Shown here: positions 1 through 64,000 of the stretch, piece by piece
Position numbering within the stretch: position 1 is the first letter of the stretch
How the letters are laid out: each line of letters starts with the position of its first letter
Translations under genes and position numbers: made by a program
Notes under the pieces: generated by a model
Told to the model about the DNA's origin: nothing
What the model saw: the letters and a program-made list of their open reading frames with translations, nothing else
Databases searched by the model: none
DNA from: Dipteris shenzhenensis
Lineage: Eukaryota
NCBI GenBank assembly: GCA_047967505.1
Contig: CM106538.1
Length of the DNA stretch: 64,000 nt
Strand: one strand, 5' to 3'

Positions 1-1
1 T

Positions 2-832
2 GATTACTTTACAAAATGGGCTGAAGCTAAAGCAGTCAGAAAGGCAGATGCCAAAAGCACGGCAAGATTCTTGTACGAACATGTGATCACCCGATTCGGA
101 TGCCCCCTTGAAATTGTGTCGGATAGAGGCACACATTTTGTCAATGAGGTAATCCAAGAACTCTTGTCTGGCTTCATGGTCATTCATAGAAAAAGCACAC
201 CCTACTACCCCCAAGGGAATGGATTAGCAGAATCCACAAACAAAATCATATGCAATATCCTCACCAAGGTAGTAGAACCGCAGCGTTCTGATTGGGCAGA
301 GAAACTGAATGCAGCCTTATGGGCATACAGAACCACATTCAAGGTCAGTACAGGGAACACACCTTTTCAATTGGTGTACGGCCTTGAAGCCGTGGTCCCA
401 CTTGAATTTATAATACCAAGTCTGCGCATCGCAATACAAGAACGCATGGGTGATCATGAGTCCTTGAAAGAAAGGCTCTGTCAGTTGGAAAAGCATACAG
501 AGACAAGACTAGTCGCTTATCATGCCATGACAATAGAAAAACGTCGAAGAAAGGCATGGTTTGACAGGAATCTAAAAGCTAAAGACATCAAGGAAGGCGA
601 CTTAGTCCTGTTATACAATGCCAAAGTACACAAGGGAAAACTGAAATATCTAGGTCAAGGACCCTACCGAGTACGAAAGATGAATCCCATTGGAGCTGTG
701 CTACTTGAAACACTAGATGGAGTCCAATTCAACACAACAATAAACGGGAGCCGACTGAAGCACTACTACGTCAACACGCGAGCCATCCCCGACAAAAACG
801 AAGATTTGGGAAACCAAGTCTTCCTTAGTTAG
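2..832 (+). mobile_element. Ty3/gypsy LTR retrotransposon integrase C-terminal part (non-chromovirus, Tat/Athila-like), entering from the left edge of the window
   Basis: Open frame from base 2 (DYFTKWAEAKAV...). Contains the rve core IVSDRGTHF...YYPQGNGLAESTNK, ALWAYRT..TPFQLVYG and a GPY/F motif (GQGPYRV). No chromodomain before the stop. Confidence 0.93.
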
Positions 833-1302
833 GATTAGATTGTATCACAAGCACTCACTCACATATGCACGTTTTTGCACATATAGTTTGCACTAGATTG
901 TTACACGCACACTCACTGCATACGCACGTTTTTTGCACATTAGGGATGTTTGAGTCTTAGTTTCCCTATCAAATCCCACAAATAAGCATATAGTTAGACA
1001 CATCACATGCACTCACATGATTTTGCATAGGCACATAATAGATTGCATAAAAAAATAGTATCACACACTTTCATTCCATACTCTCAAAGCATGCAATGAA
1101 TTCACACGCAGTACACAAAGCTATGCCAAAACTCAAGATGAATTGGCAACAGAGTCTGCAGCCTCCGCAACGAGACCCCCGCCAAACATCACAGCCGTCT
1201 CCTATATGCAAAAATATCAAACTTGCATACTAATTATCTACAAGCTCAATGCTACGGGTGCAATCGCATCCAACATGTATGCAAGATAGCAAGAAATGAC
1301 AG

Positions 1303-1585
1303 CCTCAACAACGAGACCCCCACCAAATCTCTTCCCAAGAAGATTCGATGGCAGCGTCCGCAACCTCAGCAACGAGATCCCCTCTGACATTCATAGTCAT
1401 CTACCCCTCCTTAAGTGGAGACAAGCTTCTTGACCAACATCCTTTATACCAATCCTCCACAACGAGACCCCCGCTAAACCTCTTCCCAAGAAGATTCGAT
1501 GGCAGCATCCGCAACCTCAGCAACGAGATCCCCTCTGGCAATCATAGTCATCTACCCCTCCTTAAGAGGAGATAAGTTTCTTGAC
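1303..1585. repeat. Two-copy direct repeat (~135 bp, period ~151 bp) in the gypsy 3' non-coding region
   Basis: caacgagacccc..aaa.ctcttcccaagaagattcgatggcagc..ccgcaacctcagcaacgagatcccctctg...catagtcatctacccctccttaag occurs at ~1303 and ~1454; partial copy at ~1161. Confidence 0.85.
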
Positions 1586-1782
1586 TATTGACTACAAATT
1601 GTGTGGTGCAAAAGCATTATAGCAGGAACGACTCGCATACCACAAGCTAAATAGCCACTGAATTATGCACATGGCATCCCAACTCTGAAATCAAAATAAG
1701 CCATAACCCGAGGATGGGTAATAAAATGGATCCGGGAGTATGTTGACTCTGTGCCAACATGAACTTATGAAGAAAGAGAAGG

Positions 1783-2075
1783 TGATACAACTTTGTGATA
1801 CAACTTTGTGTTACAACTTTGTGTTACAACTTCTAGACACAACTTTATGTTACGACTTTGTGTAACAACTTTGTGTTACGAGTTTGTCTACATGAAGAGA
1901 GAGAATGTGTTACGACTTTGTGATACAATTTTGTGACACAACTTTGTGTTACAACTTTGTGTTACAACTTTGTGTAACAACTTTGTGTTACATCTTCTAC
2001 ATGAAGAGGGAGAATGTGTTACAACTTTGTGTTACAACTTTGTGTAACAACTTTGTGTAACGACTTTGTGTTACA
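1783..2075. repeat. 13-bp minisatellite (ACAACTTTGTGTT)n
   Basis: Many tandem copies, interrupted twice by ctacatgaagag.gagaatgtgtt. Confidence 0.92.
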
Positions 2076-2269
2076 TGCAGAGAGAGAAGCTCTCCAACTT
2101 GTATAAATACCCCATAATGGAATGAAGCCCACACTCTTGGGGCATTGTGTTGAGTCTACATTGGTATTCCAAGCATTTGTCTCAAGTGTCCATGCTTCCT
2201 TGCACTGCACGTCCAAAAGCATGTCCTAACCTTGCAACCCTTCTTCCCTCTCCTCCAACCCTGCAACCC

Positions 2270-2405
2270 ATCCTCTCCCTCTCCTCCTCCCTTCTCCCTC
2301 CTCCTCCTCCTCCTCCTCCTCCTCCCTCCTCCTCCCTCCTCCTCCTCCTCCTCTCTCCTCCCTCTTCCTCCTCCTCTTCCCTTCTCCTCCTTCCTCCTCT
2401 CCCTC
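2270..2405. repeat. (CCT)n-rich microsatellite
   Basis: Pyrimidine run of cct/ctt triplets. Confidence 0.9.
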
Positions 2406-3681
2406 TTACTTCACCCATGCTCTTACACCTTCTTCCTCTCCCACTCCTATACTTTCCTAAACCCTTAAACTCAATGATCTACGAGGGAGACGAGTTCTCC
2501 ACCATGTACTCTACTCTGAACCTTGGATCCTCCTCCTAACCCTGAACTCCTTCTAAACCTTGGAACCTCCTTCTGAACCCTGGAACTCTTTCTAACCCTG
2601 AACTCTTTCTAAACCTTGGAACCTCCTTCTGAACCCTTAAACTCCTCCTAAACCTTACAACCCCCAATGAAGGCGAAAGCCTTCATTACCCCAACAACAA
2701 TGGTTTACGTGCCTTCTACACATGCTTGCATTATGTTTACTCACCACACTTAAACCTACGTCTCTCACCGGAACACGACTCGAGGTCCTAAGCTACATAT
2801 ATACTACAACGACAATTCCAATATATCTGTAGGTGACAAAAAGCCTCGGAACCCTGCAACATAGAATACCCAGCTCTTCCTGCGGAAGCAGTAGGAAAGA
2901 GCCAACACAACACATCTTTGTGCTCCACAACCCACCATTCTTCCCCTATCTATCTTCTCAGACCAAATAGAGAGATACGATTATTCTTAATCATTCGTCA
3001 ATATTTTCCCTTCCAATGGAAACAACTCAGTATGATGGGGTAGCATAACTCTTCTTGTTACTTGATGAAAATGGTTTGCATTGTGTGTCAAGTGTACACT
3101 ATAGCTTACATAAAAGGACATTGCCACCAACGACTAGAGTCGAAACCCGATCCTTCGGTCAAAGTACAATCAGAACCAAAACCCAAAAAGTAAGTGCTAA
3201 AGCAAAAAAACGCCATCCCTAACCTCTAGAGGTTGCTCTCTTCATACCCATAGAACTATGGGCGTGCGCAAGGATTCTTACCAAATCAAATGGAAATGTG
3301 CTATCATAGGTAGCGACCTTGTCCTCCGATCATAGCAGAGATAGGATACCAAGTCATGATCCAAAGTGAAAGCTAATCTTGAGCTGGCCACTATTGAAGG
3401 CCAAAAACTAAATCAATCCGTAAAACAAAGAGGAAGATCAACATACAATATCATCCAAATTGTACAATCTCACCGGAAGATGCTCAAAGAAAAGATTCAT
3501 ATTTTCAAATATTCTCATCCACAGAAACACATCCAAAGCCCTTTTCAAAATCAAGATTAGGCACGTTGTTAAGTTGTAGGCAATGTGAAAATGGTAGGTC
3601 GCAAGCTGTGCCAAAGCCAAGAGCTTATCTAGGCATCGCATTATGGCAAAGGTGATGAGCCAAAGCCCCTTCCCGCTACTC

Positions 3682-3870
3682 CTCATTGCTATCCACCCTC
3701 TTGTATTCTCTTGGAAAGGCCTCTTTTACCTCCTAAGATACATACACTCCAAGCTCTTAGCTAGCTTATAGATAGTACCTACTCATTGCTAACCTCCCTC
3801 TCATATTCTTTTGGAAAGGCCTCTACTACCTCCTAAGATACAGACACTCCAAGCTCTTAGCAAGCTTACA
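3682..3870. repeat. Two-copy direct repeat, period ~101 bp
   Basis: ctcattgcta..ccctct..tattct.ttggaaaggcctct...acctcctaagataca.acactccaagctcttagc occurs at ~3682 and ~3783. Confidence 0.85.
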
Positions 3871-4299
3871 CCCATTCATCACCCCCTCATCCTCTACAAT
3901 AGCAAAAAAGCTCTTGAGTTTGGCCTCTTGGAGACCTATGCCATCCCTCAGATCTCTCGCATCCTTAAAATGATTGATGATGATACAAATACCTTGGTTG
4001 AGGAATTGTCAACGGAGGCCGAGGATCACTTGCCCTTTGTCAAAGGAATTTCCTCCATGAACTTTCACAACCTATTAACAACTCGGAGTATCTTGATGCC
4101 TTCTCCATCTTCATCTTATTGCCTATGCCTGGCATAGCTTTCGTGTTGTTTCTCTTCTTTCTGGTTGTAATATTATTTCTTATGCCTTCAACCTCCAAAA
4201 ATGGCTATATATTTTGGCAAGGTAGCTAAGTTGTCCTCAACATTGAAATCTACAAAGGTAGAAAGAAACCTGAAGTCATCTGGAAATGTTGATTGTTGC

Positions 4300-5531
4300 A
4301 GCATAGTCCTTAGGCTACCTCCATGGCATCATCGAGAGGATATAAACTATATTGGCATCAGCTATTTTTTATCTCCACTAACTTCTCAGATTATGTGATA
4401 GCATTGTATTACATGATGCTTGTTCTACATATCAAATGGAATGTTGTTATAAATAGCTTCATACACTTTAGAGGACAATACATATGTTCTCACACGTCCT
4501 TTCTGTTCCTAAAAGCATGTACTCGTATGGATTTCCTTGAGTTTGCTTGTACCAAAATCCCTTGACCACAAATGAGACTCGACCACAAACATTCCCCCAT
4601 GCATCCTTAAGTGGAACGTCTATCTTTTCCTTCCCCTGTGTGCATTTTACAATATAGAAATCCACAAGCTCATCATTGTCACGTAACATCAAAATTATCA
4701 CCAACACAAAGTGCATCACTCAAGGCATCATGATGTCCTTCAAATGCTAGATCATCAGTTTCGTCCTCATCTTCAATGATATTCTTTGAGCGTTGTAGGG
4801 TAACATACTTGGAAAAAGGCACATGTGATGTATTGGAAAACCTCCTCCATTCGCCCTCCTGCATGCAGGCACTGCATGCAGGCACTACAAAAACATGAAA
4901 AATTTCTTGCACCTTAAAGTTGTTCCATTTGTTAAAGAATAGCCCGACACACAATGCAACTCACATGAATTAGGCATAGCTTTACAATCCCAATTCTTGC
5001 TTCTGTCCACATCATCTTCCTTGACTTCCCAAAACACTCGGGTAACGGGTCGAGCCTTTGAGGGGTATGTGGCGTCGGCCCCTTCGGACAATGTCTCTCT
5101 TAGAAATAACACCACTTTATTTGCACATTGGAGCCTTGCACCATTTGGCTTTAGTTGCTCATGAGTGAGATGCCTTTTAAGAACAGCCCTTGCACCATCG
5201 TGTTCACCATTTCCATGTCCTAAATCAAAAAAATTATGTGTCATTTTCATTCCTGTCACTGTGCCATATCGAGCAACAAGTAAAAAGGCCTCTTTGCTTT
5301 GAATTGTGAGGCTGCTCCATTTGACCACACCCAATGTTCATTGAACTGAATGCCTTGATATTTCAACCACTTATAATGGAGCATAAAGCAATGCTGAACA
5401 AAAAGAGTGTCATGCATCCTATCATCGGATATATAAAAGTGATAGTATTTGTGGACGATGCCTACAATATGCACATACGTAATTTGGACAAAGATTGTAA
5501 CTTAGTTGGAGTGCCAATGCATGGATTGGAT
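4300..5531 (-). pseudogene. DDD/E DNA-transposon transposase, C-terminal part (Sola-like motif set), split by the copia insertion
   Basis: Reads EIQSMHWHSN*VTILV...HFYISDDRMHDTLFVQHCF...WVWSNGAASQFK...HNFFDLGHGNGEHDGARA, followed by a Cys-rich C-terminus, with stops and frameshifts. Joins 10863 in frame across the TGGAT TSD. The superfamily label is from motif recall only. Confidence 0.7.
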
Positions 5532-6257
5532 TGTTAGATATCAATGCTCCACTCTCATGTAACTACGCAGGAACCAGCTAACTCTACTTGTAAGCCTCCC
5601 ATATGAGGAGAAGGCATTTGAGTAGCTCGCTTATCCAGTAGGTCCTGGTTTGGACACCAGATGGGGGCCATGTCCTGATGGCTGGACGGCTTCAAATAGA
5701 GTTGGCACATTGCCAACTAGGCTACATGCAAGTGCGGGAAGGCATCCCATAACTGATCGCACTGATGGTAGATGGAGCATTTTTCGGGGCACAGCACACT
5801 CTCGGGCTACGGGGCCCGTTTGTGGAGCCCCAGATGATCTCGGATGGATCTGGGCCGAACTGAGACTGTAGGTTATTTCTCTATTCTACGCCACAGTTCT
5901 AACGTGTGGTCAGTGGCCTATTTCGACCTCCAATCGGCCGTTTTGAGCCGATTGGGTCGGTCTCCCAATTGGGTCTAACCGACTATGACTGGTGGCTATA
6001 TAGAAGCAAGCCCATGAAGCCCATCATCATCACTGGCTACAACAACCCTGATTCCTTAGCATCCAGCCTCCGTCCTCTATTGTTTCTAGCATGCCATCGA
6101 AGCTTCTCACATAGGAGCGCACGGCTGGGAGGCATTGCCTTCTATTGCAACAATTTTATAGTAATTAGATTTTTGATTCTCCATACTATCTGCTTTTCTC
6201 TCTTGCATACGAGATCCTATTATCTGTTGAGCACAGACGTTGTATTGTTTTCTTAGA
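5532..6257 (+). repeat. 5' LTR of copia family A
   Basis: Starts TGTTAGATATCAATGCTCC. Homologous to 10129-10857 and 19135-19857. Confidence 0.95.
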
Positions 6258-6269
6258 TGGTATTAGAGC
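6258..6269 (+). promoter_or_regulatory. Primer-binding site (tRNA-iMet type)
   Basis: TGGTATTAGAGC, one mismatch to TGGTATCAGAGC, directly after the LTR. Confidence 0.9.
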
Positions 6270-6327
6270 TTGGGCTCTAGCAAGAAGATTTGGTAGGGTG
6301 TTTCTGTTTGTGAGCAGATTGTGAGAG

Positions 6328-9300
6328 ATGGCCCAACCTGCAAGACTGCGAATCCCATTATTCGGCGAAAGCGAAAAGTTGGACGGCACTAACTATCCAC
6401 TTTGGAAGTTCAAGACGAAGACCATCCTAAGCGCATACGAGCTTTGGGATACTGCTACTGGGGTGGACGTGAAGCCGGTTACGAGATCGAATCCAACCAA
6501 TGCAGGACAACAAATAGTACAAACTGTAGATCATATTCTCGCTGGACAAGAAGAAATGTAGATGCACTGTGTCCTATTCTGCAGTGTAAGTGATTCTGTC
6601 ATGGCATTAATTCAACATGTCAAGAATCTGCGTGATTAGATGGTTGCGATTGGCATCACCATCACTAGCGAGAATCTAGCACGAAGGTGCGTATGGATTC
6701 TCCCACCAAAGTATGACGGTCTTGTTATGGCGCTGAATACACAGAACATAAATCTGCCCCTCAACTTTGAGGATTTCAGTGCGATGCTTTTGGAGGAGGA
6801 GATGCGTCAAAAGATGAGGACTGGAGAAGATTCGGCTTTCTCGGCTAGATCAAAGAAAGGTAAGGGTAAGGACTCTGGTAACCCATCTTCTTCTTATGAT
6901 AAAAAGAGAAAGAAGAAGATCAAGTGCTTCTATTGCAACAAGGCAGGGCACAAGAAGAATGAGTGCCAAAAGAAGATTGCAGATGATGAGAAGAACAGAG
7001 TAAAGAAAGAGTCCAGCAAAAGTGCGTAGCCAGTACCAGTAGAGCTATTCGTAGCAATTGAGGAGATTTGCGCGGAGGCAGTTCATGTACTTGCAGATGA
7101 ACCTTGGATTATTGACAATGGTGCATCATGCCACATGACCAGTCAGAAGGATTGATATACCTCTCTACATTTGGTAGGGAATGACATCCTGGTAGCAGTT
7201 GGCAATGATGCAAAATGTCCAGCAAAATGAAAAGGTATGATTGCTCTCAAGTCAGATGGAGTTGTAAAACAGTTGTCCGATGTTCTTTATGTGCCAGATA
7301 TTAAGAGGAACTTGTTGTCCATTTCTACGATCATAGATCGGGACCTCAAATTCACTTCGATAAGAATGGTGCACAGATTTTGGATCTTCAAGGGAAGGTC
7401 ATTGGTAAAGGTACACGATGCAACAACATCTACGAACTCTCAGCTTTCAATGCTCGAGCCGATGTGAGCAACACTAAGCTGTGGCATGAGAGGTTTGGTC
7501 ATCTAAACCTTAGTTCTTTAAAGGAGATGCATAAAAGTGGAATGATTACAGACCTACTAGAAATTACAGATCTGCAGGATGTATGTAAAGCTTGCATGAT
7601 GGGCAAGCAGCATCGGCAGCCCTTTCCTAAAGAGGCCAGTAGGGCAAAGGCTCCTCTAGAGCTCGTTCACACGAACCTCTGTAGAAAGATGGAGATGGAA
7701 GCTTTGGGTGGTTCCTACTACTTCATGATGCTGATCGACCACTACAGTAGAAGGATATGGATATACTTCCTGAAGACAAAAGATGATGCTTTTAGTAAGT
7801 TCAAGGAATGGCATGTAATGGTCGAGAAAGAAACGGGGAAGGAGGTGAAGAAGTTGAGATCAGACAGAGGTGGAGAGTTCACATCAAGTGAATTCAAAAG
7901 TTACTGCAAAAGTCATGGGATCAAGAGGCAAAAACCCCCGCCACATACATCACAGTAAAATGGAGTAGCATAGCGCAAGATGCACGGAGGATGCACGTCA
8001 TCTGCGAAATGGGCAGGAGTATGATGAAAGGGAAAGATTTGCCAAAGACTTTCTGGGCTGAAGCATGTAACACGGCAGTTTACATTCTGAATCATAGCTA
8101 CATGAAGTCCTTGATGCTAACAGGACCAAATGGGAACCAAAGAGCCGAAAGTGTATTTTCTTGGGCTACAGTGAAGAGATGAAGGGTTACTATCTCTATA
8201 ATCCTATTACCAAGAAGGTAATAGTAAGTCACGATGTGGTCTTCTTAGAACAGCCGCATCAATTGGAGGAGGATGCTTTCTTCCCAGACAACCAGGAATA
8301 GGATATCCATCCAGTACAACCACCAATAGCAGACCGAACTCCCCCAATGGTGCTTGGGAGGATTCAAGATAAAGAAGAGGAAGAAGAGCCTACAGAATGA
8401 CAATGGCAACGGCCATTCCCAAAGTGGTTAAAGCAGCTTTTAATGGCAGAGAACCTCCAACCATTGAGGAGGAACCATCCGAACACTGCCGGTCCAAGAG
8501 ATTAGAGGAGCAAAGAAGGGCACAGGAACAATTGGTCAACTACGCTTTGATGACAGAGGTGATCCGTGCTGAAGAACCCAAGTGTCTTGAAGAAGCACAG
8601 GGTGATGATAGGTGGATGGAGGCTATGCAGTTGGAGTATGGCTCCATAATGAAGAACAACACTTGGGACCTTGTGGATTGACCACCAAAATGCAAAGTCA
8701 TTGGCACCAAGTGGGTGTACAAGATCAAGTACAAGTTCGACGGCATGTTGGATAAGTAAAGGCTCAACTCATGGCAAAAGGATTCGCACAGGTACATGGT
8801 TTTGATTATCAAGATACTTTTTCTCCCACAGCTCGACTAACCACAATTCACAGTGTTTTGGCTTTAGTAGCATAGGAAAGTTGGCCCGTGCTTCCGATGG
8901 AGGTAAAATCCACCTTTTTGAATGCAGATCTCAAGGAGGAGGTATACATGGAACAACCACCAGGTTTTGTGATCCCTGGTTCAGAAGGTAAAGTTTGTAA
9001 ATTAAAGAAGGCAATTTACAGGCTAAAATAGGCCCCACAAGCATGGTACTAGCGGATCAATGTCTACTTTCTACAAAACGGGTTGAGAAGGAGCCCATCT
9101 GATGCAAATGTTGATATCTACAGAAAAGGAGGCAGGTGTATGATTGTGGTCCTTTATGTGGACGACCTTGTCATATCAGGGAACCATGAAGAAAAGATCT
9201 CGCAGACAAAGCAGGTGCTAGGAAGAGAGTTTGAAATGACAGACCTCGGACTGATGCATTTCTGTTTGGGGATTGAAGTTTGGCAAGAGCCAAAATAGAT

Positions 9301-10098
9301 CTTCATTTCATAGCTGAAGTATGCTGGAGAGATACTGAAGGCATTTGGCATGGCTGAGTGCAAGACAGTTGGCACTCCTATGGAGGTTGACGTGAAGCTC
9401 TCAAATGAGGATTCATCACCATTGGTGGACGAAGCGAAGTATAGAAGGCTTGTGGGCAGTTTGATTTACTTGTGCAACATGCGACCGGACATCAGCTTTG
9501 CGACTGGTGTACTAAGCAAGTTTTCCAATAAGCCATGGGAGAACCATTGGAGGGCAGGGATGCAGGTGCTGAAATACATCAAAGGCACACTTGATTACGG
9601 CATCACCTATACCAAGGGCAACATCTTGACTGGACTCTGTGACTCAGATTGGGCAGGAGACGTGGATAGTAGGAGATCACTGATAGATTACTGTTTCTCA
9701 TTTGGATCTGGAGCTGTGTCATGGGTCAGCAAGAAGCAACCCACAGTTGCTCTTTCTTCTACCGAGGCTGAGTACAAAAATCAGCATGTTTTTCTTCTTG
9801 TGAGGTAGTGTGGTTGAGGAGGATTTTAGGGGACATGGGCGCAGTGTAGAACAAGCCTATGCAGTTATGATGTGACAATCAGAGTTGCATGGCAATTGCC
9901 AAGAACCCTGTGTTCCACGGTCGCACAAAACACATTGAGATTCAATATCACTTTGCATGCGAGCTCATCATGGATGGAGAGGTTGACTTGGTGTATTGTC
10001 CGACTAAAGAGAATGCTGCGGACATCTTCACGAAGGCTCTTGGAAGAGACTTGCTGGAGAGGCATCTTCATCGACTTGGCATTGGGCCGAAAAAGTAA
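6328..10098 (+). pseudogene. Copia gag-pol polyprotein pseudogene (gag, zinc knuckle, protease, integrase, RT, RNase H)
   Basis: KLDGTNYPLW; CFYCNKAGHKKNEC; WIIDNGAS; LWHERFGH; LRSDRGGEF; LYVDDL; DSDWAGD; TKHIEIQYHF. Many stops, frameshifts and internal deletions. Confidence 0.95.
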
Positions 10099-10128
10099 GT
10101 TCACTTGCAGGTGGACATTGAGTGGGGG

Positions 10129-10857
10129 TGTTAGATATCAATGCTCCACTCTCATGTAACTACGTGGGAACCAGCTAGCTGTACTTGTAATCCCCCCATA
10201 TGAGGAGAAGGCATTTGAGTAGCTTGGTTATCTGGTGGGTCTTGGTTTGGACACCAGATGGGGGCCATGTGTGGCCTGATGGCTGGGTGACTTTAGATAG
10301 AGTTGGCACACTACCAACTAGGCTACATGCAAGTGTGGGAAGGCATCCCATGACTGATTGCACTAAGGGTAGATAGAGCATTTCCTGAGGCAGCCCACCA
10401 CTCTCGGGCTACAGGGCCCATTTGGAGCCCTAGATGAGCGATCCCAGATGGCTCTGGGCTAAACGGAGACCGTAGGGTAGTTGCTCTATTCTGTGCCATG
10501 GTTCTAACATGTGGTCGGTGGCCTACCGACCTCTAGTCGGCTGCTTTAAGCCGACTGGGTCGGTCTCCCAATTGGGTCTAACTGACTATGATTGGTGGCT
10601 ATATAAGAGCAAGCCCGTGAAGCCCATCATCAACACTAGCTACATCAACCCTGATTCCTTAGCATCTAGCCTATGTCCTCTACAATTTCTAGCATGCCAT
10701 CGAAGCTTCTCACATAGGAGTGCACAGCTGGGAGGCAGCGCCATCTATTGTATCAGTTTTATAGTAATCAAAATTTTGATTCTCCATACTATCTACTTTT
10801 CTCTCTTGCATACGAGATCCTGTTATCTGTTGAGCACAAACATATTGTTTTCTTACA
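10129..10857 (+). repeat. 3' LTR of copia family A
   Basis: TGTTAGATATC...TTTTCTTACA, preceded by a G-rich PPT. Confidence 0.95.
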
Positions 10858-10862
10858 TGGAT

Positions 10863-11552
10863 CTCGTTTTGTTCTTTGAAAGTGTAGTTTTCTACTATCC
10901 ACGTAAGTGAGAAAGTGTAGTTTTCTTCAGGGAAGCGAACAAGGCACTCCTTGAATTGCTCTGCTTGCCATCTATAGACAAAGTTATGCTTTATAAACTT
11001 GTTCAAGTGGTCCTTAAATATTACCAAAAGCTCCCTGCATTGCATCTCTTTGAATGAAAGAACTTTCCTTTTTTTCTTTTTTCCATCAACCATGGTTCCA
11101 ACTTGGACATCCTCAAATATCTTTATGGTGGACACTGCACGTGCAGTAAATTATTGCTCCCTTGGGCAACATGCCATTTTTCCTGCTCCACATGAAGAGC
11201 ATTGTCCCATCAAGCACTTAAGGGCATGGTAGCTGGCACCGATTGCTTTCGGGCAAAGGACAGATTCCCAAAGCACAGTTATGCTTGTGAAAGTTTTCAC
11301 ACATGCATTGCAACTATCACCTGAACCACAAATTTCACATTTGCAATTGCACTCTGCTCCATGCACACCAAAAGAGACCTATCATAAGTGGTTTACAACA
11401 TCCTTCAAAAAAGACATATGCACAGTGTGATGCAGCAGCAAGTGTACCGATCCTTAGGCTTGCGCACAAAGTAAGGCTTCAACTTCTCAAAGGCCCTTTG
11501 GTGAATCTGTACCTCTAGGTGGCTCAGTTTGAAGGCAAGAAAGAACTCCATC
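10863..11552 (-). pseudogene. Upstream part of the same DDD/E transposase
   Basis: QIHQRAFEKLKPYFVRKPKDRYTCCC, then Cys-rich CNCKCEICG...CLMGQCSSCG, then FIKHNFVYRWQAEQFKECL..FPE...ENYTFKEQNEI. An intron acceptor (tgtag) lies near 11553. Confidence 0.7.
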
Positions 11553-11740
11553 TACATTAAACATATTAGTTTCTTAGTACTAGTTAAACATATCAATTTG
11601 TTAGTACTCATTTAAGCTATTGGAAAATGTTAATAAATAGGGAGTTTCAAGTTTGCCTATGACAAGCAAAAGAATGAACGGGACACTTGTCTTGTTGTTG
11701 TATGTACTGGCAAAAGAATGTCTACTACCATTGTGCTCTG

Positions 11741-12320
11741 TTAGTGGCAAGTAGTTGCAGTTGGGAAGTACCACTATGCTAGTGCCTCCAACAAGCACAT
11801 GAGTAGCTACTATTCTATTATGCAAATTGAGTATCTGTAACCTGAATTAAGTGCCACTATTGAGTGAAAACACGTACTCAATCAATGTAGCTGATGAAAG
11901 CATCTCGTAAGTTATTTTTTTTAATAAGCATTGAATCTTGAGTGCACCGTGTTCCATCCAATGATGTTTAATCTTGTCACCTTTAGAGATTTATAGATAA
12001 ACCCTTTAGTGACAAGCAGTTGTAGTTGGGAAGTACCACTATGCTAATGCCCCCAACAAGCACATGAGTAGCTACTGTTCTATCATGCAAATTGAATATC
12101 TATAACTTGAAGTAAGTGCCATGTACTGAGTGAAAACATGTACTCAATCAATGTAGTGGATGAAAGCATCTCGTAAGTTATTTTTTTAAATAAGTGTTGA
12201 ATCTTGAGTGCACCATGGTCCATCCAATGATGTTTAATATGGCCACCTTTGAATGTACAGATAAACCCTTTAGTGGCAAGCAATTGCAGTTGGGAAGTAC
12301 CACTATGCTAGTGGCTCCAA
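11741..12320. repeat. ~265-bp tandem repeat (two copies plus a partial third)
   Basis: ttagtg(g/a)caag..gttg.agttgggaagtaccactatgct recurs at ~11741, ~12007 and ~12270. Confidence 0.85.
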
Positions 12321-14636
12321 TAGTGGTAGCTTCCACTGAAAAAATTACCTTAGTGGCAGCAAGTGGTAGCTTCCACTAAAATAATTGCCTACTACATGGT
12401 AGCTACTGCATAATCACGCAGTAGCTACCACAATCACATGGTAGCTACTGCACAATCATGCAGTAGCTACCACATATGGAGTCAATGGACTGGTAGCTCT
12501 CTTGGCATTGTCGCTAGTGGTAGCAACTAATAGCTACTGGTGGCAATTGGTAGTAAGTGCTACCAAGGGCTGTGTTTTTGTTGCTCTAGCTTAGTGGCAA
12601 CAAGTGGTATAGCAAGTGCTATGTTTTTGTTGCTCTCGCTTAGTGGTGGCAGTAAGTGGTAGCTTGTACTCAAATAATTGCCTGCTCTTTGTTTGTGGTA
12701 GCAAATGGTATCTTCCAATCAAGCAATTGGCCACCACCCATGGTAATGGCAGCAATGGGCACCTAATGACAACTATCATGCAATTGGTGGTGGCTACCAC
12801 TTGCTACAAGAACAAGAGCACTCATACTTAATAGACGTGGTGGCTGCTACTAAATTATTTTTTAACCACTTATAGAGCTCCTACTTCAATACTGCTAGTA
12901 GCACTCAGTAGCTAAGTGCCAGCAATGGATGCCTAATGATAGATACGAATTCGTTTAGTGGTGGCTATGATTTGGTACAACAATCACAGCACTCATAGTT
13001 AATAGATGTGGTAGCTAGTACTTAGTTGTGGGGGTTAAAGGTCATTGTGCCTTTACCCCAGTTATGTACAATACTCAAACACATATATAAATGAATGAAA
13101 AAGAAGATTAGGGTGGTTCTGCACCCACCAAAACTTGTGTAGCTCTCTATTTCTCTCTCTCCTTCTTCCGTTCTTGCTTCCATTGAGAGCACTCTCAATT
13201 GGTATCAGAGCCCGGGTGATCTAGCTAAGCATGCGTGAATGCTGGAAGCTCAGCAGCTCTATGGGAGGAAGGAGAAGCTCTATGGGAAGCTTTGTGGGCG
13301 ACGTTACTTACATCCGAGTGTGCAGAGACCTTGGAGGAACCTTTGGAAAAGTCACTTTGGCTTTGCGAAGTGGTTTTTGAGAGCCTGTTAAGAGCTTTCA
13401 AAGAAAAAGTCGTTTTTTGAGCTTTTCCCTGTTCCGTTCGATGACAGAGACTCCGTATTGACTTGTAGAAGCAACTATTGCTTGCTTTTGGTGTCCACAT
13501 TACTTCAGGAGCCTGGAAACACCTTTATTCTTGAATCTGGGATCATTTCATTGGATTTCTGACTCATTGTGTCAGTTTCTGCGTTTTTTGCCTGGGTGTT
13601 GGAACTCAAGTTTGGAGCAACCATTTGTAGATCTGTCAGTTCCGGTGGACTCAGGAGGTCCTAAAACTTCTATGTTGCTCATCATTTGCACTCCGGTGAA
13701 GTTTACAAACAACTCTGTTTCCAAAAACGTTTTTCAGTCCATGTGTTGGACCCAATGATTGAGACCACAGTTTCCAAAACCGTTTGTCCCATTGCGTTTC
13801 GGATGCCCAAAAACCCCTACCTGTCAGTTCTTGCACGATTCGGTGGAGGATTTTCAGAGTTATAGATATCTGTGTATTCGATTTCGTCTCTCTGTTATAG
13901 ATTTTTCATTCTAAGGTTTTGAAACCTTAGATTTATGCCACATGGCAGTGGATAAGTGTTGACTCCCATTTCTCACTCATCGGTTGGGATTTTGGAGTTC
14001 TGGCAAAAGAGAGATATTTGCAGATTTTCTTGCTGATTCCGATTATGCAATGGTGCCCATGTTTTGAGGCATCTCAAGTTCTATTTTTAGTAGCGGTCAT
14101 TACCGTGGGACTATGATTTCTTGAGCATACCTTATGCAGATCACTCTGGTTGCAGTTTGAGCAGTGTGCGCTCATTCGTGGTGTGCATTGGGTTGCAGTG
14201 GATGATTTATAGGCCATTTGGATGCATTACGGTCCTTATTGGATGCACTGATAGGCCCAAATCGCCTTGTGGGATGCTATTTTTATGGACGCTTTGCACA
14301 TGGATGCTATTTTATGCTGAGGGACAGCTTTGACACATTGCAGGTGATGCACTGATAGTGCTATGCTCTCTTGGATGAGATATTATTGATGCATATGCTA
14401 GTGGACAGTGTTTATGCTTGAGTCATTTGGCACTTATTGGCATTTTCTTTTGGGCAAGATTTGCTCATATGGATGCATAGTATATGCACATGAGTTAGAT
14501 GCATCTTTTGATGCTTTGAGCTTTGAGTTTTGGTGATATTTCAGTCTATTGTGGCATACACATTTGGGTGCACCTGGTATTTGGTGTGATTCTCTCTTGC
14601 AGGTACTAGCATTTGGGATTTTATTTTATTTGCATC

Positions 14637-17600
14637 ATGGCATCCTCTTCCATGTCTACAAAGGAGTTTTTTACCATTAAAAAGTTTGATGGGACAAAAT
14701 TTTCTTTGTGGAAAGAACAAATAAGGGATGTGCTTATTCAAAAGAAGCAGATTAAACCCTTGGCAGGGATTGAAGCTAAGCCTGCAAATATGTCTGAGGA
14801 TGATTGGAATGAGTTGGATGCATTAGCAAAGTCTACTATTAGACTTCATCTTGCAGAGTAAGTTTATTTCACAGTAGTAAATGAGCAGACTATGGAAGAT
14901 TTGTGGAAGAAACTGTGTGCCACTTATGAGAAGGAAACTGCCTCTAATAAAGTTTACCTCATGAAGAGGTTGTTTGAGCTGCAGATGAAGGAAGGCGTCT
15001 CCATTACTTCTCACTTGAATGAATTCAATATTATTTTCAGCCAGCTTCAGGCTCAGAAGATGAATTTTGATGCGGAGACTAAGGCAATATTTCTCTTATG
15101 TTCATTGCCATCCTCATGGGATACCTTCCGTACAGCTGTCAGTAACTCTGCACCTAGTGGAGTACTAAAATTTGATGATGTTTGGGTAGCTTGTTGGCTG
15201 AGGAGATTAGATGGAAGTCTATGGATGGCAACAAGCAGGTGCAGCCTTAAATGTGCAAAGGGGCAGATCACAGTTCAGGGGGAAGTCCCAAGAAAGAGGG
15301 AAGTCTCGTAGCAAATCTAGGGCATGGAACATTGAATGTTACCATTGTGGCAAGAAGGGCCATATGAAAAAGGATTGCTACAAGTTGAAAAGAGAGCAAA
15401 AGGATAAAAAAAAGAATGCAAATTGGGGTGCAAATCAAAAGGAAGAGAGTCCAAGGGAGGACAAAGGAAAAGTGAAGATCGAGGAGATCAATGCAGTCAC
15501 ACATGATAGTGACAATGACGTTCTCTTCATGTCTAGTTTATTTGCAGAGTTGCTTACCACTTCAGATGATCCATATTCCCAGGATTGGATTTTGGATTCT
15601 GGTGCTTCATTGCATGTTACTCCCCATAGGGAATGGTTCTCCACTTATGACAGTGGAAAGACAGGTTGTGTGCATCTTGGAAATGACTATGCATGTGACA
15701 TAGTGGGAGCAGGTGACATAAAGTTTTCTTTTGCAAATGGGTCTGCATTTGTTTTGAACCATGTGAGACATGTGCCCAAGTTGAACAAGAGTCTTATTTC
15801 AGTGGGTCAGCTAGATGATGCTGGTTTTCACACCACTTTTGGTTTTCAGAGTTGGAAAATTCAGAAGGGCTCTATGCTTTTGGCCAGGGGTGCCAAGTGT
15901 GGGACTTTGTATCCCTTAAATGTATCAGGGGTATTTGATCATGTTATTGCAATAACCGAGTAGCCAAGCACTTCTTTGTGGCATTGCAGGTTGGGGCACA
16001 TGAGCCAGAATGGAATGAAACTCTTATGCCGTTTGGGTTATGTACTGCATTTGAGTTTCTCTGATTTTGAATTTTGTGAGCACTGTCTCTATGGGAAGAA
16101 TACTAAATCAGCCCATAAAAGAAGGGGAAAGAAAGAGTTTGAAAAGCTTGATTTGGTGCATTCAGATGTATGCGGTCCCATGCCTACACGGTCATTAGGC
16201 GGGGCTGAATACTATGTGACATTCATTGATGATGCAACTAGGAAAGTGTGGGCTTATGCTATAGCTCGGAAGAGTGATGTGTTCCAGGTATTTTCAAAAA
16301 TGGCTGGCCTTGATTGAGAATCAGTCAGGTAGAATGCTTAAATGCCTACGGACTGACAATGGTGGAGAGTATCTCTCTCATGACTTTCAGCATTTCTGTG
16401 ATACACATGGGATTAAGAGGGAGCTCACATCCCATCGTACTCCAGAGAAAAATCCAGTTGCAGAAAAGATGAACCGTACCATTCAAGAAAGGTTGCAATG
16501 CATGCTTTCCAATGCAAGTCTTTCTGGTGGTTTTTGGGCTGAGGTAATGAAGACTGCAGTGCATGTGATCAATAGATCACCTAGTAAGAGTTTGGATGGT
16601 GGTATTCCTAAAGAGGCATGGAGTGGCAAGAAGCCCTCTTACTCTCATTTGCGTATATTTGGGTGTGAGGCATATGCACATGTGCCAAAAGAGCTTCGAA
16701 AGAAGCTAGATCCTAAGTCTAGGAAATGCATCTTTCTGGGTTATGGTGTTATGGTGAAAGTGGAGAGATGGGCTATTGTCTCTGGGATCCAGAAGCAAAG
16801 AAGATCATACGCAGCCATGATGTGGTCTTCAATGAAAAGAAGATGCATAAGGCACCCATGAGGGATGTGGAAATGAGGAGAATCACTTTCCAAGATGTGA
16901 ATCCACCTGCATATGTTGATAGACAGCAAGCTGTCCATGCACCAAATGTGCAAGAAATGGTACCACCAAGTACTCCCACAGGTATACAATCAAGGGTAGA
17001 TGATGGATCATCTATTGGTGGAAATGATGAGCCAAATGTGGCTGATATGCAGGTGGGACAGCAAGCTGAAATGCCCTTGAGAAGATCATCTAGAGTGTCT
17101 AGACCGCCTGATAAGTTTGTTCCAGGGGTAGACTATGTGATGCTTACTGATTGCGGGGAGCCTTCTTGCTACAAAGAGGCTATGATGCGTGGGGATCAAT
17201 GCAAGTGGGAGTATGCTATGCAATCAAGATGAGTTCACTTATGAAGAATAAGACTTGGGACTTGGTTTCTTTGCCACATGGAAAGAAAGCATTGCCATGT
17301 AAATGGGTCTACAAAATGAAGGTCACAGGTGATGATGTGCCTAGGTACAAGGCCCGTTTGGTTGCTAAAGGGTTCAAGCAAGAGAAGGGTGTGGACTTTG
17401 ATGAGATATTCTCTCCGGTTGTGAAGATGACCACACTTAGATGCATGCTTGTACTAGTGGCATCAAAGGATATGGAGCTTCTGCAAATGGATGTCAAGAC
17501 AGCTTTCTTGCATGGGGATTTGCATGAGGAAATTTACATGGTGCAACCGGAAGGCTTTGAAGAAAAGGGCAAAGAGCATTTAGTTTGCAAGCTAAAGAAG

Positions 17601-18450
17601 AGTCTCTATGGTCTTAAGCAAGCGCCTAGAGAATGGTATCAGAAGTTTGATGCTTTCATTTGGTCCCAGGGTTTTAGAAGGAGTGAAATTGATCACTGCC
17701 TCTACACTAAAAGGGCTAAGGATAATAGACTGATAATCTTGGCACTATATGTGGATGATATGCTATTGGCTAGCAAGAATACTTATGAGCTAGATGCATT
17801 AAAGGCCATATGTGAAACTGAGTCATACAGATAGTCCCAAATCAGATGAGGAAAGGGCCATGATGGCCAAGGTTCCTTATGCATCAGCGGTTGGGAGTCT
17901 TATGTATGCTATGATAGCTACTAGACCAGACATTGCATTTGCAGTGGGAGTTGTTAGCCGGCTAATCCAGGAAAGAGGCATTTGGAGGTAGTTAAGTGCA
18001 TCATGAGGTACATGAAGGGTACCAAGGAGATGTGCATCTGCTTTGGTAAAGGAGACATGCGTGTACTTGGGTACACAGATTCAGACTATGCAAGGCATGT
18101 GGATAGTAGGAGATCCACTTCTAATTATGTGTTCATCTTTGCAGGTGGTGCAGTGTCGTGGATGTCTCGTGCACAGAATTGCATTGCTTTGTCTACCACA
18201 GAGGCTGAGTATGTTGCAGCCACAGAGGGTTGCAAGGAGGCTATATGGCTTGATCAGCTAGTGGGAGATTTGGGGATTCATATAGGTGTACCGACATTGC
18301 ATAGTGATTCCATGAGTGCTATTCAGCTAGCACGGAATCCGGTCTTTCATGCAAAGACTAAACACATTGAGGTCAGGTACCATTTCATCAGGGAGGTACT
18401 TGAGGACAAGCGCATAGAGCTTGTCAAGGTTCATACAGATGATAACCCTG
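14637..18450 (+). pseudogene. Copia family-B gag-pol pseudogene (Tnt1-like organisation)
   Basis: KKFDGTKFSLWK; CYHCGKKGHMKKDC; WILDSGAS; WHCRLGHMS; LVHSDVCGP; LRTDNGGEY; QMDVKTAFLHG; LYVDDML; KTKHIEVRYHF..DDNPA. Stops and frameshifts present. Confidence 0.94.
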
Positions 18451-19104
18451 CTTGTGGGCAGCTTGATTTACTTGTGCAACATGCGGCCGAACATCATCTT
18501 TGTGACTGGTGTACTAAGCAGGTTTTCCAATAAGCCCCGGGAGAACCATTGGAGGGCAGGGATGCGAGTGCTGAAATACATCAAAGGCACACTTGATTAT
18601 GGCATCACCTATAACAAGGGCAACATCTTGACCGGATTCTGTGACTCAGATTGGGCAGGAGATGTGGACAACAAGAGATCAATGACAGGTTATTGTTTCT
18701 CACTTGGATCTGGAGTTGTGTCATGGGTCAGCAAGAAGCAACCCACAGTTGCTCTTTCTTCTACCTAGGCCGAGTACAAAAATCAGCATGCTTTGGTTCT
18801 TGCGAGGCAGTGTGGTTGAGGAGGATTTTAGGGGACATGGGTGTAGTGCAAAACAAGCCTATGCAGTTATCATGTGACAATTAGAGTTGCAAGCATGGCG
18901 ATTGCAAAGAAACCTGTGTTCCACGCTCGCACAAAACACATTGAGATTCAATATCACTTTGTACGTGAGCTCATCACGGATGAAGAGGTCGACTTGGTGT
19001 ACTGTTCAACTATAGAGAATGCTGCGGACATCTTCACGAAGGCTCTTGGAAGAGACTTGCTGGAGAGGCATCTTCATCGACTTAGCATTGGGCCAAAAAA
19101 GTAA
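18451..19104 (+). pseudogene. Copia family-A RT C-terminus and RNase H fragment
   Basis: Near-identical to ~9449-10098 (LVGSLIYLCNMRP...ERHLHRL.IGPKK). Confidence 0.93.
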
Positions 19105-19134
19105 GTTCACTTGCGGGTGGACATTGAGGGGGGG

Positions 19135-19857
19135 TGTTAGACATCAATGCTCCACTCTCATGTAACTATGCGGGAACCAACTAACTCTACTTGTAAGTCC
19201 CCCATATGAGGAGAAGGCATTTAAGTAGCTCGGTTATCCGATAGGTCCTGGTTTGGACACCAGATGGGGGCCATGTGTGGCCTGAAGGGTGGACGGAGTT
19301 GGCAAACTACCAACTAGGCTACATGCAAGTGCGGGAAGGCATCCCATGATTGACCGCATTGAGGGTAGACGGAGCATTTCTCGAGGTAGCCCACTCTCGA
19401 GTTGCAGGGCCCGTTTGGAGTCCCAGATGATCCCGGATGGTTGTGGGCCGAACGGTAACCGTAGGTTACTTGCTCTACTTTGCGCACCGGTTCTATCGTG
19501 TGGTCGGTGCCCTATTTCAGGACCCGACCCCTAGTCGACCGTTTTGGGTAGACTGGGTCGGTCACCCAATTGGGCCCAATCGACTACGACTGGTGGCTAT
19601 ATAAGAGCAAGCCCGTGAAGCCCATTTTATCACTGGCTATAGCAACCCTGATTCCTTAGCATCCAGCCTCCGTCCTCTACTATTTCCAGCATGCCATCAA
19701 AGCTTCTCTCACAAGAGCGCACGGTTGGGAGGCAGCACCATTTATTGTATTAGTTCTACAGTAATCAAATTTTTGATTCTCCATACTATCTGGTTTTCTC
19801 TCTTGCGTATGAGATCCTGTTATTTGTTGAGCACAGATGTTGTATTGTTTTCTTACA
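19135..19857 (+). repeat. Third LTR of copia family A (3' LTR)
   Basis: TGTTAGACATCAATGCTCC...TTTTCTTACA, preceded by a G-rich PPT. Confidence 0.95.
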
Positions 19858-21005
19858 GTTAGAAGGATGTCATTATTAATAACATTGATTTCAATTATTG
19901 GGCCTGATGACCTCTCGTCTTGGTCCATTGCCACAAGTTTTATGCCAATCATCCTGCTGCATTTATAGTAAAAAGAGAAAATAAAGTTTTGAGAGGAAAT
20001 CATGTATTTAATGTTGATGGAGTTATGAGCAACCTCACAATACACATTGTTGGCCACCATTCTATCCCAACCATTTCCAAAAATTTTGGAATTGAAACTT
20101 CATCACACCCTTTTGCTCTAAAAGTTAACATTGTCTTACAAACTTTAACTAGATAATCTTGAAAAAGTTCTATAAAAATTGTAAATGGGATGAAAACATT
20201 GATTTTAACTATCTTGGTAGCAATATTTGGTTTTAGGGAATGTTGTACTTCCAAAAATAGTTTGGCTCTGTATGATTCTGTGATGCTGCCATCAGGGACT
20301 GGCCAATCAACTGTATTCCATGCTGGGAGATCTTGCTTTTTTAATAAACCGTGTGAGTGAGCATTGTACATCAATTGATAAAAGTGATCATAATAAAATA
20401 TACCCGATTTAGCCAACACTGTTGATTTTCTACCTTTGTACTGTAGCTCCCCAATAGCACCATGTAAAGCATCAAAGAATCCCAGAATGCACTCCATTGG
20501 TTGCAACTCTTTGTATGATGAGGGATATATATATCTGGACCAAAACAAAGAGACTATCTGTCATAGAAAGAAATAGTTATTTCGTTTTAAGTATTTCATT
20601 AGACAAATACACTTACAATTGGGTCTATGGTGTGGAAGATAAACATGATAATCTCGTAATATAAGTTCTTGGTGCATGTAGACATCTTATATCCGAACCT
20701 ATCTAACGCATCTTGTGCCTTCCTTTTTCACTCTAAAATCTTTCACTCTGCCCTTCCAAGAAGCCAAAAAAGTGTTAGTTGATTGTTGCTTTCTCCACTT
20801 GTTGGGTTGCATTAGAACCCCATCTCCTTTTGCCACTGCAATCCTTTTCCAACTACCGTCCCACATTTACATTATTAAAAAATTCTACACGTGAGATTAG
20901 TGAGGTAGGTCTTCATGGCAAAGAGATACTTTGTACTTCCACATCTTCGCCAGGTAGAGCGACAGACTGTTTCCTAGTGGTACTACCAAATTTTTTGGTT
21001 GCCAT
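19858..21005 (-). pseudogene. BAH-like cargo gene, paralog of 51279-52601, 3'-truncated
   Basis: FLASWKGRVKDF...HRPN|YIYPSSYKELQPMECILGFFDALHG...SGIFYYDHFY...SQNFIFSFYYKCSRM, with the same intron position as the paralog. Stops present. Confidence 0.8.
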
Positions 21006-21543
21006 CTAAAATCCTCACTCTAATACCTGCGAAGTCAAAGAAACACACACCAAAATAGTAAGAGATTAACAAAAATGAACGAAACTGCAAACAAGCGAAT
21101 AAAAGGTGAAAGGAGCTTATTGTCTTGAAAGTTTAAGAGCATCACAACAACAATGATGAAACGAGGAATGCTTGTCAAAGAGAGAATGGAATGGCTCGCC
21201 ATGGTGAAAGTAGAGAAATTCTTGTTGAAGAGAGAATGACACCAGAGAACAAGAGAAAATGGATGATTGTTTTGGGTTACCACATGAGAAGGTTTCAAAA
21301 TGGAGCTTCGTTTTGATTTTGGGTCCACATCTCTTGGTACGACAAGCGAACCGTAAAAGAATAAAAAACAAATCTTGTCATTAATGCCACACGCTTGTAA
21401 CAACATAAAGTACTATTTTCTTTTTCATATTTTTAACTTTTTTTGTGGAATTTCTACGTTACATTGGCCTTCTCCTCATTGGTTGAGAAACCTTTTTCTA
21501 AAACCCTAAAAGGCCCCAAAATAAGCTCCCTTTTTTCCTAATG
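19858..21543. mobile_element. Truncated right-end copy of the CATTAGG-TIR transposon family (compare 43292-53093)
   Basis: Ends aaggccccaaaataagctcccttttttcctaatg at 21543, the same TIR as 53060-53093. The subterminal ~21400-21543 matches ~52950-53093. Carries a homolog of the 51279-52601 gene and is cut on the left by the copia LTR. Confidence 0.88.
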
Positions 21544-23454
21544 CTTTTGTATTTTTTATAGATGGTAGAGGGGAAACCATATGAGATGAGTTCACATGGA
21601 TCTGAAGTCAGGAAGGCCACAATATTTCCTTCAAGTTTAATCGATATGGTGATTGCTGGAAAAACTAAAAGTGAAATATTTAAAACAATAAAAGGATCAC
21701 TAAAAGACTTTCCTAACATAGAGAGTTAAATATATCACTTGTGTGGAAACTCAAAGCATTTGATGATGGCATGGTTCACGCTGAAGAATTCTAAAGATTT
21801 GTTTAAGCTACGAGAAATAGGAAGCAACTTTGATGTTCAGGTTGTCATTGGCCAACAACCTCAATATCTATCATTTGGTGCAGAGAAGTTTTAAATCCTA
21901 AGATATCAAGGAAAAGATGTTAATGATAAAGTTATAATGGCCACCCTCAGGTTTGATACAAACTTTCTCTTAGCTTAGTATTTATATATTGATTAAATCT
22001 AATGAGCTAATGTTTGGTTTTTTTTTTATGTAGTACAATGATATCTTGGTTTCCTCGAAATCTTGGAACGTGTGTATATGTCATAGATTCCATGCTTTCT
22101 ACATGGCTCAATAATAATAAAAAGTCAATAGAAGATATATGCACCTGGCTGCAATCTCTCAATATGGACAATGTATGAGTTATCATTTTTCCATATTATG
22201 AGGTGTAATGACACTACAACCTCATATTTACTTTTGTGAGAGGTAAGATGAAGTCAAATAATAAAGATTCTTAATTGGCCATGCAGGAAACATTGGAGTT
22301 TGGTGGCTTTGGACCTACAAGCCAAGAAATGCTATTTTACCAATTCAATGGCAAGATATCATGGTAATGTGTTAGCATAAGTATACTCTTAATGCATTGT
22401 AACTTTCGTGGTACACTTACTCTTAATGCATTGTAACTTTCGTGGTATGTATCTTTTGCGATGCACTTATTCATTCCCTTGTATGTTATGATGGATAGGT
22501 CTACATCAAGGTTAATAAGTGCAATTGAATAAGTCACAAAGTATGATGGTGACTTGAAAGAAGCAATGGACTTACAATGATGCGAGATTGTAGAGCAAAA
22601 TGATCCATACAGCTATGGGTAGAGAGTGTGCTACAACTGCAAGTTGCTCCTCGATGAAATATTTGATGTGAAGGGTTCACAATCCTCAATGTCTACATAT
22701 TCCGATGCAGAACTATATACATTTATGGCTCATACCATTCGATACATAATTTCTCAATCTCCAATTAAAGTAATTGAGACACCCAAGTCTGCATCAAAGA
22801 CTCTTGAGGAAGTAGAGACTCAATGTGACTCCCAATCCATCACATCCTTTAAAGGAGTCTAGTCTCAAAGCATCACAATCAACTACAGCCATCGCAAAAG
22901 TAGAGATTCAATGTATGCTTGAGGAGTATAAAACCAAAGCATCAAAAGGGAGTCCACTTGCAGAATTAGAGACTTGATCTACGGCAAAAACATAACACCA
23001 TTTTGGGGATTCTATGCCCAAAGCATCCCAGCAAAGTCCACGAGTGGAAGTAGAGACTCATTCTATGCTGCAGGAATCATAGCCTCCCAAGGATTCTATG
23101 CCCAATGAATCACTATCTACCCCACACTCAAAAGAAGAGATTCAATATATGCCCAAAGAATCACAACCTCCACTAGATTCTATGCCTAAACCATCACAAT
23201 CGAGTCCATGCTTGGAAGTAGACAAATTCTATGACCAAAGGAAAAGTCCATATATGCCTAAAGCATCAAAGCCTTGAGAGAAAGAGTCTATTTCCAAAGC
23301 ATCACAACGGAGTCCACAGCAAGCATAAAAATCCACTTTTTATGAAGCTTTATGATGGGGTTTAGCATGTACATGAGTTTTTTTTGAAGTAGAAAAAACT
23401 TTATTGGCAAGTGATCCATGTAAAAGTGCAGTCACAAAACTTTGTATTTGTGAT

Positions 23455-23662
23455 TTTGTTGCTCATAATGTTATTTTGGTTTATTTTATTAAATGTGTGA
23501 ATACATAATGGGCATTTATTATGGATACATATTAAATGTGTGACTTGTTTTCCTTTGCTCACAATGTTATTTTGGTTGATTTTATTAAATATGTGAATAC
23601 ATAAGGGGCATTTACTCATGGATACATAAGGGGCATTTATCATGGATACATATTAAATGTTT
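23455..23662. repeat. ~97-bp AT-rich tandem duplication
   Basis: ttgctca.aatgttattttggtt..ttttattaaat.tgtgaatacataa.gggcattta occurs twice. Confidence 0.8.
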
Positions 23663-24204
23663 GATGATGAAAAAAAATCATCTTTGATGATATAATAAAT
23701 ATCTCATGATTGGAATGTGATAATTATATTATTCGGGTGAAAGCATGCTACGATGTCTAAAAAAGTACTCTTTTTAGCAAAGGTTCTAGCATAGATATAG
23801 TACTAAATTGTGTACTAAAAGGCATTGATAGTTGGATTAGATTTTCACTTATCGAGGAGTCCACGATCTGCAATCTACAATCCACTCTCAATTGAGGATG
23901 ATTTCCCCGCACATCGAGGAATCCACGATCTACAATCTACTCTCGATTGACTCTCTTCTCTCATGGAACACTCACACATGTTTGAAACCATTGACAGTCG
24001 ACTCTCTTCTCTCTCGTGGAGTCCTATCTTTGTCCCAGCAATTATCTCTGCTCATCTTCACTAGAGGTCCATTTCTCTCTCTCTCCCCGGCTCTCTCCAT
24101 TCTCTGTGCAAATTGGCTCTCCCCTTCTCTCTCATTGAAGCCCTCCCACTTTGGACCGTATGTTCTCTCTCGCACAAAAACTAGTTATGTTTGGGTGATT
24201 CTAC

Positions 24205-24243
<39 letters not shown>

Positions 24244-24329
24244 GATGACTTTCTCGTATAGTAAGATTGAGCATGCATGTTTTGACGTATTGTCTTCTTA
24301 TGTCGTTCATTAATTTAGGATTTACCATT

Positions 24330-24976
24330 AAAATACAGTTGTGCACAAGATGGAGAACTCTGCACTAGAAGTTCCACACCATGAAGGGAACTCGCTCAAT
24401 GCACTGCCATAGCATTGCTTCAAAAGGAACATGAGACACTTAACATCAATAGGTGTGTGACATTTCAAGCATACCACAAAGAACTTGGACTTGAGAACGA
24501 AGGCTAACATTTTGTCTAAGGTTATAAAACATCCAGATATGCAAGAGGCTGTCGATGAGACAAATTTTCAAAGCTAGTCCATATCAATGGCAATAATGGA
24601 TAACCTAAAGACATCATTGAGTCTTTTGAAAGAGTAGAAAGTGTTGATAAGTTACCTATAAAGAGAGTAGCTCTCCACATGATTGCTAACACTTTAGCAT
24701 TTAAAAAATATAGTGATAGCAAAGTAGCTAAAGCCCTTGGAATTCAAGCACAGAATCTAAAGAAACATGGCGTGGACATAAAACAAGCTTCCTTCAAATG
24801 GGCAGATGGAGGTCAAAAGCATAAACAGGATTCCTTAAGTTGTAAGGTTGTTCAATGTGTTGTCCAGTTCTGGAAAGACAACACTAGGGTTTTCCCAAAC
24901 AAGAAGGATGTTTGCAAGCATAGGTTGGCCCAAGAAAGTATGCAATACATCCCACCCATTTCTTGGAGCTCATAGA
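24330..24976 (+). pseudogene. N-terminal fragment of a DNA transposase, probably the same type as 4300-11552 but on the opposite strand
   Basis: KVAKALGI...QDSLSCKVVQCVVQFWKDNTRVFPNKKDVCKHRL then (frameshift) ..IHPTHFLE, a segment that in this protein type precedes I.QR.FEKLKP.FV...TCCC. Recognition is from memory. Confidence 0.5.
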
Positions 24977-25340
24977 TGTGCATCTTTCTTCTTTCAACAA
25001 AGCCCAAGTTACACACTATTATTTGGTACTCTTTACAACTATTTAGTACTATTAGGGATAATATTAGTATTGCTCAGATGTTAAAGCTAACATTTAACAC
25101 TATAACAGACTCTATATGAAGCAAATTTAGCACTAAATCATAGAATCACACTACTAAATACTACACCGGGGACTTAATACGTTTATAATATAGACCATAT
25201 TTTAGAAATCAGTCCTAGGAATAAAGATAGGACAAAATAGTATTGTTTGCAATTATGACTAAACAGAATACTCGTTATGACTAAATAGTACTATTTAATG
25301 TTAATTAGTAGTGTGTGATGTTTAAAATTGTTTGTATTAG

Positions 25341-26780
25341 AGAAGGACTTCGAGCGTAATCATTCTCTCGCATGGAAGGAGCTTGGGCTGCGCCTCAGGA
25401 GCCGCGATTGTTCGAAGACTGGAGCACTACTATGACCGAGTAATAGCGTGGACGGTGCTGAAAGAGAAACCAAGAATCTCTGTACCACGGGACAAGAATA
25501 TCATCGCTGCTCCTCATGACTATGCAAAATCGTTCGATCTGGACCTTCAGGATACTGAGCTCAGGCTTGGGATTGGACCTGCTTTGGTCGCTCGGAATGG
25601 GTCTGGGTCTGCCCATGGAAATGCAGCTCAAGGTGCTGCTGTACAGGACGGCATTTCAGCTTCACGCTCAGTGGCTGAAGATCGGATTGTAATGTCATAG
25701 GAATATCTTCGTCAAAGACCTACGGCTTTGAGCAGAATCCCCACCCAGAGCAGCAGCTGACCGATCAAAGAAAATCTTCTTCGAAGCATCTTCCTGCTAG
25801 AAAAGTAAACGGGAGCTGGGAGAAATCGCCCCGTGCTGCTCAAGGAGCGAATGGATCCTGCACGCCCCAGGAATCCTATCAAAGTTGGGGTGAGCAACGT
25901 TTTGTCTCCCTTTCAGCCACAAGCGCAGTGGACAAGAATTTGTTCTCCGGTCAGGAAAGCTCTGGCAACGATAATCATTTCACGAAGGAGATGCCTTGGA
26001 GCTTCTCAACGCGGCAAGTTTCTCAACTCGAATGAAGACCCTTGAGCGGCAGCTTGAGTATTGTTGGAGCTTCATTTGCTGTTGTTGCCGTGGGCGTTGG
26101 GACCTAGGAAGGAGTAGCGTAGGTCGATGCTCGTGAAGGTCGAGCAATTGGCAGCAATGAGTAGCAGCGCTGGACATAGAAGTAAGTCGAGGCCTTGGCT
26201 AACTCAGACTCTCTGTCATAAGCATATCTCTCTCACGAAGAGCTCTCACAAGACTCTCAATAGTCTCTGGAAACTCTCTTTTCTCTCAAATGAACTCTCC
26301 CTATATCCGAGCTTTGTAAGCTCTCTCACTCTTCTCTCAATAATGAAAAACATAAGCTCTCAATCAGAATTCTCTCAAGAGCAATGACAGAAATTTCTTT
26401 CAATGGACGGAAATTCTCTCAACGGAAGAGAATGAAACACTCAATCTCTCTCAATCTCTCAAACTCTCAATCACTCTCAAGAATCACAATGTCTCAGCGG
26501 AAGACAAGGAAGCTCTGATACCATGACAAAATATGAAGAGGGGAGAGGAGAAGAGTGGAGATGAGGAGAGAGGGCACAGCTAGAGAGCACACCACAAATG
26601 ACTAACTGTACACTAGAATTAGTTGAAAAAATAGAATATATACAAACCCTTTTAGGGTTAGGGTTAGGGGATCTAACCCTTTCCTTTATAGCACTCTATA
26701 AGGTTAGTGCTATGCACATATGATCACGTGATGGTGCTATGCACACATGATCACATGATGTTGAGCGTGAACTCTCAACA
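25341..26780 (-). mobile_element. 5'-end fragment of an LTR retroelement (LTR, PBS, non-coding leader), minus strand
   Basis: On the minus strand, TGTTGAGAG...TTTTGTCA (26780-26524, 257 bp) is followed directly by the PBS TGGTATCAGAGCT (26523-26511). No gag-pol motifs and no second LTR were seen. The left limit is approximate. Confidence 0.75.
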
Positions 26781-26782
26781 AT

Positions 26783-29700
26783 CTTCACATAGGACACCAC
26801 TCTCCTATGATCACTGGAATACCCCTCCTAGAATAGTAGGGTAAACATTTCTACAAGTGGAGAATGGCAGTGGTGCCAATCTCTTATTAGGCCCTAAGAA
26901 ATGGCATTGAGAAGGCTAAACTCACATGTGCAGAGATCACATGGAATTGTGTCAATCTCTATGGAGAATGCCACCAGTGGAGAATGCCACCAGTGGAGAA
27001 TGGCAGTGGTGCCAATCTCACATGTGCATTGGCACTTTTGCCATTATCCTACTTCCATTCTCCGCTAGTGGTAATGTGCATTCTTCTATGTAGTGGAATG
27101 TCAATCTATAGGTTTAGTTTGTCTAGACAACCACTAGTGGAAAATGGCAGTGATGCCAAACTCATGGTGGCACCTACATAATGACGCTGAGATCATCAGA
27201 CTCACATGTGGATTGGAATCGGACACCACTCTCCTATGATGATTAGAATACCCCTCCTAGAATAGTAGGGTAAACATTTGTACAAGTGGAGAATGGAAGT
27301 GGTGCCAATCTCTTATTAGGGCCTAAGAAATGGCATTGAGAAGCCTAAACTCACATGTGCATCCTTCTATGTAGTCATCACTGTCTCCGCTGTGTAGAGA
27401 TCGTATGGAATTGTGTCAATCTCTGTGGAGAATGCCACCAGTGGAGAATGGCAGTGGTGCCAATCTCATACCATGACCTGAAAACATGCACAAGGAGTCC
27501 TAAACTCACATGTGCATTGGCACTTTTGCCATTATCCTACTGCAGCCAATAAAATTAGTGGAATGTCAATCTATAGGTTCGGTTTGTCTAGACTACTACT
27601 AGCGGAGAATGGCAGTGGTGCCAATCTCATGCTTGCAACTACATAATGACACTGAGATCATCAAACTCACATGTGGAATGGAATAGGACACCACTCTCCT
27701 ATGATCAGGGGTACCCCTCCTAGAATAGTAGGCTAAACATTTGTACAAGTGGAGAATGGCAGTGGTGCCAATCTCTTATTAGGCCCTAAGAAATGGCATT
27801 GAGAAGCCTAAACTCACATGTGTAGAGATCATATGGAATTGTGTCAATCTCTGTGGAGAATTCCACCAGTGGAGAATGGCAGTGGTGCCAATCTCATACC
27901 ATGACCTGAAAACATATAAAGGAATCCTAAACTCACATGTGCATTCTTCTATGTAGTGATCACTGTCTCCGTTGTGTAGAGATCATATGGAATTGTGTCA
28001 ATCTCTGAGATCATCAGACTCACATGTGGAATGGAATAGGACACCACTCTCCTATGATCACTGGAATACCCCTCCTAGAATACTAGGGTAAACATTTGTA
28101 CAAGTGGAGAATGGTAGTGGTGCCAATCTCTTATTAGGCCCTAAGAAATGGCATTGAGAAGCCTAAACTCACATGTGCATTATTCTATGTAGTGATCACT
28201 ATCTCCGCTATGTAGATATCATATGGAATTGTGTCAATATCTATGGAGAATGCCACCAGTGGAGAATGGCAGTGGTGCTAATCTCATACCATGACCTGAA
28301 AACATGCACAAGGAATCCTAAACTCACATGTGCATTCTTCTATGTAGTGATCACTGTCTCCGCTGTGTAGAGATCATATGGAATTGTGTCAATCTCTGAG
28401 ATCATCAAACTCACATGTGGATTGGAATCGGACACCACTCTCCTATGATCACTGGAATACCCCTCCTAGAATACTAGGGTAAACATTTGTACAAGTGGAG
28501 AATGGCAGTGGTGCCAATCTCTTATTAGGCCCTAATAAATGGCATTGAGAAGCCTAAACTCACATGTGCATTCTTCTATGTAGTCATCACTATCTCCACT
28601 GTGTAGAGATCATATGGATTTGTGTCAATCTCTATGGAGAATGCCATCAGTGGAGAATGGCTGTGGTGCCAATCTCATACCATAACCTGAAAACATGCAC
28701 AAGGAATCCTAAACTCACATGTGCATTGGCACTACCACTAGTGGAGAATGGAAGTGATGCCAATCTCATGCTGGCAGCTACATAATGACAATGAGATCAT
28801 CAAACTCACATGTGCATTGAAACTTTTGCCATAATCCTACTACAGCCAATAAATATAGTGGAATGTCAACCTACAGGTTTAGTTTGTTTAGATTACGACT
28901 AGTGGAGAATGGCAGTGATGCCAATCTCATGCTGGCAAATACATAATGACACTAAGACCATAAAACTCACATGTGCATTCTTCTATGTAGTGATCACTGT
29001 CTCCGCTATGTAGATATCATATGGAATTGTGTCAATCTCTGTGGAGAATGCCACCAGTGGAGAATGGTAGCATACCTAGACCTTAAAAATGGCATAAGGA
29101 ATCCTAAACTCACATGTGCATTGGCACTTTTGCAATTATACTACTATAGCCAATAAAATTTGTCGAATGTCAATATACAAGTTTAGTTTATCTAGACTGC
29201 CACCAGTGGAGAATTGAAGTGATGCCAATCTCATGTAGGCAACTACATAATGACATTGAGATCCTCAAACTCACATGTGGATTGGAATCGGGCACCATTA
29301 TCCTATGATCCTTGGAATACCCCTCTCAGAATATTAGGGTAAACATTTGTACAAGCATAGAATGGTAGTGGTGCCAATCTCTTATTAGGCCCTAGAAAAT
29401 GGCATTGTGAAGCCTAAACTTAGAATAGTAGGGTAAACATTTGTACAAGTGGAGAATGGCAGTGGTGCCAATCTCTTATTAGGCCCTAAGAAATGGCATT
29501 GGGAAGCCTAAACTCACATGTGCATTGGCACAAGGAATCCTAAACTAACATGTGCATTGGCACTTTTGCCATTATCCTACTGCCATTCTCCGCTAGTGGT
29601 AATGTGCTCACATGTGCATTGCCATTCTTCTATGTAGTGATCCCTGTCTCCGTTGTGTAGAGATCATATAGAATTGTGTCAATCTCTATGGAGAATGCCA

Positions 29701-31280
29701 CCAGTGGAGAATGGCAGTGGTGCCAATCTCATACCATGACCTGAAAACATGCACAAGGAATCCTAAACTCACATGTGCATTGGCACTTTTGCCATTATCC
29801 TACTCCGGCCAATAAAATTAGTGGAATGTCAATCTATAGGTTTAGTTTGTCTAGATTACCACTAGCGGAGAATGCAGTGATGCCAAACTCATGCTGGCCC
29901 TAAGAAATGGCATTGAGAAGCCTAAACTCACATGTGCATCCTTCTATGTAGTGATCACTGTCTCCGATATGTAGAGATCATATGGAATTGTGTCAATCTC
30001 TTATTAGGCCTTGGAATGTCAATCTATAGGTTTAGTTTGTCTAGACTACCACTAGTGGACAATGGCAGTGATGCCAAACTCATGGTGGCACCTACATAAT
30101 GACACTGAGATCATCAGACTCACATGTGGATTGGAATCAGACACCACTCTCCTATCATCACTGGAATACCCCTCCTAGAATAGTAGGGTAAACATTTGTA
30201 CAAGTGGAGAATGGCAGTGGTGCCAATCTCTTATTAGGCCCTAAGAAATGGCATTGAGAAGCCTAAACTCACATGTGCATTCTTCTATGTAGTCATCACT
30301 GTCTCCGCTGTGTAGAGATCATATGGAATTGTGTCAATCTCTGTGGAGAATGCCACCAGTGGAGAATGGCAGTGGTGCCAATCTCATACCATGACCTGAA
30401 AACATGCATAAGAAATCCTAAACTCACATGTGCATTGGCACTTTTGCCATTATCCTACTGCAGCCAATAAAATTAGTGGAATGTCAATCTATAGGTTCAG
30501 TTTGTCTAGACTACCACTAGCAGAGAATGGCAGTGATGCCAATCTCATGCTGGCAACTACATAATGACACTGAGATCATCAAACTCACATGTGGATTGGA
30601 ATCGGACACCACTCTCCTATGATCACTGGAATACCCCTCCTAGAATAGTAGGGTAAACATCTATACAAGTGGAGAATGGCAGTGGTGCCAATCTCTTATT
30701 AGGCCCTAAGAAATGGCATTGAGAAGCCTGTGTCAATCTCTATGGAGAATACCACCAGTGGAGAATGGTAGTGGTGCCAATCTCATACCATGACCTGAAA
30801 ACATTCACAAGGAATGCTAAAGTACTCACATGTGCATTCTTCTATGTAGTGTTCACTATCTCCGCGGTGTAGAGATCATATGGAATTGTGTCAATCTATG
30901 TGGAGAATGCCACCAGTGGAGAATGGCAGTGGTGCCAATCTCATGCCATGACCTGAAAACATGCATAAGGAATCTTAAACTCAAATGTGCATTCTTCTAT
31001 GTAGTGATCACTGTCTGCACTGCGTAGAGATCATATGGAATTGTGTCAATCTCTGTGTAGAATGCCACAAGTGGAGAATGGTAGTGGTTCCATGTGATGA
31101 ATCGAACTTCTGCCGTTCTCCTTAACATCATGGAGGATGGCACCAGTGGCATTATCCTTAAACTCTCACGGAGGATGGCACTTGTGCCATTCTGAACAAA
31201 CTCACAATCCATGTGTTCAATGGCATTTGTGACACTCTTCTAACATCATATTATGTTGGAGAATGGCACGAATACCATTC
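26783..31280. repeat. Complex satellite: ~465-bp higher-order unit of three ~150-160-bp subunits
   Basis: Each subunit carries GTGGAGAATGGCAGTG(G/A)TGCCAATCTC and AAACTCACATGTG (e.g. cores at 27286, 27441, 27602, 27749). Full units run ~27220-27686 and ~30139-30604, and many deleted variants occur. Confidence 0.95.
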
Positions 31281-31488
31281 TTTATTATAACCATCTTAAC
31301 TTTGATATTGTGTATATTTGCTTACTGTGTTGGTGTAGTTTTTCATAATGCATATATAAGTTGCTTCGCCTTGGTTATTTTGTTAATAGAAGTTGCATTG
31401 TGGTTGTAATATTTCCTACTAAGTTTATGATTTTCTATTATACATTTCATTGTGTCCTTGCTTCTTTTGTTAACAGAACATTGCAAGA

Positions 31489-34400
31489 ATGGCTAGCAAC
31501 AAGGGAAAGAGAAAGGTTCAAGAGGTGTCAGTTTATGATGGAGTTAGTTCTAGAAGAGGATGGTTTTTGGATATATACAATAACGAACTCCAAAAACTCC
31601 ATAAAGTGCATTGTTTTGTGAACATCCAAGGAGCAACTTTTGAAGATGTTGGAAAAGTTAAAGAGATGGAGGATACCGAGAAAGACAACGTTCCTTTTCT
31701 CAAAATTCATACATTGGGAGGCAATGTGTATCAATTGGATCCTGCTTGTTTTGATCATGCGAGGATGAATGCTACTAGGGAGGACACGATGATATCTAGG
31801 GGTTGGATTAATGAGCAAGAAAATTATACCAATCAACAAATATTAGAAAGCTTTGATTTGGTAACAAAAGGGATAAAGCAAGATATAAAAAAGAGTAGAA
31901 AAGTTTCGAAAAGAACCAAGAAAAGTGATGGAGGGATCAAGCTCTCAAGTGTCTCAGAACACATTGCTCACACATTGAAAGAGAAGGCTAGAGAGACCAG
32001 TGAGGAGGAAACAACAGGTGAGAAGGAAATAAGGTCAGATGGAAAAACAAGCATTGGGGATAAACTAGAGGCTAAAGACAAAGAGACAACTTTAGGAGGA
32101 AAACAGGGAGGTACGGGAATAGTCACTGATGGAACTAGAAGTGGAGGTGATGCAATGGGGAGTGGTGAGACACATATAACAGGACATGGTGAGAAATCAT
32201 CCAATATAAGAAAATCCAGCCAGATGTTGACTTTAAGGCACTACAAAAGAAATTGGAAAGGAAGGACACAAGTATGATAGGCTTGATGGAGTACATAGAG
32301 TACTTCCCATTTGGTTTGGAGTTTGAGGTGTTGATCCCAGTGATGAATTGCTTTAGAGCACCAAGCCAATATGTGTACAGGACATTGACCCTTAGCTATG
32401 TCAGGGACTTGGTCAAGAGTTTTGCAATGAATGCATGACCTCCTGCAACATGTGCATATCTTATGCCTTACCACATAGGCACAAATACTCCGATGTCCAA
32501 GGAAGAGATAAAGGTGGAAAAGTTAAAGGAGTATAATTATTGGATTCTTGCAGGGCAGCATTCGATTTATGCTGCAAGGATATTTATAACTAAAGCACAT
32601 GGAGAAGCCTTCAATCAACGAAAAGGTTTCTATACATGGAGGAAGGCGAGAATTGTTGTCAATGCACCAGTTGAAGCAAGTTGTAAGATATCATCAATGG
32701 CCAACATGGAGGCACAGACCGTTTTGAAAACTCAACCATATATCGATATCTTACAACACCTAAGGGCACAGTGGATTGCATTCAGACGACCAAAGAAACT
32801 AGCCCAAGGCCTTGTCAAAGGGCATAAAGATTGACAAAGTTGGGATGTGAGTAATAAACTTTGTTTTGTATGCATTTTTTATTTCAAGAATGTTTATGGA
32901 TTTGTAAAAGAAATGATAGTAGTGCCAATTCCTTGATGTGAGAATGGCACTAGTGCCATTCTTCTAGTTACCAAGTCATGCTTTTGACATGGTAATGGGA
33001 GAATTGCACTAGTGTCATTATTATCTCTATTACAGGATTTGGATTAGAAGAATGTCTAAGATGATTTTGATTTTTTTATATAGAATTTTGCCAGAGTTGC
33101 AAGCGTATCGATGGGCATAAACTTTGCTACCAAGGACACACATGGTCACATACGATGATGACATCTACGAACAATGGATTAGGATTTTGACATTGGTGAA
33201 GCAGGGTGATCTTGAGGGTCGAAATCCCACAATAACATATATGAGGTGTCTGCTAGGATTGGAAGACGAAGATGTACGTGCACTTCAAGCAGAGATTGAG
33301 TCTAAAGAAATGGTCTTGGTCAAGTCAAGCAAAGACAAGGACTCCATTGAAATGTCTCAACGGGCAATGGAGATTAAGCATGATAGAGCCCTGAAAGAAG
33401 CACTCATCAAGGAGTTCAACTCACGTCACCCTTCGCCCCAACATCAAACATGGGATGCCCTTGCAACTTACTTCAAAATTGATTCAATTGTTTATCAGAG
33501 CTTCAAGGGTTCATGTGAGTCATGGGTCAAAGAGAAGCTGCAAGTTGGCAAGTCCACACCTGATTTCCCAAAAGCCGTGTCAATCTATGTTGATTGGGTG
33601 ATTAGTTCAATAGAGGGTAACAAGTCTACATCTCAGTCTTGTTTTCCTTGGACAATTATTCAAGTGAACATGGAGATGGAGGGGGAGAGCTTTCTAACAC
33701 GTCACTCCAAGGGACAACTTCCAATCAGCTTGTGTGTGCTTGACACCTCAAAGGGATCTGCCAAAGGCATGTGTTGGGATAAGGATGCCTTTAAGAAGTT
33801 GCTCTGTGGCTTGATGGAGACCGTTGCCACTCCGTCACAGTATGTATTGCTATCATTTATGACAATGATAGAGATGGTAAATCTCAAGGAAGCAATGATA
33901 GAGGCTCGATTTTGGCATAGAAGGTTTGTGGGTGTTATCCATGAATCGGATAGTGCACAAAAGGGTTTGTCTGAGACCTTTTGTTTTTTGTCATTTGTCA
34001 GCTCACATGATGGGTTTGATGGATTTGAGCACATGTTAGAAATCGCAAGGCCATACACAATAATTGAGGACAATATTCTTTATTCTGATGAGGGCGATGA
34101 GTATGAAAAAGAGGCGGTTGTGAAGCATGGCATCATCAAGGAGTGCATCAGGTGCTATTGTAGTAGGGAACATGAATTTGTTGTTGACGTCTTTACTAAT
34201 GGATGTGTGGCATTACAAGCATTGTCAAGCAAAAGAAAAGTGATCTCACTGGTGAAGACATCCCAACAGGCGACAGAGGTCGAGGCTATGTGTGTGGCAC
34301 ATGCATCAAATAATCCCCATATTAAGATTTGGTCTAGCATTGAGAGGCCTCTTGAGACACAAAGAGCTGATTCACCTATCGATGAAGGAATTAAAGAGGG

Positions 34401-37164
34401 TGAGCATCACATTGAAGACTTGCGACCTTTAACTGAAGCAGATCTTGAAGCTATCCCAAAGATTACATTGGAAGATTTGGAACAAGGTCTTTAGCTACTC
34501 ATTTATGCCTTGTGTATTCAGTTTCAAAATAATATGACTTTTATGGATTTTCTCGATTGCACATACTCTCATTATATTAAAGATATTAAACATTAGGTAT
34601 GATAAAATTGCGTGACATAATGACATGGGGAATGGTACTAGTGTCATTCTCCCTATGTCGGGTTATACATAAGAGGTACTATTAACATTTTATGCGACCT
34701 CATATGGAGAATGGCACTAGTGCCATTCTCTCTTTGTGGTTATGTAGAAATGGTAATACTGTTATGTTCCTTTCTTGAATCTATGTCAGTTGAAAGCATT
34801 ACAGAGATTAAAAATTGTATAGTATTAACTATGCTACCAAAGTTTTGATTTGGGTGCTTTCTACAAATCTGTTGGACCAAAGTAATACAGTATCTATGCT
34901 TTTAGATCATGCATTGTACATTTCTTTTGGGACATGGGGGGAGGCACTAGTAGTATTCTCTCCTCCCAATGAGGGTATAGAGAAAGGCACTAGTGGCATT
35001 CTCCATAACCTTATATGTAAAATGGCACTAGCACCACCTCAAGAGAAGAATAGCACTATTGCCATTCTCTCTATGAGTTCAGAGAGAAAGGTTGCACTAT
35101 TTGCATTCTCAATTGAACTTTAGAGATATTGGCACTTTTGCCATTCCCCAAAAATACAATGGAATCAGTGAACGACGATGGATAATTCTCATACTTTATT
35201 GTTATTTATTAGTTTCATATGCTTTTGTGCATCGACATTGTTGAATACACTCTAAAGAATCAAAATATTTCTATATTCCTCAACTTCCACAGGGACCAAT
35301 GATGCATGGAAGGATGTGGAGACATCAAATGTAGAGGACAACATACCACCCAAACTGGGGACTATCAATTACGCGATGGATACAGGAGGTATAGAAGAAA
35401 ACATAACCCCAAAAATGGAGAAAATTGCAAGGAATATCACGAATCCTATACTTTTAGAAGAGAACATGGATGAACGTACTGTCTCAACATTGGGGACAAA
35501 ACTAGATAATCTTATTGTTGTTGCAAACATGTATGAAATCATAGCACCTGCTGACAATTTGGATGAGTCAGAAGCCAGCAACTTCAAGGAGAATTTGGAT
35601 CTATATCCACATACAATTTCTTTGGATATGCCACGATTAACAATCATATTAGACTTGAATGGCCTGTTATTAAGTCGCTGCCTATTCAAGTCTCCAATAC
35701 ATCCGTCCATCATGCATGGCAAAAATATTTATATGGTTGTTCGTCCTGGGTGCATAGAATTTCTTAAAATCTTGCTACAAAGATTTAATGTAGGTATCTA
35801 GTCAACTGCGATGGAGCATAACGTACTTGATATGGTAGGAAAGCTGCAAAATTATGCAAATGAGAGCCTCCCTTTCTTTGTTATATGGTCTCAACAAGGA
35901 TGCTACACTTACAGTAAGACGAGGATAAATAGGCCTGACAAGGTTGGTGTTGAGGCAATGTTCAAACCCTTGGCAAAAATCTCAAAGGCATTTGGATGTG
36001 ATGCTAGAAGGACAATCCTTGTTGATGACTCCCCATACAAGGCTTGCATTAGCCCTCCATCAAATTGCATATTTCCTTCAACGTTTGATGTACAAGACAA
36101 GGATGATAATATTCTACTGAGAGAGTTGATGCCGTACTTACTACAACTCGATGAGACTAAAGATGTGCGCAGCATGATTGAGACAAATCGGTATGGACAA
36201 TTACCTATGATGGAGGGGCATAAGGATTTCAACCTTGTCCAGAAAGTAATTGATGAATGGAGGGAGGAAAATCATGCATGGTCAAGAATGGAATATAAAA
36301 CAAGAAATCTTCCTTTTGTAGATCAACTAAGAGAGAGGGATATAGGTGGTAGGGCAACCCATGGTGGTGATGGCCAGGTGCCTAAACTCAATGCATCCCA
36401 AATAAGACTTTTAAGGAATGCTCCACAACTCTCTAGCATGAATCTATGCAAGTTTCTCAATTGGCTATAGACCTAGGGTACAAAGGTCGCTATATCAAGA
36501 AATACATTGCTAAGGGCTACATAAACCGACTACAGAATGTGTATTTTTCATGAAGGTACATATGTCAAAGTGTTTTTTGATTTTATCTCGATATATATAA
36601 CTGTTGTTGTAGCTAATTGAATTTTTCTTTTGTGATGTAGATAGATATACGTTCAAATCAAGCTTGAGTAGGTACATACCAGAACGAGATCCATTTGGAC
36701 CACCAAAGTTACCTGTCCCTATCAACGAAGTGTTCTGGATAAAAAATGTGGCTTTCGAGGTGCATGAGTCAACCATTACAGGTGTGTTTGTGCATGGCTC
36801 CATCAAGAGATGGACTACTATTCTCCATTATGGAGGTGACAAGTACTCCTACAGAGACTGGAAGGAATTATGTAGAGTTCATCCAAGGCTAAAGAAGTAC
36901 TCTATCCAAGAGGACCCTACTGTCCCTATGAAGGATATGGTGCATATTGTTGGTGATGTTCAATATGGCAATGTGGCAGGATTTATTAACAGTAATAGAA
37001 ATACCAATGTAAAGCCAAATGTTTGTTATGTATTTTCCCCTGATGTTCCACCTTGGTATGACCCCATGATGAACATAGATATTGTAGAATATGGTCACAT
37101 TTGTATTGAATCCATAGATGATATACATGCAGGAGAGAAGCTATTTGCAGACTATGAGTTTTGA
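31489..37164 (+). pseudogene. Spliced multidomain gene: ParB/Srx-like + degenerate DNA-methyltransferase-like + FCP1/NIF HAD phosphatase + SET domain
   Basis: ParB-like: YRTLTLSYVRDLVKSF...YWILAGQHSIYAA...N. MTase-like: IIKECIRCYCSREHEFVVDVF..G...A....RKVI. FCP1: IILDLNGLL..VRPGCIEFL..KPL..TILVDDSPYK. SET: GNVAGFINS..KPN..DIHAGEKLFADY. A phase-1 GT-AG intron 34487-35292 joins the halves in frame; other introns at ~32847-33083 and ~36556-36640. Several stops and frameshifts. Confidence 0.72.
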
Positions 37165-38961
37165 ATAATAACATTGTATTTCTTTATATAATCATTACTT
37201 ATGGGAATTACTACTTTCTTGCCAACTATGTAAATTGGTGCGTAATTGTTGTGTGTGAATAATATGCAAACATGTTCATAACTACATTCATAATGTATTT
37301 TGAAGGAGTGTCTCTCGTGCCATTCTTTCTGGTGCCATTCTCTTTGGGGCTAGAAATTGAGAGTTTCTTTGGAATCATGATTTATTTCAAGGATTTCAAT
37401 GGTGTATCAACAAGAAGTTATGTTTTCATCCTAAAGTGTACTTTTTTACTTTGCAATGAGTAATCAACATGACATGTAAAGTTATCGTTTTACAATAATG
37501 CTAGTCAGTCTAAACATTGAAAGTGCACAATAAATGATTGTCATTGCCACCTAAATTACATCAAATGCTTGTCATTGCCCATTGATTTTCCATCAACTAC
37601 ATATCTTGCATACATTCTCCTCAACTACATATCTTGATTTTCCATCAACTACATATCTTACTAAGTTAGCATTTTCATTGCAATACTCATGGTTATTAAT
37701 TACACTCTACATTTTTTAAACGGTGTTTTGGAGATTTTCAAATGAGAATGCTCACAACAAAAGCGAGTCTCAATATCAATGGAAATTCCAGAGACTCGCT
37801 ATTATGAAGGTGTTTTTGAACATCACTATGGCTCACGAGATGAATCTAACTCAAATGGGTTTCAAAGTTTATTATTTTGTTGATGATAACGTAGTTTAGA
37901 CACTGATATTCTATTTATTATTTGAGAATGTAGTTGATATTTCACACTTCATGAATGGCTATCTAGTCTATTTTCACATATTTCTCCTGTTTTTTCATTG
38001 AGGGGTGCTACAATTTCTTCCAAAACTGCCATTCTGGGAATTGGGTTTTTCCCGAATTATCTAATACGGTCTTATTTTGTATGCTCCACCTTATACTCTG
38101 CCTACAGGCATCTATCTTGTACTCTGCCTATGGGCATCTACCTTACAAGTACTCTGCCTATGGGCATCAATATAATAAAATGTCTTTTTTAGAATTGTCT
38201 TTGCATGTGCAATCTTAAATTTATTTTCAATGTATTTGCAATCTATTAATTTACTTACATGCACTCTCAATGTATACAAAAGCAAAATGAAATAATAAAC
38301 ATCACATCTTAATAGAACATGCAAAAGGAAATAATACTCAATTTTACTTAACATAGTAAAGGAAAGAATGTTCTGTAAATGGGAAGAGAAAATAATTTGA
38401 AAATTGTATTCTTTATTTACATTGATGAGTAATATCATAAAGATCATTAAAGCTTGAATGCCTAAGCTACTCTAGTCTACGCCTCTTCTTGCTTGGCTTA
38501 GATCCCTTTTTTGCTTTTGCTGAAGCAAAGAGGGCTGCACAATTTCATTCTCTATAGCCAAGGGATCTGTAATGCCAGCTAGCCCTGCACTAGCTATAAT
38601 ACTATAAAGTGGACCAAATTGTGTGTCTGAAAACAAAAATAAAGCTACACTACGCCTAATCAAAACAACACGATCGGCAATAGGATGAATGGGCCTCATC
38701 TTCACCATCTGACTGAGGACCTTGAACTTCATGATATTTATCTTTCCATCTAGCAATAATTGTCGATGGAACACCAAAATGTATTGAGCCACTCCGTTGA
38801 TGTAGTCTGATTGATGCCATCCCCCCACCAGAAGACCCTCTGGTTCCACCCTTGCATCCGGTATACTCATCAACCCATAAAATATCCTACAACCAACATA
38901 TTACATCAAAATCCAAAGATTATATAAATTAATAAAATGTCATTTTTCAAGAATTAATAAG

Positions 38962-39288
38962 AATAAGGGTTTTTTTCCAAGTAAAAGTCATATCTTTAAG
39001 AAATCTGATTTGGGAGGCCACTGAGACCCTAGCAACCATGCCTATCAATTTTATGCCAAAAAAACTCCTGCAAGCCCAAAATCCGACATCATGCAGCCAG
39101 AGCCCAGCTTTTGGTCGCACCCAGTTTCTACAGAAGCTGGGCTCTGGTCGCATGATGTTAGATTTTGGGCTTGCAGGGTTTTTTTTTGCATAAAATTGAT
39201 GGGCATGGTTGCTAGGGTCCCAGTGGTCTCCCAAATCATTTCTTAAAGATATGATTTTTACCTGTGAAAAAACCATAACCCTATTTAC
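38962..39288. repeat. Long inverted repeat / foldback (MITE-like), arms ~150 bp
   Basis: gtaaaagtcatatctttaagaaat..gatttgggag..ccctagcaaccatgcc..gcaagcccaaaatc..catcatgc..ccagagcccagctt is mirrored on the right of a short loop near 39115-39130. Confidence 0.9.
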
Positions 39289-39434
39289 ATAAATGGAGTG
39301 CGAGGGGCAAGTGGCACGGGCATGTGTCAGGGGCAAGTGGCAGGGCAAGTGACAATGGTAGGATGTCCTGGGTTTAAAATCATAACATTTGGTTGGGTTT
39401 TGTACTCTAAACTCTCAATGTTATTTTTCATTCC

Positions 39435-39596
39435 CTAAATCAAATTTGGGAGGCCACTGACACCCTAGCAGCCATGTGCATCATTTAACAGGGCTCTGGT
39501 CGCATGATGTCAAATTTAGGATTTCCAGGGGGGGTTTTGGCTTGAAAATGATGCACATGGTTGCTAGGGTGTTAGTGGCCTCCCAAATTTGATTAG
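39435..39596. repeat. Second related foldback, arms ~50 bp
   Basis: aatcaaatttgggaggccactgacaccctagcagccatgtgcatcattt ... aaatgatgcacatggttgctagggtgttagtggcctcccaaatttgatt. Confidence 0.9.
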
Positions 39597-41057
39597 AACT
39601 TTTTTTTTCCTAAATTACAAAACCATAACCCTAATTGTTTCCAAAAATTTAGGGGCAAGTGGCAGTGGCAGGATGTCGGGTTTAAAATCATAAAATTTGC
39701 TTGGGTTTCTATTCTAAACCCCAAACCCTATTTTTTATTCCCTACCAATTCAAGAAAAAGCAATGATTTTTGTTCCTAAAATGGAACCTAGAATTATACT
39801 GATGATTTTGGATCACATGATGAAGCTAGCAAAGCTACATACCTTTTCTACCTCATCGCAGAGTGTGCCAGCTACAGTGTCCAACTGGACTCCCTTTTGT
39901 GGTTGGTCTTGAACTTCATTTTAGCTTGAGGTGCTAGCTTCTTCATCTCTATCCCCGAACAATTCCCTCTTCAAATTCATGAACTACTCACATCAGACAT
40001 GTCGTACTCTGGTGTGGCATCTTCAATTGCCTTCTGTGTTAGTTGGATTGCCTCCAGATCGGTGAGGCTCGAGTCATCAAAGTGTGCAATCTCATCGATT
40101 GCTAGATTCACTAGAGCATCAAAGTCAATGACATCATCGAAAGTGTCAATTCGAGAGCCGACAGAGCACCTCGTCCTCTTGGAGACTGGTTTCTTCCATC
40201 ACTTCGGGTAAGGTGTTCCTCACCCTCAATCCTGATTGGATCAACCGAAGCAAGGTGTGGCTTGCTTGCTGCCTCATCTAGGTTATAGGTAGAGGATGGA
40301 TATGCACGAGTCAGATATGAAGATAAGATGACCTCGCTTTCAACTTACTCCTCAGCGAGGCTAATAGTATGCTCCTTAGGCTCTAAGTCTAGGTTTAGGT
40401 CATCTCCTCCACCACTTGTTGATGGACCTACTCCACCACTTGTGGATGCAGGACCCTTGGGTTGCTCGCCAATATCCTCATCAAGCTTGCTAGTCGCAAG
40501 GAGAATGGTAAGGGTTGCATCTCTCTCAATCAAATGAATTGGGGAAGATGAATCATCCCCAATGGTAATAGTGTACTCATGGAGAGAGATAGGGACATTA
40601 TCCATGGCCCTACCTAATCTCTTCTTGAAGTTAGCACTCTGGTCAAAATAGCTCAAAATATCCAATGAAACCCATTGGTGAGGGAGATAGCAATCGCGAC
40701 AGATTGCCCATGGATAAGTCTATCGAAAAATTGAAGAGAGGGATTATCAACAGGAAGAAGAGCACTCAAGTGTGACTCAAGATGGAATGCTTTGTAGAAG
40801 ATAGGATAAACCTGATCTGCAGAGGCATGGGAATCAATGGATGAAATCCACTAGTCAAAAGCCTCTCTAGGGGAAGCCATGAGTGTAGGAGGATGCTCGG
40901 GAAGATGAAAGAGGCCGGTTATGAAATGCAAGGTTACTCAAGACTGGAAAATTGAAAATGTGAAAATGACCTTAGAAGTGTACTTTATAAATGGATATTG
41001 CCCTTAAAAATGCTCTTAATTACAATATTTTTATATTTATTATTTTTTCTTTGGAAA

Positions 41058-41267
41058 GTCTCTCTCTCTCTCTCTCTCTCTCTCCCCTTAGCTATCTCCC
41101 TCTCCTCTCTCTCCCTTTCTCTTTGTCTCTCTCTTTGTCTCTCTCTCTCTCGTTGCCCTTAGCTATCTCCCTCTCTCTCTCTCTCTCTCATAGACCCACA
41201 AGGTCTTCTGAGGATGTTATTATATCTTTCTTTCTTTCCCTTCCTTTGTGTCCCTCATTGCTCTCTT

Positions 41268-41316
<49 letters not shown>

Positions 41317-41380
41317 CCCCTCCTCTCCCTTGCTCTCTCTCTGTCTCTCTATCTCTTTCCCTCCCCTTGTGTCCCTATTG

Positions 41381-41424
<44 letters not shown>

Positions 41425-41965
41425 CCTCACACCCGATGATCATCTTGTTGCCATGTTGCCCTTAGCTATCTATGTCATGGACATTGATTTTACATATACA
41501 CTTTTTGTATTTTGTTAGCGGCTCCACCCTTTGGATTAGTTGTACATGGGTTTTTTTTCAATCTCATAGTCTCTCAAAGACCTTAATTAACTTTCTTATT
41601 TTTCTCTTTCTCAACTTAGAGGTGCAAATGAATAAATGCAATCTTAACTCTCTCTCTTTTCCCATTCTCTACCTCTCTCTCTCTCTATCCCACTCTCCAT
41701 CTCTCTCTTTCTGTCCTCGTCTCCATTGTCATGGACATTGATTTCATGTATACAATTTTTGTATTTTGTTAGCGGATCCACCCTTTGGATCAGTTGTATC
41801 TGGGTTTTTCTTCAATCTCGTACTCTCAAAGACCTTAATTAACTTTCATATTTTTCTCTTTCTCAACTTAGAGGTTCAAATGAATAAATGCAATCTTAAC
41901 TCTCTCTGTCTCCCTTTGTATCCCTCCCCCTCCCTTTGTCTCTTTCTCCCTTTGTGTCCCTGACT

Positions 41966-41997
<32 letters not shown>

Positions 41998-42057
41998 GTC
42001 ATACATCTAACTTTGTCTCATGGCCAGGTGCATTATTTGTGTCGCTTATTGTACTCT

Positions 42058-42118
<61 letters not shown>
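41058..42118. repeat. (CT)n microsatellite cluster with a ~255-bp-period internal duplication
   Basis: Long ctctct runs. tgtcatggacattgattt...ctcaaagaccttaattaacttt...gaataaatgcaatcttaactctctct occurs at ~41473 and ~41727. Confidence 0.9.
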
Positions 42119-42121
<3 letters not shown>

Positions 42122-43196
42122 TGCTCTAATTGCTATCTATCTCGAGATCACACACTCTCTATCTTGCACAATATAGATATACAAATACCCACACAAATTT
42201 AAAATTACAAATATTTATCGCTTTATCATTCATAGACCATAGAGAGCCATCCATCTAGAGGTCAATACTTAATTTTAAAAATATTAATAATAAATGAAAC
42301 AACACTTTGTATTATATATGATTTCTATTCATACATGTAGCAATGCCTTATTACCAAGTGCATTGATGAAGCACTAAGGATCCAAGAAACTAGATATCAT
42401 ATGAAATACCTGCCATCATGTCTCTACTATCTCTAGAGTATGGGGAGGGCAACAATTCTTACAAAGGATACTTGTCTCATCCTTATATCTAACTTTGTGA
42501 TTATCAAGTCTAAAATAATAGTCTTGGGGAGGGCTTGCTATTGCCAACTACAATTCTTCCCTGATAAATCACATGGTCCACTTATCTTCCAATTCCAACA
42601 TTAGATCAGGATGTCCTTGCCGCAATAAATTGATACCTCGACAATAGGACTGTGAGTCCCATCACGCATATCATCATCCATTGCTTCCCATTGAAGGTTC
42701 TTCCATCTAAACCTTCTATATGTGAAAGTCATGCAGAGATTTGCCTTCCAATGCAATGCCTGCAAAATTTGGGATCTATCAATACATAGTATCCTTATCA
42801 TTTTTTATACAAACAAGAATTGTAAGATTTGCTCACTGAAATGTCACATCTGAAGTGTTCAATCGACATTGTGCTAAATCTTCAGCATGACATGTTCTTG
42901 TTGTCCATCCATTGTCAAATGGCTTAGATAGCCAGTCCATTTCTAAGCTCTTCCAAGTGTAAGTAATCTTTGTTTTCCTTAATTGCCTACAACTTTTTTA
43001 TTGTAAACCACCAATGATGTTTTTTGGGGTATTTTGAAAAAAAAACTGAAATTTTCCCTAGATTTGGGGAGCTTCTATTATAAAGAAGTCCACATGGCAT
43101 AATCTCCTTCATGGATACCATATTCCCTTACCCAAGCCTCTAATATTTTAGTAATTCTCCAAAGGGCCCCTTTTTTAGTCCAAATTTTTTGTAATG

Positions 43197-43291
43197 TGTG
43201 AGGCAAAATGCAAGGCCTGAAGGTAGCATGGCCGAGGGTTGGTTGGTACAAGAGTCAGTTGTATATATTTCTAAGTTTCTTGTTGATGCAG
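43197..43291 (+). pseudogene. CACTA/EnSpm transposase fragment, left of the insertion
   Basis: VRQNARPEGSMAEGWLVQESVVYISKFLVDA. RPEGSxAEG is the En/Spm Tnp2 signature. Confidence 0.85.
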
Positions 43292-43692
43292 CATTAGGGA
43301 AAAAGGGAACTCATTTTGGGGCCTTGTAAGAGATTCACTATTTTTTGATTTATTTCTCTCCTAAAAGACCTCAAAATAAGTAAAATACGAAAACGTGGCT
43401 CAGAACTATCAGTAAGGACTACAGAATTGTCAATTCAAAAAGGAATAAGATAATCTTTTGTCTGAATAACACGATTTTGCATTAAATATCTCCTTAGATT
43501 TTTTTTTGTTTACCAAAGATTCCGCATCTCTTTTGCCAACGTGTGCAGGCCTTTCATAAAGAATCCATCACTGAACTTGGTGATTGCAAGTTTTCAAAAT
43601 ATTCACATGGATACCACCACAGTTTCACGATTCATGTTACAAAACGACTATGAGATTGAAAAACAAACTTCGCAACCTCAGAAGCACAAAAA

Positions 43693-46427
43693 ATGGCCGA
43701 TACTAGTGAGTCACTATCTCAGAAGAAGCGATTACACCATCTTCACATCGACTTAGAAGAACAATATGCTCCAGCACAAAAAAGACGAAAGGATACGGTG
43801 CTGAATGCTCAACAGCGGGAAAATATGAGAAGAGAAGGGCTTCAACATATTGACTTATGGTGCGATGGAAGCATATATCCAAAATGTCAAGTAAAAAACT
43901 CTACACCTCCATTTGTCAATCCCACCACATTACTGAGGTTTGCCGGCAATGGACAAAATAGACTTCTTGGTTATATTTCAGCGCACTCTGCATTTGCGAA
44001 AACGTATAAAATGATGTACCTATAAGAAAAGGGGGCCAAGATGCAGGAGATAGCCATTCATGCAAAATTGGAGCAGCAGTTGCAGAATGAAATTGAGGAG
44101 CATTCAAAGAGTAAAAAAGAGTTGACAAGAGCAAGAAAGAAGAGAACCATGCTTGGAGACAGACTACGTAGCAGGAAGATTAAAAACATTGCAAATTTGA
44201 AGGCTGGGACTGGTGGATGCAAGCAACTAATTCAGGAAGCAAGGTTAGATTGAAATTTATCATTTTGTATACTCAAAAAGGCTCTCAAATGACAATATCT
44301 ATTTCATCGATTATCGCAAAACAAGAATGGAGGTGCTAAATGATATAGGCATATTGTGTTGTTACTACAGGAAATTATTGGAGCCTGCAAAAGAAAATAT
44401 GGACCCAAACCTTCTTCTTGTTAAACAAATGAAAGGATTGCTTTCTTGCGGTGTAGCAAAAGGTTTGATTGAGGAAAAAAAATACAAAACAGTCAAACGC
44501 AATGTTGTAGAGGAATTTGTATCCAATAATCAAGTTGATGGCACTATAATCCAAGAGGCTCTTGATGTTAGTGTAGTCAGCAGGAAGGGATATAGTTCGA
44601 ATTTCCATGCGATATCCTCAACTTTGAAAGATCAAAGGATTAAACGAGTTTTACTACCAAATCCAGCAACCATGTGGAGGATAAGAGGTCATTTGAATGA
44701 AAGTATAGATGAATTTATTGGGCAATATATCCATATTAAAGAAATATTTCATGGTGGTAAAGGAACCACTATGTATGATCCTTGGAATAATATATTTGTA
44801 GATCTACAACAACTTCAAAGAAGAATGGTCGAGCTTTATGGAATAACATTTGAGAAGTGCAAAGGCATTTTGAAATTTGTTATCAAACTGGATGAGTGTG
44901 AGGTTGTAAAGGAAAAGAAAATGGAAAGAGTTGCTATTACATTGATGAATGGAGCAATTGATACATCATTGACTGAAGCGAGTTTGAAGTATTTTAGTGT
45001 GCAGTCAGAGAAACACATATGGTGGTTAGGCTCGTTCCAGGTATGATCATTTTTTGTTTTATACTTGATTTTGGTCATTGTTTTCAAATCTGTTATAGTA
45101 AGACTTTTGTTTTCTATAATCTGGTAGGTGAAGATAGAAGACCATGAAACACTAGATTGGGTGTTTCACCACACAAAAATACCAAGAATAATCAAAAGAC
45201 AAGTGCAAGGCGAGAATCTCCATGTTGCAAGAAAAGGTGATTTTCAAGTAGAGTGGCACATGGCCGGGGATCTTAAAACACTTAAGTGCATGTATAACAT
45301 TAGTAAAGGAGGAAACTCAAAGTCTCCTTGTCTTTACTACAAAGAATCAACTCAAGTAATGGATTCAAAATGGTGGAAGAGAGCACCTAATAGAGATAAA
45401 TTTGACCCTGACTTCAAGGCCATTCTAGACATTCCACTATGTAATGTTCACATCTACACATTGCATGGTCTATGTCAAATTATTGAGAAATTGGTATTTT
45501 TATATATTGGATTTGCTTGGAAACTCCGTCCCAAAAATAATAGAAAGGATGCTCTTCAAGCATTGGAAAAAGTGTTATCCGATATAGGTCTGCATGGAGG
45601 AGATGTTGAAATCACAAAGGATTTTAAAAAGTCTATCAATGGCAAGGAGGTACCAATCAAGCCCTCTATTGGTGGTGTTAAGGCAAGAAGATTCTTGTCT
45701 CGACCCAAACACAGTAAGCAAGTAAGGCAAGGTAGAACAATTTTAAAGATTAATTATGGATTGTGGAAGCAAGTCCATAATGCTGTGAAAGATCATGAGG
45801 CAGATGGGGAAGCACGAAATAGGAAGGTAGAGGTGTGGAGGTCTCTTGATCAACTCTTCATGTTCTGTGACAAAGTAACATGGACAAAGAGTGATTACAA
45901 GAACTTTGAGGAGGCAATTAAACATTTTGGGAAGTCAATGAAAGACGCATGAACAGCCTGCAATATAACTCACTACATGGTAAGGTTCTGTCTTTTTCTT
46001 TTACTTAAGTGTGATCCTCTTTTTTTTATTACTTACTATGCATTCTTATGTCTTACAGCATATCATCTACAACCACCTTCCCTATTTTATCAAAAAGTAT
46101 GGATGCCCAGCAATTTGGTCTATCCAAGGCATGGAGAAGTCTCACTACATGGCACGTAATGCATTTTTCAGACACACACAACACTATGGAGGGAGTCAGA
46201 AGGCAAATAGTCTGAAGGAAGTCTTCCAATGGTTTTACCGAGGCATACTACAGAGGCTGCATGCTAAAAGAAAAGTTGCTAGCTCCAAAATCAAGCTTGC
46301 TTTTCTTCTAGCCCAAAAGCAAAGACGAAGACAAACTCTAGACAATTCAATGGCAGCAGAGAGACGTAGACAATGGAGGGAATCGAAGATATTTAGAAAC
46401 CATAAATGGACAAGTAAACATGAATAG
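43693..46427 (+). pseudogene. RAG1/Transib/Chapaev-like DDE transposase, intron-containing, disrupted
   Basis: FVIKLDE (D1); HMAGDLKTL (D2); SPCLYY (eroded CxxC); IYTLHGL; spliced ITHYM|HIIYNHLPYFIKKYGCPAIWSIQGMEKSH (HxxxxH and catalytic E). Introns at 45041-45127 and 45980-46058; in-frame TGA at 45950-45952. Confidence 0.8.
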
Positions 46428-46749
46428 GACTCATTTGTAACTTATTGGTGTTATGTCCACATGTTTTCAAACTCAATCAATAGAATTTTTTTTTGTGGAA
46501 CAACTGACTCTTGGTGTTATGCATCAAAAGTATTTCTTTTGTGAAACATATGATCTAAACGTAATACAATTTGTTCACAATTTCAATATATTGTTTGTTT
46601 AATATTTAACGACACCACTCTATCTAAATGTACAAATCATTTCATCTTCAACTTATTGTTCATTTATACAAGATCATACCAGATCAATGACTTTGTACAA
46701 ATCAGTTCAACTTTAATATAATGTTTGTGCTATATTTGATGACTAAATC

Positions 46750-47700
46750 CTATTTCTCCCAGGGCCTGCCGATCGGAACTCTCTTTTTGATCTTGATTGG
46801 AGTCTTTTTCTTCTTTATTGGCTTGATGTCGACTGTTTGTTTATCAATGCTTGCCTCTGTTGCTTGTCTGGGAGGGGTATCCTTTTCTTTAGCTGTCTCC
46901 ATCTGTTCTTCTTCTTGGATTGTGTGGCCTGATGCAATCATGGGTGGCTCTCGAAACGTTATGAGCTTGTGTTTTCCCTAGCCCTCCAGACATTTGGGCT
47001 CCTTAACACCACATGCTAATGCATACAAAAAAGTAAGCAGCCCTAGAGGCCTGCTTATCCACATAATCTCCAAATATATCTATGGCAGACAACCTCTCTA
47101 TCAAAATGATCTTTTCCTTTTGCCATGAAAGATCATGTCCACCTAAAGCCCAGGACAAACATTTTAAGAAGTAAACAATGGCTTCTCCATTGTTGCTCAA
47201 CTGCCTATGGTAAATCAAGATCTTAGCACTACCTAGATCATGAATATAATGAGCTAGGCCTGACATTTTGCGAAACCCAACCGGCCTGCTTCCACTTGAT
47301 CTCTGGAGGAATGTGTCATCCTCAATTTGTAGCTGCCACATATCAAAAGATTGGAGTGAGACAATACACAACCTACAAAACAAAGTTAAGCAGAAGACAA
47401 AGTATTTGATTTGAAGTACCTTCTCATTTTCATCAGCAACAAGCAGTTCATCTTTCCAAAGATTTATTCCTCTCCCCTCTTGTCCAGCCTCTTCTTTAGG
47501 CTTTTCTGTGTATAGTGCTGAGAGATTTATAGCTTCCTGTGTGAGCTGGAAGGCAGCTTCATATGGCTCTTGGAACTTTTCAGCCTCTTTGAAACAAAAA
47601 GTAAGGGCCTCTGTAGGATCAAAAATTGTTTCCAAAGCTAGTAGGATGGAAGAAATATATGTCAAAAAACATTGAAAACAATCTAGAATTCTGACCTTTT
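46750..47700 (-). pseudogene. Unknown cargo gene of the TIR element, convergent with the transposase
   Basis: ORFs 47003-47665 and 46750-46941 with probable short introns and a Lys-rich C-terminus. No domain recognised. Confidence 0.45.
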
Positions 47701-48944
47701 TTTTCCTTTTCCATGCTGTTGGAGTTGCACTGGTGAATCTCCTACTCTTTCACTAACTTTAACTCTGCACTCTAGGTAACCTGAAGATCTGGCAGTGGTA
47801 GTAGTCTTCAGGCAGGTTGCAGTCTGGATGGAGTGTGCTGGGTAGGAAAGGATCAGAGAGAGAAGGAAATGGAAGATGCGAGGGTCGTGGCAGGGATGAA
47901 AGATTGGGAGGTAGGGGAGGGAAGAGTGGTTGTGGAATTGATTACAAAATCATGAATGGCACAAGTTCCAAGGCATAAAGTGTACCTTTCACATGTGCCA
48001 AATTTCAAACTCCAAGAGATCTGGGTCCCATCCACACGTGTGAAAAACGACTACATTCCACATGTGTGGGATTGCCTTATTTGTATTTTGCACTTATTTG
48101 TGGTATCCTGTTTCAGCCCTCTTGCCCTCCAGTCTCTGCTCTCTTGCCTCCCTACCTCCATACTCTGCAACATCAGCATCCTGACCAGTAGCACAGGGTA
48201 CTCATCAGCAGCACAGCACATCCACAGATAGATTTCAGGTCAGTAACAATGGGTTCTTCCCTCAGTCTCTGCAATCTTCTTGCCTACCATAGAAACAATC
48301 CATCCTGCATGGAAATGCATAGAATCATTCCATATTTTATTTAGTTGTCAAGACAGAGAAATCACTGTAGGAATGCAGATCTTCAAGTGTGATATTTGCA
48401 TGTGAGGGTAAAACTATACTTATGGGTTCTTCCTTCAGTCTATGCACACTTCTTGCCTTCCATAGACTCAATCCATCCTGCATGGACATGCAAACACCTT
48501 CAAATGACTGAAGGCATATTCCAGCATGCTGCCTCATGAATTTGCAGAAAAACGCGAGGAGAAGGCCTTAGGAATTTCAAACAGCTGAAATCGCGTTTTG
48601 TTGCAAATATTGAAATGTTGCTTCATCCACCCCTGTCATTCTGGTTTTGTGACTTCCATAGCTATCCATGGCTCTACTCTTCTTGCATAAACTCCATTCA
48701 TACTGTATTTAGTTGTAAAGATAGGGAAATCACTATAGGAATGCACCATGGTGCATGTCATTTCAGGAATTTGTAGGAAAACGCGATTTGGACCTGTTAG
48801 GAATTTCAAACTCCTCGTATCGCGTTTTATTGCAAATTTTTCTATGTTGCTTCATCCACCCCTGTGATTGCCTTTTTTTTGTCAAAACATGTTCTCCATG
48901 TCTGTAATCTCTTTCCATTGCTTTGTATGCAGTGTGTTAGAGTG

Positions 48945-51078
48945 ATGGCAAGAACCAAGTCAACTACAAGGAAAGCTGGCAAAGGGCCAAGGCTTGCAGC
49001 AACAGCAGCTGGGGTAGGTACCAAGAAATTTAGTGTGCCTCCAAAGGGAAGAGCTGCACATGGCAGGAAGGGTAAGCCAATGAGCCTGCTCAAGCAAAAG
49101 GCAAGAGATTGAATCATGGTGCAGGTGTGCTAAGGGAGATCAGGAAGCAACAGAAAGCTATAGGCTTTGCAATCCCCAAGGCACCTTTAAGTTGGCACCT
49201 TGGGTTCAGGTGGAACAGAACTGCCATTCTTTCCTTACAGGAAATGGCAGAGGATTACTTGAAAAAATATTTTGAAGATGCAATGCTGGTAGCAGCCCAT
49301 GCTCACAAGGTGACTTTGATGGCCAAAGACTTCAACACTTTGTCCAGAGTGAGATGGAGGTATGACAAGCTTGTTCATCCTGTGGAATGGCAGAACATAA
49401 AGATGAGAGACATATTGTTAATTCCACCTACAAGGAAGTTAAAAGTAGATAAGGTTAAGGTTGTTGAAGTAACCCACTCAAAGAACATCAGAGGGAAGAC
49501 TGCTTATGAGGAGTCACTGAAGCAGCAAATAAAAGAAACAAAATTTGTTATAGATGTGGAGACTGGAAAGAGGGAGCTACAGATACATAGAAGGTTGTAG
49601 GAGCTGGGCCCTAATATAGTTGTCCATATTGAGGATGAATTTTTAGTGAATGATTTTGACTTAACAAAACCATGCTTGGCAACATTGGCTCATAAGAATG
49701 AGTATTGCTCAGATACTATCATTCTTGCAATGCTCTAGTAAGTGTCTATTATTTTACATTTTTTGCAAAAACAATCCTCCTTGTACCTCCTTTATACCCT
49801 ACCCTAATTATTTTTTGGTCCTATGCAGCATGATGAGAAGCTGGATTCACCCCTCTGTACAGCATACAGTCCATATTATTGATCTTGCCATTTCTTCTAA
49901 ATTAAGAGATGCAAAGGAAACTCCCATCAGTATTTCCAACTGGTTCAGACACTGCAATTTTGAAGTAATTGATGTTTTGCTACTTCCATACCATAACAGG
50001 TATGTGGGTGACTACTTCTTTTAAAATTCTTCTTTAAGATTGAGAACTCTTGTAGCCTTTGATTTCCTAATGCTTTTTCTCTTATGCAGTGACCACTGGA
50101 GTTTTGTTTCTATTGACATCCAGCAGAAGCAATGCTTTATATTCAACTCTCTTAAAAACACACACAAAGAGTTGAAATTGTAAGTGCTGTGTGTGCTTTT
50201 TGAACTTAAAACTTCATTATTTTGATATCATACTAACTAAATTATACATATTGCAGTTATATTAGAAGGCTTTTAGATGCATTGGATCACTATCCTCCCA
50301 ATGTCTCTCTTTTGGATTTCAATAGAGCCAATAAATCTAGAGGTAAAAAGTCGTTCCCTCTACTGATGTCTATTTCATGCTATGTCTTTGAACTTATTGA
50401 ATAATTTTGTTTTGTTTAGATGTTAACAATTTCTAACATATCTTTCCAACTATACAGACACCACAACAAGATGATTCAAGTAGTTGCGGATGGAGAGTGT
50501 TGATCAGTGCCAAATATCTACTTTCAAGCTATTTTGAGAAAGAACAGCCAGACCTTGTAAGAAAAACTAATTTTCATTTAGCTTGAAGATAATTCATAAT
50601 GATACAAAGTGTTCTAAATTATCATATGCCATTGCAGATGAAAGAAGATAGCTTCAGCTCAAACTATGTATATAATTTTAGAGCTCATACAATTTGCAGG
50701 TTTTTGAGCTATGCCTCCCCAAACTTATTGTACCAGCTACTGTGGAGTTGGGTGAGAGCTCTAAAGTATAAGAAGGTGTCATACACCTTGATGCCACAGA
50801 TGAAGCACCTAGTGCTGAGGAGGAGAAGCCACAGGAGCAAGCACCTAGTGCTGAGGAGGAGAAGCCACAGGAGCAAGGACCTGCTGCTGATGTTGTTGAG
50901 GAGAAGATGGAGCAGCAACAAACAGATGCTCCTTGGGCAGTGGAGGAGACAATGGAGTAGCACCAACATACTGTACAGGATAGGATGGAGCCAGCAGAAA
51001 AAAGATTCTCCAAAAAATGATGATAGGGAGATCTTGGACCATGTAGAGCAACCTCTGGATCAAGCTGTACATAAGTAG
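48945..51078 (+). pseudogene. Histone H3-like domain fused to a Ulp1-type (peptidase C48) SUMO-protease domain and an acidic tail
   Basis: MARTKSTTRKAG..., then after a frameshift GAGVLREIRKQQK...FRWNRTAILSLQEMAEDYLKKYFEDAMLVAAHAHKVTLMAKDF. Downstream spliced exons read LLLPYHN|SDHWSFVSIDIQQKQCFIFNSL and TPQQDDSSSCGWRV, ending in an E-rich tail. Confidence 0.85.
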
Positions 51079-51278
51079 AAAATGGATGTCAGAAATATGT
51101 TCTACATGTTTAACTAAACACTTATGTACAAAATCTTACTTGATTGAATACAAAACCTTTGTTTATGGAGTCTGTGTTATCTCAATTTTCAAAATTTCAA
51201 TGTCTTTGCATTTTATTGAGCTCTCTCTTCTTTTGAGCAACTGCAAAAAAGCAATATGAATCAGAGCGATAAAGTAAA

Positions 51279-52601
51279 CTAATAGCAATGCTTAATGAGA
51301 CTAGGATAAATTAGATGGTGTACCTTTTTGTTGTTGTAGATAAATAAAAAGTCGTTTGAAATAGAACCTTCTGTCTCAAACAGAATGTCATTGTGCAATT
51401 GAGCTAGGGAGCAACATTCTCTTAATGAGATCTTGACTAGCACATCACCATTCTCAACAACATCAATATCAAGAAGTTTATTTTCTGCACCAAAAGAATC
51501 TTCATCTTGATCCATTGGGACTAGTTTTGTGCCTAGCATTCGACTGCACTTGTAATAAAAAGAGAAAATAAAATTTTGTGATGCAACCATGTACTTCAGT
51601 TGCATAGAAGGTTGGACAACCTCACAAAACACTGAACTACATGTCTTCTTATCCCAACCTTTATCCAAAAATTATGGCATGCATGCCGAACTTGTTGCTT
51701 TAACTGTGAACATTGTTTTTGAAACCTTCACTGGAAAGGATTAAATAAGTCCACAAAGACTGTGAGAGGCATGCATAAAGAAATTTTTATTATCCTTGTG
51801 GCAATATTGGGCCTCAGAGCTTTTTGTACTTCTTTGAAAAGCTTGGCCCTATATGCCTCTGTAACACTAGAATGTGGGTGAGGCCAATCCACTGAATTCC
51901 ATGTCGGAAGGTCTTGTTTTATTAACACACCATGTGTGTTAGCATTGTCCAGCAACTGATAAAAATGATCAGTAAAAAATATACCCGATTGAGCTAGCTC
52001 TGTTGCACATCGACCTTGGTATTGTTGTTCTCCTATCAATCCATGCAGAACATCTATAAATCCCAGAATACAATCGATGTTTTGCCATGTCTCATACGAT
52101 GAAGGATATAAATCTGAAATAAAACAACACAAGAATGTCAATAAGCAAAGAGAGAAAGCTTCATCTTAAAAATCCATACACCTCGTAAAGAAAAAAAACA
52201 CAATAGAAAAATATACAATTAGGCCTGTGTTGCGGAGGATCTTTTGGATAGTCTTGCAAGACAACTTCTTTATGCATGTACACGTGCTGAATCAAAACTT
52301 CTTTCACGGATATCTTCCCTCTGGTGATTTTAAAATCTCGTACTCTTCCCTTCCATGATGCCAAGAAAATGTTTTTTGTCTGGGGTCTTTTTCTTTTGCT
52401 AGGTTGCATGAGCACCCATGCTCCTTTCGAAACACTAAACCTTTCCCAAGTTCCTTCCGTTTTGACTGTACTTGAATTCTCTACCAATGAAATAGAAGAA
52501 GCAGGTCGACGGGGTAAGGATGTGTGGTATAATTCTGCCTTCATAGCATTATCATCCACAGAGCGTCTTCCACAAGAACGGCCATGGTTTTTATTCACCA
52601 T
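51279..52601 (-). pseudogene. BAH-domain-like cargo gene
   Basis: FSVSKGAWVLMQ...WKGRVRDF...VLIQHVYMHKEV...(intron)..LYPSSYETWQNIDCILGFIDVL...IFFTDHFY follows the BAH pattern. A paralog lies at 19858-21005. Confidence 0.55.
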
Positions 52602-53093
52602 GGAGATTTTCTGAATCTGTAACAATAGCAAAGTAATGTAAATAAGATAACAAATTGAAGTTTCAAGAAAGAGAAAGTGGGCAGACAGACAGTTGACAAG
52701 AAATATCTTACTCTACGCCAAACAAGATCAAGGGAGTAGTTTTGGAAAAGAAGATGTTGCTGCACAATGAGGCAGTGGTGTAGAATGGTAGACCTTTCAA
52801 AGGAAAGGCGGCACAACATTTCAAAGTTCAAAGGAAGGTGGAAGCAGGAAGGCCCTTGTCAGATAAAATGTCAGTTTAGATTCTATCTTCTTGTCCAAAG
52901 ATCTTGTGAGAATAAAAAACCAATCTCCACATTAATGTAGCACGCTTGTACCTACATAAAGTATTGTTTCTTTTTTCTATTTTCTCTTATTTTCGTGAAT
53001 TTCCAACGTTACGTTGGCCCTCTATTGATTGGTTGAGAGCTTATTTTTCCAAACTGTAAAAGGCCCCAAAATGAGCTCCCTTTTTTCCTAATG

Positions 53094-54285
53094 ATAGCTC
53101 TCTCCCACGACTATGGAGAGATGATGAAGACCTAAGGATGACCTCTATTATGCCTCAAGGGAAAGGATGGAGCAAAGTAATAGACATAGAGTTGCTTAAT
53201 AATATCAACCTCTATTGCATGCTTAATAGTGATGTAATGAAAAGATGGGTGACCAGATACGAGGATGCAAAGGCAAGAAGACAAGGAAAAAGGGCCCTCT
53301 TTTGTACACACCACGGATCTCGTGTACCTACCCTCAACATCTAAGAGCACTTCCAAAGGATATTCACGTGGATTGGCTACTTGATGAAATGGAGAGAGCA
53401 GATAGAGACGAGGGGATGCATGTCACAATGGAAGAATGGGAGTACACTAGAGGATGCATGAGCAAGGTCGGTATATAGAATGTTATGCATAAGTTAGGAG
53501 CTTTCAACAATTTAGATTGCTTAATTAATTGATTTTATCTTGGTGTTGTATATTATGTTCAATGCTATATGGTGTAAGGTCGGTATATAGAATGTTATGC
53601 ATAAGTTAGGAGCTTTCAACAATTTAGATTGCTTAATTAATTGATTTTATCTTGGTATAGTGTATTATGTTCAATGCTATATGGTGTGAGGGCAAGCATT
53701 TTCGGATACAACGGATTGATGATAAGAGAAACGCACAAGATTACGGCATCATTGCTAGCTTTAAGTGAGCCAATGGGGCCATGGATGATTATTGTGGCAT
53801 AATCCAGATATTATTAAGCTTGACTTTCGACGCTTCTTTGTGTATGTTTTGGATGTCAAGTGGCTTAAGGACGTGGTGGAAAGAGGCCCTAATGCAACAA
53901 TCAAACGCCATGCAAGTGGCTTTGTAACTATTGACTCCACAAAGTTTTGGCAAAGCAAGAAGGGCACACTAGTACTACTGCAACAATGTGAACAGGTACT
54001 TTACACACATATAAAAATACTCACTTTTAAATATTTGATACCTTCGATGCAAGGAAAATAACATGATTGTATTTGTGTTTGAATTAGGTTGTCTATCAAC
54101 CAATGGAGGAAATAATAGGTGGTAGCATGTCATACCTATTACCCCAGGTTCTAAAGTGATGTATAATATATTTACTAATATGGAGCGTATGGAGAATGAT
54201 CATGTCCATGGAGCTGATGATGACCGTGATACAAGAGAGGAGGATGATCATGAGATAGGAGATACAGATATTGAGGCATTTTGCA
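53094..54285 (+). pseudogene. CACTA/EnSpm transposase C-terminal part (DUF4216-like), right of the insertion
   Basis: DSSLPRLWRDDEDLRM...; AIWCEGKHFRIQRIDDKRNAQDYG...DYCGIIQDIIKLDFRRFFVYVLDVKW...SGFVTID...LVLLQQCEQV. Includes a 112-bp tandem duplication, 53464-53575 / 53576-53687. Confidence 0.85.
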
Positions 54286-55660
54286 TGGCACAACCACGTA
54301 TCTAATGCCTTTTTCTTGCATCTCTCTACCCTTGGATCTATTCTTGATGGATGGCTAAAAATGAGCTACCTTGTCTTTTGATCTCATTCCTTGCCTTTTT
54401 CAAGGGTTTAGATTTGATCCCTCTATCCTTTGATGGTATCGCTTCGATCTACAGGTCTTGTCGATCTAGTGGTTAAGAGTGTTCTACCACAAATTTGAAT
54501 GTATCCCTTGGATTTGACATTAGATCAAGGACTACAAGTGAAAATCACAGATCTAAAATATGGATCAAAGGTCTCCCAAGCCTTAAATGCTTTTGTCAAC
54601 TTCAACATACCATTGCTGCACACTCAAAGCACTCTCATAAAATCGCTCTTTAATCTCTTGAAATTAGAAAACTTTGATTCGAGGATCTTTTGAGACCAAA
54701 TTTTTCTCGTAATAATCTTTTAACTCCTCACTACCATTTTGAGACCTAGTTTTTCCCCTAATGCTCTTTAGCTCCCTCTTACTACCACTCTTCCCCATCC
54801 TAATGTCTAATGTTGCTTTCATTTCCTCCCATATAACTCGCCCTCACTTTCCCACTTCCACCTAGAATTAATTTTAGTGACCCTTCCACTCTCCTCTTTA
54901 ATTTTTTTTTACTCAACTCTACTCCCATCCCTGCTCCGCCCATCCCTACTCCCCACATCTATGCACTACAAGGCCTAGTTTTTGGAGCAATAAAAACATA
55001 TAATTAGTTAAGTTAAAATGAGTATTTGTGGGTTATTTAAACTAATTTGCAAGCACAAACTTTAATCCACAAAATGAAGGCTAGGAAAAATCAAAGCCAC
55101 TCTTTGGCCATTGTAACCACTTAAAAAATACACTAAAGGAAGGCTTTTGGCCATTCTAGCAATTAAAAAAATACAATAAAGGCAGGTTGTTGGCCATTGT
55201 AGCGGGTGAAAAATACACCAAGGGCAGAGGTCCTTCTAAGCAATCCCTGCAGCTGCAACTGTAGTTTCATCACCTTGCTCCTAGTACAGCTGCAGAATCA
55301 AGCACGTTATTTGTTTTTTTCATCACCCTGCCTCTTGTGGCTTGCATGCTATTTGTTTTCATGAGCTTGCTTCTTGCAGCTGCAAAAAAGATCAGTCTCG
55401 ATTTCGAAATGCATGCTTTACCGTTTCGAAGTGGGTGCTATTCCGACGTTACATCATAAGGCAGCTCTCTGTAGTACGAGAGGAACATGCAGATGTTTGC
55501 AGATGAGCTTAAAATGTTGATGATGAAGGAGATTCAATTCAACGATGAACGATCAGTTGAAGATGTGCATCAGAAGACTGATCGGCGGCATAAAATGTAG
55601 ATGATGATGCACGAGATTCAATTGAACAATGAACAATCAGTCATCAGAAGAGGATTCTTG

Positions 55661-57848
55661 CTAGTAGCATCCGGCCAATTTGCACCTTCCTCCCTTGTCT
55701 ATCCTTCCTTCGCATGCTTCGATGTCTAGCCATCCGTCCGGAGCTTCGTCCTCATACGTCTCTGCAGTCTTGTTCACCTTCGCATGCCTGTAGAATCCTT
55801 CGTACTGGCACTGTAACCCTGCTGCGTAATTGTCTCCCAACATCGTTTCGATCACACGATCATCCACTCCCCTTGTTAATCTGCTTGTTTCCAGTCCTCC
55901 AAAGAATTGCTCCTTGATTTGTTGTTGCCTCCTTTGAGCCATGCGTGCACGAAAAACTGCCAGACTCCATGTTGATTCCCCGCTCCCTAGAAAGGAATAT
56001 GCTCGCCTGCATATCTCCTGTTCCATCTGAGAGACGGAGTGGCCTGTTGCCTCAGGCAGAAACGACCTCAACGATGAGGCGTTGAAAAAACTACCATCAG
56101 AGAAATTCGGCAGCTGCTTGACCTTCCATAATCCAACCACAGCCAGACCAGATCGTCTCAAACTGCTCACCACCTGCAATGTAGATCGATCCACTACATA
56201 ACAGAGACATAGATGGTCGTAGTCGCCCGATGGAAGCAAAACCGCTCAAGACGGGAATAAGAAAGTACCTCTATCACAAGTGCTTGCTCAGCAGCACCAC
56301 GCATCCAACCATCGGTAGCTAGATACACAATCGTTACGTTGTCCTGGTTCGCCCTTTCACGTATGGCGTCGATGAGGTCTTCTTTCACAAGTAATACGCC
56401 TCGAGAGCGCGAGCGAGGGCATCGGTTCCTGCCGATTTCAGTCCATTCACGCGCAACGGGACGAAGGCCCGAGCTTATCACTGAACCATCTGCACACCGG
56501 AGGAAGCAGAGTCCAAGCCCGTGGCCAGCACAATTCACCTCGTGAAATCTCCAGTGGACTGCAAACACACAGAACTACAGCCGATCACTACTGGTAGCGA
56601 GCAATAGATTGAAGCGCATTGCAAACGAACATCCTAGTTAAGAAGCGCACCAGCTAAATATGGGAGATCGGTTCCCATTGCTCTGGATTGCACCGCGGTT
56701 GCGGCATCAGAAATGAATTTGGCAGTCCGGATGTAGGATGAAGCAGAAAGATAAGCCCCTCTCCAGCTGAGCCCCGGAAAAATGCCTCCCAAAGCGACAC
56801 AACGCTCAGATACGAAGGGACGGAATGCCTTATAGATGTCTGTCGTCGAAGTCCAGCGGACGAAACTCCAAGAGAGGTTATGCGTTGTCTATGAAGAGTA
56901 GGAAACACAGTTTCATTCAGAAATTTTCCAGCAAAGAAGGTCTTTCCCGCTACAAATTCAAAGAAATGAAGAGATCCTTCGCGTAGTCCATCCTCTCTTA
57001 CCACATTATTATCCCAACTCCATCCTCGGATCTGGGGCGGATACGTCGCCCGGAGCCACCAAAAGCTCTCAAATTTTTTGTCACATGCCGCCAAGCATCT
57101 GTCCTCCGAAGAGATCTTCACAAATTTTGAAAGACTCTGTAGATCATAACGCTCTCCAACCGCGAGACCGGTATCCTGCGATCCTAGGATGTCGACCTGA
57201 GGAGATAAGCTTTACAGGGTAACTAGACATTTAACATCTACCTTGCATCTAGCTAAGAAACACCGATCCTGATGCCATTGCACCACGTGAGAGCGAAAGA
57301 CTGCTAATTTCTCCACTCACCACCGCCGTGCTTCGCCGGTCCGGTGAAGAAGGGAGTCAAGCAGAGTGTTCTCTTGGTTGCCCGAGCAATTACTGCTGCG
57401 GTCATGTACTCGATGAGCTGATTGTTGTCCCCAACATGGCTGGTCAAGAGAGGTACCAGGAAATTTTCGGGACCTGTCACATTCTGCACCGAACAAGGGC
57501 GATTCAGCTCCCTCGAGTGAAGTAGCATTCCCCTCTTGACGAAATCCACATATATAGTCGGCAAAAAATGAGAAGCAGCAGGACCTTGTTTCTACGAGGC
57601 CGATAACGTGCGACTGGCTTCGGCACCGGGTCGACGCTCTGCGATTGCAGCTGGGTGTTCTGACTTCGAACTTGAACGTCGACGACAGTGGAACCAGATG
57701 CGAAGGGGGAAACGATCCACACCCTGTGGACTGACGTGGAGCTTAGAGTAAACAGTAACAAGGCCGAGAAAAGAACAGATACGAGAATGATGGAGGTGAG
57801 GCGGGAGGAGAAGCTCCAGGAGTCCACCTTCATGATCATGGTGGTCAT
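55661..57848 (-). CDS. O-fucosyltransferase-family (O-FucT/POFUT-like, GT-B fold) type II membrane protein, multi-exon host gene
   Basis: N-terminal signal-anchor SIILVSVLFSALLLFTL; GDNNQLIEYMTAAVIARATKRTLCL; FAVHWR; VYLATD; MEQEICRRAYSFLGSGESTWS. GT-AG introns link the ORF pieces. The start codon and exact exon limits are uncertain. Confidence 0.8.
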
Positions 57849-60800
57849 CACTACGAAATCTAAGGGGGTGCTTGGGCTACGAGGGGGTAGATTGGGTGCG
57901 TGAGAAGGTTGCTGCTGCAGCTGCAATATTGCAAGCTGATGATCATGACGAGAAACTGCGAGAGACAAACGTGGAGGAAAGTTGGAATGATGGAAGAAAG
58001 CAGACGACGTTGGTTTATGCAGATTGGAGCGATGGAAGCTTTGAAGCGACAGGCCGGCAACTGAGGCAAGGCTGGCGATGGGGAGAGCTCACGGCTCGAG
58101 TGTACTCGAATGTTGGGAAAATGTAAGCTTTTTCGGCTCGGTAGGGAAGATTGTTTACGGCGCCTACTAGGATTGTGCCATCTATTGAGATTTTCTTTTC
58201 ATGAGATTTGAGATTTTTACCTTTCACTTTGTATCACGTTCAGGAACAGGGCTGCCTGCCTGCCTACCTGGCCACAGCCCTCGTTGGAGATCCACCCTGG
58301 GCCGGTGGCCTCAATAGGCCCCCCATTCAAAAGAAACTACCTATTAATTAACTAGAGTTGCCGTAGGCAGCCTCTTTGTCATCGGGCACATAACTATTAC
58401 CTCGACGTTAACTTGAATCATAGCATTTTATCAAAATTTTAAATGAAAAAAAAGAATGAGTAAAAATATGGACATCAGACACGACACAAGGTCCGTTGGG
58501 ACCCGATCCTCCTTGCAAACGTTAGGGGTGCTGATTTATTATTAACTTGGCCATATTGTTTGTGAATTGTGCATTTTTGGAGTTGAAGCCTAACAAATGC
58601 ATGAATAGGACGATGCTCCACAAGAGCACATAAACGATCCTCATTGCACTCTATAAGATATTGTCACATATGAATAAAGGTATTGATATCTTTTGATCTT
58701 GTATTTAGCTTGGATTTTCTTACTCCCTCACATTGAGAACATGCATCAAAAGAGAGGAATCTTGTAAGAATTCAAATTGAAAACAAGAAATTTTGAATGG
58801 ATGAGGAATTGAAAATATTTGTATGATAATATAAAGTATAGAACTATTTATAACCACACATAGTGTGGGCAGGGAGGCGGCGCACTTCCTTTGCCAAAGA
58901 GTTATATAATTCAAGGGAACAGCCCTTCCCTGTGGTTTTAGAAGTGCTTGAGATAGAGACAATCGATGAGTGTACCTCCTTGCTAGCACATGAAAGTTCA
59001 TGGTGTGAAGGCCTTTGGATTAAAGGGACAAGGTTTGAGAGTTTGATTATAGTAGAACAGATTCAACTTGGAGTGGCTTGAAACTCTCCCGTTGCTGTGT
59101 GGGGGGTCTCCTCTTCTCCCTCCCAGCAGATCCATGCATTGTGTACGTAATTTACAGTGTCCAAGAACATGACCTTTTCCAGCTTTGTTCGAGACTACAT
59201 GAAGCTTTGAGTTATGTCTTGTTAGATAAATATTATCCTATACATCGCTCTCCATATTTTGATTCCCCATCTTTCCTCTCCTCTGCTCACCAAACCTGAG
59301 AAAGGGGACCAAAAGAATTCAATGCCATGGAAGACCTTCCATTAAGACATTTCAATGCATTAGAGGAACCTTATTAGGATCTAGCTCTTGCAACCCAAGG
59401 CAATTCCTCATCTGCAAAAACTATCGTAAAGAGCTCACAAGAGAAAGGCTTACGAAACTATCTCACTTTCTTCAAAGCATTGCAATTGTTACACCTTATC
59501 ATCACCAGGTAGATTAATGTCTTGATTAACAAATCATGACCCAAAATTGATCGGAGAAGCAAACGTTTCGAGATCAGCCCACCTTAATAACCGCACTCTG
59601 TACAAGTATGAGCATGGTCTTCCACTACGGTGCACCGATCAAAAATCTAAAGGTCTTATGCTTTAGAGCAAGCTTTTCATCCAGACTAACCATAAATCAA
59701 CTCCATTTAAGATTAAAAACAATAACTCACCTTTCGATAGATGACTCACATGTCAAAAGGGGGGTCTTTCAACAAGCGAGGTTTGTGTGTTATCAGATTC
59801 TATAAAATGTGGCATCATGGTTGGGTCAAGCTAACTTATTATCTATTCTAGATATATTTGTCACGAAGCTTTGCCAAATTCCCAATCCAAAGTTTCTCTA
59901 GAGCAATGCTTTGTGTCTCGCTAGCCTTGACAAACTTGCCATTTCTTTTCAAGCGACCTCCATGACTTACAGTCTCGAATATTGTGAAACATGTCTCACC
60001 TACAGCTTAGGTCACCAGTAAATTCTCTCATGGATGCCAGGATGTTGCTATTGTAGTGTTTTTTGCCCTCATATTTGCCTTTCATGTACATTGTCTTCAT
60101 TCTGTTCTGGGGATATGGCATATTGGAAATTCTTATTATCACCTCGTACTCCCTAAGCAACTTTATGTTACAGAAGCGATTTGGTGCCATGTAGGTTGTT
60201 GTTTCATGTATATCTAGCCGGTCCAATGGTTGCAAACTTGTAATTTTCTTGCGGTGTGTCTTGTCTCCGATTCCAATATTAATGGTTAGAGGCTGAGCTG
60301 TGACCAACTGTGAAGATTCTACATGGCAATTCTCTCAGGTCAGATCAGCCAAAAGCACAAAGAGATTCTAGAAAAGCAAGACTTTCCACATCTTTGCACT
60401 TATCCGGTTTGCCATTCTAAGCTCTTATCTTTGCCACATCTTGCCTTCATCTATTCAATCATCATCTATTCAATCGACCTGATCTATGAACTCACGGTCA
60501 GGGGCTAATTCGTTATAGTTGCTGCGGCTCGCATCCATCCACCATCAACACTTCGCTCCCAAGAATCACCTATGCTGCAAGTTTTTGAACATCTTTAAAC
60601 TCCCACATGCCATCCCCTTCCTTCTCCAAAACTCTGATGGTATATGGAAGACCATAGCATAGCTCCTCCACACTCTTAGTGGCTTTCCATGGTACTTCAG
60701 ATATCACCCCGAGAGGTATGTTGCTTCCAAGAGGAGGTAGATGCATGGCATGTGGTGAGATGCACTATGCTTTTGCGATCTGTGTTCAAAAGAAAGAAAT

Positions 60801-61457
60801 CACTCAAAAAGTCAATCACTCTAAAAAATAAAGTAGAATTCAAACCGTTAGATCTTTTAAAATTGACATCCAAGATTGTAACAAGTGGCTTCATAAGGGC
60901 TCACAAAAGTGAAACTTCACCCTAGGGAGCCTACTGTAATTAGTCGATGTGCGGGGGGAGTGGCACAAAGATTAACTTTGATTAACATAAGCTAGGGTGG
61001 CACGATTAATTAGAAGTCTCCAGACACCGAAGAATCTGCAATTAATCAAAAGTCTCCAGAACCCAAGGGATCCAGACCAGTGAGCTCTATAGATACAAGG
61101 AGGTGTTGAGAGAGGGAGGGAAGAGGGAGGGAGAGGGAGGGAGAGGGAGGAAGTGGAGGGAGAGGGAGAGGAGAGGAAGGAAGGGGAGGGAGTGGGAGAT
61201 GGGAAGTACAAGGAACTCTTTCTACTAACGAGTCAAGAACATGAGTGACAATGTTAAGGCCAATTCGTTGTGTACATGCATCCCTTGACCCTGATAGCAC
61301 ATTCAGTGCACATATGACCATGCGATCATGCTTTCCATATTGTCTATGAACAGATTAATGTTCGAGTAGCACACAATATAGCACATACTAAGAAAATCAA
61401 AAACTATTGTGGCATGCTACGAGATTTGCTTTAGACTCCACGGTCATAGGCTCTCAC

Positions 61458-61982
61458 CACACACTCTTAAGATCTAAAAAACGTAATCCATTATGCCTTC
61501 TTCAATAAGAATCTGTACGTCGCTTGAGAGTGCTACTTCCGATGGACACATATGGCATAGTAGCTGCAATGCAGTTAACAATTGAACCTCTGAATCAGAT
61601 GATATTAGAGACCCTTTGATTGCATCTACAAATATTCTAGGAAATTTGTTCTCCTCTTCATGGATGTTTCCGATAGGAGGTGCTTGGAGGCAGATATTTA
61701 TGATTAAACGATGAGCTAGAGTACTCAGCAGAGTTGCAAGAAATAGGAGAGGGCCTAAGAAAATGAACTCATGCAAGTCCAATTGGCCAAAGAAACAACA
61801 AAAGATTGAAAATCCCCCCCTTACCAATGCAATTTGTTCGTAATTCACCGCTCTCATTTTTCAGCGGGGCAATGAGAGCTAAGTCGATCAAGTTTGGAAG
61901 GAAGCTCACAAGCTCATCTACGTCATCTTCCAACGAGGATACTTTATAAAGGAGGAACAAGATTTCTCCTTGCAGATGATCC
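61458..61982 (-). pseudogene. PRD1: Two-exon fragment of meiotic PRD1 (MEI1 homolog), disabled
   Basis: QGEILFLLYK...NELRTNCI-type segment and FVDAIKGSLISSDSEVQ...QILIEEGIMDYVF*ILR match the PRD1 motifs RGEILFVLYK / FAEAIKGPLLSTDSEVQ / EENVADYIFEILR as I recall them. In-frame TAG, and the second-exon acceptor reads ttgcaa instead of ttgcag. Confidence 0.8.
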
Positions 61983-62680
61983 CTGCTAAATCAAACACGA
62001 CATGTGCATGTGAGAAGCATTGTCTGTCTCATCACCTCAAATACTCCTATGATCACTAATGCATTGCCAACCTTGAAAGAATTGAAGAGCGAGGTATACT
62101 GGTAGCTTTAGGCCTACAATGAGGTTAATCAAGAAGCCTTGTGAGCTCTTTATATAGCTTGTGGTAAGTAATTGTCGTGTCTATAGATTGAATAGACTCA
62201 AGATGAAGGCAGAGCACATGCAAATCAATTGGACACTTCTTTTACACATGACACCTCTCTTGGGCACACTTTTTCCACTGTTTTTTTCACTACCTCTATC
62301 AAGTAACACTTTGATAGTCGGATTGGGGCCTGCCTACTTCTCTGCCTCATTCCCTTTGGTGGAGTCGATAAGAACGAGCACATGAGCTCCCTGCATTGTT
62401 TGTGAAGTTACTGAATATGATTTTAAAAACTTGGACAGAAGCTAACAGATAAGCCCTAAATGCAAGGGACAATGGGGGATGTTACAAATTTCTTACTATT
62501 AACAGACCTAGAAGTAGATGGAGATAGTTGAGACATCCATTGTAGAAAAAAATATTCATTGTGTTACCAATGCACAAAGGATGTAGGAGTTGGAGACACT
62601 CGTACAATAACAAAGGAATCTTGGAAGAGCCTACAGAGAGCAGGGGTTATAGGAGAAACCACTTTGCAACTATAGCCTCT

Positions 62681-64000
62681 CACAACAACACAAAGTAGCT
62701 ATAGACGCGCTTGGTAGATGCGCAAAATAGCGAGCGCGTCTATAGGCGTTGCTTTAGTAGAGGAATTACGGGCGCATCTAAAAGCACGTCTAACAACTCG
62801 TCTATTTGCGCATATATTAACACGTTTACTTGCGCATCTAAATTGAGAAAATACGGGCCCGTCTAGCATCGCGTTTATCAGTGCATCTATTTGTGCATGT
62901 ATTAGCGCGTTTATTTGCGCGTTTACACTGAGAATTAGATGCACATTTAGACGCATAGATAGATGCAAACCAGAGAATACAAAAAGTGAGATTTTGGTGT
63001 ACATCATTGCTTTCCAAACATTGCCCATGATTACCAAAGCACATAATATTTTGCAAGCCCACATATACAAGAATTAAGTGAGATGAGGAGAATGAGACAA
63101 TATGTAAAATAGTTTTGCCAATATCAATTATGGGGCTACGGTTCAATCTCATCCTCAATGAGATCAACCCTTGCCAAACTATCTACTTCAAAATCCAAAC
63201 AAGTGTTTAGATCTACAAATACATTCAACCCACTACTAGTGCCACTCATGTGCTCATCGAAATCAGCATCTCGAATGGTAGGCTCGTCCTCACAGGTAAT
63301 GGCATCAATATCTGTATCTCCTATCTCATGATCCTCCTCCTCTCTCGTATCACGGTCATCATCACGTCCATGGCCATGATCATCCTCCATATGCTCCATA
63401 TTAGTAAATGTACTATACATCACTTTGGAACGTGGCATGATAGGTATGACATGCCACCATCTATTATTATCCACCATTGGTTGATAGACAACCTAATTCA
63501 AACACAAATACAATCATGTTATTTTTCTTGCATCAAATATTTAAAAGCGAGTATTTTTATATGTGTGCACAGTACCTGTTCACATTGTTGCGGTAGTACT
63601 AGTGTGTCCTTCCTACTTTGCCAAAACTTTGTGGAGTCAATAGTTACAAAGCCACTTGCATAGCATTTGATTCTTCCGTTAGGGCCTCTTTCCACGTCCA
63701 CGTCCTTAAACCACTTTACATCCAAAACATACACAAAGAAGCGTCGAAAGTCAAGCATAATAATATCTTGGATTATGCCACAATAATCATCCATGGCTCC
63801 ATTGGCTCCCTCAAAGCTAGCAATGACACCGCAATCTTGTGTGTTTCTCTTATCATCAATCCGTTGTGTTCGAAAACGCTTGCCCTCACACCACATAGCA
63901 TTGAACATAGTGCACTACACCAAGAAAAAATCAATTAAATAAGCAATCTAAATTATTGAAAGCTCCTAACTTATGCATAAAATTCTATATACCGACCTTG
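62681..64000 (-). mobile_element. 3' end of a CACTA/EnSpm element, same family as 53094-54285, opposite orientation, running off the window
   Basis: Terminus-like CACAACAACAC at 62681 (one change from CACTACAA). Subterminal tagacgcgc/gcgcatcta repeats at 62700-62960. Transposase C-terminus at 63136-63908 (DDKRNTQDCG..DYCGIIQDI..DVKWF..LVLPQQCEQV). Confidence 0.82.

Follow-up and report, generated by a model that had tools for sequence, protein, structure and literature searches.

What kind of mobile element occupies positions 43292–53093 of the window (the whole 64,000-nt stretch of DNA analysed here), and do the genes that it carries beside its transposase belong to it? The original prediction was of an element bounded by terminal inverted repeats (TIRs) around four genes, combining a RAG1/Transib-like transposase with a histone H3/Ulp1 fusion and a BAH-like gene. 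Our analysis favours a dead copy of a plant DNA transposon of the cut-and-paste type that has several genes, occurs at very high copy number and keeps its accessory genes as stable parts of the family, a reading to which we give a probability of about 0.7.

Termini and insertion site

The TIRs that had been predicted are real. The left TIR (43292–43328, + strand) is 37 nt long and 92% complementary to the right TIR (53057–53093, − strand), making the pair the longest of 22 inverted pairs found in the region. We found that a 32-nt TIR pattern with up to three mismatches matched the window three times (at 43292 on the + strand, and at 53062–53093 and 21512–21543 on the − strand) and matched none of 100 shuffles. 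CATTAGG is read from the terminus at all three ends (CCTAATG in the right TIR as written), and the element thereby has 5′-CA..TG-3′ termini. The third match ends a second family member (19902–21543, − strand), which is diverged and truncated, adjoins an LTR-like repeat at 19524–19823, and keeps an accessory-gene homologue, the subterminal region and the right TIR. Such a member, ending with the same TIR at 21543, had been proposed from the outset, and alignment of the two copies agrees: 52909–53093 corresponds with 21358–21543 (78% over 186 nt), and 51502–52458 with 19915–20861 (66% over 982 nt).

Sequencing reads place the boundaries at the same positions. Nine RNA reads of run X22 end exactly before 43292 and then pass into other flanks, and in DNA contigs of runs X1 and X2 an empty-site joint ends at 53093. 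This joint connects 43288 with 53093, two other letters standing in between, and was seen in one X1 contig (shorter side 92 letters) and one X2 contig (25 letters). The element is inserted inside a CACTA-type gene, splitting an exon of a DUF4218 transposase gene (43195–43291, + strand) whose frame picks up again at 53094. The flanks join in frame, an empty paralogous site exists, and Pfam DUF4218 matches the exon at 7.4e-5, its 23 bits falling short of the cut-off of 27. The same anchors enclose 15 nt in both the empty and the filled site. Because the paralogous empty site and the joined flanks are equal in length, this insertion left no recognisable target-site duplication (0 bp, at most 1), a result that comes from one insertion, the one testable site, and from a paralogue that is just 93% alike and differs in three letters at the junction. 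The flanks of this single insertion, ...GATGCAG and ATAGCTC..., likewise hold no repeat.

The transposase gene and its predicted fold

A DDE transposase pseudogene lies at 43693–46427 (+ strand), with exons at roughly 43693–44250, 44430–45046, 45130–45980 and 46059–46427. It has in-frame stops at 44023–44025 and 45950–45952, and Tyr stands in place of the conserved Cys in both the C(2)C motif and the H-x-C-T-L-H motif. Among 1.84 billion proteins, 219 representatives are related to it at E ≤ 1e-3, 99 at ≤ 1e-10 and 18 at ≤ 1e-30. There are also eleven longer relatives, two of which, at about 900 aa, look full-length and cover the window's four exons. Using relatives P0151 and P0157 as tblastn queries, the window transposase was matched at E 5e-157. 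Pfam gave no transposase family (not RAG1, Transposase_21, Plavaka, KDZ, DUF4218 or DUF4216) for the window ORFs or for relatives P0157, P0158, P0107 and P0028, and neither phmmer with two window ORFs nor hmmsearch with a 29-sequence family profile returned a RAG1 or Transib chain at E ≤ 10.

Structure prediction gave the family a clear affinity. The AF2 model of P0157, built with 29 family sequences chosen from 230 hits and cluster members, had a mean pLDDT of 70.9, with 509 of 898 residues at or above 70. Searching the PDB with this model, Foldseek returned 49 matches at E ≤ 1e-3 and, among the matches listed, all were RAG1, BbRAGL or HzTransib; the best was 4wwx_E (4.3e-12), and rank 50 was the P element transposase (2.7e-3). 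In VIA-align comparisons with 997 chains, RAG1 6xnz_C scored Z 20.8 (rmsd 4.3 Å, 460/549 aligned, model residues 243–846 on RAG1 459–1007), HzTransib 6pqx Z 19.3 (413/480 aligned) and BbRAGL Z 18.9, and the next folds were ISCth4 (9.6), the P element (9.5) and Hermes (7.8). Some of these alignments extend back to RAG1 395–405, which we take to be the nonamer-binding region. As modelled, the core of the transposase family has a RAG1/Transib-type fold. Candidate D, D and E residues are retained in the family (D411, D508 and E785 in P0157); a C(2)C motif follows the second D, and the E is preceded by an H(4)H motif. Counting only those rows of the 29-row alignment that cover each column, we found D411 in 17/17, D508 in 23/24, C528 in 23/26, C531 in 24/26, H586 in 27/28, H591 in 28/28 and E785 in 8/9. 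In spliced relatives four residues separate H761 from H766, and in the window copy the start of exon 4 reads H-IIYN-H.

The CMCT clade, as set out in PMC12730594, takes in CACTA, Mirage, Chapaev, Transib, Lanisha and others, and is defined there by common C(2)C and H(3-4)H motifs and CA..TG termini, with target duplications of 2–5 bp. Both motifs occur in the transposase family described here, and we place the element in this clade because of its fold, its C(2)C and H(4)H motifs and its CA..TG termini. The solved CMCT structures in the same account are of RAG1 and Transib only, with none of CMC type, and RAG1 is therefore the best match expected for any CMCT transposase. Thus the predicted RAG1/Transib-like fold stands, but it is not distinctive among plant transposons, CACTA and Lanisha belonging to the same clade (PMC12730594). 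Mechanistically, the transposase would bind the TIRs and the subterminal region, use DDE chemistry to cut at the CA termini, perhaps via hairpins as in RAG and Transib, and reinsert the excised element.

It is conceivable, though we consider it the lesser possibility, that the element is a member of Lanisha, reportedly the subject of an entry in Repbase Reports in 2020, and that its transposase family has thus already been described. Lanisha was proposed as a new cut-and-paste superfamily from the moss Ceratodon purpureus (Carey et al. 2021, PMC8245031) and later placed in CMCT (PMC12730594); the two sources describe a plant lineage with C(2)C and H(3-4)H motifs that is only weakly EnSpm-like, and the transposase family here is likewise without a Pfam family and widespread, with its 219 representatives. 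Against this, the passages of PMC12730594 and PMC8245031 that describe Lanisha mention neither H3 nor Ulp1 nor a missing target duplication.

Accessory genes and their place in the family

The accessory gene adjoining the right TIR (51279–52601, − strand) has three long open exons (52161–52601, 51728–52113 and 51279–51671). In tblastx comparison with the second copy, amino-acid identity was 62–65% in the coding frame and 35–48% in other frames. The dN/dS test suggested with the original prediction gave 0.16 (378 nt) and 0.13 (138 nt) between the copies, with synonymous sites near saturation; the gene is kept by purifying selection in a second, diverged member. RNA depth within the element also peaks over this gene. 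This is the gene that had been called BAH-like: it is a real gene, with dN/dS of about 0.15, but neither Pfam nor PDB sequence searches supported the BAH assignment. Its exons in both copies matched no Pfam family at E ≤ 5 or E ≤ 10, exon 1 matched no PDB sequence, and all eight PDB sequences matching exon 2 at E ≤ 10 were nuclear transport factor 2 (NTF2), a weak resemblance (E 0.7–1) starting at NTF2 residue 9 and not returned for this exon by Pfam. The AF2 model of exon 2 alone was unusable (mean pLDDT 40.3), and a BAH domain would be split by an intron. The adjacent right subterminal region (52880–53056, − strand), with CCAAT- and ACGT-bearing blocks, is conserved in both members and more alike between them than the gene body (78% against 66%), and is probably a cis element or the promoter of this gene. 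We propose that the accessory gene may be a second factor needed for propagation of the element, its product perhaps acting in end binding or nuclear import, much like TNPA of CACTA elements.

A degraded H3-like::Ulp1 (peptidase C48) gene was delineated at 48945–50560 (+ strand) from Pfam, PDB sequence matches and frames read by eye. Its tail ORF (48945–49109) starts with MARTKS and, over its beginning, MARTKSTTRKAGKG, is H3-like by eye; phmmer with this ORF returned no H3 chain at E ≤ 10, and its frame differs from that of the histone fold (49076–49360). The fold matches Pfam Histone (PF00125) at 2.6e-14, with 54 bits against a cut-off of 26.4, and 173 distinct PDB sequences at E ≤ 1e-3, the best 60 of the 173 all being of H3 or CENP-A type; H3/CENP-A chains match at 6e-12 to 1e-9, with the match interrupted in the fold by a gap of 12 residues. 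A linker follows to a TAG at 49598–49600, beyond which this frame runs on to 49735. The Ulp1 part has exons at about 49829–49992, 50090–50176, 50258–50342 and 50458–50560. Within the expected triad, His is present (His box SDHW), Asn stands where Asp is expected (FNSL), and a Gln..Cys-Gly box, QQDDSSSCGW, was read by eye at about 50.47 kb. Pfam Peptidase_C48 (PF02902) matches the His-box exon only, at 3.7e-5 (24.1 bits) and 3.9e-4 (20.8 bits) against a cut-off of 20.7, the other three Ulp1 exons giving no Pfam match. Since no RNA splice joint had three reads or more, the fusion and all exon borders are drawn from frames and GT..AG sites by eye. The frame 49076–49735 holds one stop in 220 codons. 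Both modules are present and, sharing one frame interrupted by a single stop, very probably form one gene, as the original prediction had it. Our search found no fused H3–Ulp1 protein longer than 305 aa, which is weak evidence against the fusion. The H3-like::Ulp1 protein may act on chromatin or on SUMO-dependent silencing; the chromatin toolkit for anti-silencing put forward in the original prediction is likewise hypothetical.

These findings back three of the four predicted genes as coding: the transposase, the H3-like/Ulp1 gene and the right-hand gene. What points to the fourth, a candidate at 46750–47949 (− strand), is a single 248-codon open frame (47003–47749); it had no match in Pfam, Atlas (best score 0.76) or PDB sequences, no fold match, and an RNA depth of 0–1.35. 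Upstream of the H3/Ulp1 gene is a spacer of degenerate direct repeats of 62–107 nt (48249–48869, unstranded). Downstream, a 36-nt tandem repeat (50803–50890, + strand, 2.4 copies) codes for an acidic Glu/Pro-rich stretch and is among the parts of the element best covered by RNA reads (bin 50742–51102). The proposed RNA check showed weak transcription of relatives, X21 giving 270 reads out of 10.2 million and X22 giving 581 out of 12.9 million, mapping over the transposase, 50.7–51.1 kb and the right-hand gene. That this copy is disabled holds for the transposase and the H3/Ulp1 gene, with their in-frame stops, frameshift and substitutions of conserved residues; the three long exons of the right-hand gene are open.

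Repetition of the gene regions bears on whether they belong together. In X2, a DNA run of a related organism, summed contig depth, which is not equal to copy number, was 242,000–368,000 over the transposase, 266,000–271,000 over H3, 192,000–215,000 over Ulp1 and 239,000–443,000 over the accessory gene, against 20 in the left flank. The H3/Ulp1 gene or the whole middle could have come from another element, nested in a simpler two-gene transposon or picked up by it on one occasion, and the four-gene set would then be no family trait. X2 depth does fall 5- to 8-fold at 47854–48936, between the left and right halves, and is lowest over the direct repeats (39,000–55,000 at 48249–48869, against 130,000–440,000 elsewhere in the element); past 47644, one X1 contig no longer follows the window; plant transposons often carry Ulp1 genes as passengers; and the Ulp1 exon here resembles another Ulp1-like stretch at 22026–22383, outside copy 2. 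However, we consider this composite origin improbable: the H3 and Ulp1 regions match the transposase in repetition to within a factor of 2, no second inverted-repeat pair (at least 20 nt, more than 86% complementarity) brackets H3/Ulp1, and X1 has separate contigs, 3–8% different, for the transposase, H3 and accessory-gene regions. The contigs are short, and none links the four genes within one other full-length copy. Chance capture of the cargo in one copy, the contrary outcome named with the original prediction, is not what we found. Because the accessory gene is under purifying selection in the second member and all gene regions are about equally repeated, the cargo is no one-copy accident, and the accessory genes are stable parts of the family.

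Comparison with known systems

The element is not typical of either CACTA or Transib. Relative to RAG1, BbRAGL and HzTransib, it is alike in predicted fold over the whole core (Z 18.9–20.8, 413–481 residues aligned) and, for RAG1, in D-D and D-E spacings (97 and 277 residues here, about 108 and 254 in RAG1); it is unlike them in its 12–16% identity in structural alignments, with no HMMER similarity, and in lacking a RAG2-like gene, a 5-bp duplication and, past CA, any likeness to the heptamer at its ends. Transib TIR ends resemble the V(D)J heptamer, and their consensus shares only its first two bases (CA) with CATTAGG. That the element is nevertheless a true Transib superfamily member, a direct relative of RAG1, is very unlikely: the best structural matches cover nearly the whole core, some reaching RAG1 395–405, and 39 potential Transib-like proteins are counted for plants in PMC9435367, but sequence homology to the RAG1 core was not detected by HMMER, as against the 26% mean identity of Transib and RAG1L cores given there, the one testable site has no 5-bp duplication, the terminus is not heptamer-like, and a best match to RAG1 is the expectation for CMCT transposases generally, HHpred matching ESTA transposases to RAG1 too (PMC12730594).

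Within the CMCT clade, the element has the expected 5′-CA..TG-3′ termini and a best remote match to RAG1, whereas it shows no recognisable 2–5 bp duplication at the one site and no Pfam family of a member lineage. Hoen et al. reportedly described in 2006 that Ulp1 cargo is frequent in plant CACTA/EnSpm elements. The element resembles these in its plant host, large multi-gene organization, transposase with an accessory gene, conserved subterminal regions and Ulp1 cargo; unlike them, it has a CATTA rather than a CACTA terminus, no 3-bp duplication, and a transposase without the TNP2-type domains Transposase_21, DUF4218 and DUF4216. With Lanisha, compared by its published description alone, it shares the character of a plant cut-and-paste CMCT lineage weakly similar to EnSpm. 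For the histone module, the account of Manning et al. 2013 (PMC3538342) describes a hAT element of Pyrenophora tritici-repentis that carries a histone H3-like gene, and the two are alike as TIR transposons amplifying an H3-like gene (PF00125) beside a transposase. The host there is a fungus, the superfamily is hAT and, as described in that account, the H3-like gene stands alone, whereas here the H3-like fold has lost 12 residues and is joined to an Ulp1 protease. Precedents thus exist separately for Ulp1 cargo and for H3-like cargo.

Boundaries, target site and abundance of the element

The element at 43292-53093 is genuine and its limits are clear: it is a dead copy from a very abundant family of plant cut-and-paste transposons in the CMCT clade (CACTA, Mirage, Chapaev, Transib, Lanisha and others). 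Its terminal inverted repeats (TIRs), 43292-43328 and 53057-53093, are 37 nt long and 92% complementary and form the longest inverted repeat in the region. A 32-nt TIR pattern with at most 3 mismatches occurs at three sites in the 64-kb window, as against none in 100 shuffles, and the third site, 21512-21543 (-), is the end of a second family member that the original prediction had placed at 21543. All three TIR ends in the window read CATTAGG from the terminus, and because this sequence is common to them the boundaries 43292 and 53093 are upheld. The second copy (19902-21543 (-)), which is diverged and shortened, is 78% identical to the element over 186 nt of subterminal sequence and 66% identical over 982 nt of the adjoining gene, and it ends abruptly at ~19.9 kb beside an LTR-like repeat. 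This repeat is present in three direct copies (5532-6223, 10129-10826 and 19135-19823; spacing 4.6 and 9.0 kb), and further 300-nt repeats (9448-10186 against 18450-19192) match at 92%. Nesting or recombination of LTR retrotransposons probably accounts for these repeats and for the truncation of the second copy. When the element was compared with the remaining window by tblastx, only the second copy and an Ulp1-like stretch at 22.0-22.4 kb were found, and a search of the window for a second transposase (tblastn of P0151 and P0157, two protein relatives of the transposase) matched 43.7-46.4 kb only. Elsewhere in the window, three open frames in a row at 35256-37164 (+) have Pfam matches, to NIF phosphatase (1.6e-5, 9e-9) and to a SET domain (4.1e-6), and therefore mark a chromatin-type gene pair that lies in repeat-rich DNA ~6 kb upstream of the element and would be either host or another transposon's cargo. 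Interleaved direct repeats spanning 4 kb at 26820-31086, with units of ~105-300 nt in 5-11 copies each at 61-96% identity, look like a satellite or complex tandem array.

The exon interrupted by the element matches Pfam DUF4218, a domain of CACTA-type transposases (7.4e-5, under the curated cut-off, over a 32-residue piece). Its flanks, ...GATGCAG and ATAGCTC..., are in frame when joined and have no direct repeat in common. When reads and contigs of the runs were placed on window 42800-53600, one contig from each of the two DNA runs, X1 and X2, jumped from 43288 to 53093 with two other letters between; this joint represents an empty site, paralogous or orthologous and ~93% alike. Reads and contigs came from the DNA runs X1 and X2 and the RNA runs X21 and X22; runs X3-X20, some of them labelled as metagenomes and with shares of 0.05-0.18, contributed no evidence. 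The empty site has 15 nt between anchors, as do the joined window flanks across the same anchors, and the element therefore inserted without a target duplication or with one of at most 1 base, as judged from a single insertion with a three-letter mismatch at the empty-site junction. Target duplications are 5 bp in Transib and 3 bp in CACTA. For the CMCT clade, an excerpt of PMC12730594 gives 2-5 bp; the single empty site argues against each of these lengths. Duplications of a hAT-like 8 bp, a CACTA-like 3 bp and a Transib-like 5 bp, sought by eye with the boundaries moved, were rejected because CATTAGG stands at all three ends and the empty site is as long as the joined flanks. Two open frames in opposite orientation, 53789-54061 (+) and 63519-63914 (-), share a near-identical long peptide (LDFRRFFVYVLDVKW...GFVTIDSTKFWQS) and neither matches a Pfam family; the shared peptide points to the presence of the host CACTA-like element in two inverted copies. 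Long CT/TC microsatellite tracts lie at 41030-42145, directly upstream of the split DUF4218 exon, and a 112-nt tandem duplication is present at 53464-53687.

In X2, 14,636 contigs showed at least 85% likeness over the placed stretch. Their summed depth was 242,000-368,000 for the transposase, 125,000-280,000 for gene 2, 266,000-271,000 for H3, 192,000-215,000 for Ulp1 and 239,000-443,000 for gene 4, with 39,000-55,000 in the spacer at 47854-48936 and 20 in the left flank. The cargo is clearly repeated about as much as the transposase, depth not being equal to copy number. In X1, the transposase, gene 2, H3 and gene 4 regions are each represented by contigs of their own, which differ by 3-8%. 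We infer that the four genes are linked in one element across the family. Among RNA reads, 270 of 10.2 million in run X21 and 581 of 12.9 million in run X22 matched the element, and a single read in each was at least 99% alike. RNA-seq, which had been suggested as a check, therefore shows that relatives are weakly transcribed and that the window copy is not. Reads of both runs accumulate at 50742-51102 (depth at most 10.5 in X22), and many leave the window sequence at 50917 and 50991-50993 into sequence foreign to the stretch; the structure of the transcribed relatives therefore differs around the acidic repeat that separates the Ulp1 gene from gene 4.

The transposase and its relatives

The transposase gene (43693-46427 (+)) has no Pfam family. 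Its 274-codon exon found 219 representative proteins at E<=1e-3 among 1.84 billion, 99 of them at E<=1e-10 and 18 at E<=1e-30. Among longer proteins, 11 relatives were found; two of them, P0157 (898 aa) and P0158 (900 aa), can be aligned with each of the four exons of the window transposase. None of the relatives carries a protein name, and P0157, P0158, P0107 and P0028 match no Pfam transposase family. The window copy had been called disabled, and its transposase bears this out: stops interrupt the frame at 44023-44025 and 45950-45952, and two conserved Cys positions carry Tyr. At 45952, another letter was present in 9/9 X21 reads, 9/9 X22 reads, 36 X2 contigs and 1 X1 contig, and the stop at 45950-45952 is private to the window copy. 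In the 29-sequence family alignment, P0157 position 761 is V in 14 of 29 rows, with divergence right after the I-T-H-Y-M motif, and the window transposase has an intron at the matching place. A V here is what a gene call running into an intron donor yields, which makes conservation of the intron position probable. Among the database 'proteins' of this family, many are gene calls continued into the conserved intron; the only complete relatives are the ~900-aa proteins, and these look transcript-derived.

We modeled P0157 with AF2 from a 29-sequence alignment chosen from 230 hits plus cluster members (mean pLDDT 70.9). Foldseek returned 49 PDB matches at E<=1e-3 (best 4.3e-12), and the matches listed at that threshold were, without exception, RAG1, amphioxus RAG1-like or Helicoverpa Transib; the next fold was P element transposase, at 2.7e-3. 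VIA-align superposed model residues 243-846 on RAG1 459-1007 with Z 20.8 (460/549 residues, rmsd 4.3 A) and gave Z 19.3 for HzTransib and 18.9 for BbRAGL, as against 9.6 for ISCth4, 9.5 for the P element and 7.8 for Hermes. Residues D411, D508, E785, C528-x2-C531, H586 and H591 are conserved in the family alignment, as is H761-x4-H766 in spliced members. Together, the Foldseek and VIA-align scores and the kept motifs indicate that the original description of the transposase as RAG1/Transib-like is right for the fold. In HMMER searches, neither single ORFs nor the 29-sequence profile showed any similarity to chains of RAG1 or Transib.

Excerpts of PMC12730594 define the CMCT clade by C(2)C and H(3-4)H motifs and CA..TG termini, state that HHpred also finds RAG1 for ESTA transposases, and name RAG1 and Transib as the only solved structures within the clade. 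Since only these two are solved, a best match to RAG1 cannot tell Transib from its cousins. The element has the motifs and termini of the CMCT clade, whereas it departs from both strict Transib and CACTA. The main reason against calling the transposase family new is Lanisha, known here by description alone: it was proposed as a superfamily from the moss Ceratodon in the consulted part of PMC8245031 and is listed as a plant lineage of the CMCT clade in that of PMC12730594. In plants, the excerpted text of Tao et al. 2022 (PMC9435367) counts 39 potential Transib-like proteins.

Accessory genes

Of the four genes originally predicted, the transposase, the H3-like::Ulp1 gene and gene 4 held up, and gene 2 (~46.75-47.95 kb (-)) is just a 248-codon open frame, with no Pfam family, no match among PDB sequences and a best Atlas score of 0.76. 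Within the H3-like::Ulp1 gene (48945-50560 (+)), the ORF at 49076-49600 matches Pfam Histone (2.6e-14) and H3/CENP-A chains in the PDB (6e-12 to 1e-9), and the fold is interrupted by a gap of 12 residues. Upstream, in a different frame, an ORF with its ATG at 48945 begins MARTKS and is H3-tail-like by eye; the similarity search gave it no H3 match, and the likeness is without statistical support. After the histone fold, the frame passes one TAG (49598-49600) and continues to 49735, amounting to one stop in 220 codons. Downstream of 49735, exons with GT..AG borders were identified by eye, and one matches Peptidase_C48 (3.7e-5 and 3.9e-4, barely over the cut-off), with the His box present and Asn where Asp is expected; a Gln/Cys-Gly box lies at ~50.47 kb. 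No splice joint on the element had 3 reads or more, and none of the exon borders is therefore confirmed by RNA. Both modules of the predicted histone-H3/Ulp1 fusion were thus recovered by Pfam, and from the sequence their joining in one gene is likely. A fused protein was absent among 328 candidates, all of them longer proteins, which is weak evidence. The exon preceding the His box is similar to the Ulp1-like stretch at 22026-22383 (+), whose amino-acid identity with the Ulp1 exons of the element is 31% and 41% (joint E 8e-13); one ORF tested there had no Pfam match. The right TIR of the second copy ends ~480 bp before this stretch, which therefore belongs to something else.

Gene 4, by the right TIR, consists of three long open exons from 52601 down to 51279 (-). 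Compared with the second copy, 62-65% of its amino acids are identical in the coding frame and 35-48% in the others. Between the copies, dN/dS (Nei-Gojobori), which had been proposed as a check, was 0.16 (378 nt) and 0.13 (138 nt); synonymous sites were close to saturation. This coding-frame conservation and low dN/dS indicate purifying selection and thus mark gene 4 as belonging to the family and kept by selection. Its designation as BAH-like was backed by neither Pfam nor PDB sequence searches, which were run on single exons of a domain split by an intron. No Pfam family matched, all eight weak PDB matches of exon 2 were NTF2, aligned from the N-terminus (E 0.7-1), the best Atlas score was 0.82, a low recognition, and no relatives were present among 104 candidates from longer proteins. 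Modeled by AF2 on an alignment of two rows, exon 2 reached a pLDDT of 40.3, too low to be of use.

Precedents and possible roles

The family combines a RAG1-fold transposase with stable accessory genes. In the literature searched, we found no Transib with Ulp1 in a plant element, no Ulp1 with histone H3 in a DNA transposon (ULP with an H3-like histone appearing only in a fungal-hAT context), and no SUMO protease with a histone fold in a transposable element. Nor did we find there the H3-like::Ulp1 gene together with the selected gene 4, a combination for which, with the transposase included, the original prediction could name no described family, or the missing duplication. Ulp1 cargo itself has precedent in plant elements. 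Excerpts describe H3-like cargo in a fungal hAT (PMC3538342) and plant lineages of the CMCT clade such as Lanisha (PMC12730594), and should the family prove to be Lanisha or to be in Repbase already, the finding is reduced to a well-annotated example. We give roughly one chance in four to the joint reading that the element represents a previously undescribed plant lineage of superfamily rank within the CMCT clade, with no target-site duplication and with a fixed H3-mimic/SUMO-protease and a selected third protein that manipulate chromatin or SUMO-dependent silencing. If true, such manipulation could account for the very high copy number, and if the duplication is missing across copies, the element would be a variant of the integration step.

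RAG1-type recombinases have mostly been treated as an animal matter. A RAG1 fold in a highly repeated plant family that has no Pfam family offers an outgroup for the evolution of the RAG1/Transib/CACTA core. The accessory genes are the part easier to test: an H3-like fold joined to a deSUMOylase, together with gene 4 under purifying selection, is a candidate for counter-silencing by a plant transposon. Fungal transposons carry TET/JBP genes, accessory genes to which those of this family may be comparable in spirit.

Follow-up and report, generated by a model that had tools for sequence, protein, structure and literature searches.

The H3-protease gene and its transposon

The window analysed here is a 64,000-nucleotide stretch of Dipteris shenzhenensis DNA (contig CM106538.1), to which all positions refer unless another sequence is named. 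On balance, locus 48945-50560 is best read as an accessory gene of a ~9.8-kb terminal-inverted-repeat DNA transposon, present here in decayed form. The element is laid out as follows.

43292..53093, plus strand: whole DNA transposon copy of 9,802 bp containing the H3-protease gene, delimited by terminal inverted repeats (TIRs) and a sharp end of similarity
43292..43328, plus strand: left TIR
43660..46424, plus strand: transposase gene, split into four ORF pieces at 43660-44022, 44249-45043, 45128-45949 and 45984-46424
48249..48869, no strand: imperfect direct repeats immediately 5' of the gene's ATG (self-BLAST pairs, 79-89% identity)
48945..49737, plus strand: exon 1, running from the H3-like tail through the histone fold, post-fold motif and linker into the first part of the protease domain; donor GTAAGT at 49738
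49085..49339, plus strand: histone-fold match (Pfam PF00125), residues 4-88 of ORF 49076-49597
49101..49103, plus strand: 1-nt frameshift between tail frame and fold frame
49188..49189, plus strand: junction of a 27-nt (9-residue) deletion in helix alpha-1
49598..49600, plus strand: in-frame TAG stop
49829..49999, plus strand: exon 2, protease domain; GT-AG boundaries, tblastx matches to L001, L002 and L003
50090..50179, plus strand: exon 3, catalytic His and the Asn at the Asp position; tblastx matches to L001, L002, L004 and L006
50257..50342, plus strand: exon 4, read from the sequence
50458..50556, plus strand: exon 5, PQQDDSSSCGW
50638..50960, plus strand: last exon(s), end of the protease domain and acidic repeat tail (ORFs 50593-51078 and 50772-50960)
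51282..52712, minus strand: convergent third gene in three ORF pieces
53057..53093, minus strand: right TIR; the same terminus closes a partial copy at 21543

The TIRs are 37 nt long and match at 34 of 37 bases, and similarity to the second, partial copy in the window stops sharply at 21543 and 53093. No Pfam family, RAG1 families included, matched the transposase ORFs at E values up to 0.1, no ORF of the element had a Pfam match to MULE or other transposase families, and a phmmer comparison of three transposase ORF pieces with PDB returned chance-level matches only. Language-model features of the transposase resemble RAG1/Transib-like clusters (scores 0.91-0.97, with a recognition value of 1887 that falls short of the 2300 mark), a resemblance that serves as a lead only. 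Transib and RAG1-like transposons have TIRs starting CAC... and a 5-bp target duplication, whereas the TIR here begins CATTAGG and no target-site duplication is seen at the flanks (left ...TGCAG, right ATAGC...); since the copy is old, a duplication may have been lost. CACTA/En-Spm transposons, which have CACTA termini and a Transposase_21/24 domain, were considered and rejected, as the termini here read CATTA... and Pfam gave no match. Upstream ORFs with SET and NIF (35256-37161) were likewise rejected as parts of the element: they lie outside the TIRs and show no tblastx similarity (E 1e-4) to the NIF of metagenome locus L001. The convergent gene is homologous to an intact 292-aa ORF of L001 (3655-4533, minus strand) and to part of the partial copy (19915-20861); it found nothing in Pfam and no usable Atlas match.

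The surroundings of the gene bear on whether it belongs to the transposon at all. It could instead be a domesticated host gene, present once per genome and coding for an H3 variant of the cell with a protease domain, and be no more than a neighbour of transposons. This would suit the annotation of the Adiantum proteins as ordinary hypothetical proteins, but we consider it very improbable. The gene is located between the TIRs, each assembly holds many diverged copies, and DNA contig pieces matching a 3.2-kb stretch number 3312 and 3117 in two DNA runs (X1 and X2) at 85-100% identity. Several gene models are moreover chimeric with transposase or retroelement parts, and in the Adiantum models P0045, P0170 and P0171 the N-terminal motif of this element's transposase is fused to the H3/Ulp1 parts.

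Within the gene, the ATG at 48945 begins MARTKSTTRKAG..., which retains K4 and K9 and has Ala at position 10 and Gly at position 11; re-inspection of the window letters thus gave the same tail reading as the initial annotation (K4 and K9 kept, S10 changed to A). The histone fold, which that annotation had called clear, is recognized by Pfam Histone in ORF 49076-49597 (E 2.6e-14, 54 bits; cut-off 26.4). Among 328 candidates there were no longer proteins matching the window ORF, which is weak evidence. The H3 reading had been followed through the stop and GT-AG introns into C48-type exons with DHW, FNSL and PQQ...SCG, and coordinates can now be assigned to these. Exon 3 places the catalytic His at 50094-50096 (DHW) and the Asn at the Asp position at 50145-50147 (FNSL), and by itself matches Pfam Peptidase_C48 (E 2.2e-4, 21.6 bits; cut-off 20.7); exon 5 supplies the oxyanion Gln (50467-50469) and the catalytic Cys (50485-50487). 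Exons 4 and 5 form a single exon in L001 and L006, and L002 has an intron there. The last exon(s) were delimited by comparison with the C-terminal parts of P0036, L001 and L006. RNA lent the splicing no support: reads matching at 85% identity or more numbered 88 and 97, with none at 99% or above, and the joints listed include none at the predicted introns of the H3-protease gene.

The window copy is a pseudogene

The window copy is a pseudogene, and three of its defects, a stop, a frameshift and a deletion, fall within exon 1. The tail is read in the frame of 48945 and the fold in that of 49076, implying a 1-nt deletion near 49101-49103; the tail frame runs on to a TGA at 49110-49112, and the homologue P0001 reads MSLLQQKAKRLKYGAG across this site with no change of frame. 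The loss of about 10 residues of helix alpha-1 noticed earlier comes to 9 residues relative to P0001, P0002, P0003, P0010 and P0013, which align across a 9-column gap, and the missing 27 nt are present as a loose end just behind position 49188 in 7 (X1) and 9 (X2) DNA contigs of other copies. The exon 4/5 junction (50342/50458) is out of phase and the C-terminal region shifts frame near 50720-50775; these two defects and the 49101-49103 frameshift go beyond the initial annotation, which had recorded the deletion and the stop.

Retention of the stop in other copies had been named as the sign of two separate genes. Five of 14 close homologues reach the position. In three of these (P0005, P0008 and P0014) a Gln stands there and the frame stays open, and the window's TAG is one C-to-T change away from the Gln codon CAG; the other two (P0004 and P0006) terminate at the window's stop residue, ...RRL, so that a sub-lineage must carry the stop. 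Among close copies, then, the single frame stands for three and fails for two.

The fused reading frame in intact relatives

In intact family members, a single spliced gene inside a transposon encodes one four-part protein. It starts with an H3-type histone whose N-terminus, ARTKxTAR, is authentic and in which alpha-N and the complete histone fold follow. H3 normally ends soon after helix alpha-3, whereas the family proteins extend for a further ~300-500 residues: a conserved post-fold motif (R-x-R-Y-D-K-L-L ... K-M-R-D-I-L-x-I-P-P-x-R-K), then a charged linker, then a clan-CE cysteine protease of Ulp1/SENP-like type that bears His, Asn (replacing Asp), Gln and Cys. At metagenome loci L001 and L006, GT-AG models yield spliced ORFs free of stops, 681 aa long in L001 and 732 aa in L006. 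Both align over their whole length to P0048 at ~30% identity (E 2e-54 and 2e-48), and their mutual alignment has E 3e-67; the query of the metagenome scan was alignment A3, which is narrower than A2. Gene models of Adiantum nelumboides carry Pfam Histone and Peptidase_C48 together, Pfam giving both in P0048, and both are among the database's precomputed domains for P0169. Across relatives, Pfam Histone matches range from E 1e-18 to 1e-29 (47.7-102 bits). Twenty-five family sequences extend at least 130 residues beyond the fold, and in 21 of them the protease-start motif lies in frame with MARTKQTAR and the H3 fold in one open exon; of the four scored without it, three do contain the motif on visual inspection and the fourth is too short. 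The single H3-Ulp1 ORF proposed in the initial annotation thus holds at the level of the family, in continuous ORFs and fused gene models of deeply diverged relatives.

These observations bear directly on the two-gene reading, by which an H3-like gene would terminate at the 49598 stop and be followed by an independent Ulp1-like gene. The ...RRL end shared by the window copy, P0004 and P0006 is what such an arrangement would produce, but the read-through in three close copies, the origin of the TAG from CAG, the single open exon spanning the junction in 21 of 25 wider relatives and the intact fused models in L001, L006 and Adiantum all speak against it, and neither a start codon nor a promoter-like gap separates the two parts. 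We give it hardly any credence.

The pattern of substitution was assessed from pS and pN in 10 pairwise comparisons among five loci. Because synonymous divergence was saturated in all 10 pairs (mean pS 0.78-0.89), no dN/dS ratio is given. Mean pN within exon 1 was 0.31 for the fold, 0.33 for the post-fold region, 0.48 for the tail and 0.52 for the linker; no other stretch of the exon is as constrained as the histone fold. In a tree built without fern CENH3, 33 TE-type rows split from 40 ordinary H3 rows with an SH-aLRT of 100. The H3-like sequences form a clade of their own, so the H3 part is no captured fragment evolving neutrally, and the neutral evolution that had been set against the initial annotation's reading is at odds with a fold whose pN is the lowest in the exon. 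Family-specific changes include W for F after the conserved loop 1 R, and HAHR in helix 3.

A functionless host H3 fragment, captured by a Ulp1-carrying transposon and left to decay, would account for the frameshift, deletion, stop and phase breaks of the window copy, and plant transposons commonly capture genes (review PMC13317346). For the family it is nevertheless highly improbable: full open frames persist in lineages at just ~30% identity, the fold changes least even as synonymous sites are saturated, and TE-type H3 sequences all fall in one clade. Both the two-gene and the neutral readings are contradicted for the family, the latter being true of the window copy alone. We hold the architecture of the H3-protease gene, and the selection on it, with high confidence.

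Histone and protease modules and a candidate anti-silencing mechanism

The H3-like part resembles cellular H3 (H3.1/H3.3, CENH3). Residues 1-129 of P0048 are colinear with residues 1-129 of solved H3 chains (E about 1e-26 to 1e-22), from the ARTKQTAR start through alpha-N and the fold, and H4-contact and DNA-contact positions are retained. A pairing model with H4 scored 0.82, against 0.03 for the best of three controls, with contact agreement of at least 90% and a partner pLDDT of at least 72; 51 of the 78 solved complexes reach the mark it passes, as do 2 of the 108 mismatched pairs, and, because H3-H4 is already solved, the pass may stem from likeness to known structures. Unlike cellular H3, the family forms a separate clade, continues into a protease past helix alpha-3 and has a non-conserved region after position 9. 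The MARTKxTxR start is present in 19 of 26 N-terminally complete sequences. Just 12 of 19 sequences have K at position 9 and just 2 of 19 have S at position 10, and mimicry of the K9/S10 region is thus not conserved.

These features can be set against a decoy role, in which the H3-like part stays out of nucleosomes and, as a soluble mimic, binds H3 readers, writers or chaperones, either titrating them or guiding them to the protease. Within the tail, conservation is highest over the first eight residues, as a decoy would lead one to expect, and the long extension past helix alpha-3 fits it too. A pure tail mimic, however, would have no need of the H4- and DNA-contact positions that are retained or of a fold that passes the H4 model, and constraint is stronger on the fold than on the tail (pN 0.31 versus 0.48). 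We regard a decoy as unlikely, if still worth weighing.

The protease part belongs recognizably with Ulp1/SENP/DEN1 enzymes (MEROPS C48, clan CE), having His, Gln and Cys in the usual order and spacing. P0048 matches Pfam Peptidase_C48 with 25.6 bits (cut-off 20.7) over profile positions 2-182 of 217, and HW together with Q-x5-C-G-W is found in the window, Adiantum, L001, L002 and L006, L004 contributing the His exon alone. The departure from those enzymes is an Asn, 17 residues after the His, at the position of the triad Asp in six of six lineages. When HMMER aligns the protease to SENP8, a one-residue gap sets the Asp opposite the adjacent Ser, and a gapless register sets it opposite the Asn; neither register places an acidic residue at the triad position. 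By contrast, according to a review (PMC11371177), plant ULP1-like proteases conserve the His-Asp-Cys triad. The nearest solved match is the NEDD8 protease SENP8 (weak, E 1.1e-4), ahead of the SUMO-specific SENP2 and SENP1 and of Ulp1. With Asn at the Asp position throughout and SENP8 nearest, SUMO as the substrate is an assumption, and PMC6117577 judges the TE-borne KIU proteases unlikely to act on SUMO. An AlphaFold2 model of the protease part (P0168, 10-row alignment) was not usable (mean pLDDT 41.6, pTM 0.25). The invariant Asn at a triad position poses a defined biochemical question for clan-CE proteases.

Some viruses use clan-CE proteases to process polyproteins. By analogy, the protease might cleave its own fusion and set free an H3 variant, encoded by the transposon, as a mark on the element's chromatin, and the long, poorly conserved linker (pN 0.52) would be compatible with such a precursor. 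Alignments A2 and ex1, on the other hand, contain no conserved Gly-Gly-type cleavage motif in the linker, and we rate self-processing as improbable.

A chromatin-targeted anti-silencing mechanism is our preferred, though tentative, reading, and we would put it at somewhat short of an even chance. Through H4 pairing and the use of histone chaperones or nucleosome assembly, the histone module would carry the protease to chromatin; the protease, once there, would strip SUMO or another ubiquitin-like modifier from the silencing machinery; and the element may thereby stay active, as VANC/KIU proteins allow for VANDAL elements. In its most specific form, the proposal is that fern DNA transposons encode an H3 that enters nucleosomes with a covalently attached His-Asn-Cys Ubl protease, so installing in chromatin itself an eraser of SUMO-type silencing marks. 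That version we think doubtful, and less probable than the general mechanism.

The closest known system is KIU/Kaonashi of VANDAL-type MULEs (VANC-Ulp1), in which a transposon accessory protein likewise joins a Ulp1/C48-like domain to a chromatin-addressing module. The partner here is a complete H3-type histone rather than VANC, the transposase lacks a Pfam MULE match and the named relatives come from a fern. KIU-carrying VANDALs induce hypomethylation of related elements (PMC13317346), and at least 97 Arabidopsis MULEs have intact C48 domains (PMC6117577). Mobile elements with chromatin-protein modules are also represented by transposon-captured Chromo, PHD, SET and SNF2 domains and by SETMAR (bioRxiv 10.1101/2021.11.30.470311); the captured modules described in the available text of that study are readers, SET domains and remodellers, with no core histone, and its main text does not mention Ulp1 or Peptidase_C48. 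Our literature searches found no description of an H3-Ulp1 fusion in transposons or of transposon- or TE-encoded histones.

Giant viruses encode packaging histones, some of them fused to each other. They share with the present family the principle of a selfish element with its own histone-fold protein; here, unlike there, the gene is a transposon gene with introns and the fusion partner is a protease.

Ulp1-like proteases of transposons are already known, and how they act and find their targets has been a standing question. A fusion that has stayed open and constrained down to ~30% protein identity points to chromatin as the address, and it offers a directly testable model of transposon counter-silencing. 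If the model is true, the family would provide the first core histone encoded by a transposon, together with a new anti-silencing route, and would place transposons beside viruses as histone-encoding selfish elements.

The transposon and its surroundings

The H3-protease gene encodes an H3-like part, a post-fold motif, a linker and a C48-like protease as one protein, under constraint. In the window it lies within a DNA transposon copy (43292..53093; 9,802 bp) with the following features.

43292-43328 and 53057-53093: terminal inverted repeats (TIRs) of 37 nt, matching at 34/37 bases
43660-46424 (+): transposase gene, in four ORF pieces, between the TIRs
48945-50960 (+): H3-protease gene, between the TIRs
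51282-52712 (-): convergent third gene, homologous to an intact 292-aa ORF at 3655-4533 (-) of the metagenome-contig locus L001, and also to window 19915-20861

The TIR begins CATTAGG, and the element flanks show no visible target duplication. A second, partial copy (19915-21543), 66–78% identical, has a sharp boundary at the same terminus. Contig pieces matching a 3.2-kb stretch at ≥85% identity number 3312 and 3117 in two DNA sequencing runs, those of run X1 comprising 371 at ≥99% identity, 1025 at 95–99%, 1467 at 90–95% and 449 below 90%; the element family is therefore highly repeated. The alternative that the H3-protease gene is a host gene is contradicted at the family level.

Pfam and PDB sequence searches recognized no family for the transposase, and its language-model features, which resemble RAG1/Transib-like clusters below the recognition mark of the tool, are a lead only. 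An A-G-D-L-K ... P-C-x-x type motif follows its K-L-D-E-C-E motif. The N-terminal motif of this transposase recurs joined to H3 or Ulp1 parts in models P0045, P0170 and P0171 of the fern Adiantum nelumboides, indicating that the transposase and H3-protease genes are neighbors there too. These three models, together with P0162 and P0173, are chimeras in which H3/Ulp1 parts meet transposase or retroelement (gag, protease, RT) sequence, probably the result of gene prediction running deleted or nested copies together. The convergent gene has no Pfam or Atlas match. Raw reads of two RNA runs matched at ≥85% identity in 88 and 97 cases, none at ≥99%, and none of the joints listed for them falls at a predicted intron of the H3-protease gene. 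RNA depth peaks at 50875-51400, and one joint (51064 to 51157; ends CT..AC, which read as a minus-strand GT-AG intron) can probably be assigned to the convergent gene.

Several other features surround the element. Nested copia-type LTR retrotransposons occupy 5532-19823 and carry gag, integrase and RVT_2 (E 1.8e-64 for RVT_2). Three LTR-like blocks related to one another lie near 5.5–6.2, 10.1–10.8 and 19.1–19.8 kb, and the copia-type insertion adjoins the partial element copy. A second, far more diverged Ulp1-like fragment (22026-22383, +) begins about 480 bp past the end of that copy; it shows 31–41% identity to exons 2 and 3 (tblastx), also matches the metagenome-contig loci L002, L003, L004 and L006, and no H3 part is detectable with it. 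Interleaved direct repeats form a complex array of about 4.3 kb (26820-31086; units of 66–300 nt, 6–11 copies each) that includes a repeated 40-nt motif containing CACATGTG, 21 nt of which recur inverted at 47955-47975 at chance level (85.7% identity, E 8.3). NIF-like phosphatase ORFs (E 1.6e-5 and 9e-9) adjoin a SET-domain ORF (E 4.1e-6) at 35256-37161 (+), beside a 457-aa ORF (33121-34491) that belongs to no known family; all lie outside the TIRs and may be part of another mobile element with chromatin-related genes. In L001, a NIF/FCP1-like phosphatase ORF (2808-3371, +; Pfam NIF E 1.6e-17) lies directly 3′ of the H3-protease gene and can be spliced to it in frame in the longest GT-AG model (869-aa ORF), a join that may be coincidental since the model search favored the longest ORFs. 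A CT-rich microsatellite with many (CT)n runs (41030-42145) sits shortly before the left end of the element. Long inverted repeats at 53463-54277 and 63302-64000, with arms of about 800 nt in several blocks, 90–96% complementary and 9–10 kb apart, probably mark the termini of a further element that reaches the window edge.

The window copy and its in-frame stop

Re-reading the DNA bears out the initial annotation of 48945..50560 as an H3-like part followed by a C48 protease. The ATG at 48945 starts MARTKSTTRKAGKGPRLAA..., and the ORF at 49076-49597 matches Pfam Histone (E 2.6e-14; 54 bits, cut-off 26.4). Exons downstream, bounded by GT..AG, bear DHW, FNSL and PQQDDSSSCGW as had been read, and the DHW exon by itself passes the Peptidase_C48 cut-off (21.6 vs 20.7 bits). 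Both the histone and the protease matches are far above chance expectation.

The copy is broken, with more defects than the initial annotation gave. The tail frame (48945 to a TGA at 49110-49112) differs from the fold frame (49076) and MSLLQQKAKRLKYGAG lies in a single frame in the relative P0001, from which it follows that one base was lost near 49101-49103. Nine residues of helix α1 are absent relative to related proteins, where about 10 had been proposed; other copies retain the missing stretch, which extends from their DNA contigs as an unaligned end immediately past 49188 (7 contigs in X1, 9 in X2, the second DNA run). The phases of exon 4 (end 50342) and exon 5 (start 50458) do not match, and the C-terminal region is shifted in frame near 50720-50775.

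The in-frame stop (TAG, 49598-49600) is also present, and its retention in other copies had been proposed as a sign of two separate genes. Of 43 candidates from a word-seeded protein search, 14 were proteins of 58–88% identity, each from a short contig, and five of these close relatives cover the stop position. P0004 and P0006 terminate at exactly the window's stop residue, whereas P0005, P0008 and P0014 have Gln there and read on into the first protease exon. The window, P0004 and P0006 share ...RRL (...RKL in P0005 and P0008), which points to a stop-bearing sub-lineage that, judging from these sequences, seems to have several copies. The change from CAG to TAG would be a C-to-T at a CHG site, of the kind expected in methylated transposons.

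One reading frame and constraint across the family

A profile search over 1.84 billion representatives returned 37 matches at E 1e-30 or better, many of them 200–290-aa proteins that begin MARTKQTAR, contain an H3 fold followed by a conserved post-fold motif and a charged linker, and finish at a D-I-x-x-L ... E-L-x-D-x-I-I-x-A-x-L-R type motif. With this motif the C48 domain begins and exon 1 (48945..49737) ends. A regular expression found it in 21 of the 25 sequences reaching ≥130 residues past the fold; of the four missed, three carry a version with a single substitution, visible on inspection, and the fourth stops short of it. The only named family members are 'hypothetical protein' entries of Adiantum nelumboides. 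P0048 (403 aa) matches both Pfam Histone (E 2.6e-23) and Peptidase_C48 (25.6 bits, cut-off 20.7), and both domains are precomputed in the database for P0169 (503 aa). A metagenome contig scan gave 30 loci, with L001–L006 and L025 as family members. Exhaustive GT-AG models of L001 (681 aa) and L006 (732 aa) are unbroken ORFs with the His/Cys motif residues at 337/402 and 345/414; they align with each other (E 3e-67), and each also aligns with the whole of P0048 (residues 1-403) at about 30% identity (E 2e-54 for L001, 2e-48 for L006). Three lineages at this level of divergence thus keep the same full architecture. The in-frame motif, the intact models and the fused proteins establish for the family the single H3-Ulp1 ORF that had been suggested, and two separate genes, the reading to which P0004 and P0006 lend themselves, are contradicted at this level.

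A captured host fragment evolving neutrally was a further alternative. Across exon 1 of five loci (10 pairs), pS is saturated (0.79–0.94), and hence no dN/dS ratio is given. Mean pN is lowest in the fold (0.31), followed by the post-fold motif (0.33), the tail (0.48) and the linker (0.52), and mean pS is 0.78–0.89 in all regions. Constraint on exon 1 is strongest in the H3 fold, the opposite of what a neutral fragment would show, and a neutral transduplicate is contradicted at the family level. In a quick maximum-likelihood tree of few columns (73 rows, 133 columns, fern CENH3 not included), 33 transposon-type rows, including four fragments whose profile matches run past the fold, separate from 40 ordinary H3 rows (SH-aLRT 100).

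Histone and protease modules

P0048 residues 1-129 are colinear with residues 1-129 of solved H3 chains (E about 1e-26). Invariant or nearly so in the family are the Phe and Arg residues of helix 1 F-Q-R-L-V-R, acidic residues of helix 2, and the Arg and Thr of the helix 3 R-V-T motif. Modeled in complex with H4, P0015 residues 56-182 scored 0.82 (best of three controls 0.03), a mark reached by 51/78 solved complexes and 2/108 mismatched pairs; the runs agree in at least 90% of contacts, with partner pLDDT of at least 72. Because H3-H4 is already solved, this model speaks for likeness, not binding. MARTKxTxR opens 19 of the 26 sequences with a complete N-terminal region; among these 19, K occupies position 9 in 12 (R in three, V in three, W in one), and S occupies position 10 in only two. 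Conservation of the tail extends over residues 1-8 but not to the K9/S10 context.

The His-Asp-Cys triad of plant ULP1-like proteases is called conserved in part of a review (PMC11371177). The window, Adiantum, L001, L002 and L006 retain His-Trp, Gln and Cys-Gly-Trp (L004 has the His exon only). Asn stands 17 positions after the His in 6/6 lineages (FIFNSL, YLANSG, LLMNSI, FLINSL, YFVNSL and VFMNSL), where cellular C48 enzymes have the triad Asp. Papain-type enzymes have a His-Asn-Cys active center, and by analogy the His-Asn-Cys of the element protease may still be one. Among solved structures, SENP8 matches the Adiantum protease part best (E 1.1e-4), and SENP2 (1.3e-3), SENP1 and Ulp1 (0.031) come next. 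This ranking parallels that of KIU, the Ulp1-like proteases carried by VANDAL transposons, which part of one study judges to be farther from ULPs than the deneddylase DEN1 is (PMC6117577); the modifier may accordingly be SUMO or another ubiquitin-like protein.

Peptidase_C48 is named as a recurrent accessory domain in a 2025 survey of active TIR transposons in plants, whose main text does not contain the word 'histone' (PMC12973397); the word is also absent from a 2026 review of plant-transposon gene capture (PMC13317346). Chromatin genes fused to transposons comprise readers, SET and remodellers in part of a further report (bioRxiv 10.1101/2021.11.30.470311). The literature searched contained no description of an H3-protease fusion or of transposon-encoded histones.

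The protein might act as a soluble tail or chaperone decoy, or be a precursor that processes itself. In the mechanism that we propose, the histone module would instead direct the protease to chromatin, whether by pairing with H4, by way of chaperones or in nucleosome assembly, and the protease would there strip a ubiquitin-like modifier from silencing factors. Such an anti-silencing role would parallel that of KIU and of VANC, the VANDAL anti-silencing protein.
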